Origin: Candidatus Omnitrophota bacterium
Lineage (GTDB): Bacteria > Omnitrophota > Gorgyraeia > Gorgyraeales > Gorgyraeaceae
Length of the DNA stretch: 64,000 bases
Assembly (NCBI GenBank): GCA_042571405.1
Contig: JBHPHU010000002.1
Coordinates: forward strand, 2,787-66,786
Reading direction: 5' to 3'
The position numbers and the translations under genes were made by a program. Every line of letters begins with the position of its first letter. Position 1 is the stretch's first letter. Positions 1-64,000 of this stretch are shown one piece after another. The notes under the pieces are model-generated. The model did not search any database and was not told the origin of the DNA. It saw nothing but the letters and a program-made list of their open reading frames with translations.

Positions 1-546
1 GACTATGTGTTTGACGGAAAAAGCGGGCCTTACATGGAAGAAGATAAGCCTTGCCCTGTAAATGTATACGGCAGGACAAAGTTAGAGGGTGAGAGAATCG
101 TTGAGTCCAGGTTGAAAGATTATCTTATAGTGCGCACTGCCCAGCTATATGGCATGGATCATAACGCCAGGAATTTCGCTATTAAGATAATCCAGCGCAT
201 GCGAAATAATCAAGAGGTCTATGCGGCAGATGATTTTTATTGTACGCCCACTTATGTTACGGATCTGTCAGACGCTGTCATAAAACTTCTGGAGGATGGC
301 AAAAAAGGGATCTTTAACGTGGCCGGCACTGATTTTATAGATCGATATGAATATGTTGAAAAGATAGCGGATATATTTGGTTTGAAAAAGTCTCTGATAA
401 AAAAAACAAAACTAAAAGATCTGAGCCTAAAGGCAGTTAGGCCCCAGAGAGCTGGTCTTAAGGTTGATAAAGCAGTCAAGGAGCTCGACATTAGACTATC
501 AAACTGCAAGCATGGCCTGGAGCTGCTTAGAAAGGAAGCGCAATGA
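1..546 (+). CDS. RmlD-family NAD(P)H-dependent sugar reductase (dTDP-4-dehydrorhamnose reductase-like), 5' end cut by window edge
   Basis: Frame is open from nt 1 (DYVFDG...). YGRTK matches the YxxxK catalytic motif, and the C-terminal region is RmlD-like. The stop overlaps the next start (ATGA at 543-546). Confidence 0.75.
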   Translation, partial: DYVFDGKSGPYMEEDKPCPVNVYGRTKLEGERIVESRLKDYLIVRTAQLYGMDHNARNFAIKIIQRMRNNQEVYAADDFYCTPTYVTDLSDAVIKLLEDGKKGIFNVAGTDFIDRYEYVEKIADIFGLKKSLIKKTKLKDLSLKAVRPQRAGLKVDKAVKELDIRLSNCKHGLELLRKEAQ

Positions 547-1088
547 GAGCGTCTAATTTTTTAGAATTTTTTTATGCATGGCTTGCATGTAAGACTTCCA
601 GAATAGACAGGATTAACGCTATCGTGAGCAGATCTGACCGCTTGGTCGTGGAGTTTATGCTGAGACTGATGAATTCCAAAATAGGAAAAGACGCGGATAT
701 CGAGTCATATCTTAAGATTCATGGCGCTTCCAGAGATTATTCAAATCTTAGAATAGGAAATGCCTGTCATATAGGAAAGGACGTGTTTCTGGATTTGACA
801 GCGCCTATTATTATTGAAGACGAAGTGACGATTTCTATGCGCACCACTATATTGACACATATAGATGTTGGCAAAAGCCCTTTAGGAAAGAAGCTCTATC
901 CTACAGAGAAAAAGGGTGTTGTGCTTCGTAAAGGATGCTACATAGGCGCGAACGTTACTATACTCATGGGCGTGACAGTAGGTGAATGCGCTGTTGTTGG
1001 CGCCGGTTCAGTTATAACAAAGGATGTCCCGGCTAATACAGTAGTCGTAGGTTATCATGCAAAAGTAGCAAAGGAGCTTAAGTTATGA
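543..1088 (+). CDS. Hexapeptide-repeat (left-handed beta-helix) sugar acetyltransferase
   Basis: C-terminal LbH repeats (GCYIGANVTILMGVTVGECAVVGAGSVITKDVP). Translationally coupled on both sides (ATGA overlaps). Confidence 0.8.
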   Translation: MRASNFLEFFYAWLACKTSRIDRINAIVSRSDRLVVEFMLRLMNSKIGKDADIESYLKIHGASRDYSNLRIGNACHIGKDVFLDLTAPIIIEDEVTISMRTTILTHIDVGKSPLGKKLYPTEKKGVVLRKGCYIGANVTILMGVTVGECAVVGAGSVITKDVPANTVVVGYHAKVAKELKL

Positions 1089-2191
1089 TACCTGTGTTTA
1101 AACCTTCTTATGGAAAAGAGGAATTAGACGCACTGAAAGAAGTTTTATCTTCCGGTTGGGTGGGTCTCGGGCCAAAAACCCAGGAGTTTGAAGAAGAATT
1201 TGCTAAATATATCGGCACGAAGTATGCTGTTGCGCTTAATTCATGTACCGCAGCATTGCATTTGGCTTTAAAAGTGATGGGCGTAGAAGACAAAGAGGTG
1301 ATAACGACTCCTATCAGTTTTGTTTCTACTAACCATGCTATTCTCTATAATAACGCAGTCCCTGTATTTTCGGATGTATATCCTGATACGCTGAATATTA
1401 GCGTGGAGGAAATAGAAAAAAATATTACTCCTAATACAAAGGCAATCATAACAGTGCATTACGGCGGTCACCCCTGTGACATAGATCCTATTGTAGAGCT
1501 GACAAAGAAGCATGATCTAAAACTTATTGAAGATGCCGCGCATGGATGCGGCGGAGAATATAAGGGCCGCAAGATAGGTTCTCTGGGAGACATTGCCTGT
1601 TTTTCTTTTCATGCCGTAAAAAACCTGGCCACCGGAGAAGGCGGTATGATAACTACCAATGAAAAGGATGTTTATGAGAGGCTGAAAAAATTGAGATGGC
1701 TTGGGATCAATAAAGGCACATGGGATCGGGAGGCTGATGACAGAAAGTATTCCTGGTATTACGATGTGGAAGAATTGGGATTTAAATGTCATATGAATGA
1801 CATACCGGCGGCTATCGGACTGGCGCAGCTTAAAAAATTAGATAGACTCAATGAGAAAAGGAAGGCGTTCGCCAATAGATATAACAAGGCTTTTCAGGAG
1901 CTAGAATGGATTGAGGCGCCAGTGGAGAAAAAATACGCAAAGAGCGCCTTTCATAATTATGTTATAAAGTTAGACGATAGGGATGGTTTGAACCTGCATT
2001 TACAAAAGAAAGGCATCTCTACGGGAGTCCATTATGTTCCAAATCATCATTATGGGATGTATAAGAAATACAGGGCGCAATGCCCTGTGGCAGACAAGGT
2101 ATGGAAAAGACTTTTGACCCTGCCTCTATATCCAGACCTGTCGGATTCAGATTTCAATAAAATAGTTGAGGCAGTAAAGGAGTATAAATAG
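1085..2191 (+). CDS. DegT/DnrJ/EryC1/StrS-family PLP-dependent sugar aminotransferase
   Basis: Family-typical N-terminus (PxxGxEE..A), 'DAAHG', and 'SFHAVKNL' with the PLP-binding lysine. 368 aa. Confidence 0.9.
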   Translation: MIPVFKPSYGKEELDALKEVLSSGWVGLGPKTQEFEEEFAKYIGTKYAVALNSCTAALHLALKVMGVEDKEVITTPISFVSTNHAILYNNAVPVFSDVYPDTLNISVEEIEKNITPNTKAIITVHYGGHPCDIDPIVELTKKHDLKLIEDAAHGCGGEYKGRKIGSLGDIACFSFHAVKNLATGEGGMITTNEKDVYERLKKLRWLGINKGTWDREADDRKYSWYYDVEELGFKCHMNDIPAAIGLAQLKKLDRLNEKRKAFANRYNKAFQELEWIEAPVEKKYAKSAFHNYVIKLDDRDGLNLHLQKKGISTGVHYVPNHHYGMYKKYRAQCPVADKVWKRLLTLPLYPDLSDSDFNKIVEAVKEYK

Positions 2192-3225
2192 TGAAGTGTG
2201 ACATTATTATACCAGTCTGGAATTTGAAGGAATATACCCAGAAGTGCGTAGAGAGCCTTATTAAGAATACTGACTATTCATTTCGGTTGATTATGGTAGA
2301 TAATGGAAGCGAAAAAGAGACAAAAGAATATCTGGAGAGCTTAAAAGCAGATACGAGGTTAAATGATTATGCCCTTATCAGGAATGAGAAAAATCTTGGA
2401 TATACAAAAGCGACTAATCAAGGAATGAAAATAGCCGCTTCAGAATATGTATGTTTATTAAATAACGATACGCTTTTACTTGAGGGATGGCTTAGTGAAA
2501 TGATAAAAGTAGCAGAATCCGCAGATGATATAGGCATAGTTAATCCTTCGAGTAATAATCTAGGCGATTATAAGCCCTGGCGTCTGTCACTGGAAAATTA
2601 TGCTCTGGAACTTAGGCGGAAATATTCCGGCCAGTATATAGAGATGGCAACAGCAATAGGCTTTTGCTTTCTCATAAAAAGAGAGGTAATTGAAAAATTA
2701 GGAATACTTAGCGATGAGTATGGAGATGGTAATTTTGAGGATACCGAGTATGCTATAAGGGCTATGCGTAATGGTTATAAATCAGTGATTGCCAGAGGCT
2801 CCTATGTGTATCACAGAGAGCATGCCTCCTTTAACATGATAAAAGACTGGGAAGACATGTTTGTGGATAATCAGAAGCTGTTTCATAAATTATTCGGGAG
2901 CCCTAAAAGAATTTTATACGTATTGACAAAAGAGAATAAAGATTATTTTAAAGAACTAAAACAAGAGACATATGATTTAGCCAGCAAGTGCAATTGGGTA
3001 ACAGTTTTTATAAAAGATTCTATCCCCAAGCTGGATTTGGCGGAACATACCAATATAAGGATTATTGGAATGATGGGGGCGTTTTTTAGATGGCGCTGCG
3101 TACACAGAGTTTTGATAAAAAAGAAGAGATACAGTCATATTTTTACAGATGACAAAAAATTATTCAATATTCTTAAGAGATCAGAAGGACTGCATAAAGC
3201 AGAGGTAAAATGCCAGGCAGGTTAA
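2191..3225 (+). CDS. Family 2 glycosyltransferase
   Basis: GT-A signature IIIPVWN...MVDNGS...LLNNDT (DxD-like). GTG start abuts the previous stop. Confidence 0.85.
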   Translation: MKCDIIIPVWNLKEYTQKCVESLIKNTDYSFRLIMVDNGSEKETKEYLESLKADTRLNDYALIRNEKNLGYTKATNQGMKIAASEYVCLLNNDTLLLEGWLSEMIKVAESADDIGIVNPSSNNLGDYKPWRLSLENYALELRRKYSGQYIEMATAIGFCFLIKREVIEKLGILSDEYGDGNFEDTEYAIRAMRNGYKSVIARGSYVYHREHASFNMIKDWEDMFVDNQKLFHKLFGSPKRILYVLTKENKDYFKELKQETYDLASKCNWVTVFIKDSIPKLDLAEHTNIRIIGMMGAFFRWRCVHRVLIKKKRYSHIFTDDKKLFNILKRSEGLHKAEVKCQAG

Positions 3226-5024
3226 AGCAATTTTATAATAATTCCGGATTATTGAATGCGGCAAGGGCCCAAATAACACCCTTTAGAATTAAAAAGAGGA
3301 GGTCTTTGCTTTTATTTGATGATTCCAGATTTTACAGGTTAAATCTTAATTGCCGCGGTGACGCCTATCATGGATACGTAAATATAGAGGACACCAGGAC
3401 AAAGGGCCGGGTGTTTGTTTCCAAACTATGGAAACTGCCTTTTTCCGATAATGAAGCAAAATTCGCATTTATTGATTTTGAGACAGTAAAAGAAAACAAG
3501 AATTTATCGCGCATATTTAAAGAATTGGCAAGGGTAATGGTCCCAAATGGCATATTGACAATTGATAATATAGAGATAGATACGGAGATATCTTCGCTGC
3601 TAAATGATGTTGGTTTCAGCCAGGTATTTTCTGGATCTCAGAAAAACTTGCCGGTCGCCCATTTTGTTAATAGTCCAAGAGAGAATTTTTATGATCTAGC
3701 AGAGTTTGATTGCAGAAAAGATAGAGGTTGCCTTATAATTTCAAGTGACAGACTGGAAGGTTCAAAGAAGATAAAACTGGAAGAGTTCAACCCCGAAGCA
3801 GAGAGCTTAGACGGCATAAAGTTAGTTAATGCCCTGGCATATGTTTTTCCGGAATCAATGGAGAGCTTACTTCTTAAATTAAAAAAGTTTTTGAATAAAG
3901 ATGCTGTATTAGAGATCTCAGTAAGAAATGAATGCTTTTCCGAGAACGGGAAATTCATAAGTTTTTTTGACAAGGCTAATTTAGCGCAGTATTTGACAGA
4001 GACCGGTTTTTTAATTGAAAGACTTGAGTTGCAGGACGGCATTATCAAGGCAATTGCGAGAAAGAAGGGAATGCCGGAAAAATTAGAGGTAAAGATAGAG
4101 AAAAAGAAACGCATATGCTGTATAGGTCAGTATATGCTAAACAGGTATAATCAATTAGGTTTTGGCTGGGATGCGATACCCCGGGCCTTGGATGAATTAG
4201 GAATAGATTATCTTCTGCTTGAAGGGATGAGGAATATAGATAAGAAGGCTTTGCATGAGGCGATACTTTCTTTTAAGCCTGATTATTTGCTTTTGATTCT
4301 AAAAGAGACCATACCGCTTTTATTTGATATCGTACCTGAATTAAAAAAAATGGGGACGAAGATCATTTACTGGTTCTGTGATCCGGAGCACCCCGTTAAA
4401 CAGGATCTAGGGCATATAATTGATGTGATGTTTTTGAGCAATCGCGGTCAATTAGATGAATATAAAGAGGCGTATAACCTTAAGAGGGTATATTATATGC
4501 CGCAGGGCGGTTCTCCGTCTATCTTGTACCATAGAGACATTCCTGAAATCTATGATGTTGGTTTTACGGGAGCGTTGAGTAAGGCGTCTCTGCACAATAC
4601 GCGCAGGAAGATTTTTAGTGAATTGTTTAAAAGGTATACCGTGTCAGTCAGAAACAACGTGAGGAATAATGTGCCTGAATTTTACTCGCAATCCAAGACA
4701 GTGCTTGGCGGGAGCGATTTTGATTACGAACTTTGTACGTCCAATCGTTTCTATGTGGCGCTCGGGTGCGGCGCGTGTTATGTCACCAAACATTTTAAAG
4801 GCATAGAGCTTTTGGCTGAAAACAAAAAACACCTGTTGTGGTTTAAAGAAATAAAAGAGCTTTTTGACATCTTGGAATATTATATTAAGCATGATTCAGA
4901 GCGGAACAAGGTCAGGCAGGCTGCCTCAAGGTTGTCTCTGGAAAAACACACGTATAAACACAGGTTGCAAAATATTCTGGATATCGTTGATGGCAAGACA
5001 GAAAGTTTTTATGGATTCCTCTGA
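3210..5024 (+). CDS. Multidomain glycan-modification protein: N-terminal methyltransferase-like segments plus a C-terminal CgeB/DUF3880-like glycosyltransferase domain
   Basis: 604 aa. The C-terminal third (YWFCDPEHP...FLSNRG...GFTGAL) resembles CgeB-type GT-B domains. The N-terminal MTase-like resemblance is weak. Confidence 0.5.
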   Translation: MPGRLKQFYNNSGLLNAARAQITPFRIKKRRSLLLFDDSRFYRLNLNCRGDAYHGYVNIEDTRTKGRVFVSKLWKLPFSDNEAKFAFIDFETVKENKNLSRIFKELARVMVPNGILTIDNIEIDTEISSLLNDVGFSQVFSGSQKNLPVAHFVNSPRENFYDLAEFDCRKDRGCLIISSDRLEGSKKIKLEEFNPEAESLDGIKLVNALAYVFPESMESLLLKLKKFLNKDAVLEISVRNECFSENGKFISFFDKANLAQYLTETGFLIERLELQDGIIKAIARKKGMPEKLEVKIEKKKRICCIGQYMLNRYNQLGFGWDAIPRALDELGIDYLLLEGMRNIDKKALHEAILSFKPDYLLLILKETIPLLFDIVPELKKMGTKIIYWFCDPEHPVKQDLGHIIDVMFLSNRGQLDEYKEAYNLKRVYYMPQGGSPSILYHRDIPEIYDVGFTGALSKASLHNTRRKIFSELFKRYTVSVRNNVRNNVPEFYSQSKTVLGGSDFDYELCTSNRFYVALGCGACYVTKHFKGIELLAENKKHLLWFKEIKELFDILEYYIKHDSERNKVRQAASRLSLEKHTYKHRLQNILDIVDGKTESFYGFL

Positions 5025-5727
5025 TGTTTTAAGGCCGGGCGGTTCTGGCATTTTGCCGGAAGAGACGCCTTCTAAGTTTTTAGCAAGGCATCTTAGCTCT
5101 TATCACTTTGCGCTGCCTTATCTAAAGGGCAAGCATGTCTTGGAGATAGGGTTTGGCGATGGTTATGGCGCGAATTTTCTAGCAGGCCATGTTGGGAGCA
5201 TAAAGGCCGTAGACGTCTTGGAAAAAAATGTAAAACTAGCTTCGAATAAATATAATGCCCCTAATTTGGAATTTAGACAGATGTCTGCCACGGATTTATA
5301 TTTTGACGATAATAGCTTTGATGTGATTTTGAGTTTTCAGGTAATAGAGCATATAGAAGAAGAAAAGCTTGTAAGATATCTGGAAGAGATAAAAAGGGTT
5401 TTAAAAAAAGGAGGTCTTGCCTTTATCTCCACCTTAAATCTGGACAAGAATAGAAAACCAGGCAAGACTTATAATAAAAACCCTTTTCATGTCAAAGAAT
5501 TTAATTATGACGAGTTCAGTTCATTGATTAAGAAAGTATTCGATGATTGCCAAATACACGGGCTTTTTTATAGCGCGAGGCTTAGATTTTACGAGAGATT
5601 GAAGAAGATAGGTTTTTCTGTGGACAGATTCTATGATAACATAAGAGTAGATGAGTTTATCTGGAAGGATAAAAAGCTGACCCGATGCATAGATTTTATG
5701 GCAGGATGCAGAAAGACAGGGAGGTAG
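5011..5727 (+). CDS. Class I SAM-dependent methyltransferase
   Basis: Motif I VLEIGFGDGYG, then post-I and motif II (FDVILSFQVIEH). The track ORF begins at 4864 inside the upstream gene. The ATG at 5011 (MDSSDV) overlaps the upstream stop by 14 nt and is the likelier start. Confidence 0.8.
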   Translation: MDSSDVLRPGGSGILPEETPSKFLARHLSSYHFALPYLKGKHVLEIGFGDGYGANFLAGHVGSIKAVDVLEKNVKLASNKYNAPNLEFRQMSATDLYFDDNSFDVILSFQVIEHIEEEKLVRYLEEIKRVLKKGGLAFISTLNLDKNRKPGKTYNKNPFHVKEFNYDEFSSLIKKVFDDCQIHGLFYSARLRFYERLKKIGFSVDRFYDNIRVDEFIWKDKKLTRCIDFMAGCRKTGR

Positions 5728-5731
5728 TCAT

Positions 5732-6664
5732 ATGAGAGAAAAAGTCCTTATAGTTAAATTAGGGTTTACAGAGACTATAGACGCGAGCATTTCTACGGAT
5801 AGTGTTAGTCTGGGCGATGTCTTTAGGACTACGGCGATATTGCACCCATTCCAGAAACATGATGTAACGTGGCTAACTACAAAAGAAGCCGCACCTCTTT
5901 TAGTAAACAATCCATTTATAGATAGATTACTGGTGTACGATCTTACCTCAGTTCTTCAGCTTCAGGCAGAGCATTTTGATGTGGTTATAAATTTGGAAAA
6001 ACTTCCTGGTGTGTGCGCTTTGACAGATTCTATACATGCATGGAGGAGATATGGCTTTAGGTTTGACCCAAAGAAAGGCACATCAGAGGCGTATGAACAT
6101 TCATATGAGGTAGTGGCAAATTCAGAAGACCCGAAGTTACGCAAGAAGATAAAAAAGAACTGGGTAGAGATGCTTTATGGTATGATGGACAAAAAATGGC
6201 AGGGTCAGGGGTATGTATTAGGCTATAAGTCAAAGGTTAAAGAGAAGTTTGATATAGGGTTTAATATCAAGGTAGGGAAACGATGGCCTAATAAGGCATG
6301 GCCGGAAGAGAACTGGAAGAGATTAGAGGAGCTGACAAGCAAGAAGTTTTCTGTTACGCATCAGCAGTCCTTGAATGACATAGCAGGATATCTTGACTGG
6401 CTTAATAGCTGCAGACTTATAGTTACAAATGATTCGCTGGGATTGCATTTGAGCATAGCATTGAAAAAGAAGATAATCGCGCTCTTTGGTCCCACTTCAG
6501 AAAAAGAGATTTTTCTTTTTAACAGAGGAGTGGTGGTAAAGCCTGAGAAAAAGCTGAAATGCATACCTTGTTTTAATACGCGGTGTAAATATGAAAAAAG
6601 TTGTATGCATTATATTAAGCCAGAGACAGTATATAGAGATATTGTTAGATTATTGAAACAATAG
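5732..6664 (+). CDS. Family 9 glycosyltransferase (ADP-heptose:LPS heptosyltransferase-like)
   Basis: GT9-type C-terminal motif TNDSLGLHLSIALKKKIIALFGPTS, with family-typical length and layout. Confidence 0.8.
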   Translation: MREKVLIVKLGFTETIDASISTDSVSLGDVFRTTAILHPFQKHDVTWLTTKEAAPLLVNNPFIDRLLVYDLTSVLQLQAEHFDVVINLEKLPGVCALTDSIHAWRRYGFRFDPKKGTSEAYEHSYEVVANSEDPKLRKKIKKNWVEMLYGMMDKKWQGQGYVLGYKSKVKEKFDIGFNIKVGKRWPNKAWPEENWKRLEELTSKKFSVTHQQSLNDIAGYLDWLNSCRLIVTNDSLGLHLSIALKKKIIALFGPTSEKEIFLFNRGVVVKPEKKLKCIPCFNTRCKYEKSCMHYIKPETVYRDIVRLLKQ

Positions 6665-6676
6665 AGGAGGCTGAAG

Positions 6677-7690
6677 GTGGTAAAGATAGGTATAGTTGGG
6701 TGCGGTTATTGGGGACCTAATTTAATAAGGAATTTTTTTCAAGCCAAAGATTCAGAGCTGTGCGCGCTTTGCGATACGAATGAAAAGAGATTAAAAGAGA
6801 TGAAAGAGACCTATTTCGTAAAGAAGAGCTTTACGGATTATAAGTCCATGCTTAAGGATCCTGAAATAGAGGCTGTTGTTATTGCTACTCCTCCAAAGAC
6901 ACATTATTCGCTTGTGCAAGAGGCACTTTCCAGCAACAAGCATGTCTTGGTCGAAAAACCACTGGCCTTCAACACAAAAGAGTCAAAAGATCTAGTAGAA
7001 TTAGCCAAGACCAAAAAGCGGATCTTAATGGTGGGGCATACATTTGAATTTAATCCTGCAGTGATTAAAATGAAGGAGTGCATCACCAGTGGCGAGTTAG
7101 GAAAGATATCTTATATATATTCCACCAGGGTAAATCTAGGCCGGGTGCAGGAGAATATAAACGCGATCTGGAGTCTTGCCCCTCATGACGTATCCATAAT
7201 CCACTTTATACTGGGATCTATGCCTGTCAGAGTCAGGGCTTATGGCAGTTCACATATAAACAAGGGTATAGAGGATGTAGTTTTTATCAACCTGGAATTT
7301 AAAGATAATGTCATGGCGCATATACACGTGAGCTGGCTGGATCCGAGCAAGATAAGAAAGATGACAGTGGTCGGCTCTAAAAAGATGCTTATATATGATG
7401 ATATTGACAATGAGGGAAAGATAAAGATATACGATAAGGGCGTGGATAGATTTTCTCTGGAAGATAGTTCTTACGGGGTATATCAGACAAAACTCAGAGC
7501 CGGAGATATTACTATGCCAAAGTTGCGGCTCTATGAGCCATTGCGCAGGGAATGCGAACACTTCATAGAGTGTATTATAAATAACAAAAACCCTGATACT
7601 GATGGTGAGAACGGTTTAAGGGTGGTGAGTGTTTTAGAGGCAGCGCAGATGTCTTTGGAACAAGACGGTAAGGTGGTGGAAATAAAATGA
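6677..7690 (+). CDS. Gfo/Idh/MocA-family NAD-dependent sugar oxidoreductase (WbpB-like)
   Basis: N-terminal Rossmann motif KIGIVGCGYWG and EKPLA motif. First gene of an oxidoreductase-acetyltransferase-aminotransferase triad. GTG start. Confidence 0.8.
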   Translation: MVKIGIVGCGYWGPNLIRNFFQAKDSELCALCDTNEKRLKEMKETYFVKKSFTDYKSMLKDPEIEAVVIATPPKTHYSLVQEALSSNKHVLVEKPLAFNTKESKDLVELAKTKKRILMVGHTFEFNPAVIKMKECITSGELGKISYIYSTRVNLGRVQENINAIWSLAPHDVSIIHFILGSMPVRVRAYGSSHINKGIEDVVFINLEFKDNVMAHIHVSWLDPSKIRKMTVVGSKKMLIYDDIDNEGKIKIYDKGVDRFSLEDSSYGVYQTKLRAGDITMPKLRLYEPLRRECEHFIECIINNKNPDTDGENGLRVVSVLEAAQMSLEQDGKVVEIK

Positions 7691-8319
7691 AGAATTATAA
7701 GGTATATCCTAATGTGACTATCGGAGAGGGAGCTGTAATAGGCGACTATGTTCTTATCGGAGTGCCGCCTCGCGGAAAAAAAGAAGGCGAGCTAAAGACT
7801 GTCATAGGTAAGAATGCCGTGATTCGTTCGCACAGTGTTATCTATGCGGGAAACAAGATAGGCGATAATTTTGAAACAGGTCACTACGCTTTTCTGCGAG
7901 AAGAAAATGTAGTAGGGAATAATGTGCGCATAGGCACTTCTTCAGCCGTGCAGCATTGTGTTCGCATAGAGGATAACGTGAGCATGCACACAGGCGTGTT
8001 TGTTCCGGAGTACAGTATACTCGAAGAGGGTTGCTGGCTCGGGCCGCGTGTTGTGCTTACTAATACGCCGCATCCTGTCTGTCCTAGGGCAAAAGAGTGT
8101 TTAAAAAAAGGCTGCAAGGTAGGTAGATTTGCGCAGGTAGGGGCAAACGCAACATTGTTACCGCATATATCTATAGGTGAGTATTCACTTATAGGCGCAG
8201 GTTCAGTCGTTACAAAAGATATCCCTGCTAAAAAAGTAGCAGCAGGTAATCCTGCTAAGATAATAAAGGAGGTAGGAGATCTAAGGTGTCGTTATGACGA
8301 AGCATTTTCACCTTATTGA
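7687..8319 (+). CDS. Hexapeptide-repeat sugar N-acetyltransferase (WbpD-like)
   Basis: LbH repeats run through the whole protein. ATGA overlap with the upstream oxidoreductase. Confidence 0.8.
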   Translation: MKNYKVYPNVTIGEGAVIGDYVLIGVPPRGKKEGELKTVIGKNAVIRSHSVIYAGNKIGDNFETGHYAFLREENVVGNNVRIGTSSAVQHCVRIEDNVSMHTGVFVPEYSILEEGCWLGPRVVLTNTPHPVCPRAKECLKKGCKVGRFAQVGANATLLPHISIGEYSLIGAGSVVTKDIPAKKVAAGNPAKIIKEVGDLRCRYDEAFSPY

Positions 8320-8333
8320 TCTTTTAAGAGCTT

Positions 8334-9437
8334 ATGGGACCTATTCCGTTAGTAGATTTAAAGCTGCAGTATAAGACAATAGAATCAGAGATAAAAAAGG
8401 CCATAGAGGATATCTTTGCGCAAGGTGTCTTTATCTCCGGCAAGCCGCTTGTGGAGTTTGAAAAGGGATTTTCTAAATTTTGCGGAACTAAATATGCGGT
8501 TGGAGTTAGTTCCGGCACGTCAGCGCTCTATTTGGCTTTATTGGCCTGTAATGTTGGAAAAGGAGATGAAGTCATTACAGTGCCTAATACCTTTATTGCC
8601 ACTACAGAAGCAATAACTGCGGCAGGCGCAAGGCCGGTTTTCGTAGATATCGATCCTGAAGATTATACAATAGATGTTTCGAAAATAAAAAAGGCGATTA
8701 GCAAAAAGACCAAAGCAATTATACCAGTGCATATCTACGGTCATCTAGCTAATATGGATGCGATCCTTTCACTTGCCAAAGAACATGGATTAAAAGTAAT
8801 AGAAGACGCAGCCCAATCTCATGGGGCAGAGCACAAAGGTAAAAGGGCAGGTTCTCTGGGTGACGCAGGTTGTTTTAGTTTTTATCCCGGGAAGAATTTA
8901 GGCGCATATGGAGACGCGGGCGCGCTAACTACCAATGACGCGGCCATAGCAGAAAAGGTGAGTCTCTTGAGAAATCATGGCCGTAAGGAAAAATACAGCC
9001 ATATCATAGAGGGATTCAATAATCGCTTGGACACGCTTCAGGCAAAGCTGCTCAGTGTAAAATTAGCCTATTTAGAAGACTGGAATAAAAGCCGCAGGCA
9101 GGTTGCTCAGTGGTATAGGAAGTATTTAAAAGATCTATCACTAAAACTACCTAAAGAAGACAAAGATTACCTGGATGTATATCATCTTTTTGTGATCGAG
9201 ACTGACGATAGGGATGGTTTACTTAGCCATCTAAAGGAAAAAGGGATTTTTGCAGGTATACATTATCCTATACCGCTGCACCTTCAAGAGGCATATAAGT
9301 ATCTTGGCTATAAACAGGGCGATTTTCCTGTTACAGAACATTCGAGTAAAAGAATACTCTCTTTACCCATTTTTCCCGAGTTAGAAGAGAGCAGTGTAGA
9401 GTTTATTTGTAAAACCATAAAGGAATTTATAAGTTAA
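8334..9437 (+). CDS. DegT-family sugar aminotransferase (WbpE-like)
   Basis: DegT signatures (DAAQSHG, SFYPGKNLG with PLP-binding Lys). Paralogous to 1085..2191. Confidence 0.9.
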   Translation: MGPIPLVDLKLQYKTIESEIKKAIEDIFAQGVFISGKPLVEFEKGFSKFCGTKYAVGVSSGTSALYLALLACNVGKGDEVITVPNTFIATTEAITAAGARPVFVDIDPEDYTIDVSKIKKAISKKTKAIIPVHIYGHLANMDAILSLAKEHGLKVIEDAAQSHGAEHKGKRAGSLGDAGCFSFYPGKNLGAYGDAGALTTNDAAIAEKVSLLRNHGRKEKYSHIIEGFNNRLDTLQAKLLSVKLAYLEDWNKSRRQVAQWYRKYLKDLSLKLPKEDKDYLDVYHLFVIETDDRDGLLSHLKEKGIFAGIHYPIPLHLQEAYKYLGYKQGDFPVTEHSSKRILSLPIFPELEESSVEFICKTIKEFIS

Positions 9438-9634
9438 CCCAAAAGGAGACCTGTTCGCTCAGCTGAAAATTTCCCCCTTACGGGGTCGTCTTTTATTCCG
9501 CATTTTGGCGGGACTGAAAAAACTCTACCCACACCATAGGTGTGGGTGTCGAACAGTTTTCAGCCTTTTAAAAACCGCCAAAATACTCCATAAAAGACTA
9601 AATTTTCAATTCGCTCTCAGGTCTCCTTTTGGGT
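9437..9634. repeat. 198-nt long imperfect hairpin / MITE-like element with 17-bp perfect terminal inverted repeats
   Basis: ACCCAAAAGGAGACCTG (9437-9453) pairs with CAGGTCTCCTTTTGGGT (9618-9634). Internal arms also pair (gtcttttat/ataaaagac, cattttggcgg/ccgccaaaat). Central hairpin is cccacacc-atagg-tgtgggtg. Confidence 0.8.
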
Positions 9635-9653
9635 TATAATAGCTACACTATAG

Positions 9654-9811
9654 TTTTGTACCACCCAGCTCAGTACCTTTGGAGGCATCGTTGGACCGAG
9701 CGGGCACGGTGTCCGCCGAAGGCGGACGAGCGAGGGGCAACAATGAGCAAAAATTTCCTCGCTGGGGAAATTTTTGTGTCCTCCAAAGGTACTGAGCTGG
9801 GTGGTGCAAAA
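9654..9811. repeat. 158-nt element closed by a 32-bp inverted repeat (one T/G mismatch) with two internal hairpins
   Basis: TTTTGTACCACCCAGCTCAGTACCTTTGGAGG (9654-9685) pairs with its complement at 9780-9811. Inner hairpins are gtccgcc-gaa-ggcggac (9711-9727) and aaaaatttcc/ggaaattttt (9749-9775). Confidence 0.85.
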
Positions 9812-9848
9812 GCGTTACGCGATGTTGAAAACATTGCATTTATAGAAA

Positions 9849-10913
9849 ATGGATAAGCTTAGAATAGACAGTCATAAGTTAATGTATCACATTGATAGAG
9901 TCGAGAAATGGCAGAAAAATAGACAGGTCTCGCCTATCTACCTTGAGATTGCGCCTTCCGGGGGATGTAACCATCGCTGTGTCTTTTGCGCATTGGATTA
10001 TATAGGATACAAGCCGCAGTTTCTGGACACAGGGGCATTGATGAGGGCGGTTAAAGATGCTGCCCGCTGCGGAGTAAAGAGCATAATGTATGCGGGTGAG
10101 GGCGAACCACTTTTGCATAAAGACATAGCAGATATTGTAAATCGTACAAAGAGATTGGGTATTGATGTTGCCATTACTACGAACGGCGTATTTTTAAATG
10201 ATAAGGTAATAAAGCGTTGCCTCAAAGACCTTTCATGGATAAGGATAAGTTTTAACGCAGCCAGCGCAAAGACATATGAGAAGGTTCATAGATGTCCGAA
10301 GGGTGATTTTGAAAAGACACTTTCTAATCTTAGGCAGGCTGTAGCTTATAAGCGTAAACATAAGTTAGATTGCGTGATCGGCGTACAAATGCTTTTGATC
10401 CCGGAAAATAGAAACGAGGCGCTTAAGCTGGCAAGACTTTTAAAAAAGATAGGCGTGGATTATTTGACAATAAAACCTTTTTCCAAACATCCGATGAGCC
10501 ATTGCAATATGGACAAGGCCTTCAGGTACGGCAGTTTTTTATATCTGGAAAAGGAGCTTGAGAAAATAGCCACAAAAGATTTTGCGATAATATTCCGTTC
10601 GCATACGATGAAGAAGCTGAAGGAAGGTAGATTTTACAGGCATTGTCTGGGGTTGCCTTTTTGGGCTTACATAGACGCGGGAGGCGATGTTTATGCCTGC
10701 AGCGCGTACTTAGGAAATAAGAAATTTATATACGGAAATATCCGTGGACATAGATTTTCAGATATTATAAAGAGCAAAAGACGCAGAGACATTTTAAAAA
10801 TGGCTGCGACAAAACTGGATACGAGCAAGTGCCGCGAGATATGCAGGCTCGATGAGATAAACAGGTATCTCTGGGAACTGAAAAACCCTTCGCCGCATGT
10901 GAATTTTATATAA
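9849..10913 (+). CDS. Radical SAM enzyme with C-terminal SPASM/twitch-like Cys-rich domain
   Basis: CNHRCVFC (CxxxCxxC), GEGEPLL, and C-terminal C..PF...I...G.V..C ... CREIC. Paralog of 15504..16607; both end in HVNFI. Confidence 0.85.
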   Translation: MDKLRIDSHKLMYHIDRVEKWQKNRQVSPIYLEIAPSGGCNHRCVFCALDYIGYKPQFLDTGALMRAVKDAARCGVKSIMYAGEGEPLLHKDIADIVNRTKRLGIDVAITTNGVFLNDKVIKRCLKDLSWIRISFNAASAKTYEKVHRCPKGDFEKTLSNLRQAVAYKRKHKLDCVIGVQMLLIPENRNEALKLARLLKKIGVDYLTIKPFSKHPMSHCNMDKAFRYGSFLYLEKELEKIATKDFAIIFRSHTMKKLKEGRFYRHCLGLPFWAYIDAGGDVYACSAYLGNKKFIYGNIRGHRFSDIIKSKRRRDILKMAATKLDTSKCREICRLDEINRYLWELKNPSPHVNFI

Positions 10914-10927
10914 TTGTATGATAAAAA

Positions 10928-10976
10928 GAAACCACAGAGGACACAGAGATTTTTTAGAATTTTTCTCTGTGACCTC
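10928..10976 (+). repeat. 'CACAGAG' hairpin repeat, copy A
   Basis: GAAACCACAGAGGACACAGAG, then an A/T loop, then TCTCTGTGACCTC. Begins 15 nt after the radical-SAM gene stop. Confidence 0.8.
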
Positions 10977-11131
10977 AAGATAAATGTATTTTATGACACA
11001 ATATAAGTAAATTGAAGATATAGAAAAAATACAATAAAACAAATTTTATAGATTTATAAGTTTTTAGGATTTTATTTTATAAGGTAAGCATCAATAGTGT
11101 TGTTATAAGAAGAAGCTATTTAAATAGAAGA

Positions 11132-11175
11132 GAACACAGAGAAAACCATAAAAACCTCTGTGCTCTCTGTGGTTT
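11132..11175 (-). repeat. 'CACAGAG' hairpin repeat, copy B (inverted relative to A)
   Basis: GAACACAGAG..CCTCTGTGCTCTCTGTGGTTT is the reverse complement of the copy A/C core. Convergent with copy A across about 155 bp of AT-rich spacer. Confidence 0.8.
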
Positions 11176-11180
11176 CATTT

Positions 11181-12155
11181 ATGAAGAAAAAAAAGATCCC
11201 GCAGAAAATTTTGACATGGCTTTTTGAGACAATGCTTAAGATCAGGATGGTCGAGGAGAAGATAATCGAGCTTTATCCTGAGCAGGAGATGCGCTGTCCT
11301 GTACATCTCTGCGTAGGGCAGGAAGCGATTGTTTCAGGTGTCTGCGCAAATCTAAAAAAACGCGATTATGTTTTTAGTAATCACAGGAGCCACGGCCATT
11401 ATATTGCCAATGGTGGCGATTTAAAGGGTTTGATGGCTGAGCTCTATGGTAGGGTTACGGGCTGCTCAAAAGGTAAGGGTGGTTCTATGCATCTTGTGGA
11501 TGTGGAGAATAGTTTTATGGGTAGCTCTGCAATAGTGGGCGGAGGTATTCCTATTGCTGTTGGCGCAGCTCTGGGTTCCCGAATACGCGGAGAAAAGAGG
11601 ATAAGCGTTGTATTTTTTGGTGATGGCGCAGCGGATGAGGGTACTTTTAACGAGAGTTTGAATTTCGCCGCATTGAAGAGATTACCTGTTTTATTTGTAT
11701 GTGAGAATAATTTTTATGCGACAAATTCACCGCAGTCTGCCAGGCACGCAATGGATAATATCTATAAAAAGGGCCTGGTGTATGGAATTGAGGGAGCGAG
11801 AGTGGACGGCAATGATGTTCTAGAGGTTTTTGAGATAGCCAGGGCAGCAGTGGAAAAAATAAGAAAAGGCAAAGGCCCTGCTTTGCTTGAATGCAGGACC
11901 TACAGGTGGAAAGGGCATGTGGGTCCGGATTGTGATTTTGAAAAAGGCTGTAGGCCCAAGGAAGAGCTTGAAATATGGCTTAAGAAGTGCCCCATAGAAA
12001 AATTCGCAAGATCGATTTTGAAAAATAATAACACTTTACAAAAAAATGCGGAGAAGATGCGAAAGAGATTCGAAAAAGAGATCGGAGACGCTGTTTCTTT
12101 TGCGAAAGCCAGTCCGTTTCCGAAAAAACAAGATCTACTGGAGGATGTATATTAA
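11181..12155 (+). CDS. TPP-dependent 2-oxoacid dehydrogenase E1 component, alpha subunit (PDH/acetoin-dehydrogenase type)
   Basis: TPP-binding motif GDGAADEG...LPVLFVCENN. The track start (GTG 11160) lies inside repeat copy B, so ATG 11181 (MKKKKIPQ) is preferred. Confidence 0.85.
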   Translation: MKKKKIPQKILTWLFETMLKIRMVEEKIIELYPEQEMRCPVHLCVGQEAIVSGVCANLKKRDYVFSNHRSHGHYIANGGDLKGLMAELYGRVTGCSKGKGGSMHLVDVENSFMGSSAIVGGGIPIAVGAALGSRIRGEKRISVVFFGDGAADEGTFNESLNFAALKRLPVLFVCENNFYATNSPQSARHAMDNIYKKGLVYGIEGARVDGNDVLEVFEIARAAVEKIRKGKGPALLECRTYRWKGHVGPDCDFEKGCRPKEELEIWLKKCPIEKFARSILKNNNTLQKNAEKMRKRFEKEIGDAVSFAKASPFPKKQDLLEDVY

Positions 12156-13204
12156 TGCCTTGGACAAAGGTCTATCCTGACAGGACAGAGTTTGATAAGG
12201 CCTGCAAAGGCCAGGGTAAGACCCTGCGAGGCCTTACATATAGAGAGGCCATAAAAGAGGCAACCACTCTGGCATTGCAAGAAGATGACAGGGTTTTTTT
12301 AATAGGCGAGGGAATAGATGATGCAGGCGGTGTATTTGGCACTACCAAGGACCTGCATAAAAAATTCGGAAGATCCAGAGTGATTGATATACCCATCGCG
12401 GAGAATGCCATGACTGGTGTCGCGATAGGCGCGGCAATCGCGGGCACAAAACCCATATTTATTCATATGAGGGTAGATTTTTTGCCGATGTCAATGGATC
12501 AGATAGTGAACCATCTCGCGAAATGGAGTTATATGTTCGGCGCAAAGGTCAAGATACCATTGACCATAAGATCCATAATAGGGCGGGGCTGGGGTTCTGC
12601 TGCGCAGCATTCGCAGAGCTTGCAGGCATTGTTCATGCATGTACCTGGGTTAAAGGTTGCGATGCCATCTACACCTTATGATGTCAAAGGCCTGTTACTC
12701 TCTAGCATAAAAGGTAATTGCCCTGTGATTTTTATAGAGCACAGGTGGCTATATGAACATGTGGGTTATGTGCCGGAAGGGATTTACACAGTACCTTTTG
12801 GCAAGGGCTTAGTGCGCAGGGCCGGGAATGATGTTACTCTCGTGGGGATTTCTTATATGTTGTTCGAATCTTTAAAGGCGCAGGAGATATTATCTAAAGA
12901 AGGTGTAAGCGTTGAAGTAATAGACCCGCGCACATTAAATCCTTTGGACGAGGAATTAATCATCGAGTCGGTTAAAAAGACAGGCAGGCTGGTCATAGCT
13001 GATACTGGCTGGAAAAATTGCGGCTCATCAGCTGAGATAAGCGCGCGTGTATCAGAAAAGGCATTTGAACATCTGAGAGCGCCAATTGCAAGAATTGGTT
13101 TGCCTGAAGCGCCCACGCCCGCGTCTCCTGCCCTGGAAAAAGAATTTTACCCAGGTGCAAAAGATATAGTAAGCGCTATCAAGCAAAATCTAGCTTTTCG
13201 CTAG
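12155..13204 (+). CDS. TPP-dependent dehydrogenase E1 component, beta subunit (transketolase-like)
   Basis: Pyrimidine-binding and C-terminal transketolase-like domains (IDIPIAENAMTG, VIDPRTLNPLD). Start overlaps the alpha-subunit stop. Confidence 0.88.
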   Translation: MPWTKVYPDRTEFDKACKGQGKTLRGLTYREAIKEATTLALQEDDRVFLIGEGIDDAGGVFGTTKDLHKKFGRSRVIDIPIAENAMTGVAIGAAIAGTKPIFIHMRVDFLPMSMDQIVNHLAKWSYMFGAKVKIPLTIRSIIGRGWGSAAQHSQSLQALFMHVPGLKVAMPSTPYDVKGLLLSSIKGNCPVIFIEHRWLYEHVGYVPEGIYTVPFGKGLVRRAGNDVTLVGISYMLFESLKAQEILSKEGVSVEVIDPRTLNPLDEELIIESVKKTGRLVIADTGWKNCGSSAEISARVSEKAFEHLRAPIARIGLPEAPTPASPALEKEFYPGAKDIVSAIKQNLAFR

Positions 13205-13230
13205 ATTTTGCGCAGACCTCGCCACGCTTT

Positions 13231-14703
13231 TTGGCGGGTCAGGAAAGTCATGAAGGGGCCGTTTTGAAGATAGCATTTTTACAGGAAACAGTTAATCAGA
13301 ATGTCGGAATAATGTATCTTTCAGCTCTCTTGAAAAGAAAAGGGTACCATTGCGAACTATTTGTAAAATCCCTTGAGAGAAATAATTTTTCCAGAGCAGT
13401 CAGTTCTTATGAGCCGGATATCCTGGGTTTTAGTGTTATCACTGGCTCTCATCATTGGGCCCTGGATACAGCCAGGCATTTCAAGAGATCACTGCCTAAT
13501 GTGTTAGTAATTTTCGGAGGGCCTCACCCTACCTATTTTCCGGAAATAGTAAATGAAGAAATGGTAGATGTTATCGCGCGCGGGGAGTCTGAGGTTTCTT
13601 TCCCTGAATTGGCGAAGAGAGTGGAAGAAGGGAGAGACTTTTCTGATATTCTGGGTCTATGGGTGAATAAAGGTGGTCATGTGCACAGAAATGATGTCGC
13701 CCCTTTAGTGGAAGATCTCTCGTCATTGCCTCATCCTGATCATTCCCTATACTTGAAATACGGATTTTACAAGGAGCAGACAGAGGTCCCTTTCAGTACC
13801 ATACGCGGATGTCCTTTTAAGTGCGCTTTTTGTTATAATCATACCAAGGCCGGACTCTATCGCGGCAAGGGCCGTTTTGTGCGCACCAGAGAGGTAAGAG
13901 ATGTGATAGAAGAGATGAGAGCGGCTCGCCATCTCTATCCGAATATGCAAACAGTCATTCTTTATGATGACATTGTCGGGATGAATAAAGAATGGCTTGT
14001 CAGATTTTGCGATGAATATATAAAGTATATTGATATGCCCTGGTTTACCAGTTTAAGACCTGATATGGCCGATGAATCTATAATCAAGAAAATGTCAGAG
14101 GCAAAGTGTTTCTGTCTTTCAATGGGCGTTGAGACAGGGGATGAGGAGCTAAGGAGTAGGATATTATGCAAGAAGATACCCAACTCTAAATACATCGAGG
14201 TCGCAGGCCTTATCCATAAATTCGGAATAAAGGTCAGGACATCAAATATGTTCTTTCTACCCGGAGAGGATATCCAAAAGGCCATTAAAACCGTTGAGAT
14301 CAATCGTCAGATGGCGACTGATTTTGCGTGGGGTTATACACTGCAACCATACCCAGGCACAGATATACATGAATATTCTGTAAAAAACGGCTATCTTTCT
14401 CCAGACTTTCAATTTGATGATATAGATCCATTGGGTCTCACCAAACAGATTGTAGAGACGAAGGATAAAAATAAGATTACTGTTTTGCATCGCCTCTTTC
14501 AGTTAGCCGTACATAACGGGTTTATATACAGGATGATCAAAAACCTGGTTATTATTCCTCCTAATCCTGTGTTTGATTTTCTATATTATTATTCGTTGAT
14601 CGCGAGTTATTCCAGGTATCATAATGTGAGTTTCTGGCGCGCGCTTTCTGTAGCATGGAGTAATTACATGGAGACCAGAAAAAAGAGCAGGGCCTTTGCG
14701 TGA
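13231..14703 (+). CDS. B12-binding-domain radical SAM enzyme (class B, methyltransferase-like)
   Basis: N-terminal cobalamin-binding-like domain (IAFLQE..GIMYLSALLKRKGY, DILGFSV) plus RGCPFKCAFC. Start is uncertain: TTG 13231 or TTG 13264. Confidence 0.8.
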   Translation: MAGQESHEGAVLKIAFLQETVNQNVGIMYLSALLKRKGYHCELFVKSLERNNFSRAVSSYEPDILGFSVITGSHHWALDTARHFKRSLPNVLVIFGGPHPTYFPEIVNEEMVDVIARGESEVSFPELAKRVEEGRDFSDILGLWVNKGGHVHRNDVAPLVEDLSSLPHPDHSLYLKYGFYKEQTEVPFSTIRGCPFKCAFCYNHTKAGLYRGKGRFVRTREVRDVIEEMRAARHLYPNMQTVILYDDIVGMNKEWLVRFCDEYIKYIDMPWFTSLRPDMADESIIKKMSEAKCFCLSMGVETGDEELRSRILCKKIPNSKYIEVAGLIHKFGIKVRTSNMFFLPGEDIQKAIKTVEINRQMATDFAWGYTLQPYPGTDIHEYSVKNGYLSPDFQFDDIDPLGLTKQIVETKDKNKITVLHRLFQLAVHNGFIYRMIKNLVIIPPNPVFDFLYYYSLIASYSRYHNVSFWRALSVAWSNYMETRKKSRAFA

Positions 14704-14733
14704 GCATCGGGTCTGAACAGGAGATATAATTAA

Positions 14734-15507
14734 GTGAATTCGTCTAAATTTTTCATGAGTATTGTAATGCCTACACTGAACGAGGAGAGCAACATCAGAG
14801 CCGCTATTGAAAGGACGCTGTCAGCGTTTGATAGTTTCAGTATAGACGGGGAGCTCATCGTAATCAATGATGGCAGCACGGACAGTACTTCCCGCATAGT
14901 CAGTGAAAAAATAAAAGGCGATAATCGCGTCAGGGTAATAAATCACAAGAGTCCACAGGGTATGGGCGCGAGTTTTTGGGATGGGGTCGACATGGCCAGG
15001 GGTGATATCGTGACTATGCTTCCGGGAGATAATGAGAATGATCCTTCTGAGACGTTGTGTTATGCCGGCTTAATGGATGATGTTGATATTGTCATTCCGT
15101 TTGCTTACAATAAAGAGGTGCGCAGCTTTTTCAGAAATTTTCTGTCAGATTTGTATCGTTTTATTATAAACCTGACGTTCATGACAAGTTTTAACCACAC
15201 TAACAGCACGGTTATTTGTCGTAAATCCATATTAAAGCAATTATCTCACAGGGATAGCAGCTTTTTTTATCAAACAGACATATTGATAAGGTCCGCCAAG
15301 ATGGGCTATCTTTTCTGCGAGGTGCCTTATCGTCTCGGATTAAGGGATACGGGAAGATCAAAGGCAACTTCATTCTCATCATTGTGCCAGATAATAAAGG
15401 GGTATATCGGATTGGTAAAAGATGTCTATTTTAAAAGAAAAAGAAAGCATGAGTTCACGGCTGATTCCCTGACTCTAAAACGATATAAGGGCAAGAGTGA
15501 GAAATGA
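14734..15507 (+). CDS. Family 2 glycosyltransferase (polyprenyl-phosphate sugar synthase-like)
   Basis: SIVMPTLNEE...VINDGSTD...LPGDNE (DxD). Alternative start is ATG 14755. Confidence 0.82.
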   Translation: MNSSKFFMSIVMPTLNEESNIRAAIERTLSAFDSFSIDGELIVINDGSTDSTSRIVSEKIKGDNRVRVINHKSPQGMGASFWDGVDMARGDIVTMLPGDNENDPSETLCYAGLMDDVDIVIPFAYNKEVRSFFRNFLSDLYRFIINLTFMTSFNHTNSTVICRKSILKQLSHRDSSFFYQTDILIRSAKMGYLFCEVPYRLGLRDTGRSKATSFSSLCQIIKGYIGLVKDVYFKRKRKHEFTADSLTLKRYKGKSEK

Positions 15508-16607
15508 GCGGACTAGTGTTGGACGGACATAAGCTACTCTGGCATAAAGACCGGGTGGATGCATGGTTGAGGGGGGAGAGGATAGCCCCGATTACTATGG
15601 ACTGCGCGCTGACAAGACGCTGTACTTACAAATGCGTCTATTGTTACGGCCAGCTGCAGGCCAATGACGAGAAGAGAATGACCAGGGACGTCATCTTTCG
15701 ATTTCTGGACGATGCGGCTGAGATAGGCGTAAAGGCTATAAGTTTTGTCAGTGACGGAGAAAGTAGTTGTTCGCCGCATCTATACGATGCCATAGCAAGA
15801 GGCAAAGCAAATGGACTTGATATGGCGCTTGGCACAAATGGCTATCTTTTGAAAGAGCATGGATTGGAAAAAGCCCTGACAGAGCTTACATATCTGAGAT
15901 TTAATGTTTCAGCCGGAGAGCCTGACAGGTATGCCGAGATCATGGGATGCAAGAAAGAATGTTTTCATAAGGTCCGCGACATCATAAAGAAATGCGTAAG
16001 CATAAAAAAGGAAAAAAAATTAGATGTTACGCTTGGTTTACAAATGGTGCTGATGCCTGAATTCGCGGATCAGATAATTCCCGTTGTAATGCTTGGCAGG
16101 GAATTGGGCGTTGACTATGTAATTATAAAACACTGCAGTGATGATGAGACTGGCGCCCTGGGAGTTGATTATTCTAAGTATGAGAAGTTGACGGATTTAT
16201 TGAAAGAGGCAGAGGCGCATTCACAGCCTGGGTATTTAGTAAAGGCGAAATGGTCAAAGATCTTAAGTAAGGGCAGGCGCAGGTATTCTCAATGTTATGG
16301 CCCGCCTTTTATCATACAGCTTTCCGGTTCGGGTCTTGTAGCGCCATGCGGCATGTTGTTTAACACAAAATACAAAAAATATCATATAGGCAATATCGCT
16401 GATACATCATTTAAACAGCTTTGGGAGAGCAAACGTTACTGGGATATCATGGATCTAATCGCTTCCAGGGAATTTGACGCCAAGACAATGTGCGGTACTC
16501 TATGTCTTCAACACAAGGTCAATGAATTTTTGTGGGACTTGAAAAATGAAAAGGTTGATTCAGAAGACGTGAAAGGCCAAGAGCCTATGCATGTCAATTT
16601 TATTTAG
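15504..16607 (+). CDS. Radical SAM enzyme with SPASM/twitch-like C-terminal domain (paralog of 9849..10913)
   Basis: CTYKCVYC, SDGESS, and C..PF....SGSG.V.PC ... MCGTLC. Shares the N-terminal 'HKL.(W/Y)H.DRV..W' and C-terminal 'HVNFI' with its paralog. Confidence 0.85.
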   Translation: MSGLVLDGHKLLWHKDRVDAWLRGERIAPITMDCALTRRCTYKCVYCYGQLQANDEKRMTRDVIFRFLDDAAEIGVKAISFVSDGESSCSPHLYDAIARGKANGLDMALGTNGYLLKEHGLEKALTELTYLRFNVSAGEPDRYAEIMGCKKECFHKVRDIIKKCVSIKKEKKLDVTLGLQMVLMPEFADQIIPVVMLGRELGVDYVIIKHCSDDETGALGVDYSKYEKLTDLLKEAEAHSQPGYLVKAKWSKILSKGRRRYSQCYGPPFIIQLSGSGLVAPCGMLFNTKYKKYHIGNIADTSFKQLWESKRYWDIMDLIASREFDAKTMCGTLCLQHKVNEFLWDLKNEKVDSEDVKGQEPMHVNFI

Positions 16608-16654
16608 CTGTACAGACGCGTTGTCTGCCGGAGGCAGACAACGCGTCTGTACAG
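16608..16654. repeat. 22-bp-stem perfect palindrome ('CTGTACAGACGCG' family, copy 1); probable terminator or REP-like element
   Basis: CTGTACAGACGCGTTGTCTGCC-gga-GGCAGACAACGCGTCTGTACAG starts at the base immediately after the stop codon of 15504..16607. No T-tract follows. Confidence 0.85.
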
Positions 16655-16664
16655 GGTCTAATTT

Positions 16665-17519
16665 ATGAAAGATATTATCATACCTAAAACCTATAATTAT
16701 ACAGCTATTTTTTTGACGCTAGCGTGCAATTACCGCTGCAGCTATTGCATAAATTATTTTGAAAACGGGAAATTCGATAAAAGAATTATAAGTGGTAAAG
16801 AATGGGTAGAGGGTCTTAATAGGATTATTTCACGTGATGACCTACCTATTACTCTGCAAGGAGGAGAGCCGACCTTACACAGGGATTTTATTTATATCGT
16901 GAATAATATAAAGCCGTCATTAAAAATAGACATGCTTACGAACATACAGTTTGACGTGGATAAATTTATAAAAGAAGTCAAACCCGGTAAGCTAAAGAGG
17001 GACGCGCCTTATGCCTCTATCAGAGTCAGTTTTCATCCTGAGGTCATGCGCCTGGATGAGACGCTTTTAAAGGTCTTAAAGATGCAGGATGCCGGGTTTA
17101 GTATTGGCATCTGGGGTGTGCTCCATCCTTTACAAAAAGACATTATCCTGAGGGCTCAAGAGAAGGCAAAGGGTATGGGCATAGATTTCAGGACAAAGGA
17201 ATTTTTAGGAGATTACGGCGAAGCGCTTCACGGCACTTATAGATATGAAGGCGCATGCGATAAAAAATTCAGAAAGAATTGCATGTGCAGGACCACGGAA
17301 TTTATAATCGGGCCTTCTGGCGCGGTATACAGGTGTCACAGTGACTTATACGAGGGCCGTAAGAGTGTAGGCAGTATTCTGGATCCTGAATTTGAGTTAG
17401 AATACGCGTTCAGGCCATGTGATTGGTTTGGCTATTGCAATCCTTGTGATATAAAGGTGAAGACAAACAGGTTTCAGAAGTTTGGGCATACCTCCGCGGA
17501 GGTAAAGGATATAAAGTGA
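16665..17519 (+). CDS. Radical SAM enzyme (small, single-domain)
   Basis: CNYRCSYC cluster motif, LQGGEPTLH, and additional C-terminal cysteines. Confidence 0.8.
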   Translation: MKDIIIPKTYNYTAIFLTLACNYRCSYCINYFENGKFDKRIISGKEWVEGLNRIISRDDLPITLQGGEPTLHRDFIYIVNNIKPSLKIDMLTNIQFDVDKFIKEVKPGKLKRDAPYASIRVSFHPEVMRLDETLLKVLKMQDAGFSIGIWGVLHPLQKDIILRAQEKAKGMGIDFRTKEFLGDYGEALHGTYRYEGACDKKFRKNCMCRTTEFIIGPSGAVYRCHSDLYEGRKSVGSILDPEFELEYAFRPCDWFGYCNPCDIKVKTNRFQKFGHTSAEVKDIK

Positions 17520-19162
17520 AGAGATCCCGCATCTTGGATTATATATTGTTAGCGTCTCTGGTGTCATTTATCACCATTCAACCGCATTTTATGCATGGCG
17601 CGATAAATTTCTATGAAACAGGACTGTATCTTCCCAGCATAAGCCAGTTGTTTCACGGAGCTATACCTTATAAAGATATGTTTGTTATGAGAGGGCCTCT
17701 GGAAATATTGATGCCGGCGTTTTTAATGAGCGTGCTTGGTAAACATATAGGTGTATTAAACGCCTATTTTTATTTTGGCACAGTTTTGACCCTTATAATC
17801 TATGCGTTTTTCGCTTTAAGGATTTTCAATACAAGGGGGTTCGCTTATCTCTTTACTATGGTTTTGACGGCCAGGACTTTTCCAAGAGTTACTTTTAATA
17901 TGTGGGGCGGGATAAGGTTTGGTCTGGGAATATTGGCCTTACTTTTAGCCGTAAATTTTTTAAGGAAGAAAAGGAAAACATGGTTATTGATGGCTGGTAT
18001 TGTCTCTGGTCTTGCGTTCTGGACAAGTTTTGAGATAGGGACGTTCAGTTTTGTTGCGATATTCGCGATGCTCGGATTTTTAGGATATTTCGAAAAGGAT
18101 GTAAAGGTTTTTGCAAAAGGACTGTTTACATATGCACTCGGAAGCTTTTTAGTTTTTATACCTTTCTTGTTGTACCTGCTTTTAAACAAAGCATTTTTAA
18201 GCTATAGCTCTACCTTAAAGGTAGTTTTAACGGGGATGACAGATGTGTTTGATGCCTCGCTCAGCTTTGAAACGCCTAGAAATTTTAAGGAGTTTTTATT
18301 CGCGTTGTCTCCTTTGAACCATAGCTTTAAATATACTTTGCCTTTTTTATTTTATCTTTCCATCGGGGTATATCAGCTAAGAAGGATCTTGAGGAAAAAT
18401 TTTTCAATAAAGGACCTCTCTATCACCCCTTTATTTATTTACGGTGTTTTCTTGTATCAGGGTTCATTCAGAGATATTGAAGGACCACAGTACAGGATGG
18501 CGTTACAACCTGTACTGCTCATAATGTTTTTCTATCTCGAAAGGCTGTATGTCCATGTTAAAAATATGAAATATGCCAATGGTTTTAAAAAGGCCGTCGC
18601 GTTTTTCTTCATTATAATGGTGCCATTTTATTCGGTAATGTTCTCTCTCTATAAATACAACAAGAGATTTTTTATTTTTAGAGAGATAAAAAGTTATGTA
18701 AAAGATAAAAGACCTCTTGATATTCCTTATGCTGGCCCGGAACCTCGCGCGATCACATCTATTCGCGCAAAGGGCGTAATAGTGCCTATGCACCAGGCAG
18801 AAGAAATAGACGGGGTCGTGGAATATATAATCTCGAATACTAAAAGAGATGACACAGTGTTTACATTTCCTGATATGGGCACTTATAATTTTCTTACTGA
18901 CAGGCCTCCTCTGGGGAAGTTTTATGCGGCAGAGCTATCTTTCTTTCATCCGGAATGGTTTGAAGAAATGATGACGGAATTAAGGGGTAAAAGGCCAGAA
19001 TTTGTTATCTGCGCCAAATATCTTTCAAGGCTCGAACAGTTTAGGCCGACAGTCGGAGCATATATTGACGAGGTAATGGAGTTTTTGGATAATAACTACG
19101 AGATAGCAAGGGAATATGATAAGGTCAATGTACTTAAACTCAAGGAAGACGCGGGGTATTAA
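17516..19162 (+). CDS. Polytopic membrane protein with C-terminal soluble domain (GT-C/ArnT-like glycosyltransferase or glycan polymerase candidate)
   Basis: At least 10 hydrophobic segments across about 380 aa, then a hydrophilic tail of about 160 aa. Sits in a glycan cluster. The functional assignment is inferred. Confidence 0.5.
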   Translation: MKRSRILDYILLASLVSFITIQPHFMHGAINFYETGLYLPSISQLFHGAIPYKDMFVMRGPLEILMPAFLMSVLGKHIGVLNAYFYFGTVLTLIIYAFFALRIFNTRGFAYLFTMVLTARTFPRVTFNMWGGIRFGLGILALLLAVNFLRKKRKTWLLMAGIVSGLAFWTSFEIGTFSFVAIFAMLGFLGYFEKDVKVFAKGLFTYALGSFLVFIPFLLYLLLNKAFLSYSSTLKVVLTGMTDVFDASLSFETPRNFKEFLFALSPLNHSFKYTLPFLFYLSIGVYQLRRILRKNFSIKDLSITPLFIYGVFLYQGSFRDIEGPQYRMALQPVLLIMFFYLERLYVHVKNMKYANGFKKAVAFFFIIMVPFYSVMFSLYKYNKRFFIFREIKSYVKDKRPLDIPYAGPEPRAITSIRAKGVIVPMHQAEEIDGVVEYIISNTKRDDTVFTFPDMGTYNFLTDRPPLGKFYAAELSFFHPEWFEEMMTELRGKRPEFVICAKYLSRLEQFRPTVGAYIDEVMEFLDNNYEIAREYDKVNVLKLKEDAGY

Positions 19163-19948
19163 ATGGCAGATGATAGGTTAGCTTTGTCTGTGGTGACGAT
19201 TGCGTACAATGAAGCACATAGAATAGGTGATTGCCTTAAGAGTACGCAGGGTTGGGCAGATGAGCATATAGTGGTGGATGATTTTAGCTCTGATAAGACA
19301 GTGGAGATTACAAAAAAATTTACAGATAAGGTTTTTCAGAGAAAGATGGATGTCGAGGGCGTGCATCGAAACTGGGCCTACCAGAAGGCAAAGAACGAAT
19401 GGGTGCTGAGCCTGGATGCAGATGAGACTGTTACAGAAGAGTTGAAACAGGAGATAAAAGATGCTATAAAGGGTGATGCGGGATTTAATGCCTATAGTAT
19501 ACCGCTAAGGACATATATCGGGGATTATTGGGTGCAGCATGGCGGCTGGTATCCTGCTGGAAAGCTCCGTCTTTTTAAGAGATCAAGGTTTAAGTACGAG
19601 GAGGTTGGCGTGCATCCAAGGATAATTCTCGACGGTAAATGCGGGCATCTGACAAAGGATATTATACATAGGGGTTATGTGGATTTTTCAGACCTTTTTT
19701 CTGGACTTAATCGCCAGACAGATCTTGAGGCAGAGAAGTGGTTTAATGAGAAACGAAAGATCGGTGGTTTAAAGATGTTCCGGAAGGCCTGTGACAGGTT
19801 TTTCCGCAGCTATGTTAGAAAAAAAGGATATAAAGACGGAGTAGTAGGCTTTGTTATAGCAACTCATGGCGCAATGTATCAAATTTTAAGTTTCGCAAAA
19901 TACTGGGAAAAGCAAAGAAACCACAGAGAGCACAGAGAAATGTTATAG
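19163..19948 (+). CDS. Family 2 glycosyltransferase
   Basis: LSVVTIAYNE...VVDDFSSD...LDADE (DxD). The last ~11 codons (KQRNHREHREML) are encoded by the CACAGAG repeat. Confidence 0.85.
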   Translation: MADDRLALSVVTIAYNEAHRIGDCLKSTQGWADEHIVVDDFSSDKTVEITKKFTDKVFQRKMDVEGVHRNWAYQKAKNEWVLSLDADETVTEELKQEIKDAIKGDAGFNAYSIPLRTYIGDYWVQHGGWYPAGKLRLFKRSRFKYEEVGVHPRIILDGKCGHLTKDIIHRGYVDFSDLFSGLNRQTDLEAEKWFNEKRKIGGLKMFRKACDRFFRSYVRKKGYKDGVVGFVIATHGAMYQILSFAKYWEKQRNHREHREML

Positions 19949-19971
19949 TTTAAAAAAATCTCTGTGGTCTC
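19917..19971 (+). repeat. 'CACAGAG' hairpin repeat, copy C
   Basis: GAAACCACAGAGAGCACAGAG...CTCTGTGGTCTC. Overlaps the 3' end and stop codon of the GT2 gene. Confidence 0.8.
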
Positions 19972-19976
19972 GTATT

Positions 19977-20118
19977 TTGCTTAAATGCGAATATCGAAAT
20001 CCGAATCTCGAAACAAATTCGAAATTGAAAATTCTAAATCTTAAATACTATGTTTAGAATTTTAGATTTAGAATTTATAATTTGTTTCGAATTTCGATAT
20101 TCGAATTTCGGATTTAAA
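19977..20118. repeat. ~140-bp 'CGAAAT' long palindromic element, copy a
   Basis: Left arm is ttaaatgcgaatatcgaaatccgaatctcgaaacaaattcgaaatt. Right arm is aatttgtttcgaatttcgatattcgaatttcggatttaa. The right half closely matches copies b and c. Confidence 0.85.
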
Positions 20119-20130
20119 CATATATTATTA

Positions 20131-20178
20131 GAGCACACAGAGAAAAACTATAAAAAACCTCTGCGTACTCTGTGGTAT
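20131..20178 (-). repeat. 'CACAGAG' hairpin repeat, copy D (inverted relative to C)
   Basis: GAGCACACAGAG...CCTCTGCGTACTCTGTGGTAT. Convergent with copy C; the pair brackets CGAAAT element a. Confidence 0.75.
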
Positions 20179-20217
20179 ATTTTTTTGACAATACGGAAGA
20201 CAACGAAAGGAGAAAAA

Positions 20218-21258
20218 ATGAAAATATTGGTTACTGGCGGTGCCGGGCTTGTGGGCTCTCATACCGCGGAATATTATTCCAAAAAGGGCGACGAGGTTAT
20301 CGTGCTGGATAATTTAATGAGGTCCAATTTATTTGGATACAACAAAGAGAGCGTGGAGTTTAACTGGAATTATCTGGGAGAACTCGAGAATGTAAAGCGG
20401 ATAAAGGGAGATGTGAGGGAAGAAAAGGATGTGATGAAGGCGCTTGGCAGCGGAGTAGATGTGGTCATACATACTGCAGGTCAGCCTGGAGTGCCTCTTT
20501 CCATGAAGATTCCAAGAGAGGACTTTAGCATAAATGCCTATGGCACACTTAATGTTCTCGAATGCCTCAGGCAGGTATCTCCAAAGGCCGCATTTGTGTA
20601 TTGCTCCACAAATAAAATTTACGGAGAGAATGTGGATAGTATTAGCCTGGAAGAAGAGGAAACAAGATACAGGTATAAAACTAAAAAAGGTGTCCCTGAG
20701 ACGCTATCTATGGATTTGACCGGACATACCCCATACGGCGCTTCAAAATACACAGGCGATATCTATACGCAGGAATACGGACATCTCTACGGTATGAAGA
20801 CAGCGGTATTTCGCATGTCGTGTATCTACGGCACCAGGCAGTTTGGTTTTGAGGATCAAGGTTGGGTGGCGTGGTTTGTCATAGCGAACCTGACAGGTCA
20901 GCCCATAGTTGTTTATGGCGACGGTAAGCAGGTAAGGGATTTATTGTACGTGGATGATTTAGTAGAGGCCTATGATAAGTTTATACACGGCGAGGTAAGG
21001 CATGATGTATTTAATATTGGCGGCGGGCCAAGGAATACCACTTCACTGCTGGAGTTTATAGCGTTAATAGAAAATAAAACAGGTATTAAGTTCAGGAAAG
21101 TGGATTATAAAGAGTGGCGGCCAAGCGACCAGAAGGTATACATATCAGATATTAGCAAGGTTTCGAAGGCGCTCAGCTGGAAACCAAAGATTACGCCTGA
21201 GAAAGGGTTGGAAAAATTGGTCGAATGGGTAGGCGGCAATACGAAATACTTTATATGA
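20218..21258 (+). CDS. NAD-dependent sugar epimerase/dehydratase (SDR family)
   Basis: ILVTGGAGLVGSH and YGASKYTGD (YxxxK). AAAGGAG RBS precedes ATG 20218. The track's 5' extension (20050-20217) is read-through of repeats. Confidence 0.88.
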   Translation: MKILVTGGAGLVGSHTAEYYSKKGDEVIVLDNLMRSNLFGYNKESVEFNWNYLGELENVKRIKGDVREEKDVMKALGSGVDVVIHTAGQPGVPLSMKIPREDFSINAYGTLNVLECLRQVSPKAAFVYCSTNKIYGENVDSISLEEEETRYRYKTKKGVPETLSMDLTGHTPYGASKYTGDIYTQEYGHLYGMKTAVFRMSCIYGTRQFGFEDQGWVAWFVIANLTGQPIVVYGDGKQVRDLLYVDDLVEAYDKFIHGEVRHDVFNIGGGPRNTTSLLEFIALIENKTGIKFRKVDYKEWRPSDQKVYISDISKVSKALSWKPKITPEKGLEKLVEWVGGNTKYFI

Positions 21259-21272
21259 CACAGTTATATTAG

Positions 21273-21353
21273 TTCTCGACTTCGCTCGAACAATATTGGA
21301 CCCCGAGCAGCGTCGAGGGGCTTCGAGCGAAGGCCGAAGGCCTGAGTCGAGAA
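21273..21353. repeat. 'TTCTCGACTTCGCTCGAA' palindromic element, copy 1 (expanded)
   Basis: Left arm at 21273-21290. Right arm is split (cttcgagcgaag ... gtcgagaa) by an inserted ggcc-gaa-ggcc hairpin. Shares 25 nt (gttctcgacttcgctcgaacaatatt) with copy 2. Confidence 0.8.
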
Positions 21354-21367
21354 GATAGGAAAAATTC

Positions 21368-21919
21368 ATGAAAGTCATATTTTTAGACAGAGATGGGGTA
21401 ATAAATAAGGATCCTGGCGGTGGAGATTATATAAAGTCATGGAAGGAGTTTGAGTTTTGGCCGGGCTCTATAGAGGCCATAAAAAAACTAAACGCAAATG
21501 GCTACGAGATCTTTGTGATATCTAACCAGGCAGGAGTCGGCAGGGGGATTTATTCGCAAGCTTCACTTGATGAGCTTACAAAAAATATGCTCAGCGAGAT
21601 TGAAAAGCAGGGCGGGAGGATAAGATCTGTTAGTTATTGCACGCATAAGCCGGATGCGGGCTGTGAATGCAGAAAACCAAAAACAGGCATGATAAAGAAG
21701 GCGACAGAGGGGCTTGACGTGGATTTTAAAAATACGTATTTTATAGGTGACTCACATCGTGATGTGGGCGCCGGCAATGGCATGGGGTGCAAGACTATAC
21801 TTTTATTGACGGGAAAAGAGGATGCTGACGATGCGAAGAACTGGACGCTCAAACCTGATCTCATAAAAAGAGATTTAATGGAGGCGGTTGAATGGATATT
21901 AAAGCAAGAACGAGAATAA
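21368..21919 (+). CDS. gmhB: D-glycero-D-manno-heptose 1,7-bisphosphate phosphatase
   Basis: HAD motif FLDRDGVIN, Zn-binding CTHKPDAGCECRKPKTGM, and GDSHRD. Confidence 0.88.
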   Translation: MKVIFLDRDGVINKDPGGGDYIKSWKEFEFWPGSIEAIKKLNANGYEIFVISNQAGVGRGIYSQASLDELTKNMLSEIEKQGGRIRSVSYCTHKPDAGCECRKPKTGMIKKATEGLDVDFKNTYFIGDSHRDVGAGNGMGCKTILLLTGKEDADDAKNWTLKPDLIKRDLMEAVEWILKQERE

Positions 21920-22059
21920 TAGGAGAGCTTTTTAAATTTTTGTGGGAAAGAAAATTGTGGTGGATGATCCCGATAGTGGTGGTACTTTTGTTGTTCGGGC
22001 TTTTGATATTTTTCACGCAATCATCAGCGGTAGCTCCTTTTATTTATACATTATTTTAA
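21892..22059 (+). CDS. Small membrane protein, DUF5989-like (55 aa; not in supplied ORF track)
   Basis: My translation: MDIKARTRIIGELFKFLWERKLWWMIPIVVVLLLFGLLIFFTQSSAVAPFIYTLF*. It has an amphipathic N-terminus, one TM segment and the family-like C-terminal APFIYTLF. GAGG lies upstream of the ATG. Overlaps the gmhB 3' end by 28 nt. Confidence 0.6.
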   Translation: MDIKARTRIIGELFKFLWERKLWWMIPIVVVLLLFGLLIFFTQSSAVAPFIYTLF

Positions 22060-22077
22060 ATTTATAGCATGTTTTTA

Positions 22078-22220
22078 TTGCTTAAATCCGAAATACGAAA
22101 TCCGAATTTCGAAACAAATTCGAAATTAAAAATTGGAAGGCCTTAAACAATGTGTTTTGAATTTTGGATTTAGAATTTATGATTTGTTTCGGATTTCGAT
22201 ATTCGATTTTCGGATTTATA
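22078..22220. repeat. ~140-bp 'CGAAAT' long palindromic element, copy b
   Basis: ttgcttaaatccgaaatacgaaatccgaatttcgaaacaaattcgaaatt ... gatttgtttcggatttcgatattcgattttcggatttataaa. Confidence 0.85.
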
Positions 22221-22252
22221 AATATATTGTTTAGAAGAAAGCTTTAATTTAT

Positions 22253-23374
22253 ATGAAAATATTAGTTGTACACGCATATGCGGGAATTGGACACAAGAAG
22301 GCAGCAGAGGCAATAGGAAAGGCCTTGCTTGATGCTGGAGCTGAAACTAAAGTTATAGATGTATTGGACTATACAAACGCCTTTTTCAAATTTTCGTATC
22401 CCAGAGTTTATCTATTCCTTATAAACAAGATACCTTTTTTATGGGGGTGCTTGTATTATTTCTTTGATCTCAGATTAGTGGATTTCTTTTGTGCTCCGGT
22501 GAGAAGATTTTTTCATAATCTGCAGGCAGATGAATTCATAAGGTTTGTGATTGAGAAAAATCCTGATGTTATAGTCTGCACGCATTTTCTTCCCGCGGAA
22601 GTAGTCTCCGCATTAAAGAAAAAAAACATTTTTAATGGCAGGCTCGTAACAGTCATTACGGATTTTTTACCACATTCTTTTTGGCTGGCAAGGCAATCAG
22701 ATTATTTTATAGGCGCGGTAGAAAAGACAAAGAAAGAACTAATAAAGCGGGGGATAGAGAAGGAGCGTATAAAGACATTCGGCATCCCAACAGACTCTGT
22801 GTTCAGTGTTTCAAAAGGCCGTAAGCCCTTAATAAAAAGACTGGGCCTTAAAGAAAATTGTTTCAACCTCCTCATTATGGGTGGCGGATTTGGAACAGGT
22901 CCTGTAAAAGAGGTAGTTAATGCTATTTCTAATCTGGGATCAAAGATGAAGGATGGTTTGCAGGTAGTGGTTATATGCGGGAAAAATAAGGCCTTGCTTA
23001 AAGATTTAAAAAAGATAGGCGCAAGTTCAGAGATTGAGCTGAGCGTTTTTGGTTATATGAATAATATTGACGAGTTTATGGAGGTGAGCGATTTAATAAT
23101 AACAAAGTCTGGCGGACTAACTGTTTCAGAGTCGCTTTCAAAGAGATTGCCTATGATAATAATACAGCCGATACCCGGACAGGAGACAAAAAACTGTAAA
23201 ATACTCGAGAGCTACGGCGTGGCAGTGCGCGCGAATACAGTAGGCCAGATAATGGATCATATAAGATATTTTGTATCTGATCCAAAGAAGATAACAGGTA
23301 TGAAGACCCAGATAAATCTACTGGCATATCCTGATGCCGCAAAGGACATAGCGGACCTGGTGATGAATATATGA
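22253..23374 (+). CDS. MGDG-synthase-family (GT28-like) diacylglycerol glycosyltransferase
   Basis: N-terminal MKILVVHAYAGIGHKKAAEAI is typical of the MGDG_synth/UgtP-like domain. C-terminal GT-B half has TKSGGLTVSE. Confidence 0.75.
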   Translation: MKILVVHAYAGIGHKKAAEAIGKALLDAGAETKVIDVLDYTNAFFKFSYPRVYLFLINKIPFLWGCLYYFFDLRLVDFFCAPVRRFFHNLQADEFIRFVIEKNPDVIVCTHFLPAEVVSALKKKNIFNGRLVTVITDFLPHSFWLARQSDYFIGAVEKTKKELIKRGIEKERIKTFGIPTDSVFSVSKGRKPLIKRLGLKENCFNLLIMGGGFGTGPVKEVVNAISNLGSKMKDGLQVVVICGKNKALLKDLKKIGASSEIELSVFGYMNNIDEFMEVSDLIITKSGGLTVSESLSKRLPMIIIQPIPGQETKNCKILESYGVAVRANTVGQIMDHIRYFVSDPKKITGMKTQINLLAYPDAAKDIADLVMNI

Positions 23375-24090
23375 AAATAGATATAGTGAAAAAAACATCC
23401 GGAAAAGTTTTAAGCCTTGTTAAGATCTTGGGGAGGATTGCAGATGAAGAGGGCGCGCGTGTTTATATAGTAGGCGGTCCTGTACGGGATATGCTGCTTG
23501 GCGTCTCTAATTACGATCTGGATTTTGTTGTAGAGGCAGACGCCATAAAATTCAGCGAAGTTTTAAATAAGACCTTGAAGGGGAGATTGACTGTCCATAA
23601 GGCCTTTGGCACAGCTACGATCGCGTATAAAGATTTCAGGATAGATGTAGTGACTGCGAGAAGCGAATCCTATGAACATCCTGCCGCTTATCCTGATGTG
23701 GAGCCAGCGACAATAAAGGAGGATTTGTTCAGGAGAGATTTTACTATAAACGCCATGGCCATAATTATAAATAAGAAGGGTTTCGGAGAGCTGATTGATT
23801 TTTATGGCGGCCTGAAAGACCTGAAAAAAGGTATTGTAAGAGTCATGCATGATAAAAGTTTTATGGATGACCCGACTCGCATATTCAGGGCTGTCAGGTT
23901 TTCGAGCAGGTTTAATTTTAAGATAGAATCTCATACAAAAAAATTAATGAAAGAGGCAGTCCTTGCGGGTTTTTTGGGAGAGGTGAACCGCGGAAGGATT
24001 AAGAAAGAGATGGAACTATTTTTAAAAGAAGATGATCCATTGAAATACCTAAGGGTATTTTCTAGGTTGATAGCACGTTTTAACCACTAA
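23371..24090 (+). CDS. tRNA nucleotidyltransferase/poly(A) polymerase-family protein (head and neck only, short)
   Basis: GGPVRDMLLG...DLDFVV catalytic head and RRDFTINAMA motif. Only 239 aa, ending immediately before CGAAAT element c. Confidence 0.7.
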   Translation: MKIDIVKKTSGKVLSLVKILGRIADEEGARVYIVGGPVRDMLLGVSNYDLDFVVEADAIKFSEVLNKTLKGRLTVHKAFGTATIAYKDFRIDVVTARSESYEHPAAYPDVEPATIKEDLFRRDFTINAMAIIINKKGFGELIDFYGGLKDLKKGIVRVMHDKSFMDDPTRIFRAVRFSSRFNFKIESHTKKLMKEAVLAGFLGEVNRGRIKKEMELFLKEDDPLKYLRVFSRLIARFNH

Positions 24091-24095
24091 TATGT

Positions 24096-24223
24096 ATATA
24101 AATCCGAAACTCGAAATCCGAAATCCGAGACAAATTCGAAATTCGAAGTTCGAATGTTTTGAATTTTGGATTTAGAATTTATGATTTGTTTCGAATTTCG
24201 ATATTCGTATTTCGAATTTAAGT
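24096..24223. repeat. ~130-bp 'CGAAAT' long palindromic element, copy c
   Basis: tataaatccgaaactcgaaatccgaaatccgagacaaattcgaaatt ... gatttgtttcgaatttcgatattcgtatttcgaatttaag. Ends 8 nt before the rbfA RBS. Confidence 0.85.
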
Positions 24224-24241
24224 AATAAATAGGAGGAAGAT

Positions 24242-24595
24242 ATGAGCGTAAGGACAGATAGAGTGCGGAAGCAGTTAAAAAAAGAACTTTCGATGATATT
24301 GCAGGAGGAATTAAAGGATCCTCGCATAGGGTTTGTCACGATCACCAGAATCGATCTTACCGGGGATCTGAGATATGCAAAGATTTATTTTAGCGTGCTT
24401 GGAGATGAATCAAACCAAGAAACCAGTCTTGAGGGTATTAACAGCGCGGCAGGTTATATTCGCAGACTTGTAGGAGAAAGACTAAAGTTAAAATATGTGC
24501 CAGAGCTTTCATTCAGGCTTGATAAATCAGCTGAATACACCATGGAACTCGAAAAGACATTTGAGAGGTTAAGAGATGAGCGCAAGATCGATTAA
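24242..24595 (+). CDS. rbfA: Ribosome-binding factor A
   Basis: Family-typical sequence (RVRKQLKKELSMIL..DPR..FVTIT.IDLT.DLR.AKIYFS). AGGAGG RBS. Confidence 0.92.
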   Translation: MSVRTDRVRKQLKKELSMILQEELKDPRIGFVTITRIDLTGDLRYAKIYFSVLGDESNQETSLEGINSAAGYIRRLVGERLKLKYVPELSFRLDKSAEYTMELEKTFERLRDERKID

Positions 24596-25538
24596 AAAAA
24601 TTATAAAAAAATTTGATACATTCCTTATTTCAGCCCACATAAATCCTGAAGGCGATTCGGTGGGCAGTCAGATTGCCCTCGCGTCTTTATTGAAGCGATT
24701 AGGGAAAAAGGTCATAATCGTAAACGAAAGCCCTGTGCCGCATATATTGCGATTCATGAATGGTGTTGACGGTATTTTAAAAGAATTGCCTCGCAATGTT
24801 GATTTTCAAGCTGCAGTTGTTCTGGATTGTCCGGATATGAGTCGCATTGGAAAGATCTCAGAGTACGTAACAAAGGATAAAGCGGTCATAAATATAGACC
24901 ATCATATTTCCAACCAGAAATTTGGCCGGCATAATTGGGTGGACGCAAAGGCATCGAGCGCGGGTGAGATGGTCTTCGAATTATTTAAAGAATTTAAATT
25001 GAAGATAAAATACGATGAAGCAGTAGCTATATATGTGGCGATTATGACGGATACAGGTTCGTTTAAATATACCAACACATCTTCAGAGACTCACAGAATA
25101 ATAGCGGAACTGATGGATGCGGGTATAGAGCCTTATGATATATATAGCAAGATCTACGAGATGAGCAGTCTTCAGGATACGAGTTTATTGGGTTGCGCGC
25201 TCCAGACATTGAAGGTGTCAGAGGATGGTACTATCGCATGGCTATGGGTTACAAAGGAGATGCTTAAAAAAACTAAGGCATCGTTGGAAGGCACGGAGGG
25301 CATAATAAATTTTGCGCGTTCCATAGGGGGCGTAGAGATTGCGGCATTTTTCAGAGAGACAGGCACAGAGAACAGGATAAAGGTAAGCTTTCGTTCAAAA
25401 GGTAAGGCAGATGTAAATAAGCTTGCTTCTTTTTTTAATGGCGGAGGCCATGTCACAGCAAGTGGATGTACTGTTTTTGGTAAGATGGAAGAGGTAGAGA
25501 AAAAAGTATTAGAGAAAGCTAAAGAGATATTGGCATAG
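24576..25538 (+). CDS. nrnA: DHH/DHHA1-family phosphoesterase (NrnA-like oligoribonuclease/pAp phosphatase)
   Basis: DHH motif (NIDHHISN), DHHA1 GGGH motif (FNGGGHVTASG), and conserved position between rbfA and truB. Confidence 0.8.
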   Translation: MSARSIKKIIKKFDTFLISAHINPEGDSVGSQIALASLLKRLGKKVIIVNESPVPHILRFMNGVDGILKELPRNVDFQAAVVLDCPDMSRIGKISEYVTKDKAVINIDHHISNQKFGRHNWVDAKASSAGEMVFELFKEFKLKIKYDEAVAIYVAIMTDTGSFKYTNTSSETHRIIAELMDAGIEPYDIYSKIYEMSSLQDTSLLGCALQTLKVSEDGTIAWLWVTKEMLKKTKASLEGTEGIINFARSIGGVEIAAFFRETGTENRIKVSFRSKGKADVNKLASFFNGGGHVTASGCTVFGKMEEVEKKVLEKAKEILA

Positions 25539-25591
25539 ATTCCCGCCTGCCTAGCGGCAAGGCCGTTGGCTTTCGCGGGAATGACAATACC

Positions 25592-26242
25592 ATGGATGGT
25601 ATATTAGTCGTAGACAAACCTAAAGGCATGACGTCGCATGATGTGGTGGATGTTGTGAGGCGAAGATTTGGGGTGAGGCGCGTTGGTCATGCAGGTACGC
25701 TCGACCCGATGGCTACAGGTGTGCTTGTGATGTTGATAGGCCGCTCCACAAAGTTAGCGGATACATTTTTAAAGGATGACAAGGAGTACGTAGCCACGCT
25801 TTTTTTTGGAAAATCTACAGATACACAAGACGCCACTGGTAAAGTTCTCGAAGAAAAAGACGCTGATGACCTAGATGTTAATACTGTAAAAAAAGCGCTA
25901 GGGAGTTTTAAAGGAAGAATGGAGCAGATACCGCCAATGGTCTCTGCAAAGAAATATAAAGGCAAGAAACTATATCAACTCGCGCGTAAAGGTAAGACTG
26001 TCCCAAGAAAACCCTGCCCAATAACGATATACGAAATAGAAGCCCTGGAATTTAATCTGCCTGAGGTCATTTTTCGCGTGAAGTGTTCAAAAGGCACGTA
26101 CGTAAGGGCATTGTGCGAGGATATAGGCAGGTCCTTAGGTTATCCTGCGCACATGTCAGCGCTTAGAAGGACACAGTCAGGGAGGTTTTCTCTGAAAGAA
26201 GCCTGCTGTCTGGATAATATTAATGAAAAAGACATCCAATAA
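25592..26242 (+). CDS. truB: tRNA pseudouridine(55) synthase
   Basis: GILVVDKPKGMTSHDVV and GHAGTLDPMATGVL (catalytic Asp). Confidence 0.93.
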   Translation: MDGILVVDKPKGMTSHDVVDVVRRRFGVRRVGHAGTLDPMATGVLVMLIGRSTKLADTFLKDDKEYVATLFFGKSTDTQDATGKVLEEKDADDLDVNTVKKALGSFKGRMEQIPPMVSAKKYKGKKLYQLARKGKTVPRKPCPITIYEIEALEFNLPEVIFRVKCSKGTYVRALCEDIGRSLGYPAHMSALRRTQSGRFSLKEACCLDNINEKDIQ

Positions 26243-27146
26243 ATCCGTAGCTGCTATAGGGATATTTGACGGTGTCCATCGCGGACACCAGAAGATATTA
26301 AAAAAGCTTACTAAAGAAGCATCCCGCAATAACGCCAGAAGTCTTCTTGTAACCTTTTACCCGCATCCTCGCGAAGTTTTAACAGGCGCGAAGTCTCGCC
26401 TGCTAATTTCATTGAAACACAGGGCTAAATTAATAAAGTCATCAGGCGTTGATGTCTTGCGTGTCATAAGTTTTACAAAGACATTTTCGCGTATGAGACA
26501 GGATGCTTTTATAAAAAATATTTTGATAGACAGGTTAAAGATAAAGATACTTGTCGTGGGTGAAAATTTTTTATTCGGGCGCAATGGAAAAGGAAATTTT
26601 GCTTTTTTGAAAAAAGCAAGCAAGAGATATGGATTTAAATTATTTGGGATAGCCCCTTTAAAACTAAAACAATCTTTAATTTCCAGTACGCGCATACGCC
26701 ACGCGATTGAAAAAGGGGATTTAAAAAATGCGGCAGCGATGTTAGGCAGACCTGTCGTGGTCCTTGGCACTGTGGTAAAAGGCAGGCGCATAGGAAGAAG
26801 ACTCGGTTTTCCTACCGCAAACATTGATCCTCATCATGAGATAATCCCGCCCAGCGGTGTCTATACTGTCGATGTTATTATAAATAAAAAATACTATAAG
26901 GGTATTTTGAATATTGGCACCAGGCCTACATTTGGCCTGCCCCGTACCCGAGCAAAGCGAGTGGTACGTGGTAAGGATACGGACCCTACTATTGAATTAC
27001 ATATATTTAATTTTAAGAAGACTATATACGGGAAAGACGTAGAGATAGCATTCAAGAAAAAGATAAGAAATGAAAGAAGATTCAAGTCTGCCGAAGCACT
27101 GCGAAAACAGATACAGAAGGATATAATCCTGAGCAAGCGAACATAA
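26223..27146 (+). CDS. ribF: Bifunctional riboflavin kinase / FMN adenylyltransferase
   Basis: GIFDGVHRGHQKIL, a riboflavin-kinase C-terminus (GFPTANI...GVY), and truB-ribF synteny. Confidence 0.92.
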   Translation: MKKTSNKSVAAIGIFDGVHRGHQKILKKLTKEASRNNARSLLVTFYPHPREVLTGAKSRLLISLKHRAKLIKSSGVDVLRVISFTKTFSRMRQDAFIKNILIDRLKIKILVVGENFLFGRNGKGNFAFLKKASKRYGFKLFGIAPLKLKQSLISSTRIRHAIEKGDLKNAAAMLGRPVVVLGTVVKGRRIGRRLGFPTANIDPHHEIIPPSGVYTVDVIINKKYYKGILNIGTRPTFGLPRTRAKRVVRGKDTDPTIELHIFNFKKTIYGKDVEIAFKKKIRNERRFKSAEALRKQIQKDIILSKRT

Positions 27147-27234
27147 TGAACGCGTCGAAGGACCCCACATTTAGCATACCGCTGATTTTATAACCCCACT
27201 ATATTGTATAGGTTGAAAAAAGCAAACTTTTACC

Positions 27235-27263
27235 TTGACATAAAAACGTCATTCGTGTAAACT
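27235..27263 (+). promoter_or_regulatory. Putative sigma70-type promoter of the dcw operon (Pmra-like)
   Basis: TTGACA (27235-27240), 17-nt spacer, TAAACT (27258-27263), upstream of mraZ. Confidence 0.55.
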
Positions 27264-27275
27264 TTTAATTATCAA

Positions 27276-27299
27276 GTGGCGTAAAGTGGAGTGAAGTGG
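27276..27299 (+). promoter_or_regulatory. Putative MraZ operator: three direct GTGG repeats at exact 10-bp spacing
   Basis: aaGTGGcgtaaaGTGGagtgaaGTGGag, with GTGG at 27276, 27286 and 27296, between the predicted -10 and the mraZ ATG. Confidence 0.6.
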
Positions 27300-27307
27300 A
27301 GGAAGTT

Positions 27308-27748
27308 ATGTTTTACGGTGAGTTTGAACATGCGTTGGATAGAAAAGGCAGGCTCATAATTCCCTCTAAGTTTAGAGACGCGCTCAAGGAGCATTATATC
27401 GAACGCTTTTTTATTACCCGCGGACTCGACAAATGTTTATTTATGTTTGGAGAAGATGAATGGAAAACGCAGGAACAGAAGTTTAAGGCCATGTCGTTTA
27501 CAAAATCAGAATACAGGCGATTCAATAGACTCTATTTTTCAGGCGCTTGCGAACTCACTCCTGATAAACAGGGAAGGATACTCGTACCTTCTTATTTAAA
27601 AAGTTACGCTAGTATCAGAAAAGACGTATATATTATCGGCGTTTCAAACAGAATTGAAATTTGGTCTCGTGACATGTGGAAGGATTATTATTCTACGTCA
27701 AAAGATTCGTTTGAGGAAGTAGCGGAAAAATTAATAGATTTAGAATAG
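27308..27748 (+). CDS. mraZ: Transcriptional regulator MraZ
   Basis: MFYGEFEHALDRKGRLIIPSKFR with duplicated SpoVT/AbrB-like halves (DKQGRILVP). GGAGG RBS. ATG 27308 is preferred over the track's GTG 27296. Confidence 0.93.
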   Translation: MFYGEFEHALDRKGRLIIPSKFRDALKEHYIERFFITRGLDKCLFMFGEDEWKTQEQKFKAMSFTKSEYRRFNRLYFSGACELTPDKQGRILVPSYLKSYASIRKDVYIIGVSNRIEIWSRDMWKDYYSTSKDSFEEVAEKLIDLE

Positions 27749-27756
27749 GAGGTTCC

Positions 27757-27939
27757 ATGCCCCATCGCATTCATACTACTCATGCAAAGTCAAAACGAAA
27801 TCGCGTACATTCTTTCAACATACCGATCGAATGCATACGAAAGACCAGGTCTCTTAATCTCGATAGCCACTCTTGCAATGTAAGTCGGGAAATATATAAA
27901 ATAATAAAGAGCAATAATGGGAGAAAACTTTTTACATAA
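27757..27939 (+). CDS. Small, very basic hypothetical ORF between mraZ and rsmH (60 aa)
   Basis: AGGAGG lies 4 nt before the ATG. The ORF fills the 168-nt mraZ-rsmH gap and overlaps the rsmH start by 23 nt. No recognisable family. Confidence 0.3.
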   Translation: MPHRIHTTHAKSKRNRVHSFNIPIECIRKTRSLNLDSHSCNVSREIYKIIKSNNGRKLFT

Positions 27940-28813
27940 GCCGGTCCTCTCGCGGGAGGTCATGCATTTCTTAAATCCCGCGGTCGGCGATGTGGTTGTA
28001 GACGCTACTATAGGCGGCGCAGGTCATGCCAAAGAGATCTTGCGCAGGATAGGTCCCAGCGGTTTATTGATAGGAATAGACAGAGATAAAGAGTCGTTAC
28101 AAATAGCAGATGGACAACTTAAATCCTCAGAAGGTTCTTTCAGGCTCATGAACGGTAATTTCAAAGACCTCAAGAGTATCTTACGGGATTCAGAAACAGG
28201 AGAAGTAGATGGAATTTTATTTGATTTGGGCATATCTAGTATCCAGATGGAGTCGGCTGAACGGGGATTCAGCATAAAGAATTCAGGTCCTTTGGATATG
28301 AGGATGGATAAGACGCAGCATCTTACGGCAGCCATATTAGTAAATAATTCGAGTGAATTCGAACTTTCGCGCTTGATAAAGGATTTTGGCGAAGAGCGCT
28401 TTCATAGGAGGGTAGCGGCTTCAATACTCAGGGCGCGCAGGGAGAAGAGGATAGAGACTACCGCTGAGTTGGCGCAGATAATTTCTCGGAGCATGCCTTA
28501 CGGAAGACGCAGGGAGCGGATTCATCCGGCTACGCGCACATTCCAGGCGCTTCGAATAAAGGTGAATGATGAGCTTTCTGCCATGGAATACGCGCTTAAG
28601 GATACGCCATCCATTCTTAAAAAAGGCGGCAGGTTATGCGTGATCTCATTTCATTCCCTGGAAGACAGGATCGCGAAGAATACTTTTAAAGAATTTTCCG
28701 CGCAGGATGTCTTTCAGATCCTTACTAAGAAGCCTGTTGTGGCAGAAGGGGATGAACTTATGGAGAACCCGCGCGCACGGAGCGCGAAGCTGAGAGCAGT
28801 AATGAAGTTGTAA
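27917..28813 (+). CDS. rsmH: 16S rRNA (cytosine1402-N4)-methyltransferase
   Basis: HKPVLSREV, DATIGGAGHA, DLGISS, and position after mraZ. Confidence 0.95.
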   Translation: MGENFLHKPVLSREVMHFLNPAVGDVVVDATIGGAGHAKEILRRIGPSGLLIGIDRDKESLQIADGQLKSSEGSFRLMNGNFKDLKSILRDSETGEVDGILFDLGISSIQMESAERGFSIKNSGPLDMRMDKTQHLTAAILVNNSSEFELSRLIKDFGEERFHRRVAASILRARREKRIETTAELAQIISRSMPYGRRRERIHPATRTFQALRIKVNDELSAMEYALKDTPSILKKGGRLCVISFHSLEDRIAKNTFKEFSAQDVFQILTKKPVVAEGDELMENPRARSAKLRAVMKL

Positions 28814-28901
28814 AAAGCGAAGTCCGCCATGTCTTTTGGCGGGCTAAGAGCAGCAGTCAAAATTTAGACCTATCCGACCTACGAGGTCGGATGGTAAAAT
28901 T

Positions 28902-29291
28902 ATGATAAAAAATAGCTTTAAGACATACAAAATTATAATAGGTGTCTTTACGCTGACATTGATCGCGCTTTTATATGTCAATCAGCAGGTGCTTATATAT
29001 CAGATGGGCTTGAAGATCAAGGATAACCATCAAGTCTATTCAAAGATTGTTGACCGCAATAGGATCTTAGTATATAATGTACTTAATTTAAAATCACCTG
29101 TCAGCCTCGAGGAGAAACTTTTAGCAAAGAAGGTCGAGTTGGGCATGCCCCACAAATGGCAGGTGGTCAAACTTGAGAGTTCCCCAAAGAAGTTTGTTAG
29201 CAAAACGATAGTAAGAAAAGGTCTCTTTGCCAATCTGTTTGCAGTAAGTAGGGAAGCTGAGGCCAGCCCGATTGTTAATTTTATTAAATAA
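28902..29291 (+). CDS. ftsL: Cell-division protein FtsL-like (small bitopic membrane protein)
   Basis: Single N-terminal TM segment (IIIGVFTLTLIALLYV), 129 aa, in the canonical slot between rsmH and ftsI. Confidence 0.65.
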   Translation: MIKNSFKTYKIIIGVFTLTLIALLYVNQQVLIYQMGLKIKDNHQVYSKIVDRNRILVYNVLNLKSPVSLEEKLLAKKVELGMPHKWQVVKLESSPKKFVSKTIVRKGLFANLFAVSREAEASPIVNFIK

Positions 29292-29294
29292 ATG

Positions 29295-29397
29295 CACAGA
29301 TGATCACAGATAAAAAAAATACAGATGATCACAAATAAAGTTATCTGCGATCATCTGTAAAGCTTTGCAGTTGCTATGCAATCTGCGATCATCTGTG
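29295..29397. repeat. Nested inverted-repeat element built from four ~16-nt 'ACAGATGATCRCAGAT' units
   Basis: Direct units at 29295-29311 and 29321-29336; inverted units (ATCTGCGATCATCTGT) at 29343-29358 and 29381-29397. Each has a GATC core. Lies in the ftsL-ftsI gap. Confidence 0.8.
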
Positions 29398-29425
29398 TAT
29401 TAACGAACGAAGTGAGTTAATAGCT

Positions 29426-31114
29426 GTGCAAAAGCTAATTACCCCCCGAATTAGAAAGCTTCTTTATTGTTTACTGGTTTTATTCGTGCTTTTAGGAGCC
29501 AGACTCTTTTGTGTCCAGCTTGGCGCCGCAAAACCATTATCAAAAATAGCCTCGAGTCAATATAAGACCTTTTCCTGCATACTTCCCAGGCGCGGCGTAA
29601 TTTACGACCGCAATCTAAAAGAACTAGCCGGTTCCATTAATCTTAACTCTATATTTATAGATCCGCTCATGATGGAAGACAAAGGATCTGCAGTCGCAAG
29701 TCTTGCTAAGGTCCTGGATATTGATGCAGGTAAATTGCTCCATAAACTCAATAACCAGAAACGCTTCGTATGGGTGGCCCGCAAGATTTCACCTGATAAG
29801 GAAATGGCTCTCAGACGCCTATCTATTAAAGGAGTGGGTTTTGTCAAAGAGCCTCAGAGAGTTTACCCTAATGCTACCCTTGCCAGTCACATAATAGGAT
29901 TTGTTGGCGTGGATGACGATGGTCTTGAGGGTATTGAGTTAAAATTCGATAAATTCCTTAAGGGTACAGTGGGATGGAGATATGGTATAAGGGACGCGAA
30001 GAAACGTGAGGTGCCTGGTTATGAATACAGAGAGATTCCGCCTGCTGATGGAAATGATGTAGTACTGACCATTGACAGCATAGTGCAGGCATTTGCAGAA
30101 AGGGAACTGGGTAATGCGTTTAAAGATCGCAATGCGCAGGGCGCTATGATAGTAGCGATGGACCCTTATACGGGTGATATATTGGCGCTTGCCAACAGAC
30201 CGACCTATGATCCGAATAAAATCCAGGAATATCCTGTTGAGGCAAGGAGAAATCGCGTGATATGTGATTTTTTTGAGCCAGGTTCGAGTTTTAAAACAGT
30301 GACTGCGAGTGCTGTGCTGGCGGAAGGCGTAGTTAAGCCAGAGGATGAGTTTTTTTGCGAAAATGGAGAGTTTAAATGGTCCAGGCACACCTATCATGAC
30401 CACAAACCGCATGGCTGGCTTGCTTTCAAAGATGTAATTAAGTATTCTTCGAATATCGGTACCATGAAATCAGCGATTAAGCTAGGAGAGAAGAGATTAT
30501 ACAGGTATATCAAGCGTTTTGGTTTTGGGAAAAAAACAGGTATAGCGCTTCCGGGTGAAGTAGAGGGAATAATCAGGCATCCCAGGCAGTGGTCAAAGCT
30601 TTCGCTCTGCAGTATCTCTATGGGGCAGGAATTAACAGTAAACGCGCTTCAACTTGCGTGCGCAATATCCACTGTGGCAAATGGCGGCTATTATGTGAAA
30701 CCAAGGATTGTCAGCAGAGTACAGGACAAGGCCGGAGGCGTGATAGAAAAGTTTGAGCCAAAGAAGATGCACAGGGTTATTCCTGAAAAGACCGCGTTTG
30801 AGCTAAGAGAGATTTTAAGAGGTGTTGTAGAGGATGGCACAGGTAAGCGTGCTGAGGTGGACGGGTATTTTCCCGCAGGCAAGACCGGCACTGCGCAAAA
30901 GATAGAGCCAGACGGCACTTATTCGCACAGGAAATTCACGGCATCATTCGTAGGCTTTTTACCTTTTGATAAACCCCGTTTTGTTCTTGTGGTTATAATG
31001 GACGAGCCCAGGCCGGCTTACTACGGCGGCACTGTGTGCGCTCCTGTATTTCAAAAAGTAGCAGGTGAATTAATGCGTTACTATAAGATAGAACCTAAAC
31101 GAGATGAGACTTAA
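29426..31114 (+). CDS. ftsI: Peptidoglycan D,D-transpeptidase FtsI (class B PBP)
   Basis: SxxK (GSSFKT), SxN (YSSNIG), KTG (GKTGTA), and an N-terminal TM segment. GTG start. Confidence 0.92.
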   Translation: MQKLITPRIRKLLYCLLVLFVLLGARLFCVQLGAAKPLSKIASSQYKTFSCILPRRGVIYDRNLKELAGSINLNSIFIDPLMMEDKGSAVASLAKVLDIDAGKLLHKLNNQKRFVWVARKISPDKEMALRRLSIKGVGFVKEPQRVYPNATLASHIIGFVGVDDDGLEGIELKFDKFLKGTVGWRYGIRDAKKREVPGYEYREIPPADGNDVVLTIDSIVQAFAERELGNAFKDRNAQGAMIVAMDPYTGDILALANRPTYDPNKIQEYPVEARRNRVICDFFEPGSSFKTVTASAVLAEGVVKPEDEFFCENGEFKWSRHTYHDHKPHGWLAFKDVIKYSSNIGTMKSAIKLGEKRLYRYIKRFGFGKKTGIALPGEVEGIIRHPRQWSKLSLCSISMGQELTVNALQLACAISTVANGGYYVKPRIVSRVQDKAGGVIEKFEPKKMHRVIPEKTAFELREILRGVVEDGTGKRAEVDGYFPAGKTGTAQKIEPDGTYSHRKFTASFVGFLPFDKPRFVLVVIMDEPRPAYYGGTVCAPVFQKVAGELMRYYKIEPKRDET

Positions 31115-32552
31115 GAAGATCATAGATGCTCTTGGCGATGTGAAAAAAATAGAGGGCAAGGTCTCTCTGGAGGTAAAAGGTATTGCCTGTAATTCAAAAG
31201 AAGTAAGGGAGGACTATGTCTTTATAGCTCTTAAAGGCTCGCGTTTTAAAGGCGCAGACTTTATAGCTGAGGCTATAGATAGGGGCGCTTGCGCAGTGAT
31301 ACTGGAGCAAGGCAATACATCTATATTTAGAAGGGGGCGTACCTTTATATATACAGGGAACGCAAGACACAGCATGTCTGAAGCTGCCAGGGCCTTTTAT
31401 GGAGACATCTCCAGCAAGATGCGGCTTATAGGCATTACCGGCACAAATGGCAAAACCACAACCACATATTTAATAGAAGCTCTATTCAATGCGACATCCC
31501 GGAAAACAGGTGTGATCGGCACCATAAACTACAGGTTTGGAAATCGTCTTATACCGGCGTTAAATACGACTCCCGGGGTCTTGAATCTTTATTCTCTTTT
31601 GTTTGAGATGCGTAAAGATGCAATAAAGAATTGCATACTAGAAGTCTCTTCTCATTCGCTGGACCAGGGTCGCGTGGACACATTGAATTTTGACATAGCG
31701 GTATTTACAAATTTGACATCCGAGCACATGGATTATCATAAAAAAATGGAAAATTATCTAGCCTCAAAGATGAAGTTATTTACAAAGATAAAAATGGGAG
31801 GCCATGCGATCATAAACATAGACGATCCGCACGCAAATAAGTTTATAGAGCTGGTTAAGAAAGAGGGCAAGGCCAGAATAATAACATATGGCATTGAAAA
31901 TCCAGCTGATGTGCGTCCGGGTGATATGGATATTAAATCTTCTCTTATTGGCCGGCACAATGTATATAATGTTCTGGCCAGTGTATCATGCGGTATTGCC
32001 ATGGGTATGAGTCGTGAGGAGATTGCGCAAGGCATAGAGAGCGTAGTATCTTTGCCTGGCAGGCTAGAGAAGATAGATTGTGGTCAGGATTTTTTAGTGT
32101 TTGTAGATTACGCGCATACAGAAAATGGCATTGAGAATGCGTTAAAGACGCTAAGGGAATTAAAGCCAAATAGACTTATTACTGTGTTTGGTTGCGGCGG
32201 GGATAGAGATAGATCTAAAAGACCTGAGATAGGCAGGGTATCTTCTAAGCTGTCCGATAAGATATTTATCACAAGCGATAATCCAAGAGGCGAAGAGCCA
32301 TCGAATATTATAAAGGATATAATTAAAGGTATTCCGGCCCGGAAAAAAAATTATGTCATTGAAAAGGATAGGGCCAGGGCGATTGAACTGGCTTTGAAGG
32401 ACGCGAAGAGCAGGGATATTGTGCTTGTTGCAGGCAAAGGTCACGAGACATATCAGATATTTAAGGACATTACCATTCCCTTTGATGACAGGGAAGTGGT
32501 AAGAAAAAACTTAAAGGAGATGTCGAAATGTTTACAGTCAAAGATGCCTTAA
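31104..32552 (+). CDS. murE: UDP-N-acetylmuramoyl-L-alanyl-D-glutamate--2,6-diaminopimelate ligase-type MurE
   Basis: GITGTNGKTTT, Mur ligase middle and C-terminal domains, dcw position. Confidence 0.93.
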   Translation: MRLKKIIDALGDVKKIEGKVSLEVKGIACNSKEVREDYVFIALKGSRFKGADFIAEAIDRGACAVILEQGNTSIFRRGRTFIYTGNARHSMSEAARAFYGDISSKMRLIGITGTNGKTTTTYLIEALFNATSRKTGVIGTINYRFGNRLIPALNTTPGVLNLYSLLFEMRKDAIKNCILEVSSHSLDQGRVDTLNFDIAVFTNLTSEHMDYHKKMENYLASKMKLFTKIKMGGHAIINIDDPHANKFIELVKKEGKARIITYGIENPADVRPGDMDIKSSLIGRHNVYNVLASVSCGIAMGMSREEIAQGIESVVSLPGRLEKIDCGQDFLVFVDYAHTENGIENALKTLRELKPNRLITVFGCGGDRDRSKRPEIGRVSSKLSDKIFITSDNPRGEEPSNIIKDIIKGIPARKKNYVIEKDRARAIELALKDAKSRDIVLVAGKGHETYQIFKDITIPFDDREVVRKNLKEMSKCLQSKMP

Positions 32553-33904
32553 TGTCTACAAAAGGTAGGCTGATATCAGGAAACGAGAATGACATGCTAA
32601 TGGGTATATCTACGGACACCCGCCGCATAAAAGGCGGAGAACTTTTTCTGGCCATTAAAGGTCAGAGATTTGACGGGCATAATTTTCTATTGGACGCGGT
32701 CTCGAGGGGCGCGGGCGGCGTGCTTGTGCAGGACGGCTGTATCGCTAATTCCAAATTTAAATTGCCTGAGGTCTCATTTATCTCTGTGCCTGATAGCATA
32801 AAGGCGCTCGGCGACATAGCGCTTTTCCACAGGTCGAGATTTAAAATACCTGTCATAGGTATCACCGGTTCCAACGGAAAGACCACCACAAAGGAAATGA
32901 CAGCCGCCATCCTCAATAAAAGTTTCAATGTCCTTAAGAATTTTGGGACAGAGAATAATCATATCGGAGTGCCTCTTACGCTTATGCGGCTTAAACCCGA
33001 GCACAAGATCGCTATTCTGGAGATGGGAACGAATCATCTTGGCGAGGTCAAGAGGCTTTCAGAGATAGCAAAGCCCAGCGTGGCGCTTATTACCAATATA
33101 GGGCCGTCACATCTTGAGCATCTAAAGGATATTGATACGGTCTTGAAGGCGAAGATAGAGATATTGGATTTTTTGGATAAAGACGCAAGGGTCATCGTAA
33201 ATGCCGACGACGAATACCTGAAGAAGATAAAAACAAAATCGAAGCTGATAAAATTTGGACTTGATAAAAAGGCGGATTTTGTCGCAGACAAAGTAAATGT
33301 CGAACCAGATGGTATTAGTTTTAGGTTGAACGGAAAATGGAAGATAGAGATGAGCGTAGCGGGCCGCCACAGTGTTTACAATGCCCTTGCGGCAATAGCT
33401 GCCAGTTGGGACTTTGGCCTTTCAATCGAAGAGATTACAGAGGCATTGCGGGAGTTTAAAGGGCCGAGCATGAGGATGGAGGTCAAGAGACTTGGCGACA
33501 TAAAGATAATAAACGATACATATAATTCCAACCCTCTCTCAATGAGGCAGGCAATAGAGGCATTAAAAGATATGACCACTAAGGGCAGGAAAATACTTGT
33601 GGCGGGAGACATGCTTGAATTAGGGAATCTATCCGGCAGGTTTCATCATCTGGTTGGCAGGCAAGCTGCTGAGTCAGGCATTGATTTGATAGTCGCTGTA
33701 GGTAAACTTGCTGAGCATGTGTCCAGAGGCGCTCAGGAGGCGGGTATGAGCCAGAAGAAGATCAAGATGTTCAATGTAACTAAAGACGCGCGCGAGACCA
33801 TGACGAATTTAGTTAAAAAAGGTGATGTAGTTTTGGTCAAAGGTTCGCGCGCAATGAAGATGGAAGAAATAGTGCGGGGCTTGGAGACCCTGTTTAAGAC
33901 CTAA
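32528..33904 (+). CDS. murF: UDP-N-acetylmuramoyl-tripeptide--D-alanyl-D-alanine ligase
   Basis: GITGSNGKTTTKE, DTYNSNP, dcw position. Confidence 0.93.
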   Translation: MFTVKDALMSTKGRLISGNENDMLMGISTDTRRIKGGELFLAIKGQRFDGHNFLLDAVSRGAGGVLVQDGCIANSKFKLPEVSFISVPDSIKALGDIALFHRSRFKIPVIGITGSNGKTTTKEMTAAILNKSFNVLKNFGTENNHIGVPLTLMRLKPEHKIAILEMGTNHLGEVKRLSEIAKPSVALITNIGPSHLEHLKDIDTVLKAKIEILDFLDKDARVIVNADDEYLKKIKTKSKLIKFGLDKKADFVADKVNVEPDGISFRLNGKWKIEMSVAGRHSVYNALAAIAASWDFGLSIEEITEALREFKGPSMRMEVKRLGDIKIINDTYNSNPLSMRQAIEALKDMTTKGRKILVAGDMLELGNLSGRFHHLVGRQAAESGIDLIVAVGKLAEHVSRGAQEAGMSQKKIKMFNVTKDARETMTNLVKKGDVVLVKGSRAMKMEEIVRGLETLFKT

Positions 33905-33906
33905 CT

Positions 33907-35004
33907 ATGCTATATTATATATTATATCCTTTAAGAGAATATTTCTTTGTTTTCAATGTCTTTAAGTACATCACATTCAGGGCTGCGTTTGCCGGTGTCA
34001 CTGCGTTTTTAATTACGATTATATTTGCGCCACCCATCATCAGGAAATTAGAGGCCCTTAAGATAGGAGAGACTGTAAGAAAAAAGGAATGTCCGGACCT
34101 TTATAATCTGCACAAGGATAAACAGGGTACTCCTACTATGGGTGGGATTTTGATTTTACTGGGAATCGGACTGTCCACACTTTTATGGGCTGATGTAAAG
34201 AATAGTTTTGTGCTTTTGGCCCTTATGGTGACTGGCTGGCTGGGTGGTATAGGATTTTTAGATGATTATAAGAAGTTAAATCCCGGCTCTAAGTCAGGCA
34301 AGAGAGGCTTAACTAAGAGGACAAAGCTTTTCGCTCAGATCCTGGCAGGATTTATTGTAGGGCTTTTTTTATACATAAATCCAAAGGCTACTACCATGCT
34401 TGAGATGCCATTTTTTAAGGCTATGGCAATAGATCTGGGCATTTTTTATATACCGTTTGTGATATTGGTCATTACTGCCGCTTCGAACGCGGTAAATCTT
34501 ACTGATGGCCTGGACGGACTGGCAATAGGGTGCGTTGTCTTGACTGCGGTGGCATACGCCGGCATGAGTTATGTGACAGGTCATATTGATTTTGCTAATT
34601 ATCTGGGCATTTACTATCTCCCGGAAGCAGGTGAGCTTACTGTGTTTTGCGCCGCTATATTAGGGGCGGGCCTGGGATTTTTGTGGTACAATTCTTTTCC
34701 GGCGTCGATATTCATGGGTGATACAGGCGCGCTTGCGCTTGGCGGCGCTATTGGGACAGTAGCTGTTTTTGTAAAGAAAGAGATGCTCTTGCTTTTGGTT
34801 GGAGGTATATTTGTCATAGAGGCGCTTTCTGTGTTACTGCAGATAATCTCATTCAGGTCTACTGGTAAAAGGATATTTAAGATAGCGCCCATACATCATC
34901 ATTTTGAGATGTGTGGCTGGGCTGAGTCAAAGGTAACCGTGAGGTTCTGGATAATCGCGATTATTTTAGTGCTTTTAAGCTTTGCTACCTTAAAACTAAG
35001 GTAA
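33907..35004 (+). CDS. mraY: Phospho-N-acetylmuramoyl-pentapeptide transferase
   Basis: Polytopic membrane protein with NAVNLTDGLDGLA and the HHHFE motif. Confidence 0.96.
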   Translation: MLYYILYPLREYFFVFNVFKYITFRAAFAGVTAFLITIIFAPPIIRKLEALKIGETVRKKECPDLYNLHKDKQGTPTMGGILILLGIGLSTLLWADVKNSFVLLALMVTGWLGGIGFLDDYKKLNPGSKSGKRGLTKRTKLFAQILAGFIVGLFLYINPKATTMLEMPFFKAMAIDLGIFYIPFVILVITAASNAVNLTDGLDGLAIGCVVLTAVAYAGMSYVTGHIDFANYLGIYYLPEAGELTVFCAAILGAGLGFLWYNSFPASIFMGDTGALALGGAIGTVAVFVKKEMLLLLVGGIFVIEALSVLLQIISFRSTGKRIFKIAPIHHHFEMCGWAESKVTVRFWIIAIILVLLSFATLKLR

Positions 35005-35006
35005 TT

Positions 35007-36284
35007 ATGAATAAAGTAGTTGTAGTTGGACTTGGAAGGAGCGGAGTAGGGGCTGCGAAACTTTTGGCAGGTCGGGGGGATACTGTTTTAATCACAGAGA
35101 TAAAAGATACTCCTGTCGTAAGGGATACTGTAAAAGAACTGATCAAGGATGGTATTATTGAGCAAGGCAATGTTGAACTAGGCTGTCATACGGAGAGATT
35201 TATGAAAGATAGTGATCTCATAGTGGTCAGTCCTGGCGCAAAGTTGGCGGAGAATAACGGCATACCTGTAATAAGTGAGTTGGAGCTAGCCTATTCAATG
35301 TGCCCCGCGCCTATTATTGCTGTAACGGGTACTAGCGGGAAGACTACTGTTACTACTCTGATAGGTCAGATGCTTGTCTCTTTGGGCAGGGATGTGATTG
35401 TGTGCGGTAATATCGGTAATCCCCTGAGCGGAGAGATAAAGAGGATAAAAAAGGATTCTATTGTTGTAGTCGAGGTTAGCTCTTTTCAGCTCGAGAGGAC
35501 AAGGAGTTTTAGGCCAAAGACAAGTATTATTTTAAATATATCCGAGAATCATCTCGACAGGCACAGTGATATGGAGGAATACGTTTCTGCAAAACTAAGG
35601 ATATTTTCTAATCAAGATGCGGATGATGTATTATTTTTAAATGCAATGGATAAATTATCGAAGAAGATTTCCGATAAATCTAAGTGCAGGGTGGAGTTTT
35701 TTGACAAATATAAGGATTTCAGAAAAAGATATCACATAGAGAATGAGAATTTTCTAGCAGCCATGTCTGTGGCATCCTTGGAAGGTGTTAGCGAGGATGT
35801 CATGCTGAAGGTCATCTCGGAATTTAAAGGCATAGAGCACAGGCTGGAGCACGTATCTACGATCAATGGCGTAGATTTTATCAATGATTCAAAGGCCACC
35901 ACTGTCTCTAGCGTAGAGTGGGCATTGAAATCCCTCGATGAGAAGATCATCCTGATCATGGGAGGCAGATATAAAGGAGGAGATTTCAGCAGGCTAAAGG
36001 ACTTTGTTAATAAAAAAGTAAATTATATTATTGCCATAGGAGAGGCAAGGCCGCAGATTAAAAAAGGCCTTGCGGGGACAAAAGAAATTTTCGAAGAAGA
36101 GGATCTAAAAAAAGCAGTCTGTGCCGCGTTTAAAAAGGCAGATAAGGGAGACAAGATTTTACTTTCTCCTGGATGCTCAAGTTTCGACATGTTTAAAAAC
36201 TATGAGGACCGCGGCAGGGTTTTTAAAGAGATCGTACTGTCATTGCGAGGCAGCCGCCTACGGCTGCCTCGCAATGATACTTAG
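35007..36284 (+). CDS. murD: UDP-N-acetylmuramoylalanine--D-glutamate ligase
   Basis: VVGLGRSG and VTGTSGKTTV. The C-terminal 14 aa (SLRGSRLRLPRNDT) are encoded by a perfect 16-bp hairpin. Confidence 0.93.
   Translation: MNKVVVVGLGRSGVGAAKLLAGRGDTVLITEIKDTPVVRDTVKELIKDGIIEQGNVELGCHTERFMKDSDLIVVSPGAKLAENNGIPVISELELAYSMCPAPIIAVTGTSGKTTVTTLIGQMLVSLGRDVIVCGNIGNPLSGEIKRIKKDSIVVVEVSSFQLERTRSFRPKTSIILNISENHLDRHSDMEEYVSAKLRIFSNQDADDVLFLNAMDKLSKKISDKSKCRVEFFDKYKDFRKRYHIENENFLAAMSVASLEGVSEDVMLKVISEFKGIEHRLEHVSTINGVDFINDSKATTVSSVEWALKSLDEKIILIMGGRYKGGDFSRLKDFVNKKVNYIIAIGEARPQIKKGLAGTKEIFEEEDLKKAVCAAFKKADKGDKILLSPGCSSFDMFKNYEDRGRVFKEIVLSLRGSRLRLPRNDT
36241..36276. repeat. Perfect 16-bp-stem hairpin embedded in the last codons of murD
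   Basis: CATTGCGAGGCAGCCG-ccta-CGGCTGCCTCGCAATG. Ends 5 nt before the murD stop codon and 11 nt before the ftsW ATG. Confidence 0.85.
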
Positions 36285-36287
36285 AAT

Positions 36288-37367
36288 ATGAAAAAAGAAG
36301 CCAATAACCTTTTAATAATAGCAACAATTCTTATATGCGCTGGTATTATCATGGTCTATTCTTCGTCGAGTTACCACGCGTACGAGACGTTTTACGACAG
36401 CGCCTATTATTTAAAGAGGCATATATTTCATTTTATAGTCGGATTGATACTCGCGGGATTTACGCTAAAGTTTGATTACAGGAAACTAAGAAAATTTTCC
36501 AGGCCTTTACTTGGTATGTCTATAGCTATTCTTGTGCTTGTACTTTTACCTGGCATTGGCCATGAGGCAGGCGGCGCAAGGAGATGGATCAGGATAGGGT
36601 TTTTGGGGTTTCAGCCATCGGAGCTTGCGGGACTTTGTTTGACTATTTATCTGGCTGATGCCCTGGATAGAAAACAAGGCCGCATCAGGAGTTTTTATTA
36701 TGGTTTAATGCCGTTACTACTGATATCAGGGCTAATAGTTTTGTTAGTGCTGTTGCAGCCTGACCTGGGAAGCGCAGTCGCGCTTTTAATAGTAGCCATC
36801 CTTATGCTTTTTGTAGGAGGCGTAAATGTAACCCAAATTGTGCCATTTGCCATTAGCGCTGTACCTATATTTTATTTTTTGATATGGAAAGTCCCTTATA
36901 GATTAAAACGCATAGTGGGGTATCTTGATCCATGGAGCAGGGCGGAAGATGCCGGGTTTCAGATAGTGCAGTCTTTTTTAGCGCTTGGTTCAGGCGGTAT
37001 TTTTGGGTTGGGGCTGGGGTGCTCAAGACAAAAACTCTTTTATCTTCCGCAGGCGCATACAGATTTTATATTTTCCATAATAGGGGAAGAGCTGGGTCTC
37101 ATAGGCACGCTTGGCATAGTATTTCTTTTTGGTCTATTTGTTTGGCAGGGTATGCGGATTGCTATAAAGGCGAGTGATTTGTTCTCAAAATTTCTCGCAA
37201 CGGGCATTACGATGAGCATAGGATTGAAGGCAATCATAAATATAGCGGTTTCAACGGGAGCTATACCTACAAAAGGCTTACCTTTGCCTTTTATCAGTTA
37301 TGGAGGAACCGCGCTTATCTTTAACATGGTAGGAGTGGCGCTGTTACTAAGCATCGCGAATAAATAA
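36288..37367 (+). CDS. ftsW: SEDS-family peptidoglycan glycosyltransferase FtsW
   Basis: 10-TM SEDS topology with QPSE, HTDFIFS and PFISYGG motifs. Confidence 0.93.
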   Translation: MKKEANNLLIIATILICAGIIMVYSSSSYHAYETFYDSAYYLKRHIFHFIVGLILAGFTLKFDYRKLRKFSRPLLGMSIAILVLVLLPGIGHEAGGARRWIRIGFLGFQPSELAGLCLTIYLADALDRKQGRIRSFYYGLMPLLLISGLIVLLVLLQPDLGSAVALLIVAILMLFVGGVNVTQIVPFAISAVPIFYFLIWKVPYRLKRIVGYLDPWSRAEDAGFQIVQSFLALGSGGIFGLGLGCSRQKLFYLPQAHTDFIFSIIGEELGLIGTLGIVFLFGLFVWQGMRIAIKASDLFSKFLATGITMSIGLKAIINIAVSTGAIPTKGLPLPFISYGGTALIFNMVGVALLLSIANK

Positions 37368-37399
37368 AGCTCTCGGCTTTTGCTTCTCAGCTGTCAGCA

Positions 37400-37430
37400 G
37401 CTGAAGGCTGAAGGCTGAAGGCTGAAGGCT
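37400..37430 (+). repeat. Tandem heptamer (GCTGAAG) x4.4 preceded by its partial inverse
   Basis: gcttctcagctg-tcag-cagCTGAAGGCTGAAGGCTGAAGGCTGAAGGCT ends 1 nt before the murG ATG (37432). Confidence 0.85.
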
Positions 37431-37431
37431 T

Positions 37432-38478
37432 ATGAAAATACTAATAGTTGCAGGAGGGACCGGCGGGCATTTGTTTCCGGCTATCAGGCTGGGTGAGGAG
37501 CTTATCCTGCGCGGCTACAATGAGGTGATTTTTGTGACATCGTCTCGTAAACGCGACAAAGAGATATTAAAGAAGGAGTGCGCGACACTACCTATAATTC
37601 CGCTTCAGTCAAAAAATCCTCGGGCTATTTTGAATTTTATAATCCGCCTTTTTGCCGGCACCATAAAGTCATTATTTTTACTTTTGCGCTTAAGGCCGGA
37701 TGCGGTGGTGGGTTTTGGCGGATATGTAACAGGGCCAATAGTTTTGTTGTCAGCGTTGCTTGGAAAAAAGACCGTTATACACGAACAGAATGTCTTTCCC
37801 GGAAAGACGAACAGGATGTTAGCGGGTTTTGTTGATAAGATCGCTGTAAGTTTTTCAGAGACCCTGAATTATTTAAAGAGATTCGAATCAAAGATTATTG
37901 TCTCAGGAAATCTTCTTCGTCGTGAGTTAAAGAAAACTCAGCGCGCAAAGGAAAGTTTTACGATACTTGCAATGGGAGGCAGCCAGGGCGCTCATGCATT
38001 AAATAAACTTATACCGGAGGCAGTCGGTTTGATGGATGACGAAAAAAAGCCCCTGCTGGAAATGATACATATCACAGGACGCAAGGATGAAGAAGATGTG
38101 AAACGCTTGTACAAAGCTAAAGGGATAAATAATAGGGTTTTTTCTTTTACAGAAGATATTGCCAGGCTTTATAGCGAATGCGATTTTGTAATTGGCCGCT
38201 CGGGCGCTACGACTGTATCAGAATTATTATACCTTGATAAGCCATCAATATTGATACCATATCCGCATGGAAATGGTCATCAGCGGCTTAACGCGAAGAT
38301 CATGGAGGACAGGGGCGATGCCCTTTTACTTGAGGAAAAAGGACTCAAGGCTGAGTATTTGCGTGACGCTATAATGAAATTCATGGATAAAGACATGCTT
38401 AAAGAAATGTCCGCGAGAGCAAAAAGCAGCAATGCGATAAATGCGTGTGATACCTTGATCAAGGCGGTGATTGGATGA
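37432..38478 (+). CDS. murG: UDP-N-acetylglucosamine--N-acetylmuramyl-(pentapeptide) pyrophosphoryl-undecaprenol GlcNAc transferase
   Basis: AGGTGGHLFPA and the GT28 C-terminal half (GRSGATTVSEL). Confidence 0.94.
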   Translation: MKILIVAGGTGGHLFPAIRLGEELILRGYNEVIFVTSSRKRDKEILKKECATLPIIPLQSKNPRAILNFIIRLFAGTIKSLFLLLRLRPDAVVGFGGYVTGPIVLLSALLGKKTVIHEQNVFPGKTNRMLAGFVDKIAVSFSETLNYLKRFESKIIVSGNLLRRELKKTQRAKESFTILAMGGSQGAHALNKLIPEAVGLMDDEKKPLLEMIHITGRKDEEDVKRLYKAKGINNRVFSFTEDIARLYSECDFVIGRSGATTVSELLYLDKPSILIPYPHGNGHQRLNAKIMEDRGDALLLEEKGLKAEYLRDAIMKFMDKDMLKEMSARAKSSNAINACDTLIKAVIG

Positions 38479-39851
38479 AGGAAAGACTTCATTTTATAGG
38501 AATAGGCGGCGCTGGTATGAGTGGACTTGCGGAAGTCTTTCATTCGAGGGGTTATAGCGTGCAAGGTTCTGACATAAAAAAAACAAGGGTTACGGATAGA
38601 CTTGAGGCCAGAGGCATACGAGTCATGGAAGGTCATTTTGCTGAAAATGTAAATGGCGCGGCCAGGGTCATATATTCTTCGTGCATAAGGGATGACAATG
38701 CCGAGATCCAAGAGGCAAGGCGCAGAGGTATTCCCGTGGCGCGTCGTATAGAGGCCCTAAACATGATTGCGCGGGATAAGGATCTTATAGCGATCTCAGG
38801 CGCGCATGGAAAGACTACCACGACTTCTCTTGTAGCGCATCTTTTGATTTCAGCGGGTCTGGACCCTACGGTATTTATAGGCGCTGATGTAGGTTTTCTT
38901 GGCGGTAATGCCCGCTGCGGCCAGGGTAAGATGGTTGTTGCGGAGGCAGACGAATCAGATGGATCGTTTCTTTTGATCAAGCCATTTTATAGCGTGAGCA
39001 CTAATATCGACAAAGAACATATGGATTATTACTCTTCAATGGATGAAGTAATGGCCTCATATAAAAGATTTATAGAAAACACAGAGGATAAGGGCTCTGC
39101 TTTTATTTGCATTGATGATGATAATTTAAAAAAGATTGCCGGAGAGAGTTCTAAGAGAATAGTTCGATACGGCTTTTCTAAAGACGCCGATATAGTCGCG
39201 GAAGAGGTGGAGTTTTTGGGGCTGGATTGTTCCAAATTTGATTTTATATTTAAAGGTAAGAAGCTCGGCAGGATGGAGATACCTTTAATGGGCCGCCATA
39301 ATGTTCTTAATTCTCTTGCAGCGATTGGTGTTGCAATGGAGCTGGGAGTTAAATTTTCTTTTATAAAAAATTCGATCAAGGGTTTTAAAGGCGCTGAGAG
39401 AAGATTTATAGTAACGCGTCTTAATTCGGATATCCTTGTGATAGATGACTATGCCCATCATCCTACAGAGATAAAAGCTACATTAAAGGTGCTTGAGGAT
39501 TCCGGCAAGCGGATCGTGACCGTGTTTCAGCCGCATAGATATTCCAGGACAAAATATCTAAAGGAACAGTTCGGCAAGTGTTTTGATCTGGCAGATCATT
39601 TGGTTATTACAGATATATATTCAGCGCACGAGGCGCCCATGGAAAACATAAGCGCGTTAGACTTGTGTGAGAGCGCAAAAAGGCACGGCCATAAAAATGT
39701 ATACTTTATTGAGAAGCAGAATATACTGGAACATCTTGTGGAGGTTGTGAAACCGGGAGACGCGATATTTATTCTTGGCGCAGGCGACATAGATGAACTA
39801 CCTGAGAAAATAATGAGGAGTTGGGGTCTGACCCCAAGACGGTTATGTTAA
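38475..39851 (+). CDS. murC: UDP-N-acetylmuramate--L-alanine ligase
   Basis: HFIGIGGAGMSGLAE, GAHGKTTTT, DDYAHHP. Confidence 0.95.
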   Translation: MKERLHFIGIGGAGMSGLAEVFHSRGYSVQGSDIKKTRVTDRLEARGIRVMEGHFAENVNGAARVIYSSCIRDDNAEIQEARRRGIPVARRIEALNMIARDKDLIAISGAHGKTTTTSLVAHLLISAGLDPTVFIGADVGFLGGNARCGQGKMVVAEADESDGSFLLIKPFYSVSTNIDKEHMDYYSSMDEVMASYKRFIENTEDKGSAFICIDDDNLKKIAGESSKRIVRYGFSKDADIVAEEVEFLGLDCSKFDFIFKGKKLGRMEIPLMGRHNVLNSLAAIGVAMELGVKFSFIKNSIKGFKGAERRFIVTRLNSDILVIDDYAHHPTEIKATLKVLEDSGKRIVTVFQPHRYSRTKYLKEQFGKCFDLADHLVITDIYSAHEAPMENISALDLCESAKRHGHKNVYFIEKQNILEHLVEVVKPGDAIFILGAGDIDELPEKIMRSWGLTPRRLC

Positions 39852-40729
39852 AGAGGAATTACAGGAGATTGCTTTCGCGGCACACGAGCCTTAGGATAGG
39901 CGGGCCCGCGTTTTGTTGGTTAGAGCCAGAGGGTTTTGATGATATTCTGGAGGCTATTTCGCTGGCAGGCTTAGATAATAGGTCTTTGACTGTTATTGGA
40001 AATGGCACAAATCTTCTGGCGCAGGATAAAGGTTTTGACGGTTTAATAATGAATCTTGGCGGAAAATTTGACTCGATAGAGAAAGAGACCAACGAGATAG
40101 TGATGGTTGGCGCGGCCACGCCTATTGCGCAGCTGGTGAATAGATGCGCTGAGTTTGGGCTTAGCGGGTGTGAATTTCTCTCGGGCATTCCCGGTTCTTT
40201 TGGGGGAAGTGTATTTATGAACGCAGGGGTACGCGACATAGGAAATCCGGGAGCATGCAGAGAGATCAAGGATATAATAGTAGACGTGGATGTCGTGGAT
40301 TTAAAAGATAAGACGCGAAAAAATATAAAAGCGGACGAGATAGGTTTTAGGTATCGTTCTTCCGGTCTTGACGGAAAATGTATTTTGGGCGCCAGGATTA
40401 GATTGGAAAAAGAGGCAACAAGTGTCATTAACGGCCGCATAGATTCTTTTATGAAAACGCGGCAGTGGATTCAAAAACTAAGTTTTCCGTCAGCGGGAAG
40501 CGTATTTAAAAATCCAGATGCCTCAACCCCCGCGGGAAAATTAATAGACGAGTGTGGATTAAAAGGCGCCCAGGCAGGCGGCGCTGAGATTTCCAGGGTA
40601 CATGCGAATTTTATAGTAAATACCGGCAATGCGATGGCAAAAGATGTGCTGGAATTAATAAGATTAGCGAAAGGGGCCGTTAAAGGCAGGTTTGACATAG
40701 ATCTGGAGCTGGAGTTGAAGATAATATGA
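39845..40729 (+). CDS. murB: UDP-N-acetylenolpyruvoylglucosamine reductase
   Basis: LRIGGPA, an FAD-binding domain, GSVFKNP. ATG 39845 (overlapping the murC stop by 7 nt) is preferred over the track's 39821. Confidence 0.92.
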   Translation: MLKRNYRRLLSRHTSLRIGGPAFCWLEPEGFDDILEAISLAGLDNRSLTVIGNGTNLLAQDKGFDGLIMNLGGKFDSIEKETNEIVMVGAATPIAQLVNRCAEFGLSGCEFLSGIPGSFGGSVFMNAGVRDIGNPGACREIKDIIVDVDVVDLKDKTRKNIKADEIGFRYRSSGLDGKCILGARIRLEKEATSVINGRIDSFMKTRQWIQKLSFPSAGSVFKNPDASTPAGKLIDECGLKGAQAGGAEISRVHANFIVNTGNAMAKDVLELIRLAKGAVKGRFDIDLELELKII

Positions 40730-41679
40730 AAAAGCGCGTTGGCGTTTTAATGGGAGGACCTTCCTCTGAGCATGATATCTCAATAAAATCAGGGAAAGCG
40801 GTCTGCAAGGCCTTACTGAACGAAAATATAGATGTTGTACCTATAGAGTTAGCGAAATTGGCCCAGACCAAGACCATGGATAGTTACAAGGAAGATGTGA
40901 AGCGCCTGATTCAATCGTCTAATATAGAGATTGCTTTTATAGCGCTTCATGGAGGATTTGGCGAGGATGGCGCTATACAAGAACTTCTTGAAGAGATACG
41001 GATGCCTTATACAGGGAGCAATGTATCCGCATCTAAGCTGGGCATAGATAAGATTGGCTCGAGAAATATCTTTAAGAGGTATAATATCCCTATGCCGCGC
41101 TATGTAACAATAAATAAAGACAGTCTTGACAAAATACAAGGTTCAAAGGTATATTTTAAAGAACTAGGCAAGCCGCTTGTTATAAAACCTTCACGTGAAG
41201 GCTCCAGTATCGGGCTTACTATAGTGGATTCTGAAAAAGATTTTCACAAAGCGCTTGATGACGCATTTATATATAGCCAAGATATACTGATAGAGGAATA
41301 CGTGCGGGGTCGTGAGATTACCGTAGGTATATTTGACGATAAGCCATTGCCTGTGGTTGAGATAGTGCCAAAGAATAGATTTTTTGATTTTGAGGCAAAA
41401 TACAAAAAAGATCTTACTGAATACAGGGTGCCAGCGGAAATAGAAAAAGGCAAATACGTAGAGTCTCAGAAAATAGCGCTCATGGCGCACAAGGCTTTGT
41501 CCGCGCGCTTTTTTTCCAGGGTCGATATGATATTGAGTGAAAAGGGCGTGCCTATCGTGTTAGAACTGAATACAATACCGGGCCTTACTGAGATGAGCTT
41601 GCTTCCAAAGGCAGCGCGCTCATCAGGTATTGATTTTCAAAAACTGGTGTTAAAAATTATGGAGTCCGCATCATGGTAA
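40726..41679 (+). CDS. ddl: D-alanine--D-alanine ligase
   Basis: ALHGGFGEDGAIQ and an ATP-grasp domain (EGSSIG, ELNTIPG). Confidence 0.95.
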   Translation: MKKRVGVLMGGPSSEHDISIKSGKAVCKALLNENIDVVPIELAKLAQTKTMDSYKEDVKRLIQSSNIEIAFIALHGGFGEDGAIQELLEEIRMPYTGSNVSASKLGIDKIGSRNIFKRYNIPMPRYVTINKDSLDKIQGSKVYFKELGKPLVIKPSREGSSIGLTIVDSEKDFHKALDDAFIYSQDILIEEYVRGREITVGIFDDKPLPVVEIVPKNRFFDFEAKYKKDLTEYRVPAEIEKGKYVESQKIALMAHKALSARFFSRVDMILSEKGVPIVLELNTIPGLTEMSLLPKAARSSGIDFQKLVLKIMESASW

Positions 41680-42503
41680 AACTAAAAAAACAAAAACCGC
41701 GTTTTAGAAAAAGAAGATTTACATTTTTACCTCGTCCCAGAAATCGATTTATCCTCATACTTAAATTCTTAATTACGGTAGCGGTCGTGGGCGTAGTCGG
41801 TTTTGGTTTCGTCAGACTCAAATACATGTTTAGCGACTCTGGTCAGTTTATGATCAATGGTATTAAGGTAAAGCTATACGATGAAAGTGGTTATTTACGA
41901 GACCTTTCGCTTGCGAACATCTCCAATGAAAATATTATAGGCGCTAACATATTTTTTATGGATCTAAAAGACCTGAAGCAAAAGATAGAGGCTGTTCACC
42001 CAGAGTTCAAGGATATTGAGATCAGGAGACTCTTGCCCAATAAATTGATCGTAAAGGCGAATTTGAGGAAACCGGTTGCGCAGATCCGCTCTGACAGGTA
42101 TTATTTTGTCGACGAAGAAGGGGTTTTGCTGCCGGATGTAAAGAATTTTCCGGACCCGGGCCTTCCTATAATAGGGGGCGTGGGAATAAATCTTGCCAAG
42201 GCGCAGGCCGCTAAGTTCAGTGATTTTGAAAAGGAAAAGATCAACAAGGCGCTTGGTCTTATAGGAGAAATACGCAGTATCGAAGGCCTGGCAGTGTACG
42301 GGCTGAAGGTAGTGGATATAGCTGATCCAGGCAATATATCGTTTTTCTTTGATGATGTTAATATTGAGATAAAGATAGGCAATGAGGATTTTCTTAAGAG
42401 GCTCAATGTGCTCGTAACAGTGCTTGAGCAGATCGATATGGATGTTGATAAGTTTAAATATATTGATCTACGTTTCGAAGATCCTATCATAGGTCCGAGG
42501 TGA
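41673..42503 (+). CDS. ftsQ: Cell-division protein FtsQ (POTRA domain)
   Basis: N-terminal basic tail plus TM segment, then POTRA/FtsQ-type domain. Positioned between ddl and ftsA. Confidence 0.85.
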   Translation: MVKLKKQKPRFRKRRFTFLPRPRNRFILILKFLITVAVVGVVGFGFVRLKYMFSDSGQFMINGIKVKLYDESGYLRDLSLANISNENIIGANIFFMDLKDLKQKIEAVHPEFKDIEIRRLLPNKLIVKANLRKPVAQIRSDRYYFVDEEGVLLPDVKNFPDPGLPIIGGVGINLAKAQAAKFSDFEKEKINKALGLIGEIRSIEGLAVYGLKVVDIADPGNISFFFDDVNIEIKIGNEDFLKRLNVLVTVLEQIDMDVDKFKYIDLRFEDPIIGPR

Positions 42504-42504
42504 T

Positions 42505-43818
42505 GTGATGCGGGTAGATCCTGTTTGCGGATTAGATATTGGCGCTTCATCGATCAGGGCGCTAATGCTAGAGCCAGGGTGTTCAGGCGGCAAAGAGAAG
42601 ATATTGGGATTTGCGGAAATCCCTACAAAGGGTTTTTCAAAAGGCGTAGTCTCTAATCTCGGTCTATTGTCTGATAGAGCAGAAGAGGCGATTTCAAAGG
42701 CAGAGGACAACGCGCATTGTAGGATTAGACAAGTCATTACTAATATCTCCGGCATGCACATAAGGACATTTAAGAGCCGTGGCTCTGTCCATATCTCAGA
42801 TAGGCCCAGCGAGATCACAGAAAAGGATTTAGCCAGGTGTATTGAATCAGCAAAACTTATAGCCATGTCGCTTGATAGAGAAGTAGTCCACATAATACCG
42901 GAGCGGTTTTATATAGACGATAAAATGGAGATCGCCGAACCTGTGGGGCTTTTTGGTTCAAAGCTGGATGTTGATTTGAATATCGTCACATCCCTTGTCA
43001 GTATATTGCAGAACCTTACAAAGGCTGTTAACATGGGAGGTTATGAGGTGGAGGATATAATTACCTCAGGCGCGGCTGCTAGTCTGGCAATATTTGATGA
43101 TAAAGAATTGCAGGAAGGCGCGGTGATTATTGATGTAGGAAAGGATCATACCGAGGCGTCTTTATTTAGTGACAAAAAATTAAGAGATTGTTTTTATTTT
43201 CCATTTGGCAGCAATGACCTTACGCTGGTCCTGCAGGATAGGTTCAGGATGATGTTTGAGGATGCGGAGAAACTGAGAATAAAATGTGGCATCATTACCA
43301 GGCATTCGCAGCAATCTTACGATGACGCGGAGATATTAATACCTTCGCTAAGGAATAAACCGGACCCTGGCCGCGAAGATGCTCAGTCTGATCAAGATAG
43401 ATCGGGGGGAAACTGGGTAGATTCTGATTCATTGTCTGCTGGGGTCCGGCTTTCAAGGCGCGAAGTATCGAATCTTCTTTTTCCTAAAGTAGAAGAGATC
43501 ATGCAGGAAGTCTATAAAAAGATAGAGCCATTCGCAAGACAGAGAAAAAAAGTACCTTATATACGTATTGTGGGTGGGCCGTCAAAGATGGATGGATTCA
43601 TAGAGGCCATAGAAGAGGTTTTTAACATGCCTGTGGAGATGGCCAGGATCCGCGATACCAGCGAAATACAGGATACTACTTTTGCATGTGCGCTTGGCCT
43701 GGCAAGATATGGCGCGTCTAAGAGGTTTGAGAAAAAATCCAGATCTATCGCAAACAATTCTAATCTGGTAGGCAAGGCAATATCTAAGATACAATCATTG
43801 TTGTCGGAATATTTTTAG
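42505..43818 (+). CDS. ftsA: Cell-division protein FtsA (actin-like ATPase)
   Basis: GLDIGASSIRA phosphate-1 motif, an FtsA-type domain, and a C-terminal amphipathic tail. Contains an acidic/Ser-rich low-complexity insert (PDPGREDAQSDQDRSGGNWVDSDS). Confidence 0.9.
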   Translation: MMRVDPVCGLDIGASSIRALMLEPGCSGGKEKILGFAEIPTKGFSKGVVSNLGLLSDRAEEAISKAEDNAHCRIRQVITNISGMHIRTFKSRGSVHISDRPSEITEKDLARCIESAKLIAMSLDREVVHIIPERFYIDDKMEIAEPVGLFGSKLDVDLNIVTSLVSILQNLTKAVNMGGYEVEDIITSGAAASLAIFDDKELQEGAVIIDVGKDHTEASLFSDKKLRDCFYFPFGSNDLTLVLQDRFRMMFEDAEKLRIKCGIITRHSQQSYDDAEILIPSLRNKPDPGREDAQSDQDRSGGNWVDSDSLSAGVRLSRREVSNLLFPKVEEIMQEVYKKIEPFARQRKKVPYIRIVGGPSKMDGFIEAIEEVFNMPVEMARIRDTSEIQDTTFACALGLARYGASKRFEKKSRSIANNSNLVGKAISKIQSLLSEYF

Positions 43819-43837
43819 GTTTAACAAAGGAGTATAT

Positions 43838-44608
43838 ATGATAGGTATAATCGGCGCAGGTAATATGGGAAGCGCAATAGCATTGCGCATAAATCAAAAG
43901 ATTCTCGTAAGTGATACGGCTAAGGTAAGGTTGCGCGCCTTAAAGCGCCGCAGGCGCATTCTGACAAACGCGAACAATATCGATGTAGCCAGGCGATCGA
44001 GCGTTGTTATCCTTGCTGTGAAGCCGCAGCGCATAGTAAGTGTATTGAATGAGATAAGGCCGCATGTAAGAGGAAAGTTAATTATCTCAATAGCCGCCGG
44101 TATAGGAACTGAATTGATAGAAAAGATCCTGAGGGGCTCCAGGGTTGTCAGGGTCATGCCTAACATGCCTTTAGTGGCAGGAAAAGGTATGTCTGCGATT
44201 GCGACTGGCAGAACCGCGAGCAAGAAAGATATTGCCGCGACTCGAAGGATTTTTTCAAGATTTGGCGAAGTCGTAGCTGTCAAAGAATCTTCAATGGACG
44301 CGGTTACCGCTGTTAGCGGTAGCGGCCCCGCGTATTACTTTTTATTTACAGATTTACTGGAAAAGGCCGCGTGCGCGTGCGGATTAAAGAAAGATATTGC
44401 CAGGCAGTTGGCGAAAGCTACTTTCATAGGAGCAGCAGCATGTGCCAGCGCCACTAACACATCTATGCAGGATTTTGTCAAAAAGGTTGCCTCAAAAGGC
44501 GGGACAACTGAAGCAGCGCTTAAGGTATACAAGCAAAAAGGTTTGGAGCGGATTGTAAAACAAGCAGTCAAGGCAGCGGCTACCAGGTCTCGCAAGCTGT
44601 CAAAATAA
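43838..44608 (+). CDS. proC: Pyrroline-5-carboxylate reductase
   Basis: IGIIGAGNMGSAI, VRVMPNMP, SGSGPAY, KGGTTEAAL. Confidence 0.92.
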   Translation: MIGIIGAGNMGSAIALRINQKILVSDTAKVRLRALKRRRRILTNANNIDVARRSSVVILAVKPQRIVSVLNEIRPHVRGKLIISIAAGIGTELIEKILRGSRVVRVMPNMPLVAGKGMSAIATGRTASKKDIAATRRIFSRFGEVVAVKESSMDAVTAVSGSGPAYYFLFTDLLEKAACACGLKKDIARQLAKATFIGAAACASATNTSMQDFVKKVASKGGTTEAALKVYKQKGLERIVKQAVKAAATRSRKLSK

Positions 44609-44630
44609 TTGGTTGTATGGAATTTCAATG

Positions 44631-44674
44631 TTCTCGACTTCGCTCGAACAATATTCTTCGAGCGAAGTCGAGAA
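44631..44674. repeat. 'TTCTCGACTTCGCTCGAA' palindromic element, copy 2 (perfect 18-bp stem)
   Basis: TTCTCGACTTCGCTCGAA-caatatt-(c)TTCGAGCGAAGTCGAGAA lies 23 nt after the proC stop. Confidence 0.85.
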
Positions 44675-44698
44675 GAATTAATTTAAAGGAGAAAGAAG

Positions 44699-45550
44699 AT
44701 GAAAATAGGTATTATAGGAGGCAGCGGGTTATATAATATAGATGGACTAGAGGATGTAAAGGAGGTCAAGGTAAGCACGCCTTTTGGAGAACCGTCCGAT
44801 AGTTATATCGTTGGTAGCCTAGAAGGGTCAGAGGTTGTATTTTTGCCAAGGCATGGCAGAGGTCACAGGATATTACCCACAGAACTTAACTATAAGGCAA
44901 ATATATACGGCATGAAAAAACTTGGTGTTGAACAGATTATATCAATTTCAGCAGTCGGTAGTTTCAAGAAAGAGCTAAAACCTCTGGACATAGTGCTTCC
45001 AGACCAATTCGTTGACAGGACCAATCAGGCGCGCAAGACAACATTCTTTGGTTCTGGTATAGTTGGTCACATAAGTTTCGCAGAGCCTGTTTGCGCGGAT
45101 TTAAAGAAAACTATCTTCAATGCAGGCAAGGACCTGGGTTTGAACCTGCATAATAAAGGTACATACCTTAATATGGAGGGCCCAGCATTCTCCACAAAGG
45201 CAGAGTCACACCTTTATAAAGGCTGGGGCATGGACATAATAGGCATGACAAATATGCCTGAAGCAAGGCTTAGCCGCGAGGCAGAGATATGTTACGCAAC
45301 AGTCGCTTTTATCACTGATTATGACTGCTGGCATGAGGAGATAGTTACCATTGATATGGTGATAGAAAATCTCACCAGGAATGTCGGGACAGCGAAGAAA
45401 CTAATAAAGAAGGTCGTGCCAATGCTCGCAAAAACAAAAAGAGAATGTGCTTGCAAAGACGCATTGAAATACGCTATTATAACTGATAAAAAACTTATCC
45501 CAGACCGCGCAAAAAAGGATCTGGATGTGATAATAGGGAAATACATATAA
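44699..45550 (+). CDS. mtnP: S-methyl-5'-thioadenosine phosphorylase
   Basis: MKIGIIGGSGLY, FLPRHGRGH, and GMT.MPEA motifs of the MTAP/PNP family. Confidence 0.9.
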   Translation: MKIGIIGGSGLYNIDGLEDVKEVKVSTPFGEPSDSYIVGSLEGSEVVFLPRHGRGHRILPTELNYKANIYGMKKLGVEQIISISAVGSFKKELKPLDIVLPDQFVDRTNQARKTTFFGSGIVGHISFAEPVCADLKKTIFNAGKDLGLNLHNKGTYLNMEGPAFSTKAESHLYKGWGMDIIGMTNMPEARLSREAEICYATVAFITDYDCWHEEIVTIDMVIENLTRNVGTAKKLIKKVVPMLAKTKRECACKDALKYAIITDKKLIPDRAKKDLDVIIGKYI

Positions 45551-45574
45551 TTTATTGCATGAGATCTAAATAAT

Positions 45575-45596
45575 GCTTGTGCACTTGTGGCTTGTG
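45575..45596 (-). repeat. Three imperfect GCTTGTG units (reverse complement of the ileS intragenic CACAAGC heptamer)
   Basis: GCTTGTG-CACTTGTG-GCTTGTG lies 30 nt upstream of the ileS ATG. Confidence 0.7.
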
Positions 45597-45625
45597 CGCT
45601 AAGTTGCGACAGCAGGGAGTAACTT

Positions 45626-48373
45626 ATGGATTACAAGAAGACATTAAATTTACCGAAGACTGATTTTCCAATGAGGGGAAGTCTGCCTCAGAAAGAGCCT
45701 GCCATTCTTGCGGAATGGGAGAAGCAGGACATATACACGAAGATTATCGAAAAGCGAAAGTCTTCTCCAAAGTATATACTGCACGATGGCCCGCCATACG
45801 CGAATGGCAATATCCATATAGGCCACGCCTTGAACAAGACTCTAAAAGATATCGTTATAAAATTCAAAACAATGCGCGGCTTCCAGGCTCCATATGTTCC
45901 TGGCTGGGATTGTCACGGCATGCCTATCGAGCACCAATTATTTAAGGAATTAAAGAAGACAAAGCACGACGTAGACCAGGTAGAATTCAGAAAAATGGCG
46001 CATAAATTCGCTATGAAGTTCGTTAATCTGCAGAAGGAAGAATTTAAGCGCCTTGGTATATTTGGAGACTGGGATAATCCGTACCTTACCTTAAAGCCTG
46101 AATATGAAAAGGAAATAGTAGCCAGCTTCAATAAGCTCGCAAAAGACGGCTATGTTTATCGAGGTCTTAAGCCAATCAACTGGTGCGCCAGATGCGAGAC
46201 TGCTCTTGCAGAGGCAGAGGTGGAATATGAAAACCATGTCTCACCGTCGATATTTGTTAGGTTTGCTATAAAGCCACAAGCCACAAGCCACAAGCCACAA
46301 GCCTTTCTTGTGTGGACCACCACTCCATGGACTTTGCTTTCCAATGTTGCGGTTGCTGTGCACCCTGATCTTGAATACATTGAATTCAAAAGCGACAAAG
46401 ATGAAATTCTGATTTTCGCAAAAGACCTGCTCGATGCCGTTAAAGAAAAAACAGGTTTAAAGGGAAGCATAGTAAAAACCTTTAAAGGCAAAACGCTCGA
46501 AGGCCTTGTTGCAAGGCACCCGTTTTTAAATCGCGATTCAAAAGTCGTGCTGGCAGAGTATGTCTCAAATGAGGATGGTACAGGTTGCGTACACATAGCG
46601 CCTGGACATGGCCAGGAAGATTATAATGTGGGCCTGAAATACAATCTCCCTGTTATCATGCCCGTTGATGATAAAGGAAGGTTTGTAAAGCTGAAGGATT
46701 ACGAAATACCCGATTCTATCGCAGGCAAAAATGTCTTTGGATCGAATGAAACAGTTCTTGGAATCCTCAGTGATAAAAAATCTCTTTTATATTCTGAAAA
46801 GACTACGCATTCATATCCGCATTGCTGGCGATGCAAACAACCTCTGTTGTTTCGCGCGACAAAACAGTGGTTTGTCGGAGTAGATAAAAACAATCTTCGC
46901 TCAAAGACTCTCAACGAGATTAAAAAGGTCAAATGGGTGCCTGCTTTTGGCGAAAAACGAATCTCTAGTATGGTGGAACTCAGGCCTGACTGGTGCCTGT
47001 CAAGACAGCGTTACTGGGGCGTGCCAGTACCTATCTTATATTGCTCCTCATGTGATTCCGAGATCATAGATGAAAAAGTTATGAAGAATATCGAAGAGCT
47101 TTTTGGAAAACAAGGCTCTGATATCTGGTTTTTGAAAGACGAAAAGGACCTTCTACCCAAAGGTTTTAAATGTCCGAAATGCAAGGGCGATAAATTTAAA
47201 AAAGAAACAGATATACTGGATGTATGGTTCGAGTCAGGCGCAAGCCATCAAGGTGTCTTAAAAATCCGAAAAAACTTAGGTTTTCCAGCTCAACTTTATC
47301 TTGAGGGCAGTGACCAGCATAGGGGTTGGTTTCAGACTTCTCTATTGGTTGGTATGGGTGTGGCAGGAAGAGCGCCATTTGAAAACGTGCTTACACATGG
47401 TTTTGTCGTTGACGGAGAAGGTAAGAAGATGTCCAAATCATCCGGGAATGTCATTGCGCCGCAAGAAATTATTTCAAAGAGAGGCGCGGATGTATTAAGG
47501 CTGTGGGTAAGTTCTTCATCTTATTTTGACGATGTGAAGATATCCGAGGAGATCCTGCAGCGTACAGTAGAGGCTTACAGAAAATTTAGAAACACGGCAA
47601 AATTTATACTAGGCAACATCTCAGATTTTAACTATGAAAAGGATGCCATTGACAGGAAGGACATGCTTGAGATAGATAGGTGGGCGTTGTCGCGGCTAAA
47701 TTCTGTCTTGAAAGACGTGACAGATGCCTTTGAGAGATTTTCATATCATGAGGTTGTCAGCTCACTATATAGATTTTGTATTATGGACATGTCGAGTTTT
47801 TATCTTGATATCTTAAAGGATAGACTGTATACTTTTGGCCGTGCATCAAAAGCGCGGCGTTCAGCTCAGACAGCGCTCTACCGGATTCTTGATGCGCTGG
47901 TAAGGGAACTTGCTCCGCTTATCCCGTTTACCGCAGAAGAGATTTGGCGGCACTTTAAGGCGGCGGGTTCGGTGCATCTTTTGGATTGGCCAGAGGTAGA
48001 TGAAAAGGCAGTGGACATTGACTTAGAGAAAGATTGGCAAAAATTGAAACAACTCAGAGAAAGCGTCTTAAAGGAGCTCGAAGAAAAACGTATAGCCAAG
48101 ATCATAGGCAGTCCGCTGGATGCAAAAATAATACTTTACATAAAGAATGATTTAGAGTATAATTTGCTCTCTAAATACCTGAATGAGTTACCGTCGCTTT
48201 TTATAGTGTCGCAGGTAGAGTTGAAAAAGGCCGAAGACAGGAAGATCGAGGTCGGCAAAGCAGATGGCAAAAAATGCAGTCGCTGTTGGAACTGGAATGA
48301 TTTTGTAGGTAACGACAGCGTTCATCCAACGCTTTGCAAGAGATGCAAGGATGTTGTAGCGGAAGGGAGCTAA
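45626..48373 (+). CDS. ileS: Isoleucine--tRNA ligase (type 1, C-terminal Zn-finger)
   Basis: HIGH (NIHIGHAL), KMSKS (KKMSKSSGN), a CP1 editing domain, and C-terminal CSRCWN...CKRC. Confidence 0.97.
46272..46303 (+). repeat. In-frame tandem heptanucleotide repeat (AGCCACA x4.5) inside ileS
   Basis: aAGCCACAAGCCACAAGCCACAAGCCACAAGCC is read in rotating frames as [11 protein letters not shown], just before the conserved WTTTPWTL block. Confidence 0.9.
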
Positions 48374-48379
48374 CACATT

Positions 48380-48754
48380 ATGCTAAAGAAACAGACAACT
48401 CAGTATAAAAAGTTACTTTTACAAAAAAGAGAAGACGTGACAAATGAAATCAAAGATATAGCCAGGGAGAGCTTTAAGTCTCAAAAAGAGGCGTCCGGGG
48501 ACCTTTCTGGGTACAGTCACCATATGGCTGACATGGCCAGTGACAGCTACGAAAGGGAGCTCAGTTTAAATATTGCCAGCGGTGAACAGAAAGTGATATA
48601 TGAGATAGATGATGCCCTGAAACGCATAGAAGAGGGCAAATACGGAAAGTGCGTGTCTTGCAGCAAGAAAATACCTTCCAAGCGACTAAAGGCTGTGCCA
48701 CAGGCAAAATATTGCATACAATGCCAGTCAAAAGAAGAGAACGACAAACAGTAA
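48380..48754 (+). CDS. DksA/TraR-family C4 zinc-finger protein
   Basis: CVSCSKKI...CIQCQ four-Cys finger preceded by a coiled-coil-like region. Confidence 0.85.
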   Translation: MLKKQTTQYKKLLLQKREDVTNEIKDIARESFKSQKEASGDLSGYSHHMADMASDSYERELSLNIASGEQKVIYEIDDALKRIEEGKYGKCVSCSKKIPSKRLKAVPQAKYCIQCQSKEENDKQ

Positions 48755-49218
48755 TCTCCGCGTTTTTTATTCTTGTAATTCTCGTCATCGACCAAATTTC
48801 AAAGACTCTGGTTGTTGCCAATCTAACAATAGGTCAGTCTATACCTATAATAAATAATATCCTGCATGTTACATTCGTAAAAAATACAGGCGCAGCATTT
48901 GGGCTTTTCAAAAACAGCACTCCGGTATTTATCGCAATATCGATCATAGCAGTGACCTTTATAGCATGGCTTATTTTAGGCTCTATAAAAAAGGCAAATT
49001 TTTTCTCAAACAAGGCCTTTGACATAGGGCTTATCTTGATACTTTCAGGCGCGCTGGGTAATTTAATAGACAGGCTTAAAGGTGGCTATGTCATTGATTT
49101 CATTGATTTTAGAATATGGCCTGTTTTTAATATAGCTGATACCTCCATAACTCTCGGTACGGCCCTCCTCATAATAAGCTTACATTTTAAGTCTTGCTTT
49201 AAGTGCAAACTTAAATAG
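48721..49218 (+). CDS. lspA: Lipoprotein signal peptidase (signal peptidase II)
   Basis: DQISK, NTGAAFG, FNIADTSI motifs and ileS-lspA linkage. ATG 48721 is preferred over the track's 48649, which overlaps the dksA-like gene. Confidence 0.9.
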   Translation: MPVKRRERQTVISAFFILVILVIDQISKTLVVANLTIGQSIPIINNILHVTFVKNTGAAFGLFKNSTPVFIAISIIAVTFIAWLILGSIKKANFFSNKAFDIGLILILSGALGNLIDRLKGGYVIDFIDFRIWPVFNIADTSITLGTALLIISLHFKSCFKCKLK

Positions 49219-49227
49219 CCCCATGAC

Positions 49228-49255
49228 TTGAAATTCTGGGATTGTGTGATATACT
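49228..49255 (+). promoter_or_regulatory. Putative promoter with extended -10
   Basis: TTGAAA (49228-49233), 16-nt spacer, TGaTATACT (49247-49255), about 80 nt upstream of ORF 49337. Confidence 0.45.
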
Positions 49256-49336
49256 TTATATTGAATAGAAGGATGGCATTTTTTTATTTAGCTCAGTTAA
49301 AAAGATTTAAAAAGTTTTAAGTGAGAGGATTAAGAG

Positions 49337-49702
49337 ATGAGAGAGCTAATTTTTAAGAACCTGACTTCAGGAGATAAGAAGAGAAAAGACCTCTTTATCT
49401 CTGAGACTGTAGAGAAAAAAGGCGTCAAGACTACTACACAGCGCCATTCCATGTACGTAGTCAATAACTGCAACAAATTTGCCACCCAAAAGGAGTTACT
49501 AGAGTGGCAGAACAAGACATGCCAGGATCATAATAAACGCCATATCTTCATATTCAAGAGTCGTGATAGCAAGACAAAAAAGGATAGCTTTGTCTGTGAC
49601 GTAGTGGGTAAGTTTTACGCTGTTGTAAATAATGATGTGTATTCAGTGGCATTCAAGCATTCTTTAGAGATAGATTTTATGAGCGCAAAAAAGGATATTT
49701 AA
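49337..49702 (+). CDS. Hypothetical protein (121 aa, basic, no recognised family)
   Basis: Has its own promoter-like element, a GAGAGGA RBS, and is followed by a strong intrinsic terminator. Confidence 0.6.
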   Translation: MRELIFKNLTSGDKKRKDLFISETVEKKGVKTTTQRHSMYVVNNCNKFATQKELLEWQNKTCQDHNKRHIFIFKSRDSKTKKDSFVCDVVGKFYAVVNNDVYSVAFKHSLEIDFMSAKKDI

Positions 49703-49738
49703 CGCAACGGTGATACTGCACTGCTTTCTCCTTGGTTG

Positions 49739-49773
49739 CCCTGCCCTTTACGAATAAAGGGCAGGGTTTTTTT
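49739..49773 (+). terminator. Rho-independent terminator
   Basis: CCCTGCCCTTTA-cgaa-TAAAGGGCAGGG followed by TTTTTTT. Confidence 0.9.
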
Positions 49774-49780
49774 GTATAAA

Positions 49781-49824
49781 CCCCTGTACAGACGCGGTGT
49801 CTAGACACCGCGTCTGTACAGGGG
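49781..49824. repeat. 44-nt perfect palindrome ('CTGTACAGACGCG' family, copy 2)
   Basis: CCCCTGTACAGACGCGGTGTCT|AGACACCGCGTCTGTACAGGGG. Shares the core CTGTACAGACGCG.TGTCT with 16608-16654. Confidence 0.85.
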
Positions 49825-49883
49825 CTAAGTTCTATTGACTACACTGGCTGTATATGTTAAACTTTACCCATTACGGAGGAAAG

Positions 49884-50876
49884 ATGAAAATAGCTGTATT
49901 AGGAGATGGTAGCTGGGGAACAGCCCTTGCTATACTCTTGAAGAACAAAGGCCTTGATGTTTCTCTCTGGGGAGCATTCAGGGATAACATTGACGCTATA
50001 AAGGAGCATGGAGAAAACAGGAAATTTTTGCCTGGTGTTAAGATCCCTAAGGATATCCAGGTTGCCTCAGATATGACTGTTGTCTGCGAGGATGCAAGTC
50101 TAATTATACTGGCCATACCTTCGCGTTTTTTAAGAGAAATCCTAACGAAACACAGAGACTTGCTAAGAGAATCGAGAGCTATTCTTGTCAGTGTGATAAA
50201 AGGCCTTGAGCAAAAGACGCTTAAAAGGATGAGTGAGGTAATAACCAGTGTTTTAGGAGAGAAAGACCTTGTGGTTCTGTCAGGCCCAAGCATAGCGCCT
50301 GAAGTAGCCAGGGGCATACCAACAGCTGTTACAGTCGCGTCTGAGGATGATGGTTTGGCGCGCAAGGTAAGAGATATTTTCAGGACAGAGACTCTCAGGG
50401 TCTATACAAACAATGATGTTGCGGGCGTAGAGCTTGGAGGCGCGCTCAAGAATATCATAGCGATCGCGGCTGGCATCTCAGATGGTCTTGGCTTTGGCGC
50501 CAATACGAAAGCAGCCATACTTACAAGGGGTCTTATGGAGATGACGCGTCTTGGCATAGCCATAGGCGCAAAGCAGGAAACCTTTAGCGGTTTGAGTGGC
50601 CTGGGTGATCTGGTAACGACCTGCGTAAGTAAAGAAGGTCGTAATCGTAGCTTTGGCGAGGACATAGGAAAAGGCAAGAAACCCGAAGATATTCTAAAGA
50701 AAAGTGTCATGGAAATAGAAGGAGCCTGGACATCAAAAGCAGCGCTTGACTTGGGCAAACTCCGCAAAATAGAACTCCCAATCACACAGCAAGTCTATTC
50801 AGTGATATTCGAACAAAAACCAGCCCTAAAAGCAGTAAACGAACTAATGCTCCGCGAACCCAAGCCCGAATCCTAA
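49884..50876 (+). CDS. gpsA: NAD(P)H-dependent glycerol-3-phosphate dehydrogenase
   Basis: KIAVLGDGSWGTALA and GALKNIIAIAAG. GGAGGA RBS precedes ATG 49884, which is preferred over the track's 49854. Confidence 0.93.
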   Translation: MKIAVLGDGSWGTALAILLKNKGLDVSLWGAFRDNIDAIKEHGENRKFLPGVKIPKDIQVASDMTVVCEDASLIILAIPSRFLREILTKHRDLLRESRAILVSVIKGLEQKTLKRMSEVITSVLGEKDLVVLSGPSIAPEVARGIPTAVTVASEDDGLARKVRDIFRTETLRVYTNNDVAGVELGGALKNIIAIAAGISDGLGFGANTKAAILTRGLMEMTRLGIAIGAKQETFSGLSGLGDLVTTCVSKEGRNRSFGEDIGKGKKPEDILKKSVMEIEGAWTSKAALDLGKLRKIELPITQQVYSVIFEQKPALKAVNELMLREPKPES

Positions 50877-50897
50877 GCCTTCTCAAAAGTCCATTTC

Positions 50898-50969
50898 TGT
50901 GGTATAATTAATATTGATAAGCATAGTAGCTATATAGCCTTACAAGGCTATTTTTATGGGTGGATTATG
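50898..50969 (+). promoter_or_regulatory. Reiterated leader cassette, copy 1 (full: extended -10, hairpin, invariant core, start codon)
   Basis: TGgTATAAT (50900-50908); GCTATATAGC palindrome; hairpin ATAGCC-ttacaa-GGCTAT (50934-50951); TTTTTATGGGTGGATTATGA with uORF ATG at 50956 and main ATG at 50967. Confidence 0.75.
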
Positions 50970-52619
50970 ATGGGGATTGGAAAAGGGTTGAGCTTTAAGA
51001 TTGTAACTATTTGTATGAGCATTTGCTTTATTTTTAATGCCAATGCTTATTCTATGTCTAAATTAAGAATTAATTCAATGGGAGATGATATTGAAGGAAG
51101 TATGGAACGTAAAAGAAAAGAAAGCATGTTATCAGAAATGACAAGAATTAAAATCATAGAGTTTTTGTCAAAGCCTGATAATGATAAGGGATTGATAGAT
51201 AATGGATTGGATTTATTAGATTCAGTACAAGACCCTAGGGATATTATGGAGATTATTGAGAGTGCATTCGCTCGTAGAAAATTGAGATTGTATTTGTGTA
51301 AAAAAGGAATTTTCGGAGACACAGGTACACCTATGGATATAAGTAACATACTAAAGGATAGCATTGAATCAGGGGCTTATAACATAAAAATTATTCCTGA
51401 TGGCGGTAGCGAGATGATAGGCGCACGTGATTTTAGGATAAACGTAAAAAAGAAAATTATGACCTTTTCCGCTGGTTTTATATACGAGGAAAATCTAAGA
51501 GGGAAACGTTTTTTTGGTATGCTCTATAGATGGATGTTTGCATTACCTTGTTTTAGTAATTGTTCTGGATGGGAGTTCAAAATTACAAAAAGCAAATTTA
51601 CTAATGAAGTCACAGAAGATGAGAAATATGAAGAAAATGTTGCAAGTTATATGTCAGCCAGGGCATGGTGGCGCACTAGACTTCCTATAGAGATTACTTC
51701 GAAAAAAGGTATAATAATACAAGATATTGACGAGATTGAACCAGGAGAAGAATATTACATTAAAGGTAGATTTTTAAATTGGGAAGATAGGCTAGCTTAT
51801 CTCGCTTCAATATACACTTCTACTAATGACAAGACAAAGTTTGCGTCGTTCGAGAAACTCCTCACAGAGTTAAAGCCATCTATTATTGAAAAGATGATGG
51901 ATATGCCTACCCTTGTTGCTTTCCTATTAGGTCTTAAGCCGGCGCATTATACGTATAACTCCGAAGAAGATGGCTCAGATGTCATAGAGGCAATTATGGC
52001 AACAACTGCTTCCCAGAAGAAATTCCATACATTTCCTGAACAGTTAAGTAAAAGCTATGTTTTGTATAACCCCGAGGCAGTAAGAAATGCAATTTTTGAA
52101 CTGAACATGTTGACAAAGGACGAAAAAATAGTCGAGCGTGTCATGAAGAATATCTGGGAACTTGCAAATGGTGACTCAAGAAAGATAAACATAGAGATCT
52201 TCAGAGAAAGCGTTGAAAATCTCTTGCCGAAACAATTTCCGGAAGAACCGGAAGAATTTCTGCAGAAAATATTAGATGCATCCGCCCTTCGAGTCGGTTC
52301 TGTAAGGAGCGTTACTCAGGCTGATTCTTTTGCTCGGGGATTTATTCTTGGCATTCCATTTATAGATTCGATATTATTTTGTATTGATAAGAGGGGCCTA
52401 ATATCTGCTGTTTCCACAGAGAAGTCACTTTCTGGTATTCGATATTTAAATAAGGGCCCAATCCATCGCATAGAGTATATTATTTTTTCACAGGAATTTA
52501 TTGAACGTCTAAGAGCATGGGATAAGGCGCTTGAGTTTGCCTATGAATTAATGGAGAGACAACTAGAGGATAAGAAGCTTCAAGAATGGTTACAGAAGGA
52601 ATCCAATATGTGTCTCTGA
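50967..52619 (+). CDS. Leader-family secreted/membrane-anchored protein A (550 aa, no recognised domain)
   Basis: N-terminus MMGIGKGLSFKIV plus hydrophobic segment ...NANAYS..KLRIN is shared with five paralogs. The remainder is novel. Confidence 0.75.
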   Translation: MMGIGKGLSFKIVTICMSICFIFNANAYSMSKLRINSMGDDIEGSMERKRKESMLSEMTRIKIIEFLSKPDNDKGLIDNGLDLLDSVQDPRDIMEIIESAFARRKLRLYLCKKGIFGDTGTPMDISNILKDSIESGAYNIKIIPDGGSEMIGARDFRINVKKKIMTFSAGFIYEENLRGKRFFGMLYRWMFALPCFSNCSGWEFKITKSKFTNEVTEDEKYEENVASYMSARAWWRTRLPIEITSKKGIIIQDIDEIEPGEEYYIKGRFLNWEDRLAYLASIYTSTNDKTKFASFEKLLTELKPSIIEKMMDMPTLVAFLLGLKPAHYTYNSEEDGSDVIEAIMATTASQKKFHTFPEQLSKSYVLYNPEAVRNAIFELNMLTKDEKIVERVMKNIWELANGDSRKINIEIFRESVENLLPKQFPEEPEEFLQKILDASALRVGSVRSVTQADSFARGFILGIPFIDSILFCIDKRGLISAVSTEKSLSGIRYLNKGPIHRIEYIIFSQEFIERLRAWDKALEFAYELMERQLEDKKLQEWLQKESNMCL

Positions 52620-52729
52620 GAACGGATTTTTGGAGATGTCTACCAAGTTGTAAAGGAAGTTGTCTTTGAGGTGTATAGGATTTGGAATTTCAGGGTATTT
52701 GAGGTATAATATGTAAAAAAGGAGGAACC

Positions 52730-53200
52730 ATGAAGAGATTAGCGTTATTCTTATTATGTCTTAGTTTGGTTGGAGGTATTGCTGTTGCGGCAGAGAATGA
52801 ACTTCTTGAAGGGCAGAGGATCTGCGATATGAAATTCCGAAAGGTCGTTATTTTAGGTGAAGGCATAACTAATCAGGTGGCCTTTCAATACTCTACTTCA
52901 TACAGGGCAGTAGTGTGGCATAAAGAAGAGACCAGTCCGGGTATAAAAGAACCAGGCCCTGCCATGAAGGAACTTATAGTCGAACTGCAGGGCATAAATG
53001 CCACAGAAGAAGAGTGGGAATTTATAATTCCCGGAATCGCGGAGGAATTTTTCTTCGTTACTTTGAAGAATATGGATAATGATTCTTTGTCTAAAGTCAA
53101 AGGCACGGTATATCTGCCTGATTCTTCGAAAAATGATTCTATAGAAGCCGGGATTAAAAGAGTCTCCAATGGAAGATTTGTCGTAATATACGGCCGCTAA
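52730..53200 (+). CDS. Small secreted hypothetical protein (156 aa)
   Basis: Classical signal peptide MKRLALFLLCLSLVGGIAVAA|EN. AAGGAGG RBS and a TATAAT box (52703-52708) upstream. Confidence 0.7.
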   Translation: MKRLALFLLCLSLVGGIAVAAENELLEGQRICDMKFRKVVILGEGITNQVAFQYSTSYRAVVWHKEETSPGIKEPGPAMKELIVELQGINATEEEWEFIIPGIAEEFFFVTLKNMDNDSLSKVKGTVYLPDSSKNDSIEAGIKRVSNGRFVVIYGR

Positions 53201-53275
53201 TTTTATAATTGTGTTATTTGGGGTTACGCCACTTGTTGCAGTGCCCGCCTCTTGATACAATAAGATTATTCAGAT

Positions 53276-55930
53276 ATGAAAAAAAATATTATTTTGTGTA
53301 TTATAGCTTTGATTTTATTCTATGGAATAGCGGAAACCTCCGTTAGTCTTTTTAATTTCGACTTAAATCTCCCCAGGTATTTTAAATTTGCGGATCGATT
53401 TCAGGTAGATCCTGGTTTTAGTGGAGGATTTTTTAAAAAAGATAGCCGGGTCTTTTGGCGCGTAAATAAAGATAAATCCGCTGATATTAATTCACAAGGA
53501 TTCAGGGATTCAAAAGAAATAGATTCTTTTAAAAGAAAGGATACTTTTAGAATAGTATGCATAGGAGACTCTGTGACTTTTGGAGTCCCGATAACATTGA
53601 ATAGGAGCAGAGATACCTTTCCTAAGCTATTGGAGAAATCATTAAATCAGCTTCAGATGCGGAAAAATTTTGAAGTTATAAACGCGGGAGTGCCGGGCTT
53701 TACTTCCTATCAAGGTTTGCAATATTTAAAATATTACCTTATAAAATACAAACCAGATTTAGTAATTTCTCAGTTTGAAATTAATGATGCTGCAGAGGCT
53801 CTTTACTTTGCAGATAAAGACCAGAAATTGCAGCCGGACTGGTCGATAGCAGCGCAAAATTTTCTGAACAAAAGTAAATCCTATCGATTATTAGGGAAAA
53901 TTATTTTTTATGTAAAGTATAGATTTTTTTGTAACGCTGACAACTGTAAGGGAAACAAAAAGAGAGTTACTCCTGATGATTACAAGAACAACTTAAGAGA
54001 AATGATAGAAATAGGCAAAGAAAATGGTTTTAAAGTAATATTTTTACCCCCTGTATTTTTCGAACCAACTGAAAAAGAATTAGAAGGAAGAATTTCTACA
54101 AATAAAAAATACTCTTTCCCAAAAGAAGCCTTGTACGTGGATACCTACAGTGCTTTTAAAAAAAGAGAAGCAATAGCAAGAAGCCTTTTTTTCGATGACT
54201 GTCATTTGACCCCCGAGGGGCATAAAATATTAGCAGAAGAGATACTTAAGCATTTGACAGAAGCGACACTTTTATCTAATAATTTTTCCCATCCATCCAA
54301 TCTTAGGGTCCCTATTATAGAGGATGAAGAAAAAATAAAAAAAGCATCAGGCAAGATCAATGCGCGAAAGTTATTAGACGAATATGAGCAGGATATCATG
54401 TATTTTACTGCTATTAGCGAAGTAGCTAGAAAAAAAGGAGACGTATTAGCCATACTAAGGCCTTCTACCAGAAAGATATTTGAAACATTAATTGAGACCC
54501 CAGGAGATGACTTGCAGAAAGTAGTAAATTTTGACGAAAAGCTTTTTTTTGAAGTCCATACTGCCTTGCGCTCAAAATGGGGCATAGAATTTATTAAAGA
54601 GAATCCGCTGCTCGTTAATGAAAAGTTAGAGATAAGTGATTCAAACAAAACAACTGTATTGCTGTTCAGGATCATGCAAGCCTGCGCATTTAAGCGGCTA
54701 AACCTGCCTGAAGACGAAATCAATACACTGCAGCAGTATATAATATTATCGTACGATTCATTAAAAATAGCAGATGAAAAGACTGCCAAAGCAAAGTATT
54801 TGCTTAAAGCAAAAAAGCCGCAACCAGATAAAAAGCTTATTGATAAATATCAAAGTGTTTTTTATGACATGTATGTTACAACGATTAAATACATGGGCAA
54901 GAGAGCGAATGAGAATATGTTTGGATACGGAGATTCAACTGTATTAACGGGATATATTTTTGGAAGCTTTGGAATGGGTAGCTATATAGAAGAATATAAA
55001 CTTATTCATATTATGGCAATGATGGAAGCTTATGGGGGAGTATATGAGCTTCTTAGAGGCAACCCTGAAAGAGCTATAGAGCAATTCAAAACAGCTTTGC
55101 GCTCAGAGGATTTTGATCCAAAGATAATCCGTCTAATTCAAGAAGAATTAAGATGGATGCATGAGAATAATTTAGACGGTGCTGAAGAAGCGATAGAGGG
55201 CATAAATAACTTTCTGGGATCTCTTTACCTTAAAGATGTCACATTGCTTACACTGAAGGAGAAGATTGAATGGAAGGATGAATGGGGTAACCTAAGTACA
55301 AACGCGGTAAAAGCGGCAGAAAAGTACATGCTAGAATGGGAAACAACAGAGGAGGAGGATGATTTATTGGTATTTGATAAGTTTTTACCAGGAGCTAAGT
55401 TTCAGATGCAGCTCGGCAATGATAACATAACTTTACCGTCACCAGAGGCTATAGAGATTTTCCAGGCAACATGTAAGATAAATTTTGATTGGGGTGCCTG
55501 TATGATCGTTACTCCCTATCCCATTGTGCATGGACTAATGGAGTATATAATTCGAACGGATCATGAAAAGGCATATCTGGCCGCAGTCATTGACAGGGCA
55601 ATTGAACTTTTAGATGAAGATCTCAAAGTAAAATGTATAAATAAAATATTTAAAGTAACATATATTAAGAAGGAATTCTTAAATAATTTTGCACGATTAG
55701 TTGGCGTAAAGTTTTTAGCCCTCCTGAAAAATTTAGATGAAAAGAGCTTAGGATTTATTATGAATAATTATTATCTAGATAAGAGGCATTACGAAAAATA
55801 TATTTTTGATGAAGTTTTAGACAAAAAACCAGGTACAATTAGATATCTTGATCCAGGAACTCTCCAATGGCTTGGAATACCCCAAGATATAAACCTCGAT
55901 AAAAATAGAATCATCAACGCGTCTTCCTAA
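53276..55930 (+). CDS. Membrane-anchored SGNH/GDSL hydrolase with long helical middle region and a ~220-aa C-terminal module shared with 60737..62278
   Basis: N-terminal TM segment. SGNH blocks: IGDSVTFG (I), FEINDA (III), DDCHLT (V, DxxH). The C-terminal WKDEWG...LPGAKFQ...FDWGA module is paralogous to gene I. Confidence 0.8.
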   Translation: MKKNIILCIIALILFYGIAETSVSLFNFDLNLPRYFKFADRFQVDPGFSGGFFKKDSRVFWRVNKDKSADINSQGFRDSKEIDSFKRKDTFRIVCIGDSVTFGVPITLNRSRDTFPKLLEKSLNQLQMRKNFEVINAGVPGFTSYQGLQYLKYYLIKYKPDLVISQFEINDAAEALYFADKDQKLQPDWSIAAQNFLNKSKSYRLLGKIIFYVKYRFFCNADNCKGNKKRVTPDDYKNNLREMIEIGKENGFKVIFLPPVFFEPTEKELEGRISTNKKYSFPKEALYVDTYSAFKKREAIARSLFFDDCHLTPEGHKILAEEILKHLTEATLLSNNFSHPSNLRVPIIEDEEKIKKASGKINARKLLDEYEQDIMYFTAISEVARKKGDVLAILRPSTRKIFETLIETPGDDLQKVVNFDEKLFFEVHTALRSKWGIEFIKENPLLVNEKLEISDSNKTTVLLFRIMQACAFKRLNLPEDEINTLQQYIILSYDSLKIADEKTAKAKYLLKAKKPQPDKKLIDKYQSVFYDMYVTTIKYMGKRANENMFGYGDSTVLTGYIFGSFGMGSYIEEYKLIHIMAMMEAYGGVYELLRGNPERAIEQFKTALRSEDFDPKIIRLIQEELRWMHENNLDGAEEAIEGINNFLGSLYLKDVTLLTLKEKIEWKDEWGNLSTNAVKAAEKYMLEWETTEEEDDLLVFDKFLPGAKFQMQLGNDNITLPSPEAIEIFQATCKINFDWGACMIVTPYPIVHGLMEYIIRTDHEKAYLAAVIDRAIELLDEDLKVKCINKIFKVTYIKKEFLNNFARLVGVKFLALLKNLDEKSLGFIMNNYYLDKRHYEKYIFDEVLDKKPGTIRYLDPGTLQWLGIPQDINLDKNRIINASS

Positions 55931-55941
55931 AGTCTTATTTA

Positions 55942-56014
55942 TATGGTATAATTATAGTTAGATAAGCATAGCAGCTATATAGCCTTACAAGGCTATTTTT
56001 ATGGGTGGATTATG
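55942..56014 (+). promoter_or_regulatory. Reiterated leader cassette, copy 2 (full)
   Basis: TGgTATAAT (55944-55952), ataagcatagcaGCTATATAGCCttacaaGGCTATTTTTATGGGTGGATTATGA, main ATG at 56012. Confidence 0.75.
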
Positions 56015-56845
56015 ATTAGGATTGGAAAAGGGTATAATTTGAAGATTACATCTTTAGCAATAGTTATGATACTATCTTTTACAGGGATTGTATATCCAAC
56101 TCCCAATTTAAAACAAATTTTGCGTTTACCTACAGGACAGGCAGATGACACATTTGTCCGAATAAAAGCAGCTTACATCAGAGATGTTTTGCAGCAGCAC
56201 CCAGAACTCAAAGCTTATCTCCTTGATGATAAAAATACAGAAATCCGTCTTGTAGCTTTAGGTGAAAAACCAGCCTATTGGAGTTACGGCGCTAAGGCGC
56301 AAGATGAATTACGAATAATTAAGGAAATCTCAGAAAAACTAGATCTGCGATTTATTCAGTATCAATATGGCACTAAAACTTCATGTTTTATTTACGACCC
56401 TAAATCTTTAGCAAAAGTATTTTTTCAATACAAAGAAGAGCTCTTAGATGAAAATAATTATTTGCCTGCGCAGGAAGCTCTACCGAGTCCTGTAAGTTTT
56501 TTTAAGGCAATAAACTTAGAAACTATTATTACTGATGGAGTATCGGTAGAAAAAGAAACCCAGCTTATGCACCTTGACAAATTCTTAATAGCTATTTGCC
56601 AAAGAGGTAAAGCTAATAGAAGTGAAGGCGAACCTTTTCCAATAGGCATAGCAATGGGCTATAATCTTGAATGGGTGCGGGTAATCTTAGAGAGACGGAA
56701 AGGAAAACACGTTATATATCATAGCATTTCTTCTCGCCGGCATAGTATTTGGTTTTTTTCAGCAGATAAATCATCCGGTGACGCATTATTGGAACGATGG
56801 ATAAAGATGGCAGAGGCAGGAAAAGATATCATTTCTATGATATAG
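56012..56845 (+). CDS. Leader-family secreted protein D (277 aa, no recognised domain)
   Basis: N-terminus MIRIGKGYNLKI plus hydrophobic segment ...VYPTP..LRLP. Confidence 0.75.
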   Translation: MIRIGKGYNLKITSLAIVMILSFTGIVYPTPNLKQILRLPTGQADDTFVRIKAAYIRDVLQQHPELKAYLLDDKNTEIRLVALGEKPAYWSYGAKAQDELRIIKEISEKLDLRFIQYQYGTKTSCFIYDPKSLAKVFFQYKEELLDENNYLPAQEALPSPVSFFKAINLETIITDGVSVEKETQLMHLDKFLIAICQRGKANRSEGEPFPIGIAMGYNLEWVRVILERRKGKHVIYHSISSRRHSIWFFSADKSSGDALLERWIKMAEAGKDIISMI

Positions 56846-56850
56846 TTGCG

Positions 56851-56878
56851 CAGGGGCTATTTTTATGGGTGGATTATG
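56851..56878 (+). promoter_or_regulatory. Reiterated leader cassette, copy 3 (promoter-less, right half only)
   Basis: caggGGCTATTTTTATGGGTGGATTATGA follows directly after the stop of gene D. The left hairpin arm is reduced to ATAG, supplied by D's last codons. Confidence 0.7.
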
Positions 56879-57616
56879 AAAAAGAATAAAAAAGTATTGG
56901 CAGCCATATTTATGCTAATAGAGATAGTTTTTCTGTCTAACCTTGCATATTCAGAAGGAACATTCCTGCGCGTACCGCTTATAACAAACAAGAAATATAT
57001 CGAAATAGTAAAAGAAAACAAGGTTTCGGTTAGGCAAACAGAAGAGCTATATGCAAGAAAGTTTGAAGAAGTTTTATTAAAAATTTTAAACCCATTGTCA
57101 TTTGGGAAGCATGAAATAGAAGTGCCTAAATTTAGATGTGAGTTAGGTTTCTACATGCCTGACTGCGACAATAATCGCAGGGATTTGGCTATTCATGTAG
57201 TGAGGGAATTAGGAAAAAATTTATTAAGTAATTCTAAATCTGAGAGAGAAATACTCCTTCAACATATATACTATGATAACCATAAGGCGATAAGAATAAT
57301 ATCAAGAAACAGGGAAACCATCGAAACACCCATTGAATACTTATTGGACAAAAAAATGAAGATAGATCCTTTTGCTTTTGATGAACTGTCAGGAGCAGCT
57401 CTTTATTGGTTAAAAGAGTTTGCTCACATCAATAAGGGCATATTTTTTACTTTGGATAGCAATGGACAAAAGATGGAAGTTTCTTATGATAATATTGTTG
57501 AAAGCAAAGGAAACTATAAAGGCACAGAAATCCAGATGATAATTTTTACTCCTGCCATAGCCAAAAATACATTTTCGCTCAATGACATTAAAAACATTAC
57601 ACGCAGGGCACTATAA
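56876..57616 (+). CDS. Leader-family secreted protein E (246 aa)
   Basis: The start is fixed by the conserved core (ATG 56876; the track's TTG 56846 reads through the leader). Signal peptide MKKNKKVLAAIFMLIEIVFLSNLAYS..LRVP. Confidence 0.72.
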   Translation: MKKNKKVLAAIFMLIEIVFLSNLAYSEGTFLRVPLITNKKYIEIVKENKVSVRQTEELYARKFEEVLLKILNPLSFGKHEIEVPKFRCELGFYMPDCDNNRRDLAIHVVRELGKNLLSNSKSEREILLQHIYYDNHKAIRIISRNRETIETPIEYLLDKKMKIDPFAFDELSGAALYWLKEFAHINKGIFFTLDSNGQKMEVSYDNIVESKGNYKGTEIQMIIFTPAIAKNTFSLNDIKNITRRAL

Positions 57617-57768
57617 AACATCGCTACGTCTAATCTGGAAACATCTACGCAACTAGAGGGGGTCAGGTCTAGACATTCGTTATTCCGGATACACCCCGCA
57701 GTCTAACCTATGTCCAATCACAATCCCTTACCCACAACCTTCTAAGCCTCTTCCCAAACCCCTATTTA

Positions 57769-57841
57769 TATGATATAATTACATTACAATAAGCATGGGA
57801 GCTATATAGCCTTACAAGGCTATTTTTATGGGTGGATTATG
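57769..57841 (+). promoter_or_regulatory. Reiterated leader cassette, copy 4 (full)
   Basis: TGaTATAAT (57771-57779), ataagcatgggaGCTATATAGCCttacaaGGCTATTTTTATGGGTGGATTATGA, main ATG at 57839. Confidence 0.75.
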
Positions 57842-58267
57842 ATGGGGATTGAAAAAGGGTATAACTGGAAAGTCATGCCTGTGCTATTAGCAATAGTAGT
57901 ATTATATGCAAATATACTCTATTCTGCCCCAGAGTTTAATCTGCGCCCTCTGCTTACATTTTCTATGGAAGGAGACAACGAGAGGAATGAGGAAGAGAAG
58001 TTATTTATACAGCTTGTAGGCGAATCTCCTGTGCTTATGGATGTAGGAACGGATAGGGCAAGCTTTCTTTTTAAGGTTAATAAAATTTTACCCAAATCAA
58101 AGCTTTATGGTATAGATAAACACTCTATTAGTGAAAAGATTAAAATTGAAGCTGCTGGACATGGGATAGCTTTGACGGATCGTAGAGATTATGAAGATTT
58201 ATTAGGGGCTCCAGACCAAAAAGACAAATATGATGTAGTAACTCTTATTGCACCTATGAGCTTTTGT

Positions 58268-59710
58268 CAAATGTTGTGGATGAAGCCTCTAAGCAAAGCA
58301 TCCTTTCAAGTTCCATTTAAGCAGTTATCTCCTCAAGTTTTTCAGATTCCTTAACCATCAAACCATCCTTAAATTTCACACCTTCCCAGACCTGTTTTAT
58401 TTTTCTATGGCCTCTTAATCTGGACCATCGTTTTTGAGCAGATAGAATAAGCTTAAAGACCATTGTTAGTGTTGCGATCCTTGATCCACATCCTTTAGTC
58501 TTTACGGTTCTTAAGCGTACAGTAGAGAACGTGGACTCGATAACATTTGTGCTTCTAAGATGCACCCATTGCTGAGCAGGGTAATTATAAAAGCTAAGGA
58601 GTTTCTCACGATTATTCCTCAAACAGTCAACAGCCTTTGGGTATTTAGCTTCAAATTCTTCTATGAATATATTGAAGGCAATGTCCGCATCTTTTTTTGT
58701 GGGAGCCAGGTATATATTATGAATCATTGTCTTGGCTCTACCTTGAAGACTTTGAGGCAGTTTATCCAAGGCATTGGCTGTTTTATGGATCCAGCATAAT
58801 TGATGATTTGTCTCAGGGAATTCTTCTTGTAAGGCTGCCCAGAAGCCCAAAGAGCCGTCTCCTATTGATAGTTTTGGCCCTTTGGATAATCCCATGCGTT
58901 TTAACTCTCTCATAATAGACTGCCAACTCAACTTTGATTCCCTGAAGCCATCTACTATGGCCACTATCTCTTTTTTCTCTTTTTTACCGTCAGTCCTTGC
59001 GCCTATTATTACTAAGACGCATTGCCTGTCGTCATCAAGCCTCACGTTGAAATATATGCCATCTACCCACCAGTATACGTATTCTGTTTTAGAAAGGTCT
59101 CTATTTATCCATTCGTTATATTCCTTTTCCCAGATTTGTTTTAAGCGGACTATGTTTTGAGCTGATAAGCCTATAACCTGTTTTCCAAGGATAGATTCTA
59201 AAGCTTCTGTAAAGTCTCCAGTGGATATGCCTTTTAAGTATAGTACCGGCAAAAGCTCGTCTATATTCCTTGTTCTCCTTAAGTACGGCGGGATTATGCT
59301 GCTTTTGAAGCGTTTCTCTTTATGTTTAGATAATATCCTATCGTCAACCCTTGGAGTTCTTACTTCAAGCTGGCCTGCGCCTGTAATAATTCTTCTGGAT
59401 TTATTGTGCCCGTTACGCACTACCTGCCTATAGCCGTTATCATCCAGTATATACTGATACCCTTCCAGGAATAAATCCACTTCGATCTCTAATGCTTTTT
59501 TCAGCATCTCTTTGGCGCCTTCCCTTGCGATGTCATCCAGGGATTTTTTAACGATACTTTCCTCTGGACTTACCTTGAATCTAGAGGTATTATTATTCAT
59601 AGAGTATCCTTTCTTTTATGCGTGTCGCCTGACACGCTGGTTTGTGTTGTCTTATTTGAAAGGATACTCTTTTTCTATACTCTTTTCAAGCCTCCAATCC
59701 ACAACATTCG
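58268..59710 (-). mobile_element. IS256-family insertion sequence (~1.44 kb)
   Basis: Imperfect terminal inverted repeats: cAAATGTTGTGGATgaaGcCT (58268-) against the reverse complement of ...AGcCTccAATCCACAACATTcg (-59710). One transposase ORF fills the element. Confidence 0.85.
58317..59600 (-). CDS. IS256-family (Mutator-type) DDE transposase
   Basis: 427 aa. N-terminal ...DDIAREGAKEMLKKALEIEVDLFLE... and overall architecture are typical of the Transposase_mut family. The only credible minus-strand gene in the window. Confidence 0.9.
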   Translation of the reverse strand: MNNNTSRFKVSPEESIVKKSLDDIAREGAKEMLKKALEIEVDLFLEGYQYILDDNGYRQVVRNGHNKSRRIITGAGQLEVRTPRVDDRILSKHKEKRFKSSIIPPYLRRTRNIDELLPVLYLKGISTGDFTEALESILGKQVIGLSAQNIVRLKQIWEKEYNEWINRDLSKTEYVYWWVDGIYFNVRLDDDRQCVLVIIGARTDGKKEKKEIVAIVDGFRESKLSWQSIMRELKRMGLSKGPKLSIGDGSLGFWAALQEEFPETNHQLCWIHKTANALDKLPQSLQGRAKTMIHNIYLAPTKKDADIAFNIFIEEFEAKYPKAVDCLRNNREKLLSFYNYPAQQWVHLRSTNVIESTFSTVRLRTVKTKGCGSRIATLTMVFKLILSAQKRWSRLRGHRKIKQVWEGVKFKDGLMVKESEKLEEITA

Positions 59711-60388
59711 ATTATACCTCTTATGAAAAAGTAACCGAGTTTAAGTTTGTCGGGAATCCCGAAAAAGTAGAATCTAGCTATATGTTACCTGCATTTGAAG
59801 TATCAAAACAATATGAAAGGAATGGTCTTGGGCAGATTCTATTAGCTAAGCTTTGTGAGACAAGCATGAATGATTCAGACATAGGAGACATAATTGTTCT
59901 GGCCGAGGGACTTAGTCCTATAGGCAGGGATTACTTCAGGTCAAAGACAAAGACTGAAACCACTGGTTTTACAATTGAAAAAGGAGGGAAAGAGAGAGCA
60001 TGTAATCGCGTTGTAGATAGGATAGAAGCAGAGAGATTACTTAAACTCGCCTTAAGCAGACAGGATGAATCTAATAGGTTAGAAAAAGTCATTAATCGAA
60101 AAGTGACTAGCAAAACAATAGATTTTAATTTATAAAACTTGTATCTTCCTAACTCACCCAATCCCTCTATCATAATACCATGTCCTCTAACTACGATGAG
60201 CTTGTGTTCTTCTGGAAGGGTAAGGCGATAGTCTATGCCATTATGGCTAAGGATGGGCTCTGGTATGCTGTAGAGGTTAGCCAAGGACGGTTCTCGTGCC
60301 AATCTCAGACCTGTCTCCCAGCCATAATTATCTAACATCTCAGTCTACTCTAATTTAGCCAATATAATTTGAATCCTACAAATATGTA

Positions 60389-60397
60389 TGGTATAAT
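60389..60397 (+). promoter_or_regulatory. Extended -10 promoter element upstream of the tRNA-like fragment
   Basis: TGgTATAAT within aaatatgtaTGgTATAATccc. This is the same promoter flavour as the leader cassettes. Confidence 0.45.
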
Positions 60398-60438
60398 CCC
60401 TATCTGATAGAGTACTTGATTATGTTTAAGAATTTACA

Positions 60439-60478
60439 TCGGGGCGTGGCGCAGTTTGGCTAGCGCGCTTGAATGGGG
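60439..60478 (+). tRNA. Truncated tRNA-like 5' half (acceptor 5' strand, D-arm, 5' anticodon stem and loop; anticodon GGG, so tRNA-Pro-like)
   Basis: CGGGGCG-TG-GCGC-AGTTTGGCTA-GCGC-G-CTTGA-ATGGGGT. U8, the D-stem and G18G19 are intact. No complementary 3' anticodon stem, T-arm or acceptor 3' strand follows anywhere up to 64000. Confidence 0.5.
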
Positions 60479-60670
60479 TTGCCTTCCTGGCATTTTTTGT
60501 AACCCATTGAAATTCTTACAACTACAATAATCTACAATCACTTACAACAAATTTTCAAATGTATGCTCATGCCCCAATATGCCCGATTCTGTACCGTCCA
60601 TAGACACCATATGGACACCAAAAATTAACCTGAAATTAATCCGAAAATTTTCTTTCTAGAACCCCATTTG

Positions 60671-60739
60671 TATGGTATACTCACTTTAGATATACATGCT
60701 ATTATAGCCTTCCAGGGCTATTTTTATGGGTGGATTATG
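60671..60739 (+). promoter_or_regulatory. Reiterated leader cassette, copy 5 (full, divergent upstream half)
   Basis: TGgTATACT (60673-60681), GCTATtATAGCC, hairpin ATAGCC-ttccag-GGCTAT (60704-60721), TTTTTATGGGTGGATTATGA, main ATG at 60737. Confidence 0.72.
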
Positions 60740-62278
60740 AGTGAGATTGGAAAAGGTTATAGCGTGAAAGTCGTATCAGTAGCAATAAGTTTAGTATTAT
60801 TGTTTATGGATATTGGCTTTACATCTTCTCATATTCAAAACCTCCGTCTTCCACTGGGGCAACTTGACAAGGCAGAAGAAAAGAATAGAAAGATTGATAA
60901 TAATGCGAGTGTAAGTAATGGCTTTTCGCTTCCTCTTGTCCTAGCACTACAAGAATATGAGAAAAATATATATACGTTTTCGGAAATGGAAGACAATAGC
61001 GACAGGGAGTCAAAGTTAGTTTTTGAGTATGATAAGATTCTTAGAAGTTTAGCTGCAGAAGGATATTTGGATGGAGTGCTTATATATCCATTCATGGGTT
61101 CAGACTTACTGCCTGCAAAGTATTTTATAGAAACAATTCCTATAAACGACGACGCAAAAGATTTTAAACGTGGAGAGAAAATTATAAAGAGAGTTTATAA
61201 AAAAGCTTCTGAAGAGATTATTGCCTTAATTCGTTCGCGCATACGTTCTCGCAAAGCCTTGGATGTTATGAAAGAAACAACTTATCTAAACCAGGATTTT
61301 TTAAAATCAGATAGACCTAGATTTGTATTTCTTTTAAAGTGTTTCGATGTGTTTTCGGATGAGTATCCAGAAGAGGTAGTGCAAAAAGTGCTTAGAGTTG
61401 TTTTGGAACAGGTGTTACAAAAAGGAGACCGCATTTTAGTTTTACATAAGAAAGATGTATCCTTTATCCCAACTCTTAAAAAAGCAGGTTTTTCCTGTAT
61501 AGCTGAATATTATCCTTCGTCGTTAGCTTCCGAACTTACTATTCTTGTGCAAGAGGGGCCAACCGCTGTGACTTTTCCAGATGTCTTTGTTGTGATGGAA
61601 AAACTTGCGTCAGGTAAGAAGGTGGAATGGAAAGACAAATGGGGTAAACCAGACAGAGAAGCAATGAAGACTGCAAGTAGATACATCAAAGAATGGAAGG
61701 CAAAAAAAATGGAAGATTTGCAGATAATGGATAACCTGTTGCCTGGAGCTAAGTTTCAGCAACAACTCCTAAATGATAAAATCAAACCAGAATCGCAAGA
61801 CGCTATAGAAATTTTCAAAGCAACATGCAAAATAGATTTTGATTGGGGAGCTTCTATGTTATCGACTACTTCCGCAGGATTGCATGAAACAATTCATTAT
61901 ATGATTAAAGTCGATTATAATAGACCATACGTAGTAGCGCTGGTTAATAGAGCTATAGAGTTGCTAGAAGAAACATATAAAGTCGAATGCAAAGATGGAG
62001 TCTTTAATATAGAATATGATTTGATGAAATTCTTAAGCATTTTTTCTCCATTATCGCGGCCAGACATAAAGGGTTTTTTGAGTAAGCTAAATGAAAAAAG
62101 CATAGCATTTATTATAAACCAGTTTCATTTGAATGATAATCTTAGCCTGGATTATATTTTTGAGGCTGTATTAAAGACAAGACCAGAGGCAATTGATTTG
62201 CTTAGTGGAAAGGTTCGTAAACGGCTCAATCTACCCGAGATGAAAATACCAGATAAAGACTTACGGACGGATTCATAG
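60737..62278 (+). CDS. Leader-family secreted protein I (513 aa) with C-terminal module shared with 53276..55930
   Basis: MSEIGKGYSVKV plus hydrophobic segment ...GFTSS..LRLP. The last ~220 aa (VEWKDKWG...LPGAKFQQQL...KIDFDWGAS...) are homologous to the C-terminus of the SGNH protein. The start is set by the conserved core. Confidence 0.78.
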   Translation: MSEIGKGYSVKVVSVAISLVLLFMDIGFTSSHIQNLRLPLGQLDKAEEKNRKIDNNASVSNGFSLPLVLALQEYEKNIYTFSEMEDNSDRESKLVFEYDKILRSLAAEGYLDGVLIYPFMGSDLLPAKYFIETIPINDDAKDFKRGEKIIKRVYKKASEEIIALIRSRIRSRKALDVMKETTYLNQDFLKSDRPRFVFLLKCFDVFSDEYPEEVVQKVLRVVLEQVLQKGDRILVLHKKDVSFIPTLKKAGFSCIAEYYPSSLASELTILVQEGPTAVTFPDVFVVMEKLASGKKVEWKDKWGKPDREAMKTASRYIKEWKAKKMEDLQIMDNLLPGAKFQQQLLNDKIKPESQDAIEIFKATCKIDFDWGASMLSTTSAGLHETIHYMIKVDYNRPYVVALVNRAIELLEETYKVECKDGVFNIEYDLMKFLSIFSPLSRPDIKGFLSKLNEKSIAFIINQFHLNDNLSLDYIFEAVLKTRPEAIDLLSGKVRKRLNLPEMKIPDKDLRTDS

Positions 62279-62366
62279 CACCAGGTGATCTTGGGCTCAG
62301 ACTCGAGAATTGGAAATCAAGATTGATCAAAGATGTTTGCCATGTAGAAGTTACTCAACGAAGCAG

Positions 62367-62387
62367 AATTTTTATGGGTAGATTATG
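62367..62387 (+). promoter_or_regulatory. Reiterated leader cassette, copy 6 (core only)
   Basis: aaTTTTTATGGGTaGATTATGA has one substitution (GGA to AGA). No hairpin or promoter upstream. Confidence 0.65.
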
Positions 62388-63845
62388 ATGAGGATTGGAA
62401 AAGGATGTAAATTAGTTTTGATATTTATAGCAATAATCAGAATAGCCTATTCAGATTTAGGATATTCACAGACGACTTTACTACGCCCTGCCATTAAGTT
62501 TAATAACCTAGAATTATTGCACAGAATATATTCACAAGTTGAAAAAAATCTAAAAAAGCATCTTGATGTGCTTAGCAAGAAATATGAAGGTGGTATAATC
62601 CCAACTTACTTGCCTTTACCGACAGTTAGTTTTTTAACGACTGACAAAACAAATAGATATGAATATAACAGGGTAAAGAATGAAATAGTTTTTTATGTAA
62701 GAGAAGATATTGAAGAGGGAAATTTTAGAAAGATATGCTGGCTGGCTTATGGCGATTGGTTGTCTCAAAATGAAGCTGCCGAATATAACGGCGAAGGCTA
62801 CAATAATAGTGCCTGGAATTCCCCATATATAAATTACGTGAAGAGGAAGAAAAAATATATCAATCCAAATGAAATAAGAGATAAGAATATTCTTGATGTT
62901 GCAACAGGTGTAGGTATACCAGGGATTATATTAGCAGAAAGTGGAGCAGGAAAAGTTACCTGCCTTGATGTCTCAAGCATTATGTTGGAATTAGCAAAGG
63001 AGGAGGCAGATAAAAGGAAACTAGATAACATATTTTTTAAACAGGGTAGCATTTTTAAATTGCCATTTAATGATAATTCTTTTGATATGGTTTTCTTCCA
63101 TCTTTTTCTTGAAAGATCTCCAGAGGAGCTAAGGAGGGTAGCATTGTCAGAGATATTGCGAGTTTTGAAACCAGGAGGAAAGCTTAAATTTATGGAACGT
63201 TACAATGTTAGCCAACCTGCTCTTAATATAACAGGGCTTGGATGGGATAATGAAGACTGGTTGTATGAATTAAAAGAAGCAAAGTTCGAGAAAACATCGA
63301 TTTTATATAAAGAGAAGTTTTATTATGACGATTACCCTTCTGTTCTTAAGTCAGTTTTTTATATTATAGAGGCACATAAGCCACAGAATAATACCCAGAC
63401 AAAACTTGCGTTGGAAGAGGGGGCTACAAAAGAAACAGCAAGGCAATATGCAAAGGAAATCGTTGCAGACTTACAGAATAAATTAGGAAAGCGTTTAAAA
63501 GGTGTGGTATTCTTTAGCGGCATACAACCATTTAAAGGTGATAAAGATTATACAAAAGATATTGATTTATTGATAATAGTTGATGACGGAACTGAAATTC
63601 CAAAGGATTTACCATATTTGGATTCATCTGATTTGATTGTCATCTCTGTTAGTGAAGTCATAGAGCTGCTGGAAGGCAAAGGAAATAGATGGGGTGAACG
63701 CAATGATACTTTTAGGTTAATAATTTTAGGTGGCGGCGAGACATTACATGGACGAGAGTTTATTTTGTTATTAAACAGGTCGCTTGCCACAGATACTATT
63801 GCTGAGGAATTACTTAGTTTAAAAGCTATAAGGAACGATATATAG
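62385..63845 (+). CDS. Leader-family secreted protein J: class I SAM methyltransferase domain plus C-terminal minimal nucleotidyltransferase-like domain
   Basis: MMRIGKGCKLV plus hydrophobic segment ..YSQ..LLRP. MTase motif I ILDVATGVGIPG and VLKPGGKL. C-terminal GVVFFSG...DIDLLIIVDDG resembles the G[SG]-x(n)-DxD motif of pol-beta-type NTases. Confidence 0.78.
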   Translation: MMRIGKGCKLVLIFIAIIRIAYSDLGYSQTTLLRPAIKFNNLELLHRIYSQVEKNLKKHLDVLSKKYEGGIIPTYLPLPTVSFLTTDKTNRYEYNRVKNEIVFYVREDIEEGNFRKICWLAYGDWLSQNEAAEYNGEGYNNSAWNSPYINYVKRKKKYINPNEIRDKNILDVATGVGIPGIILAESGAGKVTCLDVSSIMLELAKEEADKRKLDNIFFKQGSIFKLPFNDNSFDMVFFHLFLERSPEELRRVALSEILRVLKPGGKLKFMERYNVSQPALNITGLGWDNEDWLYELKEAKFEKTSILYKEKFYYDDYPSVLKSVFYIIEAHKPQNNTQTKLALEEGATKETARQYAKEIVADLQNKLGKRLKGVVFFSGIQPFKGDKDYTKDIDLLIIVDDGTEIPKDLPYLDSSDLIVISVSEVIELLEGKGNRWGERNDTFRLIILGGGETLHGREFILLLNRSLATDTIAEELLSLKAIRNDI

Positions 63846-63927
63846 AATGATAAACTCAGAGTCAGACCTGGAAATTGGAAAATTAGCATTTTCTGTGCGC
63901 AGATTCAAAAACCGTTTCTGTTTATGC

Positions 63928-63956
63928 TTGACAAAGCTTTCTTAGTCGTATACACT
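63928..63956 (+). promoter_or_regulatory. Putative sigma70-type promoter
   Basis: TTGACA (63928-63933), 17-nt spacer, TACACT (63951-63956). Confidence 0.5.
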
Positions 63957-63975
63957 TATTTACAGAAAGGCAGAA

Positions 63976-64000
63976 ATGATGAAGCGATTAACTATCGACA
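63976..64000 (+). CDS. Start of an unidentified ORF (MMKRLTID...), truncated by window end
   Basis: GAAAGG lies 5 nt before ATG 63976, downstream of the promoter-like element. Only 8 codons are visible. Confidence 0.3.

Follow-up and report, generated by a model that had tools for sequence, protein, structure and literature searches.

The window, i.e., the whole 64-kb stretch of DNA that was analysed, is occupied by a long gene cluster that lies nearly all on the + strand and is made up of glycosyltransferases, sugar-modifying enzymes and radical-SAM enzymes. Within this cluster, Pfam matches identify a GFO/IDH/MocA oxidoreductase (6677-7690), a hexapeptide acetyltransferase (7687-8319) and a DegT-type aminotransferase (8334-9437, stop codon TAA at 9435-9437), all encoded on the + strand. 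They are followed by a radical-SAM/SPASM gene (9849-10913, +), whose product matches NCBI MFC1620757.1 (Candidatus Omnitrophota bacterium) at 100% identity. We take the oxidoreductase/acetyltransferase/aminotransferase trio to resemble the enzymes that make 2,3-diacetamido sugars.

The gap between the DegT and radical-SAM genes measures 411 bases and contains what appear to be two hairpin-forming, non-coding insertions, in the following named E1 and E2. E1 is a 202-bp inverted-repeat element (9435-9636, +) and E2 an orphan inverted-repeat element of 158 bp (9654-9811, +); an unstranded spacer of 17 nt (9637-9653), read from the sequence, lies between them. Cutting both elements out would leave a spacer of about 54 nt, i.e., TAA + TAATAGCTACACTATAG + GCGTTACGCG...AGAAA. 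Neither a sigma-70-like promoter nor an intrinsic terminator was found on the + strand within the gap, and its sole terminator-like site with a T-run is located on the - strand in the central module of E1. The 64-kb window holds no further copy of E1 or E2.

Structure and folding of E1 and E2

E1 is bounded by the terminal inverted repeats TAACCCAAAAGGAGACCTG (left, 9435-9453, +) and CAGGTCTCCTTTTGGGTTA (right, 9618-9636, +), which match perfectly at 19/19 bp and show termini of the form ACCCAAAAGGAGACCTG. An earlier note on this DNA had described perfect termini of 17 bp (9437-9453 / 9618-9634). These are exact, and the perfect repeat is actually 19 bp long, since the flanking TA..TA is itself palindromic. 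The same note let E1 start at the last base of the upstream stop codon, and the DegT TAA indeed falls within the left arm. The element proper spans about 9437/9438 to 9633/9634, with flanks that can be read as TA, TTA or TTAA. Further inside, we find a subterminal imperfect inverted repeat of 33 nt with 76% pairing (9488-9520 / 9566-9598, +), a small hairpin of 12 nt (9474-9485) and a central module of 41 nt (9513-9553, -). The latter contributes a hairpin (9527-9547), which together with an A-run (9517-9522) is intrinsic-terminator-like when read on the - strand. That is, the internally paired segments ascribed to E1 beforehand are present and can be assigned to the imperfect repeat, the small hairpin and the central hairpin.

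E2 is closed by two arms of 32 nt (9654-9685 / 9780-9811) that form 31 Watson-Crick pairs and one T-G pair (9659/9806), in agreement with the 32-bp stem with a single U-G position proposed before. The two internal hairpins that had been reported were recovered as well, namely hairpin A (GTCCGCC GAA GGCGGAC, 9711-9727, +) and hairpin B (about 9747-9777, +), which comprises 11 perfect pairs (9748-9758 / 9766-9776) and, on the + strand, becomes longer through wobble pairs. No target-site duplication is visible around E2 (..CTATAG before and GCGTTA.. after the element). For the terminal arms of E1 and E2, only 0.00-0.02 chance occurrences are expected in the window.

When folded as RNA, E1 reaches a minimum free energy of -90.0 kcal/mol (z -11.9) and E2 of -99.5 kcal/mol (z -12.4), and in both cases 0/200 shuffles were as good. 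The two elements were said to be unrelated, which is borne out by their best local alignment: it lies within the shuffle range, with 96/300 shuffles aligning at least as well. A kinship via the common AAAATTTCC motif was likewise rejected, as the motif does not rise above shuffles. We also rejected a reading as integron attC sites, because the ends of E1 (AGTTAAC.. / ..GTTATAA) and of E2 misfit RYYYAAC ... GTTRRRY; neither an integron integrase nor a cassette array is present within the window.

The open reading frames in E1 and E2 have lengths of 23-75 aa only and are without homologs, i.e., there is no transposase gene. The palindromy of E2 generates an artefact frame of 75 aa (9629-9856, +) and its mirror image of 63 aa (9648-9839, -); both had been anticipated as artefacts, and both are present without protein relatives. 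All E1 and E2 frames, concatenated and compared with 5.8 billion clustered proteins, gave nothing at E up to 1, and HMMER, run in full with the 75-aa frame against 1.84 billion representatives, returned no match. The two spurious frames are thus flagged here and should stay out of gene annotation.

E1-like sequences in other genomes

We scanned the terminal 18-mer of E1, AACCCAAAAGGAGACCTG, exactly against 185,579 species genomes (one genome per species) and against JGI metagenomes. The scan, which detects identical words only and misses diverged copies, yielded 8 and 18 loci, respectively. An opposing arm is found at only one of these, L006 (CAZWYD010000022.1, labelled uncultured Planctomycetia). 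At the remaining 25 loci, no opposing arm is present at <=4 mismatches, so that these were rejected as E1 copies; the number of such single-arm matches is about that expected by chance. The search for further copies, which the earlier note had proposed as a check, did therefore find E1 again at an unrelated locus.

The homologous sequence in L006 (6128-6280 plus 7582-7685) has the same boundaries as E1. Identity amounts to 97.6% for E1 positions 1-41, 100% for positions 50-78 and 95.4% for positions 138-202. The homology begins exactly with TTAACCC and ends exactly with GGGTTA, and the flanks beyond are unrelated. Directly at these edges the window reads TTAA..TTAT and L006 reads TTAA..TTAA, such that the two copies fit a duplication of TA, TTA or TTAA; this difference counts against the overall explanation given below. 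Both arms of the subterminal repeat are kept in L006. The interior is arranged differently, i.e., an 82-nt hairpin occupies the position of the small hairpin (12 nt in the window), and the 41-nt central module is missing, with an IS481-family insertion sequence (IS) in its place. The L006 copy has a minus-strand gene on either side and precedes the start codon of an aldolase by 60 nt, and its orientation to local transcription is therefore opposite to that in the window.

As judged from these alignments, E1 is probably a member of a mobile, non-coding, MITE-like inverted-repeat family, because identical boundaries at unrelated loci of different genomes, a modular interior and the lack of coding capacity are what a mobile element predicts. 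The case for mobility is a minimal one, as the known E1 copies are two, one per genome and at unrelated loci, and this small number counts against the overall explanation.

The IS inside the L006 copy encodes, like the known family, a transposase with HTH and rve domains (396 aa), whose best match is NF033577 at 208 bits, slightly under the NCBIfam cut-off of 224. Given that E1-type ends enclose this transposase gene, the region 6128-7685 of L006 resembles an IS of 1,558 bp with TTAA on either side. E1 might thus be an internal-deletion derivative of this unit, with the IS481-family transposase as its own and the E1 ends as the IS ends. We consider such a descent extremely improbable, since the transposase core comes with inverted ends of its own (GTATAAACTGGTAACATAGGT... 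and ...ACCTATGTTTCAGTTGCACA), located at 6281 and 7581 within E1-like sequence, that bear no resemblance to the E1 termini. These ends recur, conserved and in the same place, at six further loci (L036-L041), where the transposases are 67-72% identical to that of L006 and the sequence just outside is unrelated. When L006 is included, the left end is found at the identical position in 5 loci and the right end in 7. Aligning the six related IS copies hence led us to reject 6128-7685 as a full-length parent IS of E1; differing from E1 in its ends, the IS481-family IS is not the parent of E1. The core with its own conserved ends inside E1-like halves is rather a nested IS, and L006 is, on this reading of the alignments, a second E1-family copy that was itself hit by an IS.

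In two of the six loci (L039 and L040), the IS481-family IS adjoins or sits within hairpin-type repeats (CCCTCTCCCCGGAGGGGAGA). Along with L006, this hints that the IS may prefer palindromic targets.

The window itself carries an IS256-family IS at about 58255-59723, with imperfect terminal repeats (58255-58281 / 59697-59723) and a transposase gene on the minus strand (58317-59600; Transposase_mut, E 2.6e-58), which is the only long minus-strand gene of the window. It was rejected as a possible parent due to unrelated ends. That is, no cognate autonomous IS with matching ends was found, the ends of the IS481-family IS of L006 and of the IS256-family IS of the window both being unrelated.

For E2, a 22-mer gave no exact match in JGI metagenomes. 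Words of E1 and E2 had no exact match in viral contigs, and a distant blastn search against plasmids and phages returned nothing. Like that of the 18-mer, these exact-word scans pass over diverged copies. Overall, E2 was seen in one copy only across the window, JGI metagenomes, viral contigs, plasmids, phages and two protein searches.

The junction in related gene clusters

The closest relatives encode a radical-SAM protein of 75-77% identity. In the related loci L013-L016, L011 and L042, a heptosyltransferase-like Glyco_transf_9 gene directly precedes the radical-SAM gene: 11 nt separate the two in L013-L016, they overlap in L042, and in L011 the same Glyco_transf_9 C-terminus lies just upstream of the radical-SAM gene. 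In the window, the Glyco_transf_9 gene ends at 6664, and the corresponding junction of L013 is found at 5990-6000. Because the relatives join Glyco_transf_9 straight to radical-SAM, the 3.2-kb region 6665-9848 is an insertion specific to this lineage. It contains the three-gene block (6677-9437, +), which is missing from the closest relatives, with E1 and E2 at its right edge. On the left, the block is joined across a tight gap of 12 nt with AGGAGG, and all of the extra non-coding DNA is found at the right joint.

The elements had been placed at a junction between the aminotransferase operon and the radical-SAM block, and this junction proves to be the right edge of a block that the relatives lack. 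The locus comparison in relatives, likewise suggested beforehand, showed neither element at the Glyco_transf_9/radical-SAM junction of L013-L016, L011 and L042; these relatives are also without the three-gene block. None of the relatives compared has DegT next to the radical-SAM gene, so that only the older Glyco_transf_9 junction is comparable. The block suggests that this glycan cluster exchanges gene blocks, and the locus dates a local rearrangement in which a three-gene amino-sugar block entered a radical-SAM glycan cluster that is conserved in other respects.

Most probably, E2 is a second MITE-like insertion of putative mobility that stems from another source of higher GC content. Its GC content of 14 points above that of the window, the lack of a second copy in the sets searched and the lack of a direct repeat count against the overall explanation. 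The proposal of two MITEs inserted side by side thus holds for E1, which has a second copy with exact ends elsewhere, and does not carry over to E2, for which neither a duplication nor a second copy was found. As a serious alternative, albeit one we hold to be doubtful, E2 could be a local palindrome that was formed at the novel joint when the three-gene block arrived, by fold-back/template-switch replication or by illegitimate recombination. The missing target-site duplication, the absence of other copies in anything searched and the position at the right boundary of the lineage-specific 3.2-kb insertion are all in line with such an event, and the near-perfect arms (31/32) indicate that E2 is young. 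Yet no sequence of the window matches the arms or the interior of E2 as a possible template, and its GC content of 55% suggests foreign rather than local sequence. Furthermore, a single fold-back event leaves the perfect hairpins nested inside E2 unexplained.

The earlier note had also offered E1 and E2 as structured RNAs that insulate or regulate the junction. Phrased as a hypothesis, E1, E2 or both would be selected cis-acting mRNA structures (processing site, stabiliser or insulator) that set the expression of the aminotransferase relative to that of the radical-SAM block. The folds are very stable even when the whole gap is folded together, and the position is internal to an operon, in a gap without a promoter or terminator on the + strand. 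In addition, where E2 pairs imperfectly, the + strand has G-U wobbles and the - strand has mismatches, which is reflected in the energies (-99.5 vs -90.0 kcal/mol). This wobble signal is contradicted by the cUUCGg loop of hairpin A, which exists on the - strand only, and E1 folds better on the - strand (-104.3 vs -90.0 kcal/mol). Uninterrupted stems of 19-32 bp are, moreover, typical for terminal repeats at the DNA level and not for evolved RNAs. When searched with Rfam 15, the whole window showed no family at gathering threshold; at E up to 10, matches were at chance level only (MIR5998 with 15.9 bits vs 180, Fusobacteriales-1 with 19.9 vs 52.1). Together with the absence of both elements from all relatives examined and with the second E1 copy, which is found at an unrelated locus in antisense to the local genes, these results speak against the regulatory reading. 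Nothing supports a conserved regulatory RNA for E1 or E2, and we rate selected cis-acting structures as unlikely. It is very unlikely in our view that E2, possibly along with E1, is a lineage-specific functional RNA for dsRNA processing or insulation at the block joint, or that the inverted-repeat elements serve as recombination handles for swaps of surface-polysaccharide blocks in Omnitrophota.

Beside E1 and E2, several other inverted repeats were observed. A third inverted-repeat family is represented by two AT-rich intergenic elements (10924-11180 and 19914-20176), each of which carries the module AAACCACAGAGnnCACAGAGnTTTTTTAnnnTTTTTCTCTGTG (about 45 nt; AAACCACAGAG..CACAGAG..TTTTTCTCTGTG) in inverted orientation at its two termini. 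The first of these fills the gap between the radical-SAM and E1_dh genes; since these flanking genes overlap in L011, L013 and L042, this element is also an insertion. An AT-rich palindrome with arms of 56-68 nt (19978-20120) overlaps the predicted start of ORF 20050..21258. Related REP-like perfect palindromes with 22-bp arms (CTGTACAGACGCGnTGTCT...) form an intergenic pair at 16608-16654 and 49781-49824, and a palindrome with 32-nt arms and no spacer lies at 44621-44684. Finally, TCATTGCGAGG recurs in palindromic intergenic elements of the window (36240-36277) and of a related Omnitrophota contig (L012, 2493-2608 and 8027-8175), and may be a repeat family common to the group.

Interpretation and comparison with known repeat elements

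Weighing the above, we think that the spacer is probably made up of two independent non-coding inverted-repeat DNA insertions, of which E1 is MITE-like, and that neither of them is a conserved RNA gene. This explanation is supported by the observation that intergenic inverted-repeat elements are common in the window as well as in related Omnitrophota clusters. E1 would be a small, modular, non-autonomous element with terminal (17-19 bp) as well as subterminal inverted repeats and with internal hairpins that can be exchanged. It would have inserted at a T-T-A-A site that holds the DegT stop codon; as the insertion site contains this stop codon, the protein would have been left intact. E1 and E2 would have entered the lineage after, or together with, the three-gene sugar-modification block, presumably moved by a transposase supplied in trans.

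Since the flanking genes are all on the + strand and the gap shows no match to a + strand promoter or terminator, E1 and E2 are probably co-transcribed with the cluster in a polycistronic message. Once transcribed, they would form RNA duplexes of 19-32 bp, i.e., potential substrates of RNase III, whose cutting would incidentally uncouple the upstream from the downstream message in stability. In Correia elements, RNase III is reported to cleave where terminal repeats are paired (PMC10969869), and by analogy such an mRNA-processing side effect of E1 and E2 is plausible.

The E1 family is apparently undescribed, and a full-text literature search brought up no paper in which Omnitrophota and MITEs occur together. 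The identity of 95-100% between the E1 arms of an Omnitrophota and a Planctomycetia metagenome-assembled genome points to recent horizontal movement, provided that the genomes are labelled correctly. Beyond these points, E1 and E2 would be ordinary genome litter.

To our knowledge, E1 and E2 have no sequence similarity to the Correia, ERIC or QMITE2 consensus sequences. REP units and REPINs differ from them in that E1 and E2 exceed REP units by far in length and in that their arms are not themselves palindromes; a RAYT-type gene was not noticed in the window. In common with REP/REPIN, one copy of the E1 family is itself an IS target.

For the comparison with MITEs, we relied on the features compiled in PMC10969869. 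Both E1 and E2 are of small size, within the tens to a few hundred bp given for MITEs, have terminal inverted repeats and contain no transposase gene. MITEs are typically AT-rich and carry flanking direct repeats (PMC10969869), whereas the GC contents of E1 (43.6%) and E2 (55.1%) both exceed that of the window (40.7%), and GC-rich E2 is without a target duplication. Correia elements of Neisseria, ERIC of enterobacteria and QMITE2 of Coxiella (PMC10969869) occur in tens to hundreds of copies, compared with two known copies of E1 and one of E2, and unlike for MITEs of this type no cognate IS was identified for E1 and E2. On the other hand, the elements are alike in being non-coding, 150-200 bp long and bounded by terminal inverted repeats of 17-32 bp, and the TA-containing flanks of Correia elements recur in E1. 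E1 and E2 are also likewise intergenic within co-directional gene clusters, and their predicted transcripts are, as for Correia, ERIC and QMITE2, very stable stem-loops.

What the first reader, a model, noticed from the sequence alone, without database searches (positions are those of the whole stretch)
10928..20178. 'CACAGAG' hairpin repeats occur as two convergent pairs that bracket intergenic DNA (MITE- or BIME-like architecture)
The core is GAAACCACAGAG(A)GNACACAGAG, followed by an A/T loop and a CTCTGTG return arm. It occurs in + orientation at 10928 and 19917, and in - orientation ending at 11175 and 20178.

Pair A/B encloses about 155 bp of very AT-rich DNA between the first radical-SAM gene and E1 alpha. 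Pair C/D encloses CGAAAT element a.

Each pair therefore resembles terminal inverted repeats of an element about 250-260 bp long, and in the second case this implies nesting of one repeat family inside another. Alternatively, each copy may be an independent REP-type hairpin.
Basis: seen in the sequence. Interest (0 to 1): 0.55.

Follow-up and report, generated by a model that had tools for sequence, protein, structure and literature searches.

The report
Decayed hairpin-ended miniature mobile elements
The four 'CACAGAG' hairpins are the ends of two small, gene-less mobile-element relics in an Omnitrophota sugar-biosynthesis operon; their intact relatives elsewhere have inverted ends, 9-bp target duplications, a fixed landing position 23-24 bases upstream of a gene start, and sometimes carry an uncharacterised 'GxxExxY' nuclease gene.

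Summary
There are four ~50-nt units of the form GAAACC-ACAGAG-NN-CACAGAG-loop-CTCTGTG-NN-CTC, arranged as two convergent pairs, far beyond chance.

Pair A/B is one 268-bp insertion. In three related Omnitrophota genomes the flanking radical-SAM and E1-alpha genes overlap (ATATGA).

The heptamer 'cap', repeated every 9 nt, occurs in many phyla, one archaeal MAG and viral contigs. It usually forms convergent pairs 43-391 nt apart, so there is no fixed distance.

The window's GAAACC subtype belongs to a subfamily with:
- outer inverted ends GTAATGTCAAAAG / TTTTGACAATAC;
- 9-bp target duplications (7 independent elements, 8/9 matches each);
- a right end that lies 23-24 nt upstream of the next gene's ATG (15 of 24 ends).

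Copy D has exactly this end: TTTTGACAATAC at 20183-20194 and the ATG 23 nt later.

Longer members (404-645 nt) carry a GxxExxY gene (TIGR04256, PD-(D/E)XK). In three of them the 5' hairpin encodes its N-terminus, and 72 of its 120 closest homologues carry such cap-encoded extensions.

The MITE reading is therefore largely right, but the hairpins are subterminal modules rather than the true ends. Both window copies are decayed. No transposase is proven; GxxExxY is a candidate only. Nothing found in the searchable literature describes this family.

The parts
10912..11179 (.). Element 1 (A..B): the whole inserted block of 268 nt, between the radical-SAM/SPASM gene (9849-10913) and the E1-alpha gene (11181-12155).
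   Evidence: In L121, L123 and L124 the two genes overlap as ATATGA. The block folds as one hairpin, z -6.7.
10916..10927 (+). Degenerate outer terminal repeat GTATGATAAAAA. It matches the family end GTATTGTCAAAA at 9 of 12 positions.
   Evidence: Read directly and compared with the ends. This is inference and was not tested statistically.
10928..10976 (+). Hairpin unit A: GAAACC-ACAGAG-GA-CACAGAG, a 16-nt loop, then CTCTGTG-AC-CTC.
10977..11129 (.). AT-rich interior of element 1. It is not homologous to the CGAAAT palindromes.
11130..11176 (-). Hairpin unit B. Its outer flank is GGTTTCAT (reverse complement ATGAAACC). No outer terminal repeat remains, and the E1-alpha ATG follows at 11181.
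19917..19971 (+). Hairpin unit C. Its first 32 nt are read through by the GT2 gene, giving the tail ..KQRNHREHREML*. No outer repeat lies to its left.
   Evidence: GT2 homologues end 7-10 residues after the conserved YWE.
19978..20125 (.). CGAAAT tandem-heptamer palindrome 'a', which fills the interior of element 2.
20131..20178 (-). Hairpin unit D: GAG-CA-CACAGAG, loop, CTCTGCG-TA-CTCTGTGG.
20183..20194 (+). Intact right terminal repeat TTTTGACAATAC of element 2. A Shine-Dalgarno-like AGGAG starts 13 nt after it, and the epimerase ATG (20218) lies 23 nt after it.
   Evidence: This is the only exact match in the window. The same motif and spacing occur at 24 distinct right ends.
19917..20194 (.). 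Element 2 (C..D) as a whole. It lies at the left edge of a block (element + epimerase gene 20218-21258 + GC-rich hairpin 21273-21350) that is absent from L245, where GT2 and HAD overlap.
   Evidence: It folds as one hairpin, z -11.7.

Best explanation
The two pairs are two decayed, gene-less copies of a family of small transposon-like elements.

An intact family member, read left to right, consists of:
1. a 9-bp target duplication;
2. the left terminal repeat GTAATGTCAAAAG;
3. a short ribosome-binding site and ATG-AAA;
4. a 5' hairpin unit: CCACAGAG-NN-CACAGAG, loop, CTCTGTG-NN-CTC;
5. cargo;
6. a 3' hairpin unit: GAG-NN-CACAGAG, loop, CTCTGTG-NN-CTCTGTGG;
7. about 5 nt, then the right terminal repeat TTTTGACAATAC;
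8. the second copy of the 9-bp duplication.

The right end lies 23-24 nt upstream of the start codon of the next gene, about 12-13 nt upstream of its Shine-Dalgarno sequence. The cargo is either a GxxExxY gene (PD-(D/E)XK nuclease superfamily), whose N-terminus is partly encoded by the 5' hairpin, or, in miniature derivatives of 99-418 nt, non-coding DNA.

In the window, element 1 was inserted into the stop/start overlap of two translationally coupled genes. Element 2 sits in the canonical position upstream of the epimerase gene.

What is shown:
- the insertion (empty sites in relatives);
- family membership of end D;
- the terminal repeats, the 9-bp duplications and the fixed spacing in relatives;
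- the physical link to GxxExxY genes.

What is inferred:
- the elements move by cut- or copy-and-paste;
- the tandem heptamers, or the hairpin or cruciform they form, are the recognition substrate of the mobility enzyme;
- that enzyme is the GxxExxY nuclease acting in trans, or an unidentified transposase.

Once inserted, the element is co-transcribed and folds back on itself. This probably makes it tolerable inside an operon and may affect mRNA 3'-end stability or translational coupling. Neither effect was tested.
For: Insertion:
- The radical-SAM and E1-alpha genes overlap (ATATGA) in L121, L123 and L124 but are 267 bp apart in the window.
- No heptamer arrays occur in 49 kb of the relatives' loci.
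- GT2 and HAD overlap in L245.

Homology of the four units, including their loops.

The family is real, not chance:
- A third heptamer that was not in the search pattern is present in 62-66% of hits, and the flanking positions TT-M-R are conserved.
- Convergent partners occur in 62% of caps against 6% in the control.
- In the GAAACC set, 70 of 108 caps have a convergent partner.

Subfamily ends:
- 25 right ends read ..CTCTGTGG-N5-TTTTGACAATAC, including window D.
- The matching left ends are GTA[AC]TGTCAAAAG.
- Seven independent elements have 9-bp flanking direct repeats with 8/9 matches. Permuted flanks give at most 6/9, apart from one duplicate locus pair.
- All terminal-repeat pairs span 99-645 nt.
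- 15 of 24 right ends lie exactly 23-24 nt before the first long-ORF start, and D lies at 23 nt.
- The motif is specific to the subfamily: 15 of 178 metagenome ends against 0 of 176 genome ends and 0 of 160 viral ends.

Cargo:
- In L343, L331 and L366 the hairpin encodes the N-terminal residues MKPQRxQR.. of the GxxExxY protein. In L301 the same 5' unit lies about 100 nt upstream of the gene's own start.
- The protein matches TIGR04256 at 1e-41 and PF13366 at 3e-40.
- 72 of its 120 closest homologues carry cap-encoded N-terminal extensions.
- The nuclease residues E...D...ExK are conserved.
- Gene-less copies keep the ribosome-binding site and ATG of the missing gene (L308, L360). This is the usual relation between a MITE and its parent element.
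Against: Both window copies lack one or both intact ends. A has a 9/12 terminal repeat, B and C have none.

No significant target duplication can be shown in the window (local alignment, p 0.15-0.22).

No GxxExxY gene or any other candidate transposase with matching ends lies in the 64-kb window. The rest of the genome could not be read.

The link between hairpins and GxxExxY is strong only in one subfamily. Among 150 diverse representatives, only 2-7 of 42 N-terminal extensions are heptamer-encoded.

No PD-(D/E)XK protein of this family is known to transpose DNA.

Gene-carrying copies show weaker duplications, or none: L301 4/9, L343 about 6/9. L366 instead has a 26-bp direct repeat.

The loci were selected by the motif itself, so proportions are biased by ascertainment.

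The cross-phylum cap also occurs in contexts that a simple transposon model does not explain: solitary, sense-oriented caps upstream of phage genes, and a cap inside a conserved ORF.
Confidence: 0.68

Rival explanations
1. The four copies are independent REP-type hairpins kept by the host for a function in RNA, such as 3'-end protection, partial termination between operon segments, or modulation of translational coupling. On this view their pairing is incidental.
For: Elements lie between genes, often just after stop codons, in co-directional (57) or convergent (20) gene contexts.

A-rich 5' flanks and T-rich 3' flanks resemble bidirectional terminators. D is followed by a run of seven T.

The structures are strongly stable.

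In viral contigs, solitary caps are biased to the sense strand upstream of genes, 37 against 11.
Against: A stem function does not require one particular heptamer across phyla.

The NN spacers are mostly unpaired: 39% Watson-Crick against 34% in shuffles, and both positions are paired in only 30 of 141 hairpins.

The organism has ordinary GC-rich terminators followed by T-runs.

Element 1 interrupts a coupled gene pair that close relatives keep intact.

Terminal repeats and 9-bp duplications in relatives are signatures of insertion, not of a host-evolved signal.

Solitary caps in genome loci show no orientation bias (8 against 8).
Confidence: 0.15
2. The tandem heptamers are arrays of binding sites for a DNA-bending or nucleoid protein. 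This was proposed, without test, for the 'class 2 global regulator binding sites' of Geobacter metallireducens: three tandem TCTCCGTS[Y] repeats, in pairs on opposite strands, at variable distance.
For: PMC2700814 describes 21 such pairs. TCTCCGTSY is the complement of CACGGAGA and has the same 9-nt period.

The heptamers are conserved while the 2-nt spacers vary, as expected for protein contacts.
Against: There is no experimental support in that paper.

The motif is identical across phyla, but no correspondingly conserved dedicated binding protein is known.

Copies occur inside ORFs and as recent insertions.

This reading would not explain the terminal repeats, the duplications or the fixed distance to start codons. 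Protein binding could, however, be part of the transposition mechanism.
Confidence: 0.08
3. The pairs are REPINs: inverted REP doublets mobilised by a single-copy RAYT (IS200-like Y1 transposase) encoded elsewhere in the genome.
For: The architecture matches: two short hairpins in inverted orientation that together fold as one long hairpin.
Against: There is no GTAG or CGTC tag at the hairpin foot. The flank is TT-M-R or GAAA.

tblastn found no Y1 transposase in the window. The queries were recalled from memory, so this negative is weak.

REP families are lineage-specific, whereas this cap spans many phyla.

Relatives have terminal repeats plus 9-bp duplications, which Y1 transposition does not produce.
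Confidence: 0.04

Closest known systems
MITEs (miniature inverted-repeat transposable elements) of bacteria, for example Correia/CREE, RUP and Nezha
   Same: They are small (99-418 nt), non-coding and multi-copy. They have terminal inverted repeats and a fixed-length target duplication (9 bp), lie between genes, fold as hairpins, and have longer relatives with the same ends that carry a gene.
   Different: The only gene found inside elements with matching ends is a 125-140-aa PD-(D/E)XK protein (GxxExxY), not a known transposase.

The subterminal regions are hairpins built of heptamers repeated every 9 nt, and this motif is shared across phyla.

The insertion position is fixed at 23-24 nt upstream of start codons.

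The window copies have lost most of their terminal repeats.
REP / REPIN / BIME elements with RAYT transposases
   Same: Short imperfect palindromes occur in inverted doublets that fold into a longer hairpin, inside operons and in 3' regions.
   Different: There is no GTAG/CGTC tag and no RAYT was detected. The motif crosses phyla. Relatives have terminal repeats and 9-bp duplications. There is no sequence relation to the E. coli BIME motifs.
'Class 2 global regulator binding sites' of Geobacter metallireducens (Aklujkar et al. 2009, PMC2700814)
   Same: Three tandem repeats with a 9-nt period (TCTCCGTSY, the complement of CACGGAGA) occur in pairs on opposite strands at variable distance, between and within genes. 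This is almost certainly the same superfamily with a one-base heptamer variant.
   Different: They were described in one genome only and interpreted as IHF/HU sites without test. Mobility, terminal repeats, duplications and a gene link were not reported in the parts of the paper I could read. The alignment file (Additional file 8) is not held, so the comparison rests on its caption.
Tandem heptamer repeats of cyanobacteria and Beggiatoaceae (STRR; TAACTGA repeats, MacGregor 2015, PMC4679880)
   Same: They are short tandem repeats in intergenic DNA, often just upstream of start codons. Their patchy cross-phylum distribution suggests horizontal spread, with no known mechanism.
   Different: The unit (7 nt, no spacer) and the sequence are different, and they are mostly direct arrays rather than hairpins. 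The window's CGAAAT palindromes and the AAATCGN arrays next to caps resemble this class more than the CACAGAG units do.
Rickettsia palindromic elements (RPE). This comparison is from my own knowledge and was not tested here.
   Same: They are palindromic elements that can sit in frame inside protein-coding genes. Here a cap is translated inside a conserved membrane protein in two Chloroflexi and at the GT2 C-terminus in the window.
   Different: There is no sequence relation, and RPEs are restricted to one genus.

Membership tests
MITE (non-autonomous transposable element) | Small, non-coding, multi-copy. | tested here: met
   The window holds two elements of 268 and 278 nt. Gene-less relatives of 99-418 nt occur in metagenomes.
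MITE (non-autonomous transposable element) | Terminal inverted repeats. | tested here: inconclusive
   Met in relatives: GTAATGTCAAAAG / TTTTGACAATAC. In the window only D's end is intact. A's end matches at 9/12. B and C have none.
MITE (non-autonomous transposable element) | Target-site duplication of fixed length. | tested here: inconclusive
   Relatives have a 9-bp duplication, with 8/9 matches in 7 independent elements against at most 6/9 in permuted controls. In the window the flanks are not significantly similar.
MITE (non-autonomous transposable element) | Presence/absence polymorphism at orthologous sites. | tested here: met
   Element 1 is absent from L121, L123 and L124. Element 2 and its neighbouring gene are absent from L245.
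MITE (non-autonomous transposable element) | An autonomous partner with the same ends that encodes the transposase. | tested here: inconclusive
   Elements of 404-645 nt with the same ends and hairpins carry a GxxExxY gene (L301, L331, L343). No transposase activity is known for that family, and no DDE or Y1 gene lay between matching ends in 3.3 Mb of loci.
REP/REPIN-RAYT | A conserved GTAG or CGTC tetranucleotide at one end of the palindrome. | tested here: not met
   The flank consensus is TT-M-R-CC, or GAAACC in the window.
REP/REPIN-RAYT | A RAYT (Y1 transposase) gene in the genome, flanked by the repeats. | not testable with these tools
   Only 64 kb of the genome is available. tblastn of that window with memory-derived IS200/IS608 TnpA queries found nothing.
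REP/REPIN-RAYT | Inverted doublets of short hairpins that fold as one long hairpin. | tested here: met
BIME (E. coli type) | A mosaic of alternating REP variants with conserved linker motifs. | tested here: not met
   The interiors are unrelated to each other and vary in length from 43 to 391 nt across the family.
Intrinsic terminator | A GC-rich stem with a short loop, immediately followed by a U-tract. | tested here: inconclusive
   The consensus scan does not call them, because the loops are too long. D is followed by TATATTTTTTT. A, B and C have no adjacent T-run on the + strand.
Any Rfam RNA family | A covariance-model match. | tested here: not met
   There were no hits at gathering score in the window. 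At E<=10 only generic hairpin matches appeared.
GxxExxY cassette subfamily (defined here) | A right end of the form CTCTGTGG-N5-TTTTGACAATAC, 23-24 nt upstream of a start codon. | tested here: met
   Window D: the repeat lies at 20183-20194, a Shine-Dalgarno-like motif at +13 and the ATG at +23.
GxxExxY cassette subfamily (defined here) | Carries a GxxExxY (TIGR04256) gene. | tested here: not met
   tblastn found no GxxExxY in the window. The window copies are gene-less.

The most novel reading that the evidence does not exclude
The GxxExxY proteins (TIGR04256 / PF13366; about 20,000 clusters at 50% identity; function unknown) are the mobility nucleases of a previously unrecognised class of very small (~0.6 kb) mobile elements.

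These elements would have ends built from a 12-13-nt inverted repeat plus hairpins of 9-nt-period CACAGAG-type heptamers. They would make 9-bp duplications and integrate at a fixed position just upstream of Shine-Dalgarno sequences.

The cross-phylum CACAGAG 'caps', including solitary ones in phage 5' regions, would then be their footprints or recognition modules.
Probability: 0.3. Interest if true: 0.85.

Novelty: new variant of a known kind. Interest (0 to 1): 0.66.

Why it matters
The two window elements are themselves just decayed insertions in a glycan-biosynthesis operon. They nevertheless expose a repeat family that is widespread in environmental bacteria and in viral contigs. It is absent from Rfam, and the only mention I found is a figure caption in one 2009 genome paper.

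The family has three unusual properties:
- a heptamer module with a 9-nt period whose sequence is conserved across phyla;
- insertion at a nearly invariant 23-24 nt upstream of start codons, which implies that translation-initiation regions are recognised at the DNA level;
- a physical link to a very large nuclease family of unknown function.

If the GxxExxY protein is the mobility enzyme, this would assign a function to that family. It would also add a PD-(D/E)XK-only transposon type and explain many spurious 'TEDTE/HRGHRE/PQRTQR' peptides in annotations.

On the practical side, these repeats break metagenome assemblies (most contigs carrying GxxExxY are under 3 kb) and create false ORF extensions such as the GT2 tail here.

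Tried and rejected
- **Rfam.** Searches at gathering score and at E<=10 returned only generic long-hairpin hits.
- **Literature by sequence string.** Nothing relevant was found. 'GxxExxY', 'PF13366' and 'TIGR04256' together returned four distinct papers (a fifth was counted but not listed); the two I read do not address mobility.
- **IS256-type transposase in the window as the partner (58317-59600).** Its inverted ends (AATGTTGTGGAT..) are unrelated to the cap.
- **Y1/RAYT.** There are no hits in the window. This is a weak negative, because the queries were recalled from memory.
- **L120.** A 411-aa ORF with an Rx4H motif lies between a convergent cap pair 1.5 kb apart. It is not a transposase and was not pursued.
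- **Recurrent neighbour genes.** All-against-all BLAST of 772 ORFs from the 120 genome loci gave no enrichment, apart from a 5-locus cluster that later proved to be GxxExxY.
- **Extension of the inverted repeat outward from the cap, and duplications directly at the CC boundary.** The median extension is only 2 nt and there is no duplication there.
- **Longer direct repeats of the flanks.** They are enriched (score >=10 in 5.6% against 0.6% in controls) but present in only a minority of elements.
- **Duplicated ribosome-binding site and ATG as a general rule.** This is true for L366 (a perfect 26-bp repeat). Elsewhere the site and ATG are part of the element's conserved left end.
- **Target duplication in the window.** Not significant.
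- **A/B interior as a decayed CGAAAT element.** No homology.
- **Ideas considered from memory and dropped after reading the sequences.** DnaA boxes (position 4 of the 9-mer does not fit). A sigma-70 promoter using the TTGACA in the terminal repeat (there is no -10 box at 17 nt). Integron attC sites. parS. Complementarity to 16S rRNA positions 947-954.
- **Exact-protein look-ups of window genes.** Not on record, so the rest of the source contig and genome could not be read.

Full report
**1. The observation**

Reading the two regions confirms four copies of one unit:
- A, + strand, 10928-10976
- B, - strand, 11130-11176
- C, + strand, 19917-19971
- D, - strand, 20131-20178

The unit is GAAACC-ACAGAG-NN-C(A/G)CAGAG, then an A/T-rich loop of 14-22 nt, then CTCTGTG-NN-CTC. 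It folds as a 3-bp helix, a 2x2 internal loop and a 7-8-bp helix, with an unpaired 5' extension GAAACCACA.

The enrichment is far beyond chance:
- CACAGAG occurs 22 times against 3.97 expected.
- The double heptamer occurs 3 times against 0 expected.
- The heptamer with its inverted partner occurs 6 times against 0.01 expected.

The four units align over about 55 nt. The alignment includes the loop and a return arm that is truncated at the same position in every copy. They are therefore homologous copies, not convergent hairpins.

Each pair with its interior folds as one long hairpin: -67.7 kcal/mol (z -6.7) for A..B and -96.3 kcal/mol (z -11.7) for C..D.

**2. Setting**

The window is chromosomal DNA of a Candidatus Omnitrophota bacterium (P0001 and P0121 at 100% identity). 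All neighbouring genes are on the + strand, in this order:
- DegT aminotransferase
- radical-SAM/SPASM gene (9849-10913)
- pair A..B
- E1-alpha (11181-12155), E1-beta, a B12-radical-SAM gene, further genes, then GT2 (19163-19948)
- pair C..D
- epimerase (20218-21258), HAD, MGDG synthase, a poly(A)-polymerase-family gene, DHH, and later the dcw cluster and ileS

**3. Both pairs mark insertions**

In three related Omnitrophota contigs the radical-SAM stop overlaps the E1-alpha start as ATATGA. These are L121, L123 and L124, whose E1-alpha proteins are 80%, 78% and 75% identical. In the window, 268 nt (10912-11179) lie between the two genes. A TAT is present on both sides. No heptamer arrays occur in 49 kb of the relatives' loci.

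In L245 (GT2 82% identical) the downstream synteny is conserved, but GT2 overlaps HAD. The window has extra DNA at that point:
- the C..D element;
- the epimerase gene;
- a GC-rich hairpin (21273-21350).

GT2 homologues end 7-10 residues after a conserved YWE. The window's tail, KQRNHREHREML, is partly encoded by unit C.

**4. The heptamer 'cap' is not lineage-specific**

The hits come from Acidobacteriota, Planctomycetota, Chloroflexota, several proteobacterial classes, Nitrospirota, Bacteroidota, Verrucomicrobiota, Chlamydiota, Cyanobacteria, a Negativicute and an ANME archaeon MAG.

About 1,100 chance hits would be expected for 15 specified bases in 596 Gb. The hits nevertheless carry features that were not in the pattern:
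- a third heptamer in register in 62-66% of hits;
- purine-biased spacers;
- TT at positions -4 and -3, and a purine at -1;
- an A-rich 5' flank.

Of 131 caps, 81 have a convergent partner within 400 nt (at most 3 of 15 mismatches). Only 8 do in the upstream control. The elements span 51-341 nt with a median of 96. Convergent pairing is thus the rule, but the distance is not fixed.

Other properties of the family:
- The contexts are mostly intergenic.
- The 2-nt spacers are mostly unpaired: 39% Watson-Crick against 34% in shuffles. The heptamers are therefore conserved for more than stem formation.
- Other arrays of the same design occur in the same loci and can be nested within one palindrome, for example in L047. 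Examples are CGCAAAG, CGCGGAGA and ATCCGTG.
- A cap is translated inside a conserved membrane protein in two Chloroflexi.

The three-heptamer cap has 22 specified bases, so chance matches are negligible. There only 18% of caps have a partner. Solitary caps are biased to the sense strand upstream of genes, 37 against 11, and about half lie within about 50 nt of the predicted start.

**5. What the literature says**

Rfam has no matching family.

The closest description is in the Geobacter metallireducens genome paper (PMC2700814). It reports 21 paired 'class 2' sites made of three tandem TCTCCGTS[Y] repeats, on opposite strands, at variable distance. It proposes IHF/HU binding without test. This is the complement of CACGGAGA with the same period.

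A comparable puzzle, cross-phylum TAACTGA heptamer repeats, is described in PMC4679880.

**6. The window's subtype has true terminal repeats, target duplications and a gene**

A metagenome scan for GAAACCACAGAGNNCACAGAG returned 120 stretches. Of 108 caps with enough downstream sequence, 70 have a convergent partner.

*Right ends.* Twenty-five right ends, including window D, read CTCTGTGG, about 5 nt, then TTTTGACAATAC.

*Left ends.* These carry the inverse motif GTA[AC]TGTCAAAAG. It is followed by a conserved ~28-nt segment with a ribosome-binding site and ATG-AAA, directly before CCACAGAG. ATG/GTG-AAA precedes the cap in 38 of 116 GAAACC caps. It precedes none of 154 genome caps and none of 156 viral caps.

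*Target duplications.* In seven independent elements the 9 nt outside the two terminal repeats are direct repeats with 8/9 matches. These are L292, L303, L308 (identical to L363), L324, L334, L351 and L360. Permuted flanks reach at most 6/9, apart from the duplicate locus pair.

*Size.* All terminal-repeat pairs span 99-645 nt.

*Position.* Of 24 distinct right ends, 15 lie exactly 23-24 nt before the first long-ORF start, with a Shine-Dalgarno-like motif at +12 to +15. Most exceptions come from in-frame alternative start codons. Window D fits exactly: the repeat is at 20183-20194 (the only exact match in the window), AGGAG starts at +13 and the ATG is at +23.

**7. Cargo**

In L343, L331 and L366 the 5' unit encodes the N-terminal residues (MKPQRPQRNTLCTQKEFPLK...) of a 125-140-aa protein. 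In L301 the same 5' unit lies about 100 nt upstream of the gene's own start. In all four a 3' hairpin unit follows the stop codon, and the right terminal repeat comes after it.

The protein matches TIGR04256 'GxxExxY' (1e-41) and PF13366 PDDEXK_3 (3e-40).

Among the 120 closest homologues of its core, 72 have N-terminal extensions encoded by the cap in one of the three reading frames: 48 PQRxQR, 20 TExTE...SVNSVV and 4 HRxHR.

Further facts about the protein family:
- It is very large: 20,499 clusters at 50% identity.
- Its function is listed as unknown, with 'multiple transfers, mixed clades', in the PD-(D/E)XK survey (PMC3424549).
- The catalytic set E33...D72...E82-x-K84 is conserved.
- Among 150 diverse representatives, cap-encoded extensions are rare: 2-7 of 42. 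At the protein level the link therefore holds for one subfamily only.

Gene-less copies such as L308 (99 nt) keep the left repeat, the ribosome-binding site, the ATG, one hairpin and the right repeat. That is the usual relation between a MITE and its parent element.

L366 is an exception. It has no left repeat. Instead a perfect 26-bp direct repeat duplicates the ribosome-binding site and ATG of the downstream hisG gene.

**8. Reading the window in this light**

Element 2 (19917-20194) has a canonical right end at the canonical target position. It has lost its left repeat, and unit C is now fused to the GT2 reading frame. Its interior is a CGAAAT tandem-heptamer palindrome that also occurs alone twice nearby. 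Similar A-rich heptamer arrays follow caps in unrelated contigs.

Element 1 (10912-11179) has a degenerate outer repeat next to A (GTATGATAAAAA, 9/12) and none next to B. Its flanks do not give a significant duplication.

Both are therefore fossil, gene-less copies.

**9. Mechanism**

*Shown:*
- the insertion;
- homology of the units;
- terminal repeats, 9-bp duplications and fixed spacing in relatives;
- linkage to GxxExxY.

*Inferred:*
- transposition is by an enzyme that recognises the terminal repeat together with the heptamer stem or cruciform;
- that enzyme is GxxExxY, or an unidentified transposase;
- the element tolerates operon positions because the transcript folds back on itself.

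No GxxExxY, Y1 or matching DDE gene lies in the window. The structure model of GxxExxY gave no informative fold match.

**10. Verdict**

The MITE interpretation is largely right, with three corrections: the distance between paired units is not fixed, the hairpins are subterminal modules rather than the true ends, and the REP/BIME reading fails.

The wider family, its target rule and its link to GxxExxY appear to be undescribed in the literature I could search.

Caveats:
- The loci were ascertained by the motif itself.
- The set of elements with duplications is small (seven).
- The metagenome contigs have no taxonomy.
- The source genome beyond the window could not be examined.

Noticed in passing
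window 16608-16654 and 49781-49824: A perfect 22-bp-arm palindrome (CTGTACAGACGCGTTGTCTGCC / GGCAGACAACGCGTCTGTACAG) sits between two radical-SAM genes that overlap (GTATGA) in relative L123, so it too is an insertion at a coupled gene junction. A second, closely related copy lies after a canonical terminator at 49781-49824.
   Followed up: partly
window 21273-21350 and 44621-44684: A GC-richer hairpin family (TTCTCGACTTCGCTCGAA...) has two copies. One lies between the epimerase and HAD genes, at the right edge of the block that is absent from L245.
   Followed up: no
window 9654-9685 / 9780-9811: A 32-nt inverted repeat, 97% complementary with 94 nt between the arms, lies in the 411-nt gap upstream of the radical-SAM gene.
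   Followed up: no
window 22074-22230 and 24088-24230; L245 7460-7592: Two further CGAAAT tandem-heptamer palindromes occur without CACAGAG units. At the position of the first one (upstream of the MGDG-synthase gene), relative L245 has a different AT-rich, heptamer-periodic palindrome. This suggests an old or recurrently occupied site.
   Followed up: partly
window 20218-21258: The NAD-dependent epimerase gene is itself an insertion relative to L245, where GT2 and HAD overlap. It is bracketed by element 2 on the left and the GC-rich hairpin on the right.
   Followed up: partly
window 50946-62444: Six copies of a conserved ~45-200-nt segment (GGCTATTTTTATGGGTGGATTATGATGGGGATTGGAAAAGGG...) span the 5' ends of successive ORFs that have no Pfam match (for example 50967-52619 and 60668-62278). 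This looks like a paralogous gene family with a conserved upstream region and N-terminus.
   Followed up: no
window 58255-59723: An IS256-family element: a Transposase_mut gene at 58317-59600 on the - strand, with 27-nt inverted ends at 58255-58281 and 59697-59723. It is unrelated to the hairpin elements.
   Followed up: yes
L147 9500-13400 (IMG/VR contig 3300031565_000084): Solitary three-heptamer caps lie within about 15 kb; four directly precede consecutive minus-strand genes in the sense orientation and a fifth appears to lie within coding sequence. Some are followed by AAATCGN heptamer arrays and then the start codon. Across viral contigs, caps precede capsid- and tail-fibre-like genes.
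   Followed up: partly
L015 4456 and L051 7253: The cap is translated (SHRGHRD.. / SHREHRE..) inside a conserved ~710-aa membrane protein in two Chloroflexi genera whose proteins are 76% identical. The in-frame insertion has been retained.
   Followed up: partly
L366 3980-4535 (GCA_030616165.1): A GxxExxY cassette upstream of hisG is flanked by a perfect 26-bp direct repeat (TTTTTTTATCAGGGTGAAAATATGAA). The repeat duplicates hisG's ribosome-binding site and start codon, so both genes use the same initiation region.
   Followed up: partly
L292, L303, L308, L324, L334, L351, L360: Each of the seven 9-bp target duplications differs at exactly one position. This is more uniform than simple decay would predict and remains unexplained.
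   Followed up: no
L082 147-700: An Acidobacteriota locus holds three tandem ~187-bp repeats, each starting with the cap (TTAAACCACAGAGGACACAGAGGAACACGGAG).
   Followed up: no
P0361-P0510: About 30 of the 150 best GxxExxY representatives are tandem two-domain proteins of 250-295 aa.
   Followed up: no

Follow-up and report, generated by a model that had tools for sequence, protein, structure and literature searches.

Why do three similar, long palindromes sit in the spacers between housekeeping genes of an Omnitrophota genome, and what kind of element are they? The first-pass annotation of the 64-kb stretch of DNA analysed here (hereafter, the window) had reported three palindromic copies with highly similar right halves, each able to form a long imperfect stem-loop from short repeat units, and had likened them to MITEs or to REP/BIME-like repeats. 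The descriptive part of this account was borne out. Searches with blastn-short and with a 23-mer pattern (up to 3 mismatches allowed; 0 chance matches expected in 64 kb) returned exactly three copies, all on the + strand, and no further copies in the window. Their nhmmer limits, arms and neighbouring genes are as follows:

Copy a: 19982..20116, + strand; ORF-less hairpin element; nhmmer 87.6 bits; RNA fold -46.2 kcal/mol, z -7.8
Copy a site: between the stop of a GT2 gene (19948) and the ATG of an epimerase gene (20218)
Copy a left arm: 19982..20047, + strand; AAATGCG AATATCG AAATCCG AATCTCG AAACAAA, then inner units
Copy a right arm: 20056..20116, + strand; includes TTTGTTTCGAATTTCGATATTCG; last unit CGGATTT
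Copy b: 22083..22218, + strand; nhmmer 98.9 bits; RNA fold -45.3 kcal/mol
Copy b site: between the stop of DUF5989 (22059) and the ATG of an MGDG-synthase-like gene (22253)
Copy b left arm: 22083..22144, + strand
Copy b right arm: 22156..22218, + strand
Copy c: 24099..24220, + strand; nhmmer 90.3 bits; RNA fold -41.1 kcal/mol
Copy c site: between the stop of a PolyA_pol-head gene (24090) and the ATG of rbfA (24242)
Copy c left arm: 24099..24154, + strand
Copy c right arm: 24165..24220, + strand

The gene order is GT2, copy a, epimerase ... DUF5989, copy b, MGDG_synth, PolyA_pol head, copy c, rbfA, which agrees with the neighbouring gene assignments made earlier (epimerase, MGDG-synthase-like, rbfA); an exact-protein look-up for two window proteins gave no matching record. 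Three copies within 4.2 kb of the 64-kb window have a probability of ~0.013 if placement is uniform. The copies share from 86% (a/b) to 93% (right halves) identity and score 88-99 bits against the nhmmer profile on the + strand vs. 63-66 bits on the - strand. Their arms are arrays of 7-nt units (AAAyNCG / CGNrTTT, by TRF), and each copy folds into a long imperfect hairpin with an RNA MFE of -41 to -46 kcal/mol (z -4.7 to -7.8), a stability reached by 0 of 200 shuffles. The rbfA Shine-Dalgarno sequence, AGGAGG, lies immediately beyond the right end of copy c. On the other side of this copy, the 239-aa PolyA_pol gene had been taken for a shortened CCA/poly(A)-polymerase gene, but the gene is equally short in relatives without the element, where it lies directly 5' of rbfA; hence, it is naturally short in this lineage and a truncated CCA-adding enzyme gene was rejected. 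Terminators and promoters at the copies were also rejected, with no terminator-like site found there.

A family of heptamer-built hairpins across bacterial phyla

More than 119 MAG genome stretches, representing 11 phylum-level groups among the matches listed and including complete chromosomes (Dehalogenimonas, Nitrospirales), contain the right-arm 23-mer TTTGTTTCGNATTTCGATATTCG. Overall, the family ranges over at least 12 bacterial phyla, with carriers that include CPR, Chloroflexota, Planctomycetota, Desulfobacterota, Nitrospirota and Omnitrophota, so that the prospect raised in the first-pass annotation, i.e., that a census might find the element absent elsewhere, clearly does not apply. 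The family consensus begins and ends sharply (AAAT...ATTT), with no conservation in the flanks, and ORF-less copies measure 120-170 bp, with arms of ~60 nt. Positions 1, 2, 6 and 7 of the heptamer are invariant at 93-99% and positions 3-5 are variable, which gives CG..AA every 7 nt; these conservation estimates are biased for the right arm, since family copies were gathered by the exact right-arm 23-mer. The variable positions are mostly unpaired in the hairpin, and the stems are broken every 7 nt by internal loops of 1-3 nt.

Arm pairing was assessed by single-sequence folds and hand-specified pairing; RNAalifold on a MAFFT alignment missed the long hairpin because loop lengths differ. The outer arms showed no covariation, with 79.9% paired and thus no better than shuffles (a weak test, as the right arm is fixed by the search pattern), and selection for base pairing as such is thus not demonstrable. 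Nor did the stability of the hairpin show a strand bias (-41.6 kcal/mol for the sense and -40.3 kcal/mol for the antisense strand; p=0.28). Rfam 15 gave 0 matches at the gathering threshold and, below it, only spurious plant/animal miRNA hairpin models, while a full-text literature search with the repeat strings gave unrelated primers only.

A profile search of the carrier loci found 163 family places in 806 kb, and 100 of 107 full copies lacked any spanning long open frame. Solo arms adjoin ordinary genes, with no other cargo among them. Copies are more alike within genomes (identity 0.745; window trio, 0.825) than between genomes (0.661), and one delta-proteobacterial MAG has six copies with a common loop in unrelated flanks. 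That is, ORF-less units have multiplied within genomes. Orientation relative to neighbouring genes is unbiased (58 same vs. 54 opposite; 21 to 17 in a second count), and the position of the window copies shortly 5' of the next gene, from which the first-pass annotation had inferred probable 5' UTRs, is hence not a strand-specific 5'-UTR feature.

Empty sites in close relatives

The window copies have empty counterparts at two of their sites, as the comparison of related contigs revealed. The site b junction measures 1-5 nt in six relatives (L136, L129, L130, L131, L135 and L137; amino-acid identity to L136 is 85-96%) vs. 193 nt here, and the site c junction 12-50 nt in three relatives (L130, L131 and L134) vs. 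151 nt here. The proteins that flank the empty junctions are 60-96% identical in the relatives. The copies have inserted between co-transcribed housekeeping genes, in spacers that are otherwise very short.

A four-helix-bundle gene between the arms

In longer members, the family arms bracket a gene for a ~120-aa four-helix-bundle protein (PF05635 / TIGR02436, 23S rRNA intervening-sequence protein), and this is the sole recurrent ORF between family arms. Three loci showed arms around a PF05635 ORF (L047, L053 and L063), and six more that were fetched by protein homology alone (L120, L122, L125, L161, L162 and L163) had family arms on both sides in every case (6/6), i.e., the arms flank the gene in 9/9 loci with DNA. 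The arms pair across the ORF (dG -32 to -103 kcal/mol, z -4 to -11), an arm starts 0-8 nt past the ORF stop codon, and the cassette gene points the same way as its two neighbours in 8/8 contexts checked; in L163, the gene sits between two complete hairpins. The PDB match of the cassette protein is the four-helix-bundle protein 2RLD, and PF05635 is homologous to Avd of diversity-generating retroelements (DGR; PMC10053308). No four-helix-bundle gene was found in the window or in the loci of Omnitrophota relatives, and homologues in the plasmid collection were only 30-36% identical and without clear family arms. The PF05635 gene of ORF-bearing members ties the family to 23S rRNA intervening sequences (IVS) and not to IS-derived MITEs. 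It also qualifies the earlier statement that the elements carry no ORF, which is true of the three window copies but not of the family. The two forms may be related through loss of the gene from the cassette, or through capture of the gene by the hairpin.

A parallel architecture was observed at the PolyA_pol/rbfA junction of L151, where a GxxExxY ORF (TIGR04256 / PDDEXK_3) lies between inverted arms of ACAGATGATCAC units. An ORF-less palindrome built from the same units also lies in the window:

29293-29405: ORF-less palindrome of ACAGATGATCAC units

Both the protein (nuclease fold) and the repeat unit of the GxxExxY cassettes differ from those of the four-helix-bundle cassettes, and no GxxExxY gene was found in the window or in Omnitrophota relatives except for the ORF in L151. 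In the literature on PF05635, TIGR02436, S23p, GxxExxY and IVS, we found no description of the arms or of the element, nor of GxxExxY cassette arms.

Proposed mechanism and alternative hypotheses

Given that the arms are common to ORF-bearing cassettes and ORF-less copies, the window copies are best read as MITE-like derivatives of an IVS-type cassette. We consider it probable that the family is one of widespread, selfish cassettes of intergenic regions, to which the trio belongs as non-autonomous members lacking the ORF; such cassettes would be cut by RNase III, and their heptads would be recognised by a protein. A full-length member consists of the four-helix-bundle gene with a ~60-nt inverted arm of tandem heptamers on either side (AAAyNCG ... 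CGNrTTT), and the window copies retain both arms, with just a short loop where the gene would be. The arms would pair in the operon transcript into an imperfect duplex of ~55-60 bp, to be cut by RNase III in the same way as the 23S rRNA intervening sequences of equal architecture and ORF family. Having removed itself from the transcript, i.e., at the RNA level, the element would be tolerated between cistrons. By this analogy, RNase III processing of the element is plausible; internal loops every 7 nt could hinder the enzyme. The invariant CG..AA every 7 nt would serve as a recognition array for a protein, most economically the four-helix-bundle pentamer that the element itself encodes; supplied by a master copy assumed to be present in the genome, this protein would act in trans on ORF-less copies.

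Alternatively, the copies might be conventional MITEs, i.e., IS deletion derivatives whose inverted arms would be recognised in trans by the transposase that moves them (DDE or other), with the four-helix-bundle gene being a mere passenger. The comparison with MITEs made in the first-pass annotation does capture a dispersed, ORF-less palindromic repeat with empty sites and intragenomic amplification, and the terminal inverted repeats, small size, many copies and both insertion orientations fit as well. However, checking the flanks for target-site duplications, as the same annotation had advised, revealed none that was consistent, whether in 72 full copies or in a subfamily of high identity whose ends are sharply defined, and no transposase adjoined any of about 160 copies. 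Further, the four-helix-bundle gene is the only recurrent ORF between the arms, solo arms lie beside ordinary genes, and 60-nt heptad arrays are unlike a 15-30-bp transposase end. Hence, we view a transposase-driven MITE as unlikely.

The arrays could also act at the DNA level, as operator-, centromere- or nucleoid-type sites to which either the four-helix-bundle protein or a protein of the host binds, with the hairpin as a by-product of the inverted arrangement. Conservation of the CG..AA motif rather than of pairing (i.e., mostly unpaired variable positions and no covariation), together with the absence of strand bias, is what such sites would show, and the omega repressor, which binds contiguous 7-bp heptads, offers a parallel. 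Nonetheless, full-length members always have inverted pairs that exactly bracket the ORF, and the arrays occur in operons of unrelated function in many phyla while orthologous sites in close relatives are empty, which means that they are no part of host regulation. We thus give this possibility little credence in its own right; it is compatible with the selfish-cassette hypothesis if the binder is the four-helix-bundle protein.

It is very unlikely that the host maintains the copies for the benefit of the downstream genes, be it as cis-regulatory structured RNA (leader, attenuator or riboswitch-like) or to stabilise or terminate the transcript. While the window copies lie 19-100 nt 5' of start codons on the coding strand and their hairpins have very high stability, the genes that follow them are unrelated to one another, orientation is random across the family, and neither an Rfam match, nor a terminator-like site, nor covariation was found; the empty junctions in relatives with similar flanking proteins largely refute this explanation. 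Finally, integron attC sites and local duplication noise can be practically dismissed despite the imperfect palindromes of attC-like length in consecutive gaps and a single orientation in the window, because the flanks are housekeeping genes in conserved synteny, the window has no integrase, the ends are AAATCCG / CGGATTT vs. RYYYAAC / GTTRRRY in attC, and the family recurs in more than 119 unrelated genome stretches.

Comparison with known systems

The 23S rRNA IVS of Leptospira, Coxiella burnetii and Xanthomonas likewise have a PF05635 ORF as the loop of a long terminal-inverted-repeat stem, and are likewise sporadic, horizontally acquired and without a transposase; the hairpin-bounded S23p ORF of IVS is cut out by RNase III (PMC4990558). 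The IVS are located in helix 25 or 45, whereas the window copies and the nine cassettes lie between protein-coding genes. The arms here are cross-phylum, ~60-nt arrays of CGAAA-type heptamers vs. a 28-bp stem in the Coxiella IVS (IVS arms were compared by description), and ORF-less derivatives of ~135 bp are abundant in the family, unlike in 23S rRNA IVS. Correia/NEMIS (Neisseria), ERIC (Enterobacteriaceae) and RUP (Streptococcus pneumoniae) elements are likewise ORF-less imperfect palindromes of 100-150 bp that are intergenic, transcribed and found in either orientation, and Correia elements are processed by RNase III. However, all three are confined to a genus or family, and are neither linked to a four-helix-bundle gene nor built of heptads; Correia and RUP also have target-site duplications and IS-like ends, in contrast to the family described here.

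REP/BIME/REPIN sequences with their RAYT are likewise intergenic, palindromic and multi-copy, with inverted pairs forming hairpins. REP units are 20-40 nt long with a GTAG-type 5' motif, tied to RAYT and largely vertical within a species group. No REP motif or RAYT-like ORF was found in the window or the loci, where the unit is a 7-nt repeat array, and the likening to REP/BIME was abandoned on the grounds of size, sequence and the lack of RAYT association. The Avd protein of DGR belongs to the same family as the cassette protein, but Avd acts with a neighbouring reverse transcriptase and a template repeat, and the cassettes examined here have no adjoining reverse transcriptase.

Implications

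It is tempting to speculate, albeit with low confidence, that heptad hairpins and four-helix-bundle cassettes together constitute an unrecognised class of transposase-less mobile elements, of which the 23S rRNA IVS would be the rRNA-resident special case. An Avd-like pentamer would recognise the heptads and drive copying, perhaps via a hairpin intermediate made of RNA or ssDNA and with a cellular or DGR reverse transcriptase, and would mobilise gene-bearing and ORF-less forms across at least 12 phyla; cassettes with GxxExxY or other small ORFs, which have arms of their own repeat units, would represent sister families.

To our knowledge, rRNA intervening sequences and their small ORFs (S23p / four-helix-bundle, GxxExxY) have remained for ~30 years without a known function or mobility mechanism. 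Our results show that cassettes of the IVS kind also live outside rRNA, in ordinary operon spacers, where they probably spawn ORF-less hairpins and likely affect operon mRNA processing. They also provide handles on this problem, namely a candidate protein with a putative recognition site (the four-helix-bundle pentamer and CG..AA heptads) and hundreds of natural insertion/empty-site pairs. For genome annotation, the family would account for recurrent, unannotated intergenic palindromes of 120-170 bp in MAGs, and genes annotated as "four helix bundle protein" may be flagged as selfish insertions rather than operon members.

Distribution and identity of the elements

Our results show that the three palindromic hairpin elements of the window were inserted there and that they are ORF-less representatives of a repeat family found across phyla; the family's long members have these same arms and are cassettes of a four-helix-bundle gene. 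Exactly three copies were found in the 64-kb window by direct and inverted repeat detection, blastn-short, the family profile and a 23-mer pattern that tolerates at most 3 mismatches, confirming the places assigned in the first-pass annotation; the gene calls around them were likewise upheld by Pfam. IleRS homologues assign the window to Candidatus Omnitrophota, the top-scoring named matches being without exception Omnitrophica/Omnitrophota, at identities reaching 77%.

Family copies in the window, each found by repeat detection, blastn-short, the 23-mer pattern and the family profile
19982-20116, + strand, copy a, between the GT2 and epimerase genes
22083-22218, + strand, copy b, between the DUF5989 and MGDG_synth genes
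24099-24220, + strand, copy c, between the PolyA_pol-head gene and rbfA

The copies share one orientation (profile scores of 88-99 bits on the + strand vs. 63-66 bits on the - strand), and their clustering inside 4.2 kb of the 64-kb window has a probability of ~0.013 under uniform placement. The high similarity proposed for the right halves was measured at ~93% identity; between copies a and b, identity is 86.5% over 141 nt. The long stem-loop potential was borne out by folding, since each copy forms a single long imperfect hairpin (a, -46.2; b, -45.3; c, -41.1 kcal/mol) with z-scores of -7.8, -6.1 and -4.7, respectively, and no shuffled sequence was as stable. In every copy, Tandem Repeats Finder resolved both arms as tandem heptamers, with units AAATCCG/AAATTCG in the left arm and TTTCGAA/TTTAGAA in the right. 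Copies a and b further have in common ~11 nt (TTTTGCTT-like) left of the family core, at 19972-19982 and 22073-22083, and ~14 nt (AnAnATATATTnTT) to its right, at 20117-20130 and 22219-22232; the left flank of copy c (24086-24098) resembles the reverse complement of this right extension. Judging from these shared flanks, therefore, the unit copied in the window's genome may exceed the core seen across phyla by ~25 nt.

When one genome of each GTDB species was scanned, the exact 23-mer TTTGTTTCGNATTTCGATATTCG occurred in at least 119 genome stretches, all from MAGs. Among the stretches listed, record titles assign ~67 to Desulfobacterota or 'delta proteobacteria', 15 to Planctomycetota, 9 to Patescibacteria/CPR, 7 to Acidobacteriota (Aminicenantes), 4 to Nitrospirota (including one 4.6-Mb chromosome), 2 to Calditrichota and 1 to a complete Dehalogenimonas chromosome; 10 further contigs are labelled Proteobacteria, some of them possibly mis-binned, and Binatia, Victivallales and Ignavibacteria contribute 1 each. 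Omnitrophota (the window) and Bacteroidetes (a locus fetched by protein) are additional carriers, and the 23-mer also occurs on five IMG/VR contigs. Complete genomes that carry the family include Dehalogenimonas CP139473.1 and Nitrospirales OY820905.2. The left side of the family consensus reads AAATCCG AAGCACG AAATCCG AAATTCG AAACAAA TTCAAAT GACCAAA ATTCAAAAC and, after a loop of 0-40 nt, the right side reads GTTTTGAACATTTGAATTTTGGTCATTTGGA TTTGTTTCGGATTTCGATATTCG GATTTCGGATTT; the consensus is sharply bounded, and conservation does not extend into the flanks. A profile search of 806 kb of carrier loci, which had been collected via the exact 23-mer anchor in the right arm, yielded 163 places, of which 107 hold a full copy, 38 a solo right arm and 18 a solo left arm. 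No long open frame runs across 100 of the 107 full copies; genes in the loci were called by a longest-ORF heuristic.

The constraint on these arms falls on a motif recurring at 7-nt intervals through two inverted arrays, not on a perfect helix, with 23 right-arm positions being fixed by the search pattern. This follows from the near-invariance (93-99%) of heptamer positions 1, 2, 6 and 7 (AA..CG) and from pairing that is no better than in shuffles: in-register pairing holds for 79.9% of cells in the 35 outermost positions per arm, with essentially no compensatory change there. Heptamer positions 3-5 are variable and mostly unpaired.

Empty sites and insertion behavior

That the window elements are insertions is evident from the empty sites for which relatives were searched. 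Among 28 related loci retrieved from metagenomes with the MGDG-synthase-like protein as query, six (L129, L130, L131, L135, L136 and L137) have 1-5 nt between the DUF5989 stop and the MGDG start, vs. 193 nt in the window, and the flanking proteins of L136 are 85-96% identical to the window's. Similarly, at the site of copy c, rbfA follows the PolyA_pol-head gene after ~12-50 nt in L130, L131 and L134, vs. 151 nt in the window. The 239-aa PolyA_pol gene is equally long in these relatives and hence was not truncated by copy c. The encoded protein (23371-24090) consists of a PolyA_pol head domain without the CCA-enzyme body and seems to be a nucleotidyltransferase that is genuinely short in the lineage, given that its length and its position before rbfA are kept in several Omnitrophota relatives.

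Other insertions occupy the same junctions. The DUF5989/MGDG junction looks like an insertion hot spot, with an AbiEi/AbiEii toxin-antitoxin pair in L133 (735-2050) and an unrelated 116-nt GTTACGTAA-type palindrome in L155 (2548-2665); in L146, a relative at 40% identity, an independent copy of the family lies a short distance upstream of the MGDG gene, and a GxxExxY cassette is inserted at the copy c junction in L151.

Across the family, the short elements are oriented at random: 58 point the same way as the next gene and 54 the opposite way, and between co-directional neighbors the split is 21 to 17. Hairpin stability does not differ between the strands (-43.7 vs. -42.0 kcal/mol, p=0.12), with no bias toward the transcribed strand (p=0.28). 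The 51 copies with both neighbors within 300 nt lie between 38 co-directional, 10 convergent and 3 divergent gene pairs. Target-site duplications, for which the flanks were to be examined, were not visible among family copies. Copies resemble each other more within a genome than between genomes (0.745 vs. 0.661), the window trio reaching 0.825. In one delta-proteobacterial MAG, six copies, each on a contig of its own, have the same loop but unrelated flanks and, therefore, the ORF-less units multiply as such. Five of these six (L007, L011, L049, L096 and L098) share an 85-nt tail right of the element that holds a GC-rich stem-loop (CCGGGTCCTTTGGACCCGG), whereas L112 has the hairpin without the tail.

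Four-helix-bundle cassettes

In three loci (L047, L053 and L063; host labels Deltaproteobacteria, 'Alcaligenaceae' and Dehalogenimonas), the arms lie ~400-550 nt apart and enclose an ORF of ~120 aa. The ORFs of L047 and L053 match Pfam PF05635 ('23S rRNA-intervening sequence protein'), that of L053 also matching NCBIfam TIGR02436 ('four helix bundle protein') and PDB 2RLD, and that of L063 was assigned only through tblastn. Identity among the three proteins is 59-64%, despite the differing host labels. Homologues are abundant, with at least 8000 matches in the protein database, the best 120 of which are full length and 68-82% identical. As a test of generality, we fetched the contexts of seven homologues picked solely by the size of their contig, and family arms flank the gene on both sides in all six loci with DNA (L120, L122, L125, L161, L162 and L163). 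The arms begin 0-8 nt past the stop codon and pair across the ORF (dG of -32 to -103 kcal/mol, z of -4 to -11). Cassettes sit within operons (accB/accC, MoxR/DUF58, DUF58/BatA, PIG-L/DegT, T2SS-E/T2SS-F and pilin-like genes), co-oriented with both neighbors in 8 of 8 contexts checked. In L163, two complete hairpin elements (2341-2487 and 2869-3004) instead of single arms stand on either side of the gene, which hints that whole hairpins might bracket, and perhaps mobilize, genes. The 64-kb window itself has no four-helix-bundle gene. A distant one (36% identical) lies between cas2 and cas1, on the opposite strand, on a Nostoc plasmid (L164; NZ_CP040299.1, 27283-27639), and no clear family arms were found around it.

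Other repeats in the window

Several further repeats were observed. An ORF-less palindrome of ACAGATGATCAC units (29293-29405) lies between an ftsL-like ORF (28902-29291) and ftsI (from 29426), and the same units form inverted arms around the GxxExxY / PDDEXK_3 ORF at the PolyA_pol/rbfA junction of L151 (1168-1650); together they make up a second small-ORF cassette family that has an ORF-less derivative. A third palindromic family, built on CTCGACTTCGCTCGAA, occurs at 21270-21360 and 44621-44684 and in L131 (4070-4290), and no ORF tied to it was identified; it occupies the epimerase/HAD gap, which measures 109 nt in the window and ~15 nt in L130, and L131 has two copies in this gap. Four small CACAGAG...CTCTGTG hairpins (10933-10971, 11135-11171, 19922-19966 and 20136-20174; none expected by chance) form two direct pairs with a spacing of ~205 nt. 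The first pair encloses a 160-nt AT-rich segment only faintly resembling the element, and the second brackets copy a, its left hairpin overlapping the last codons of the GT2 gene; such pairs could represent a nested insertion or a composite unit. Two perfect palindromes with 22-nt arms and a common core, CTGTACAGACGCG, lie at gene ends (16608-16654 and 49781-49824) and could be terminators or another repeat family. Perfect tandem repeats of 7 nt are present at 37400-37430 (GCTGAAG, 4.4 units) and, within the IleRS gene, at 46271-46303 (AAGCCAC, 4.7 units).

Interpretation

Both attC sites or local noise and a reading as host cis-regulatory RNA are effectively excluded. Two other rivals, a classical MITE driven by a transposase and a DNA-binding array, are less likely than a cassette-derived element. 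Elements of this kind, i.e., IVS-like (23S rRNA intervening sequence) and MITE-like palindromic repeats, are already known; the present family differs from them in its heptad-array arms, cross-phylum conservation, location outside rRNA and ORF-less progeny. No Rfam 15 family matches the element, and in the literature searched, which did not extend to older IVS papers in subscription journals, the arms, the ORF-less derivatives and four-helix-bundle genes as operon-spacer cassettes are undescribed.

Avd, the accessory protein of diversity-generating retroelements, binds nucleic acid and RT. Since PF05635 is homologous to Avd (PMC10053308) and the motif is conserved, the heptads are a putative binding array for the cassette protein. 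In 23S rRNA IVSs, terminal inverted repeats form a stem whose loop contains the same ORF family and which RNase III excises (PMC4990558) and, by analogy, the transcribed hairpin of the present family may be cut by RNase III as well. Such cutting would make insertions between cistrons tolerable.
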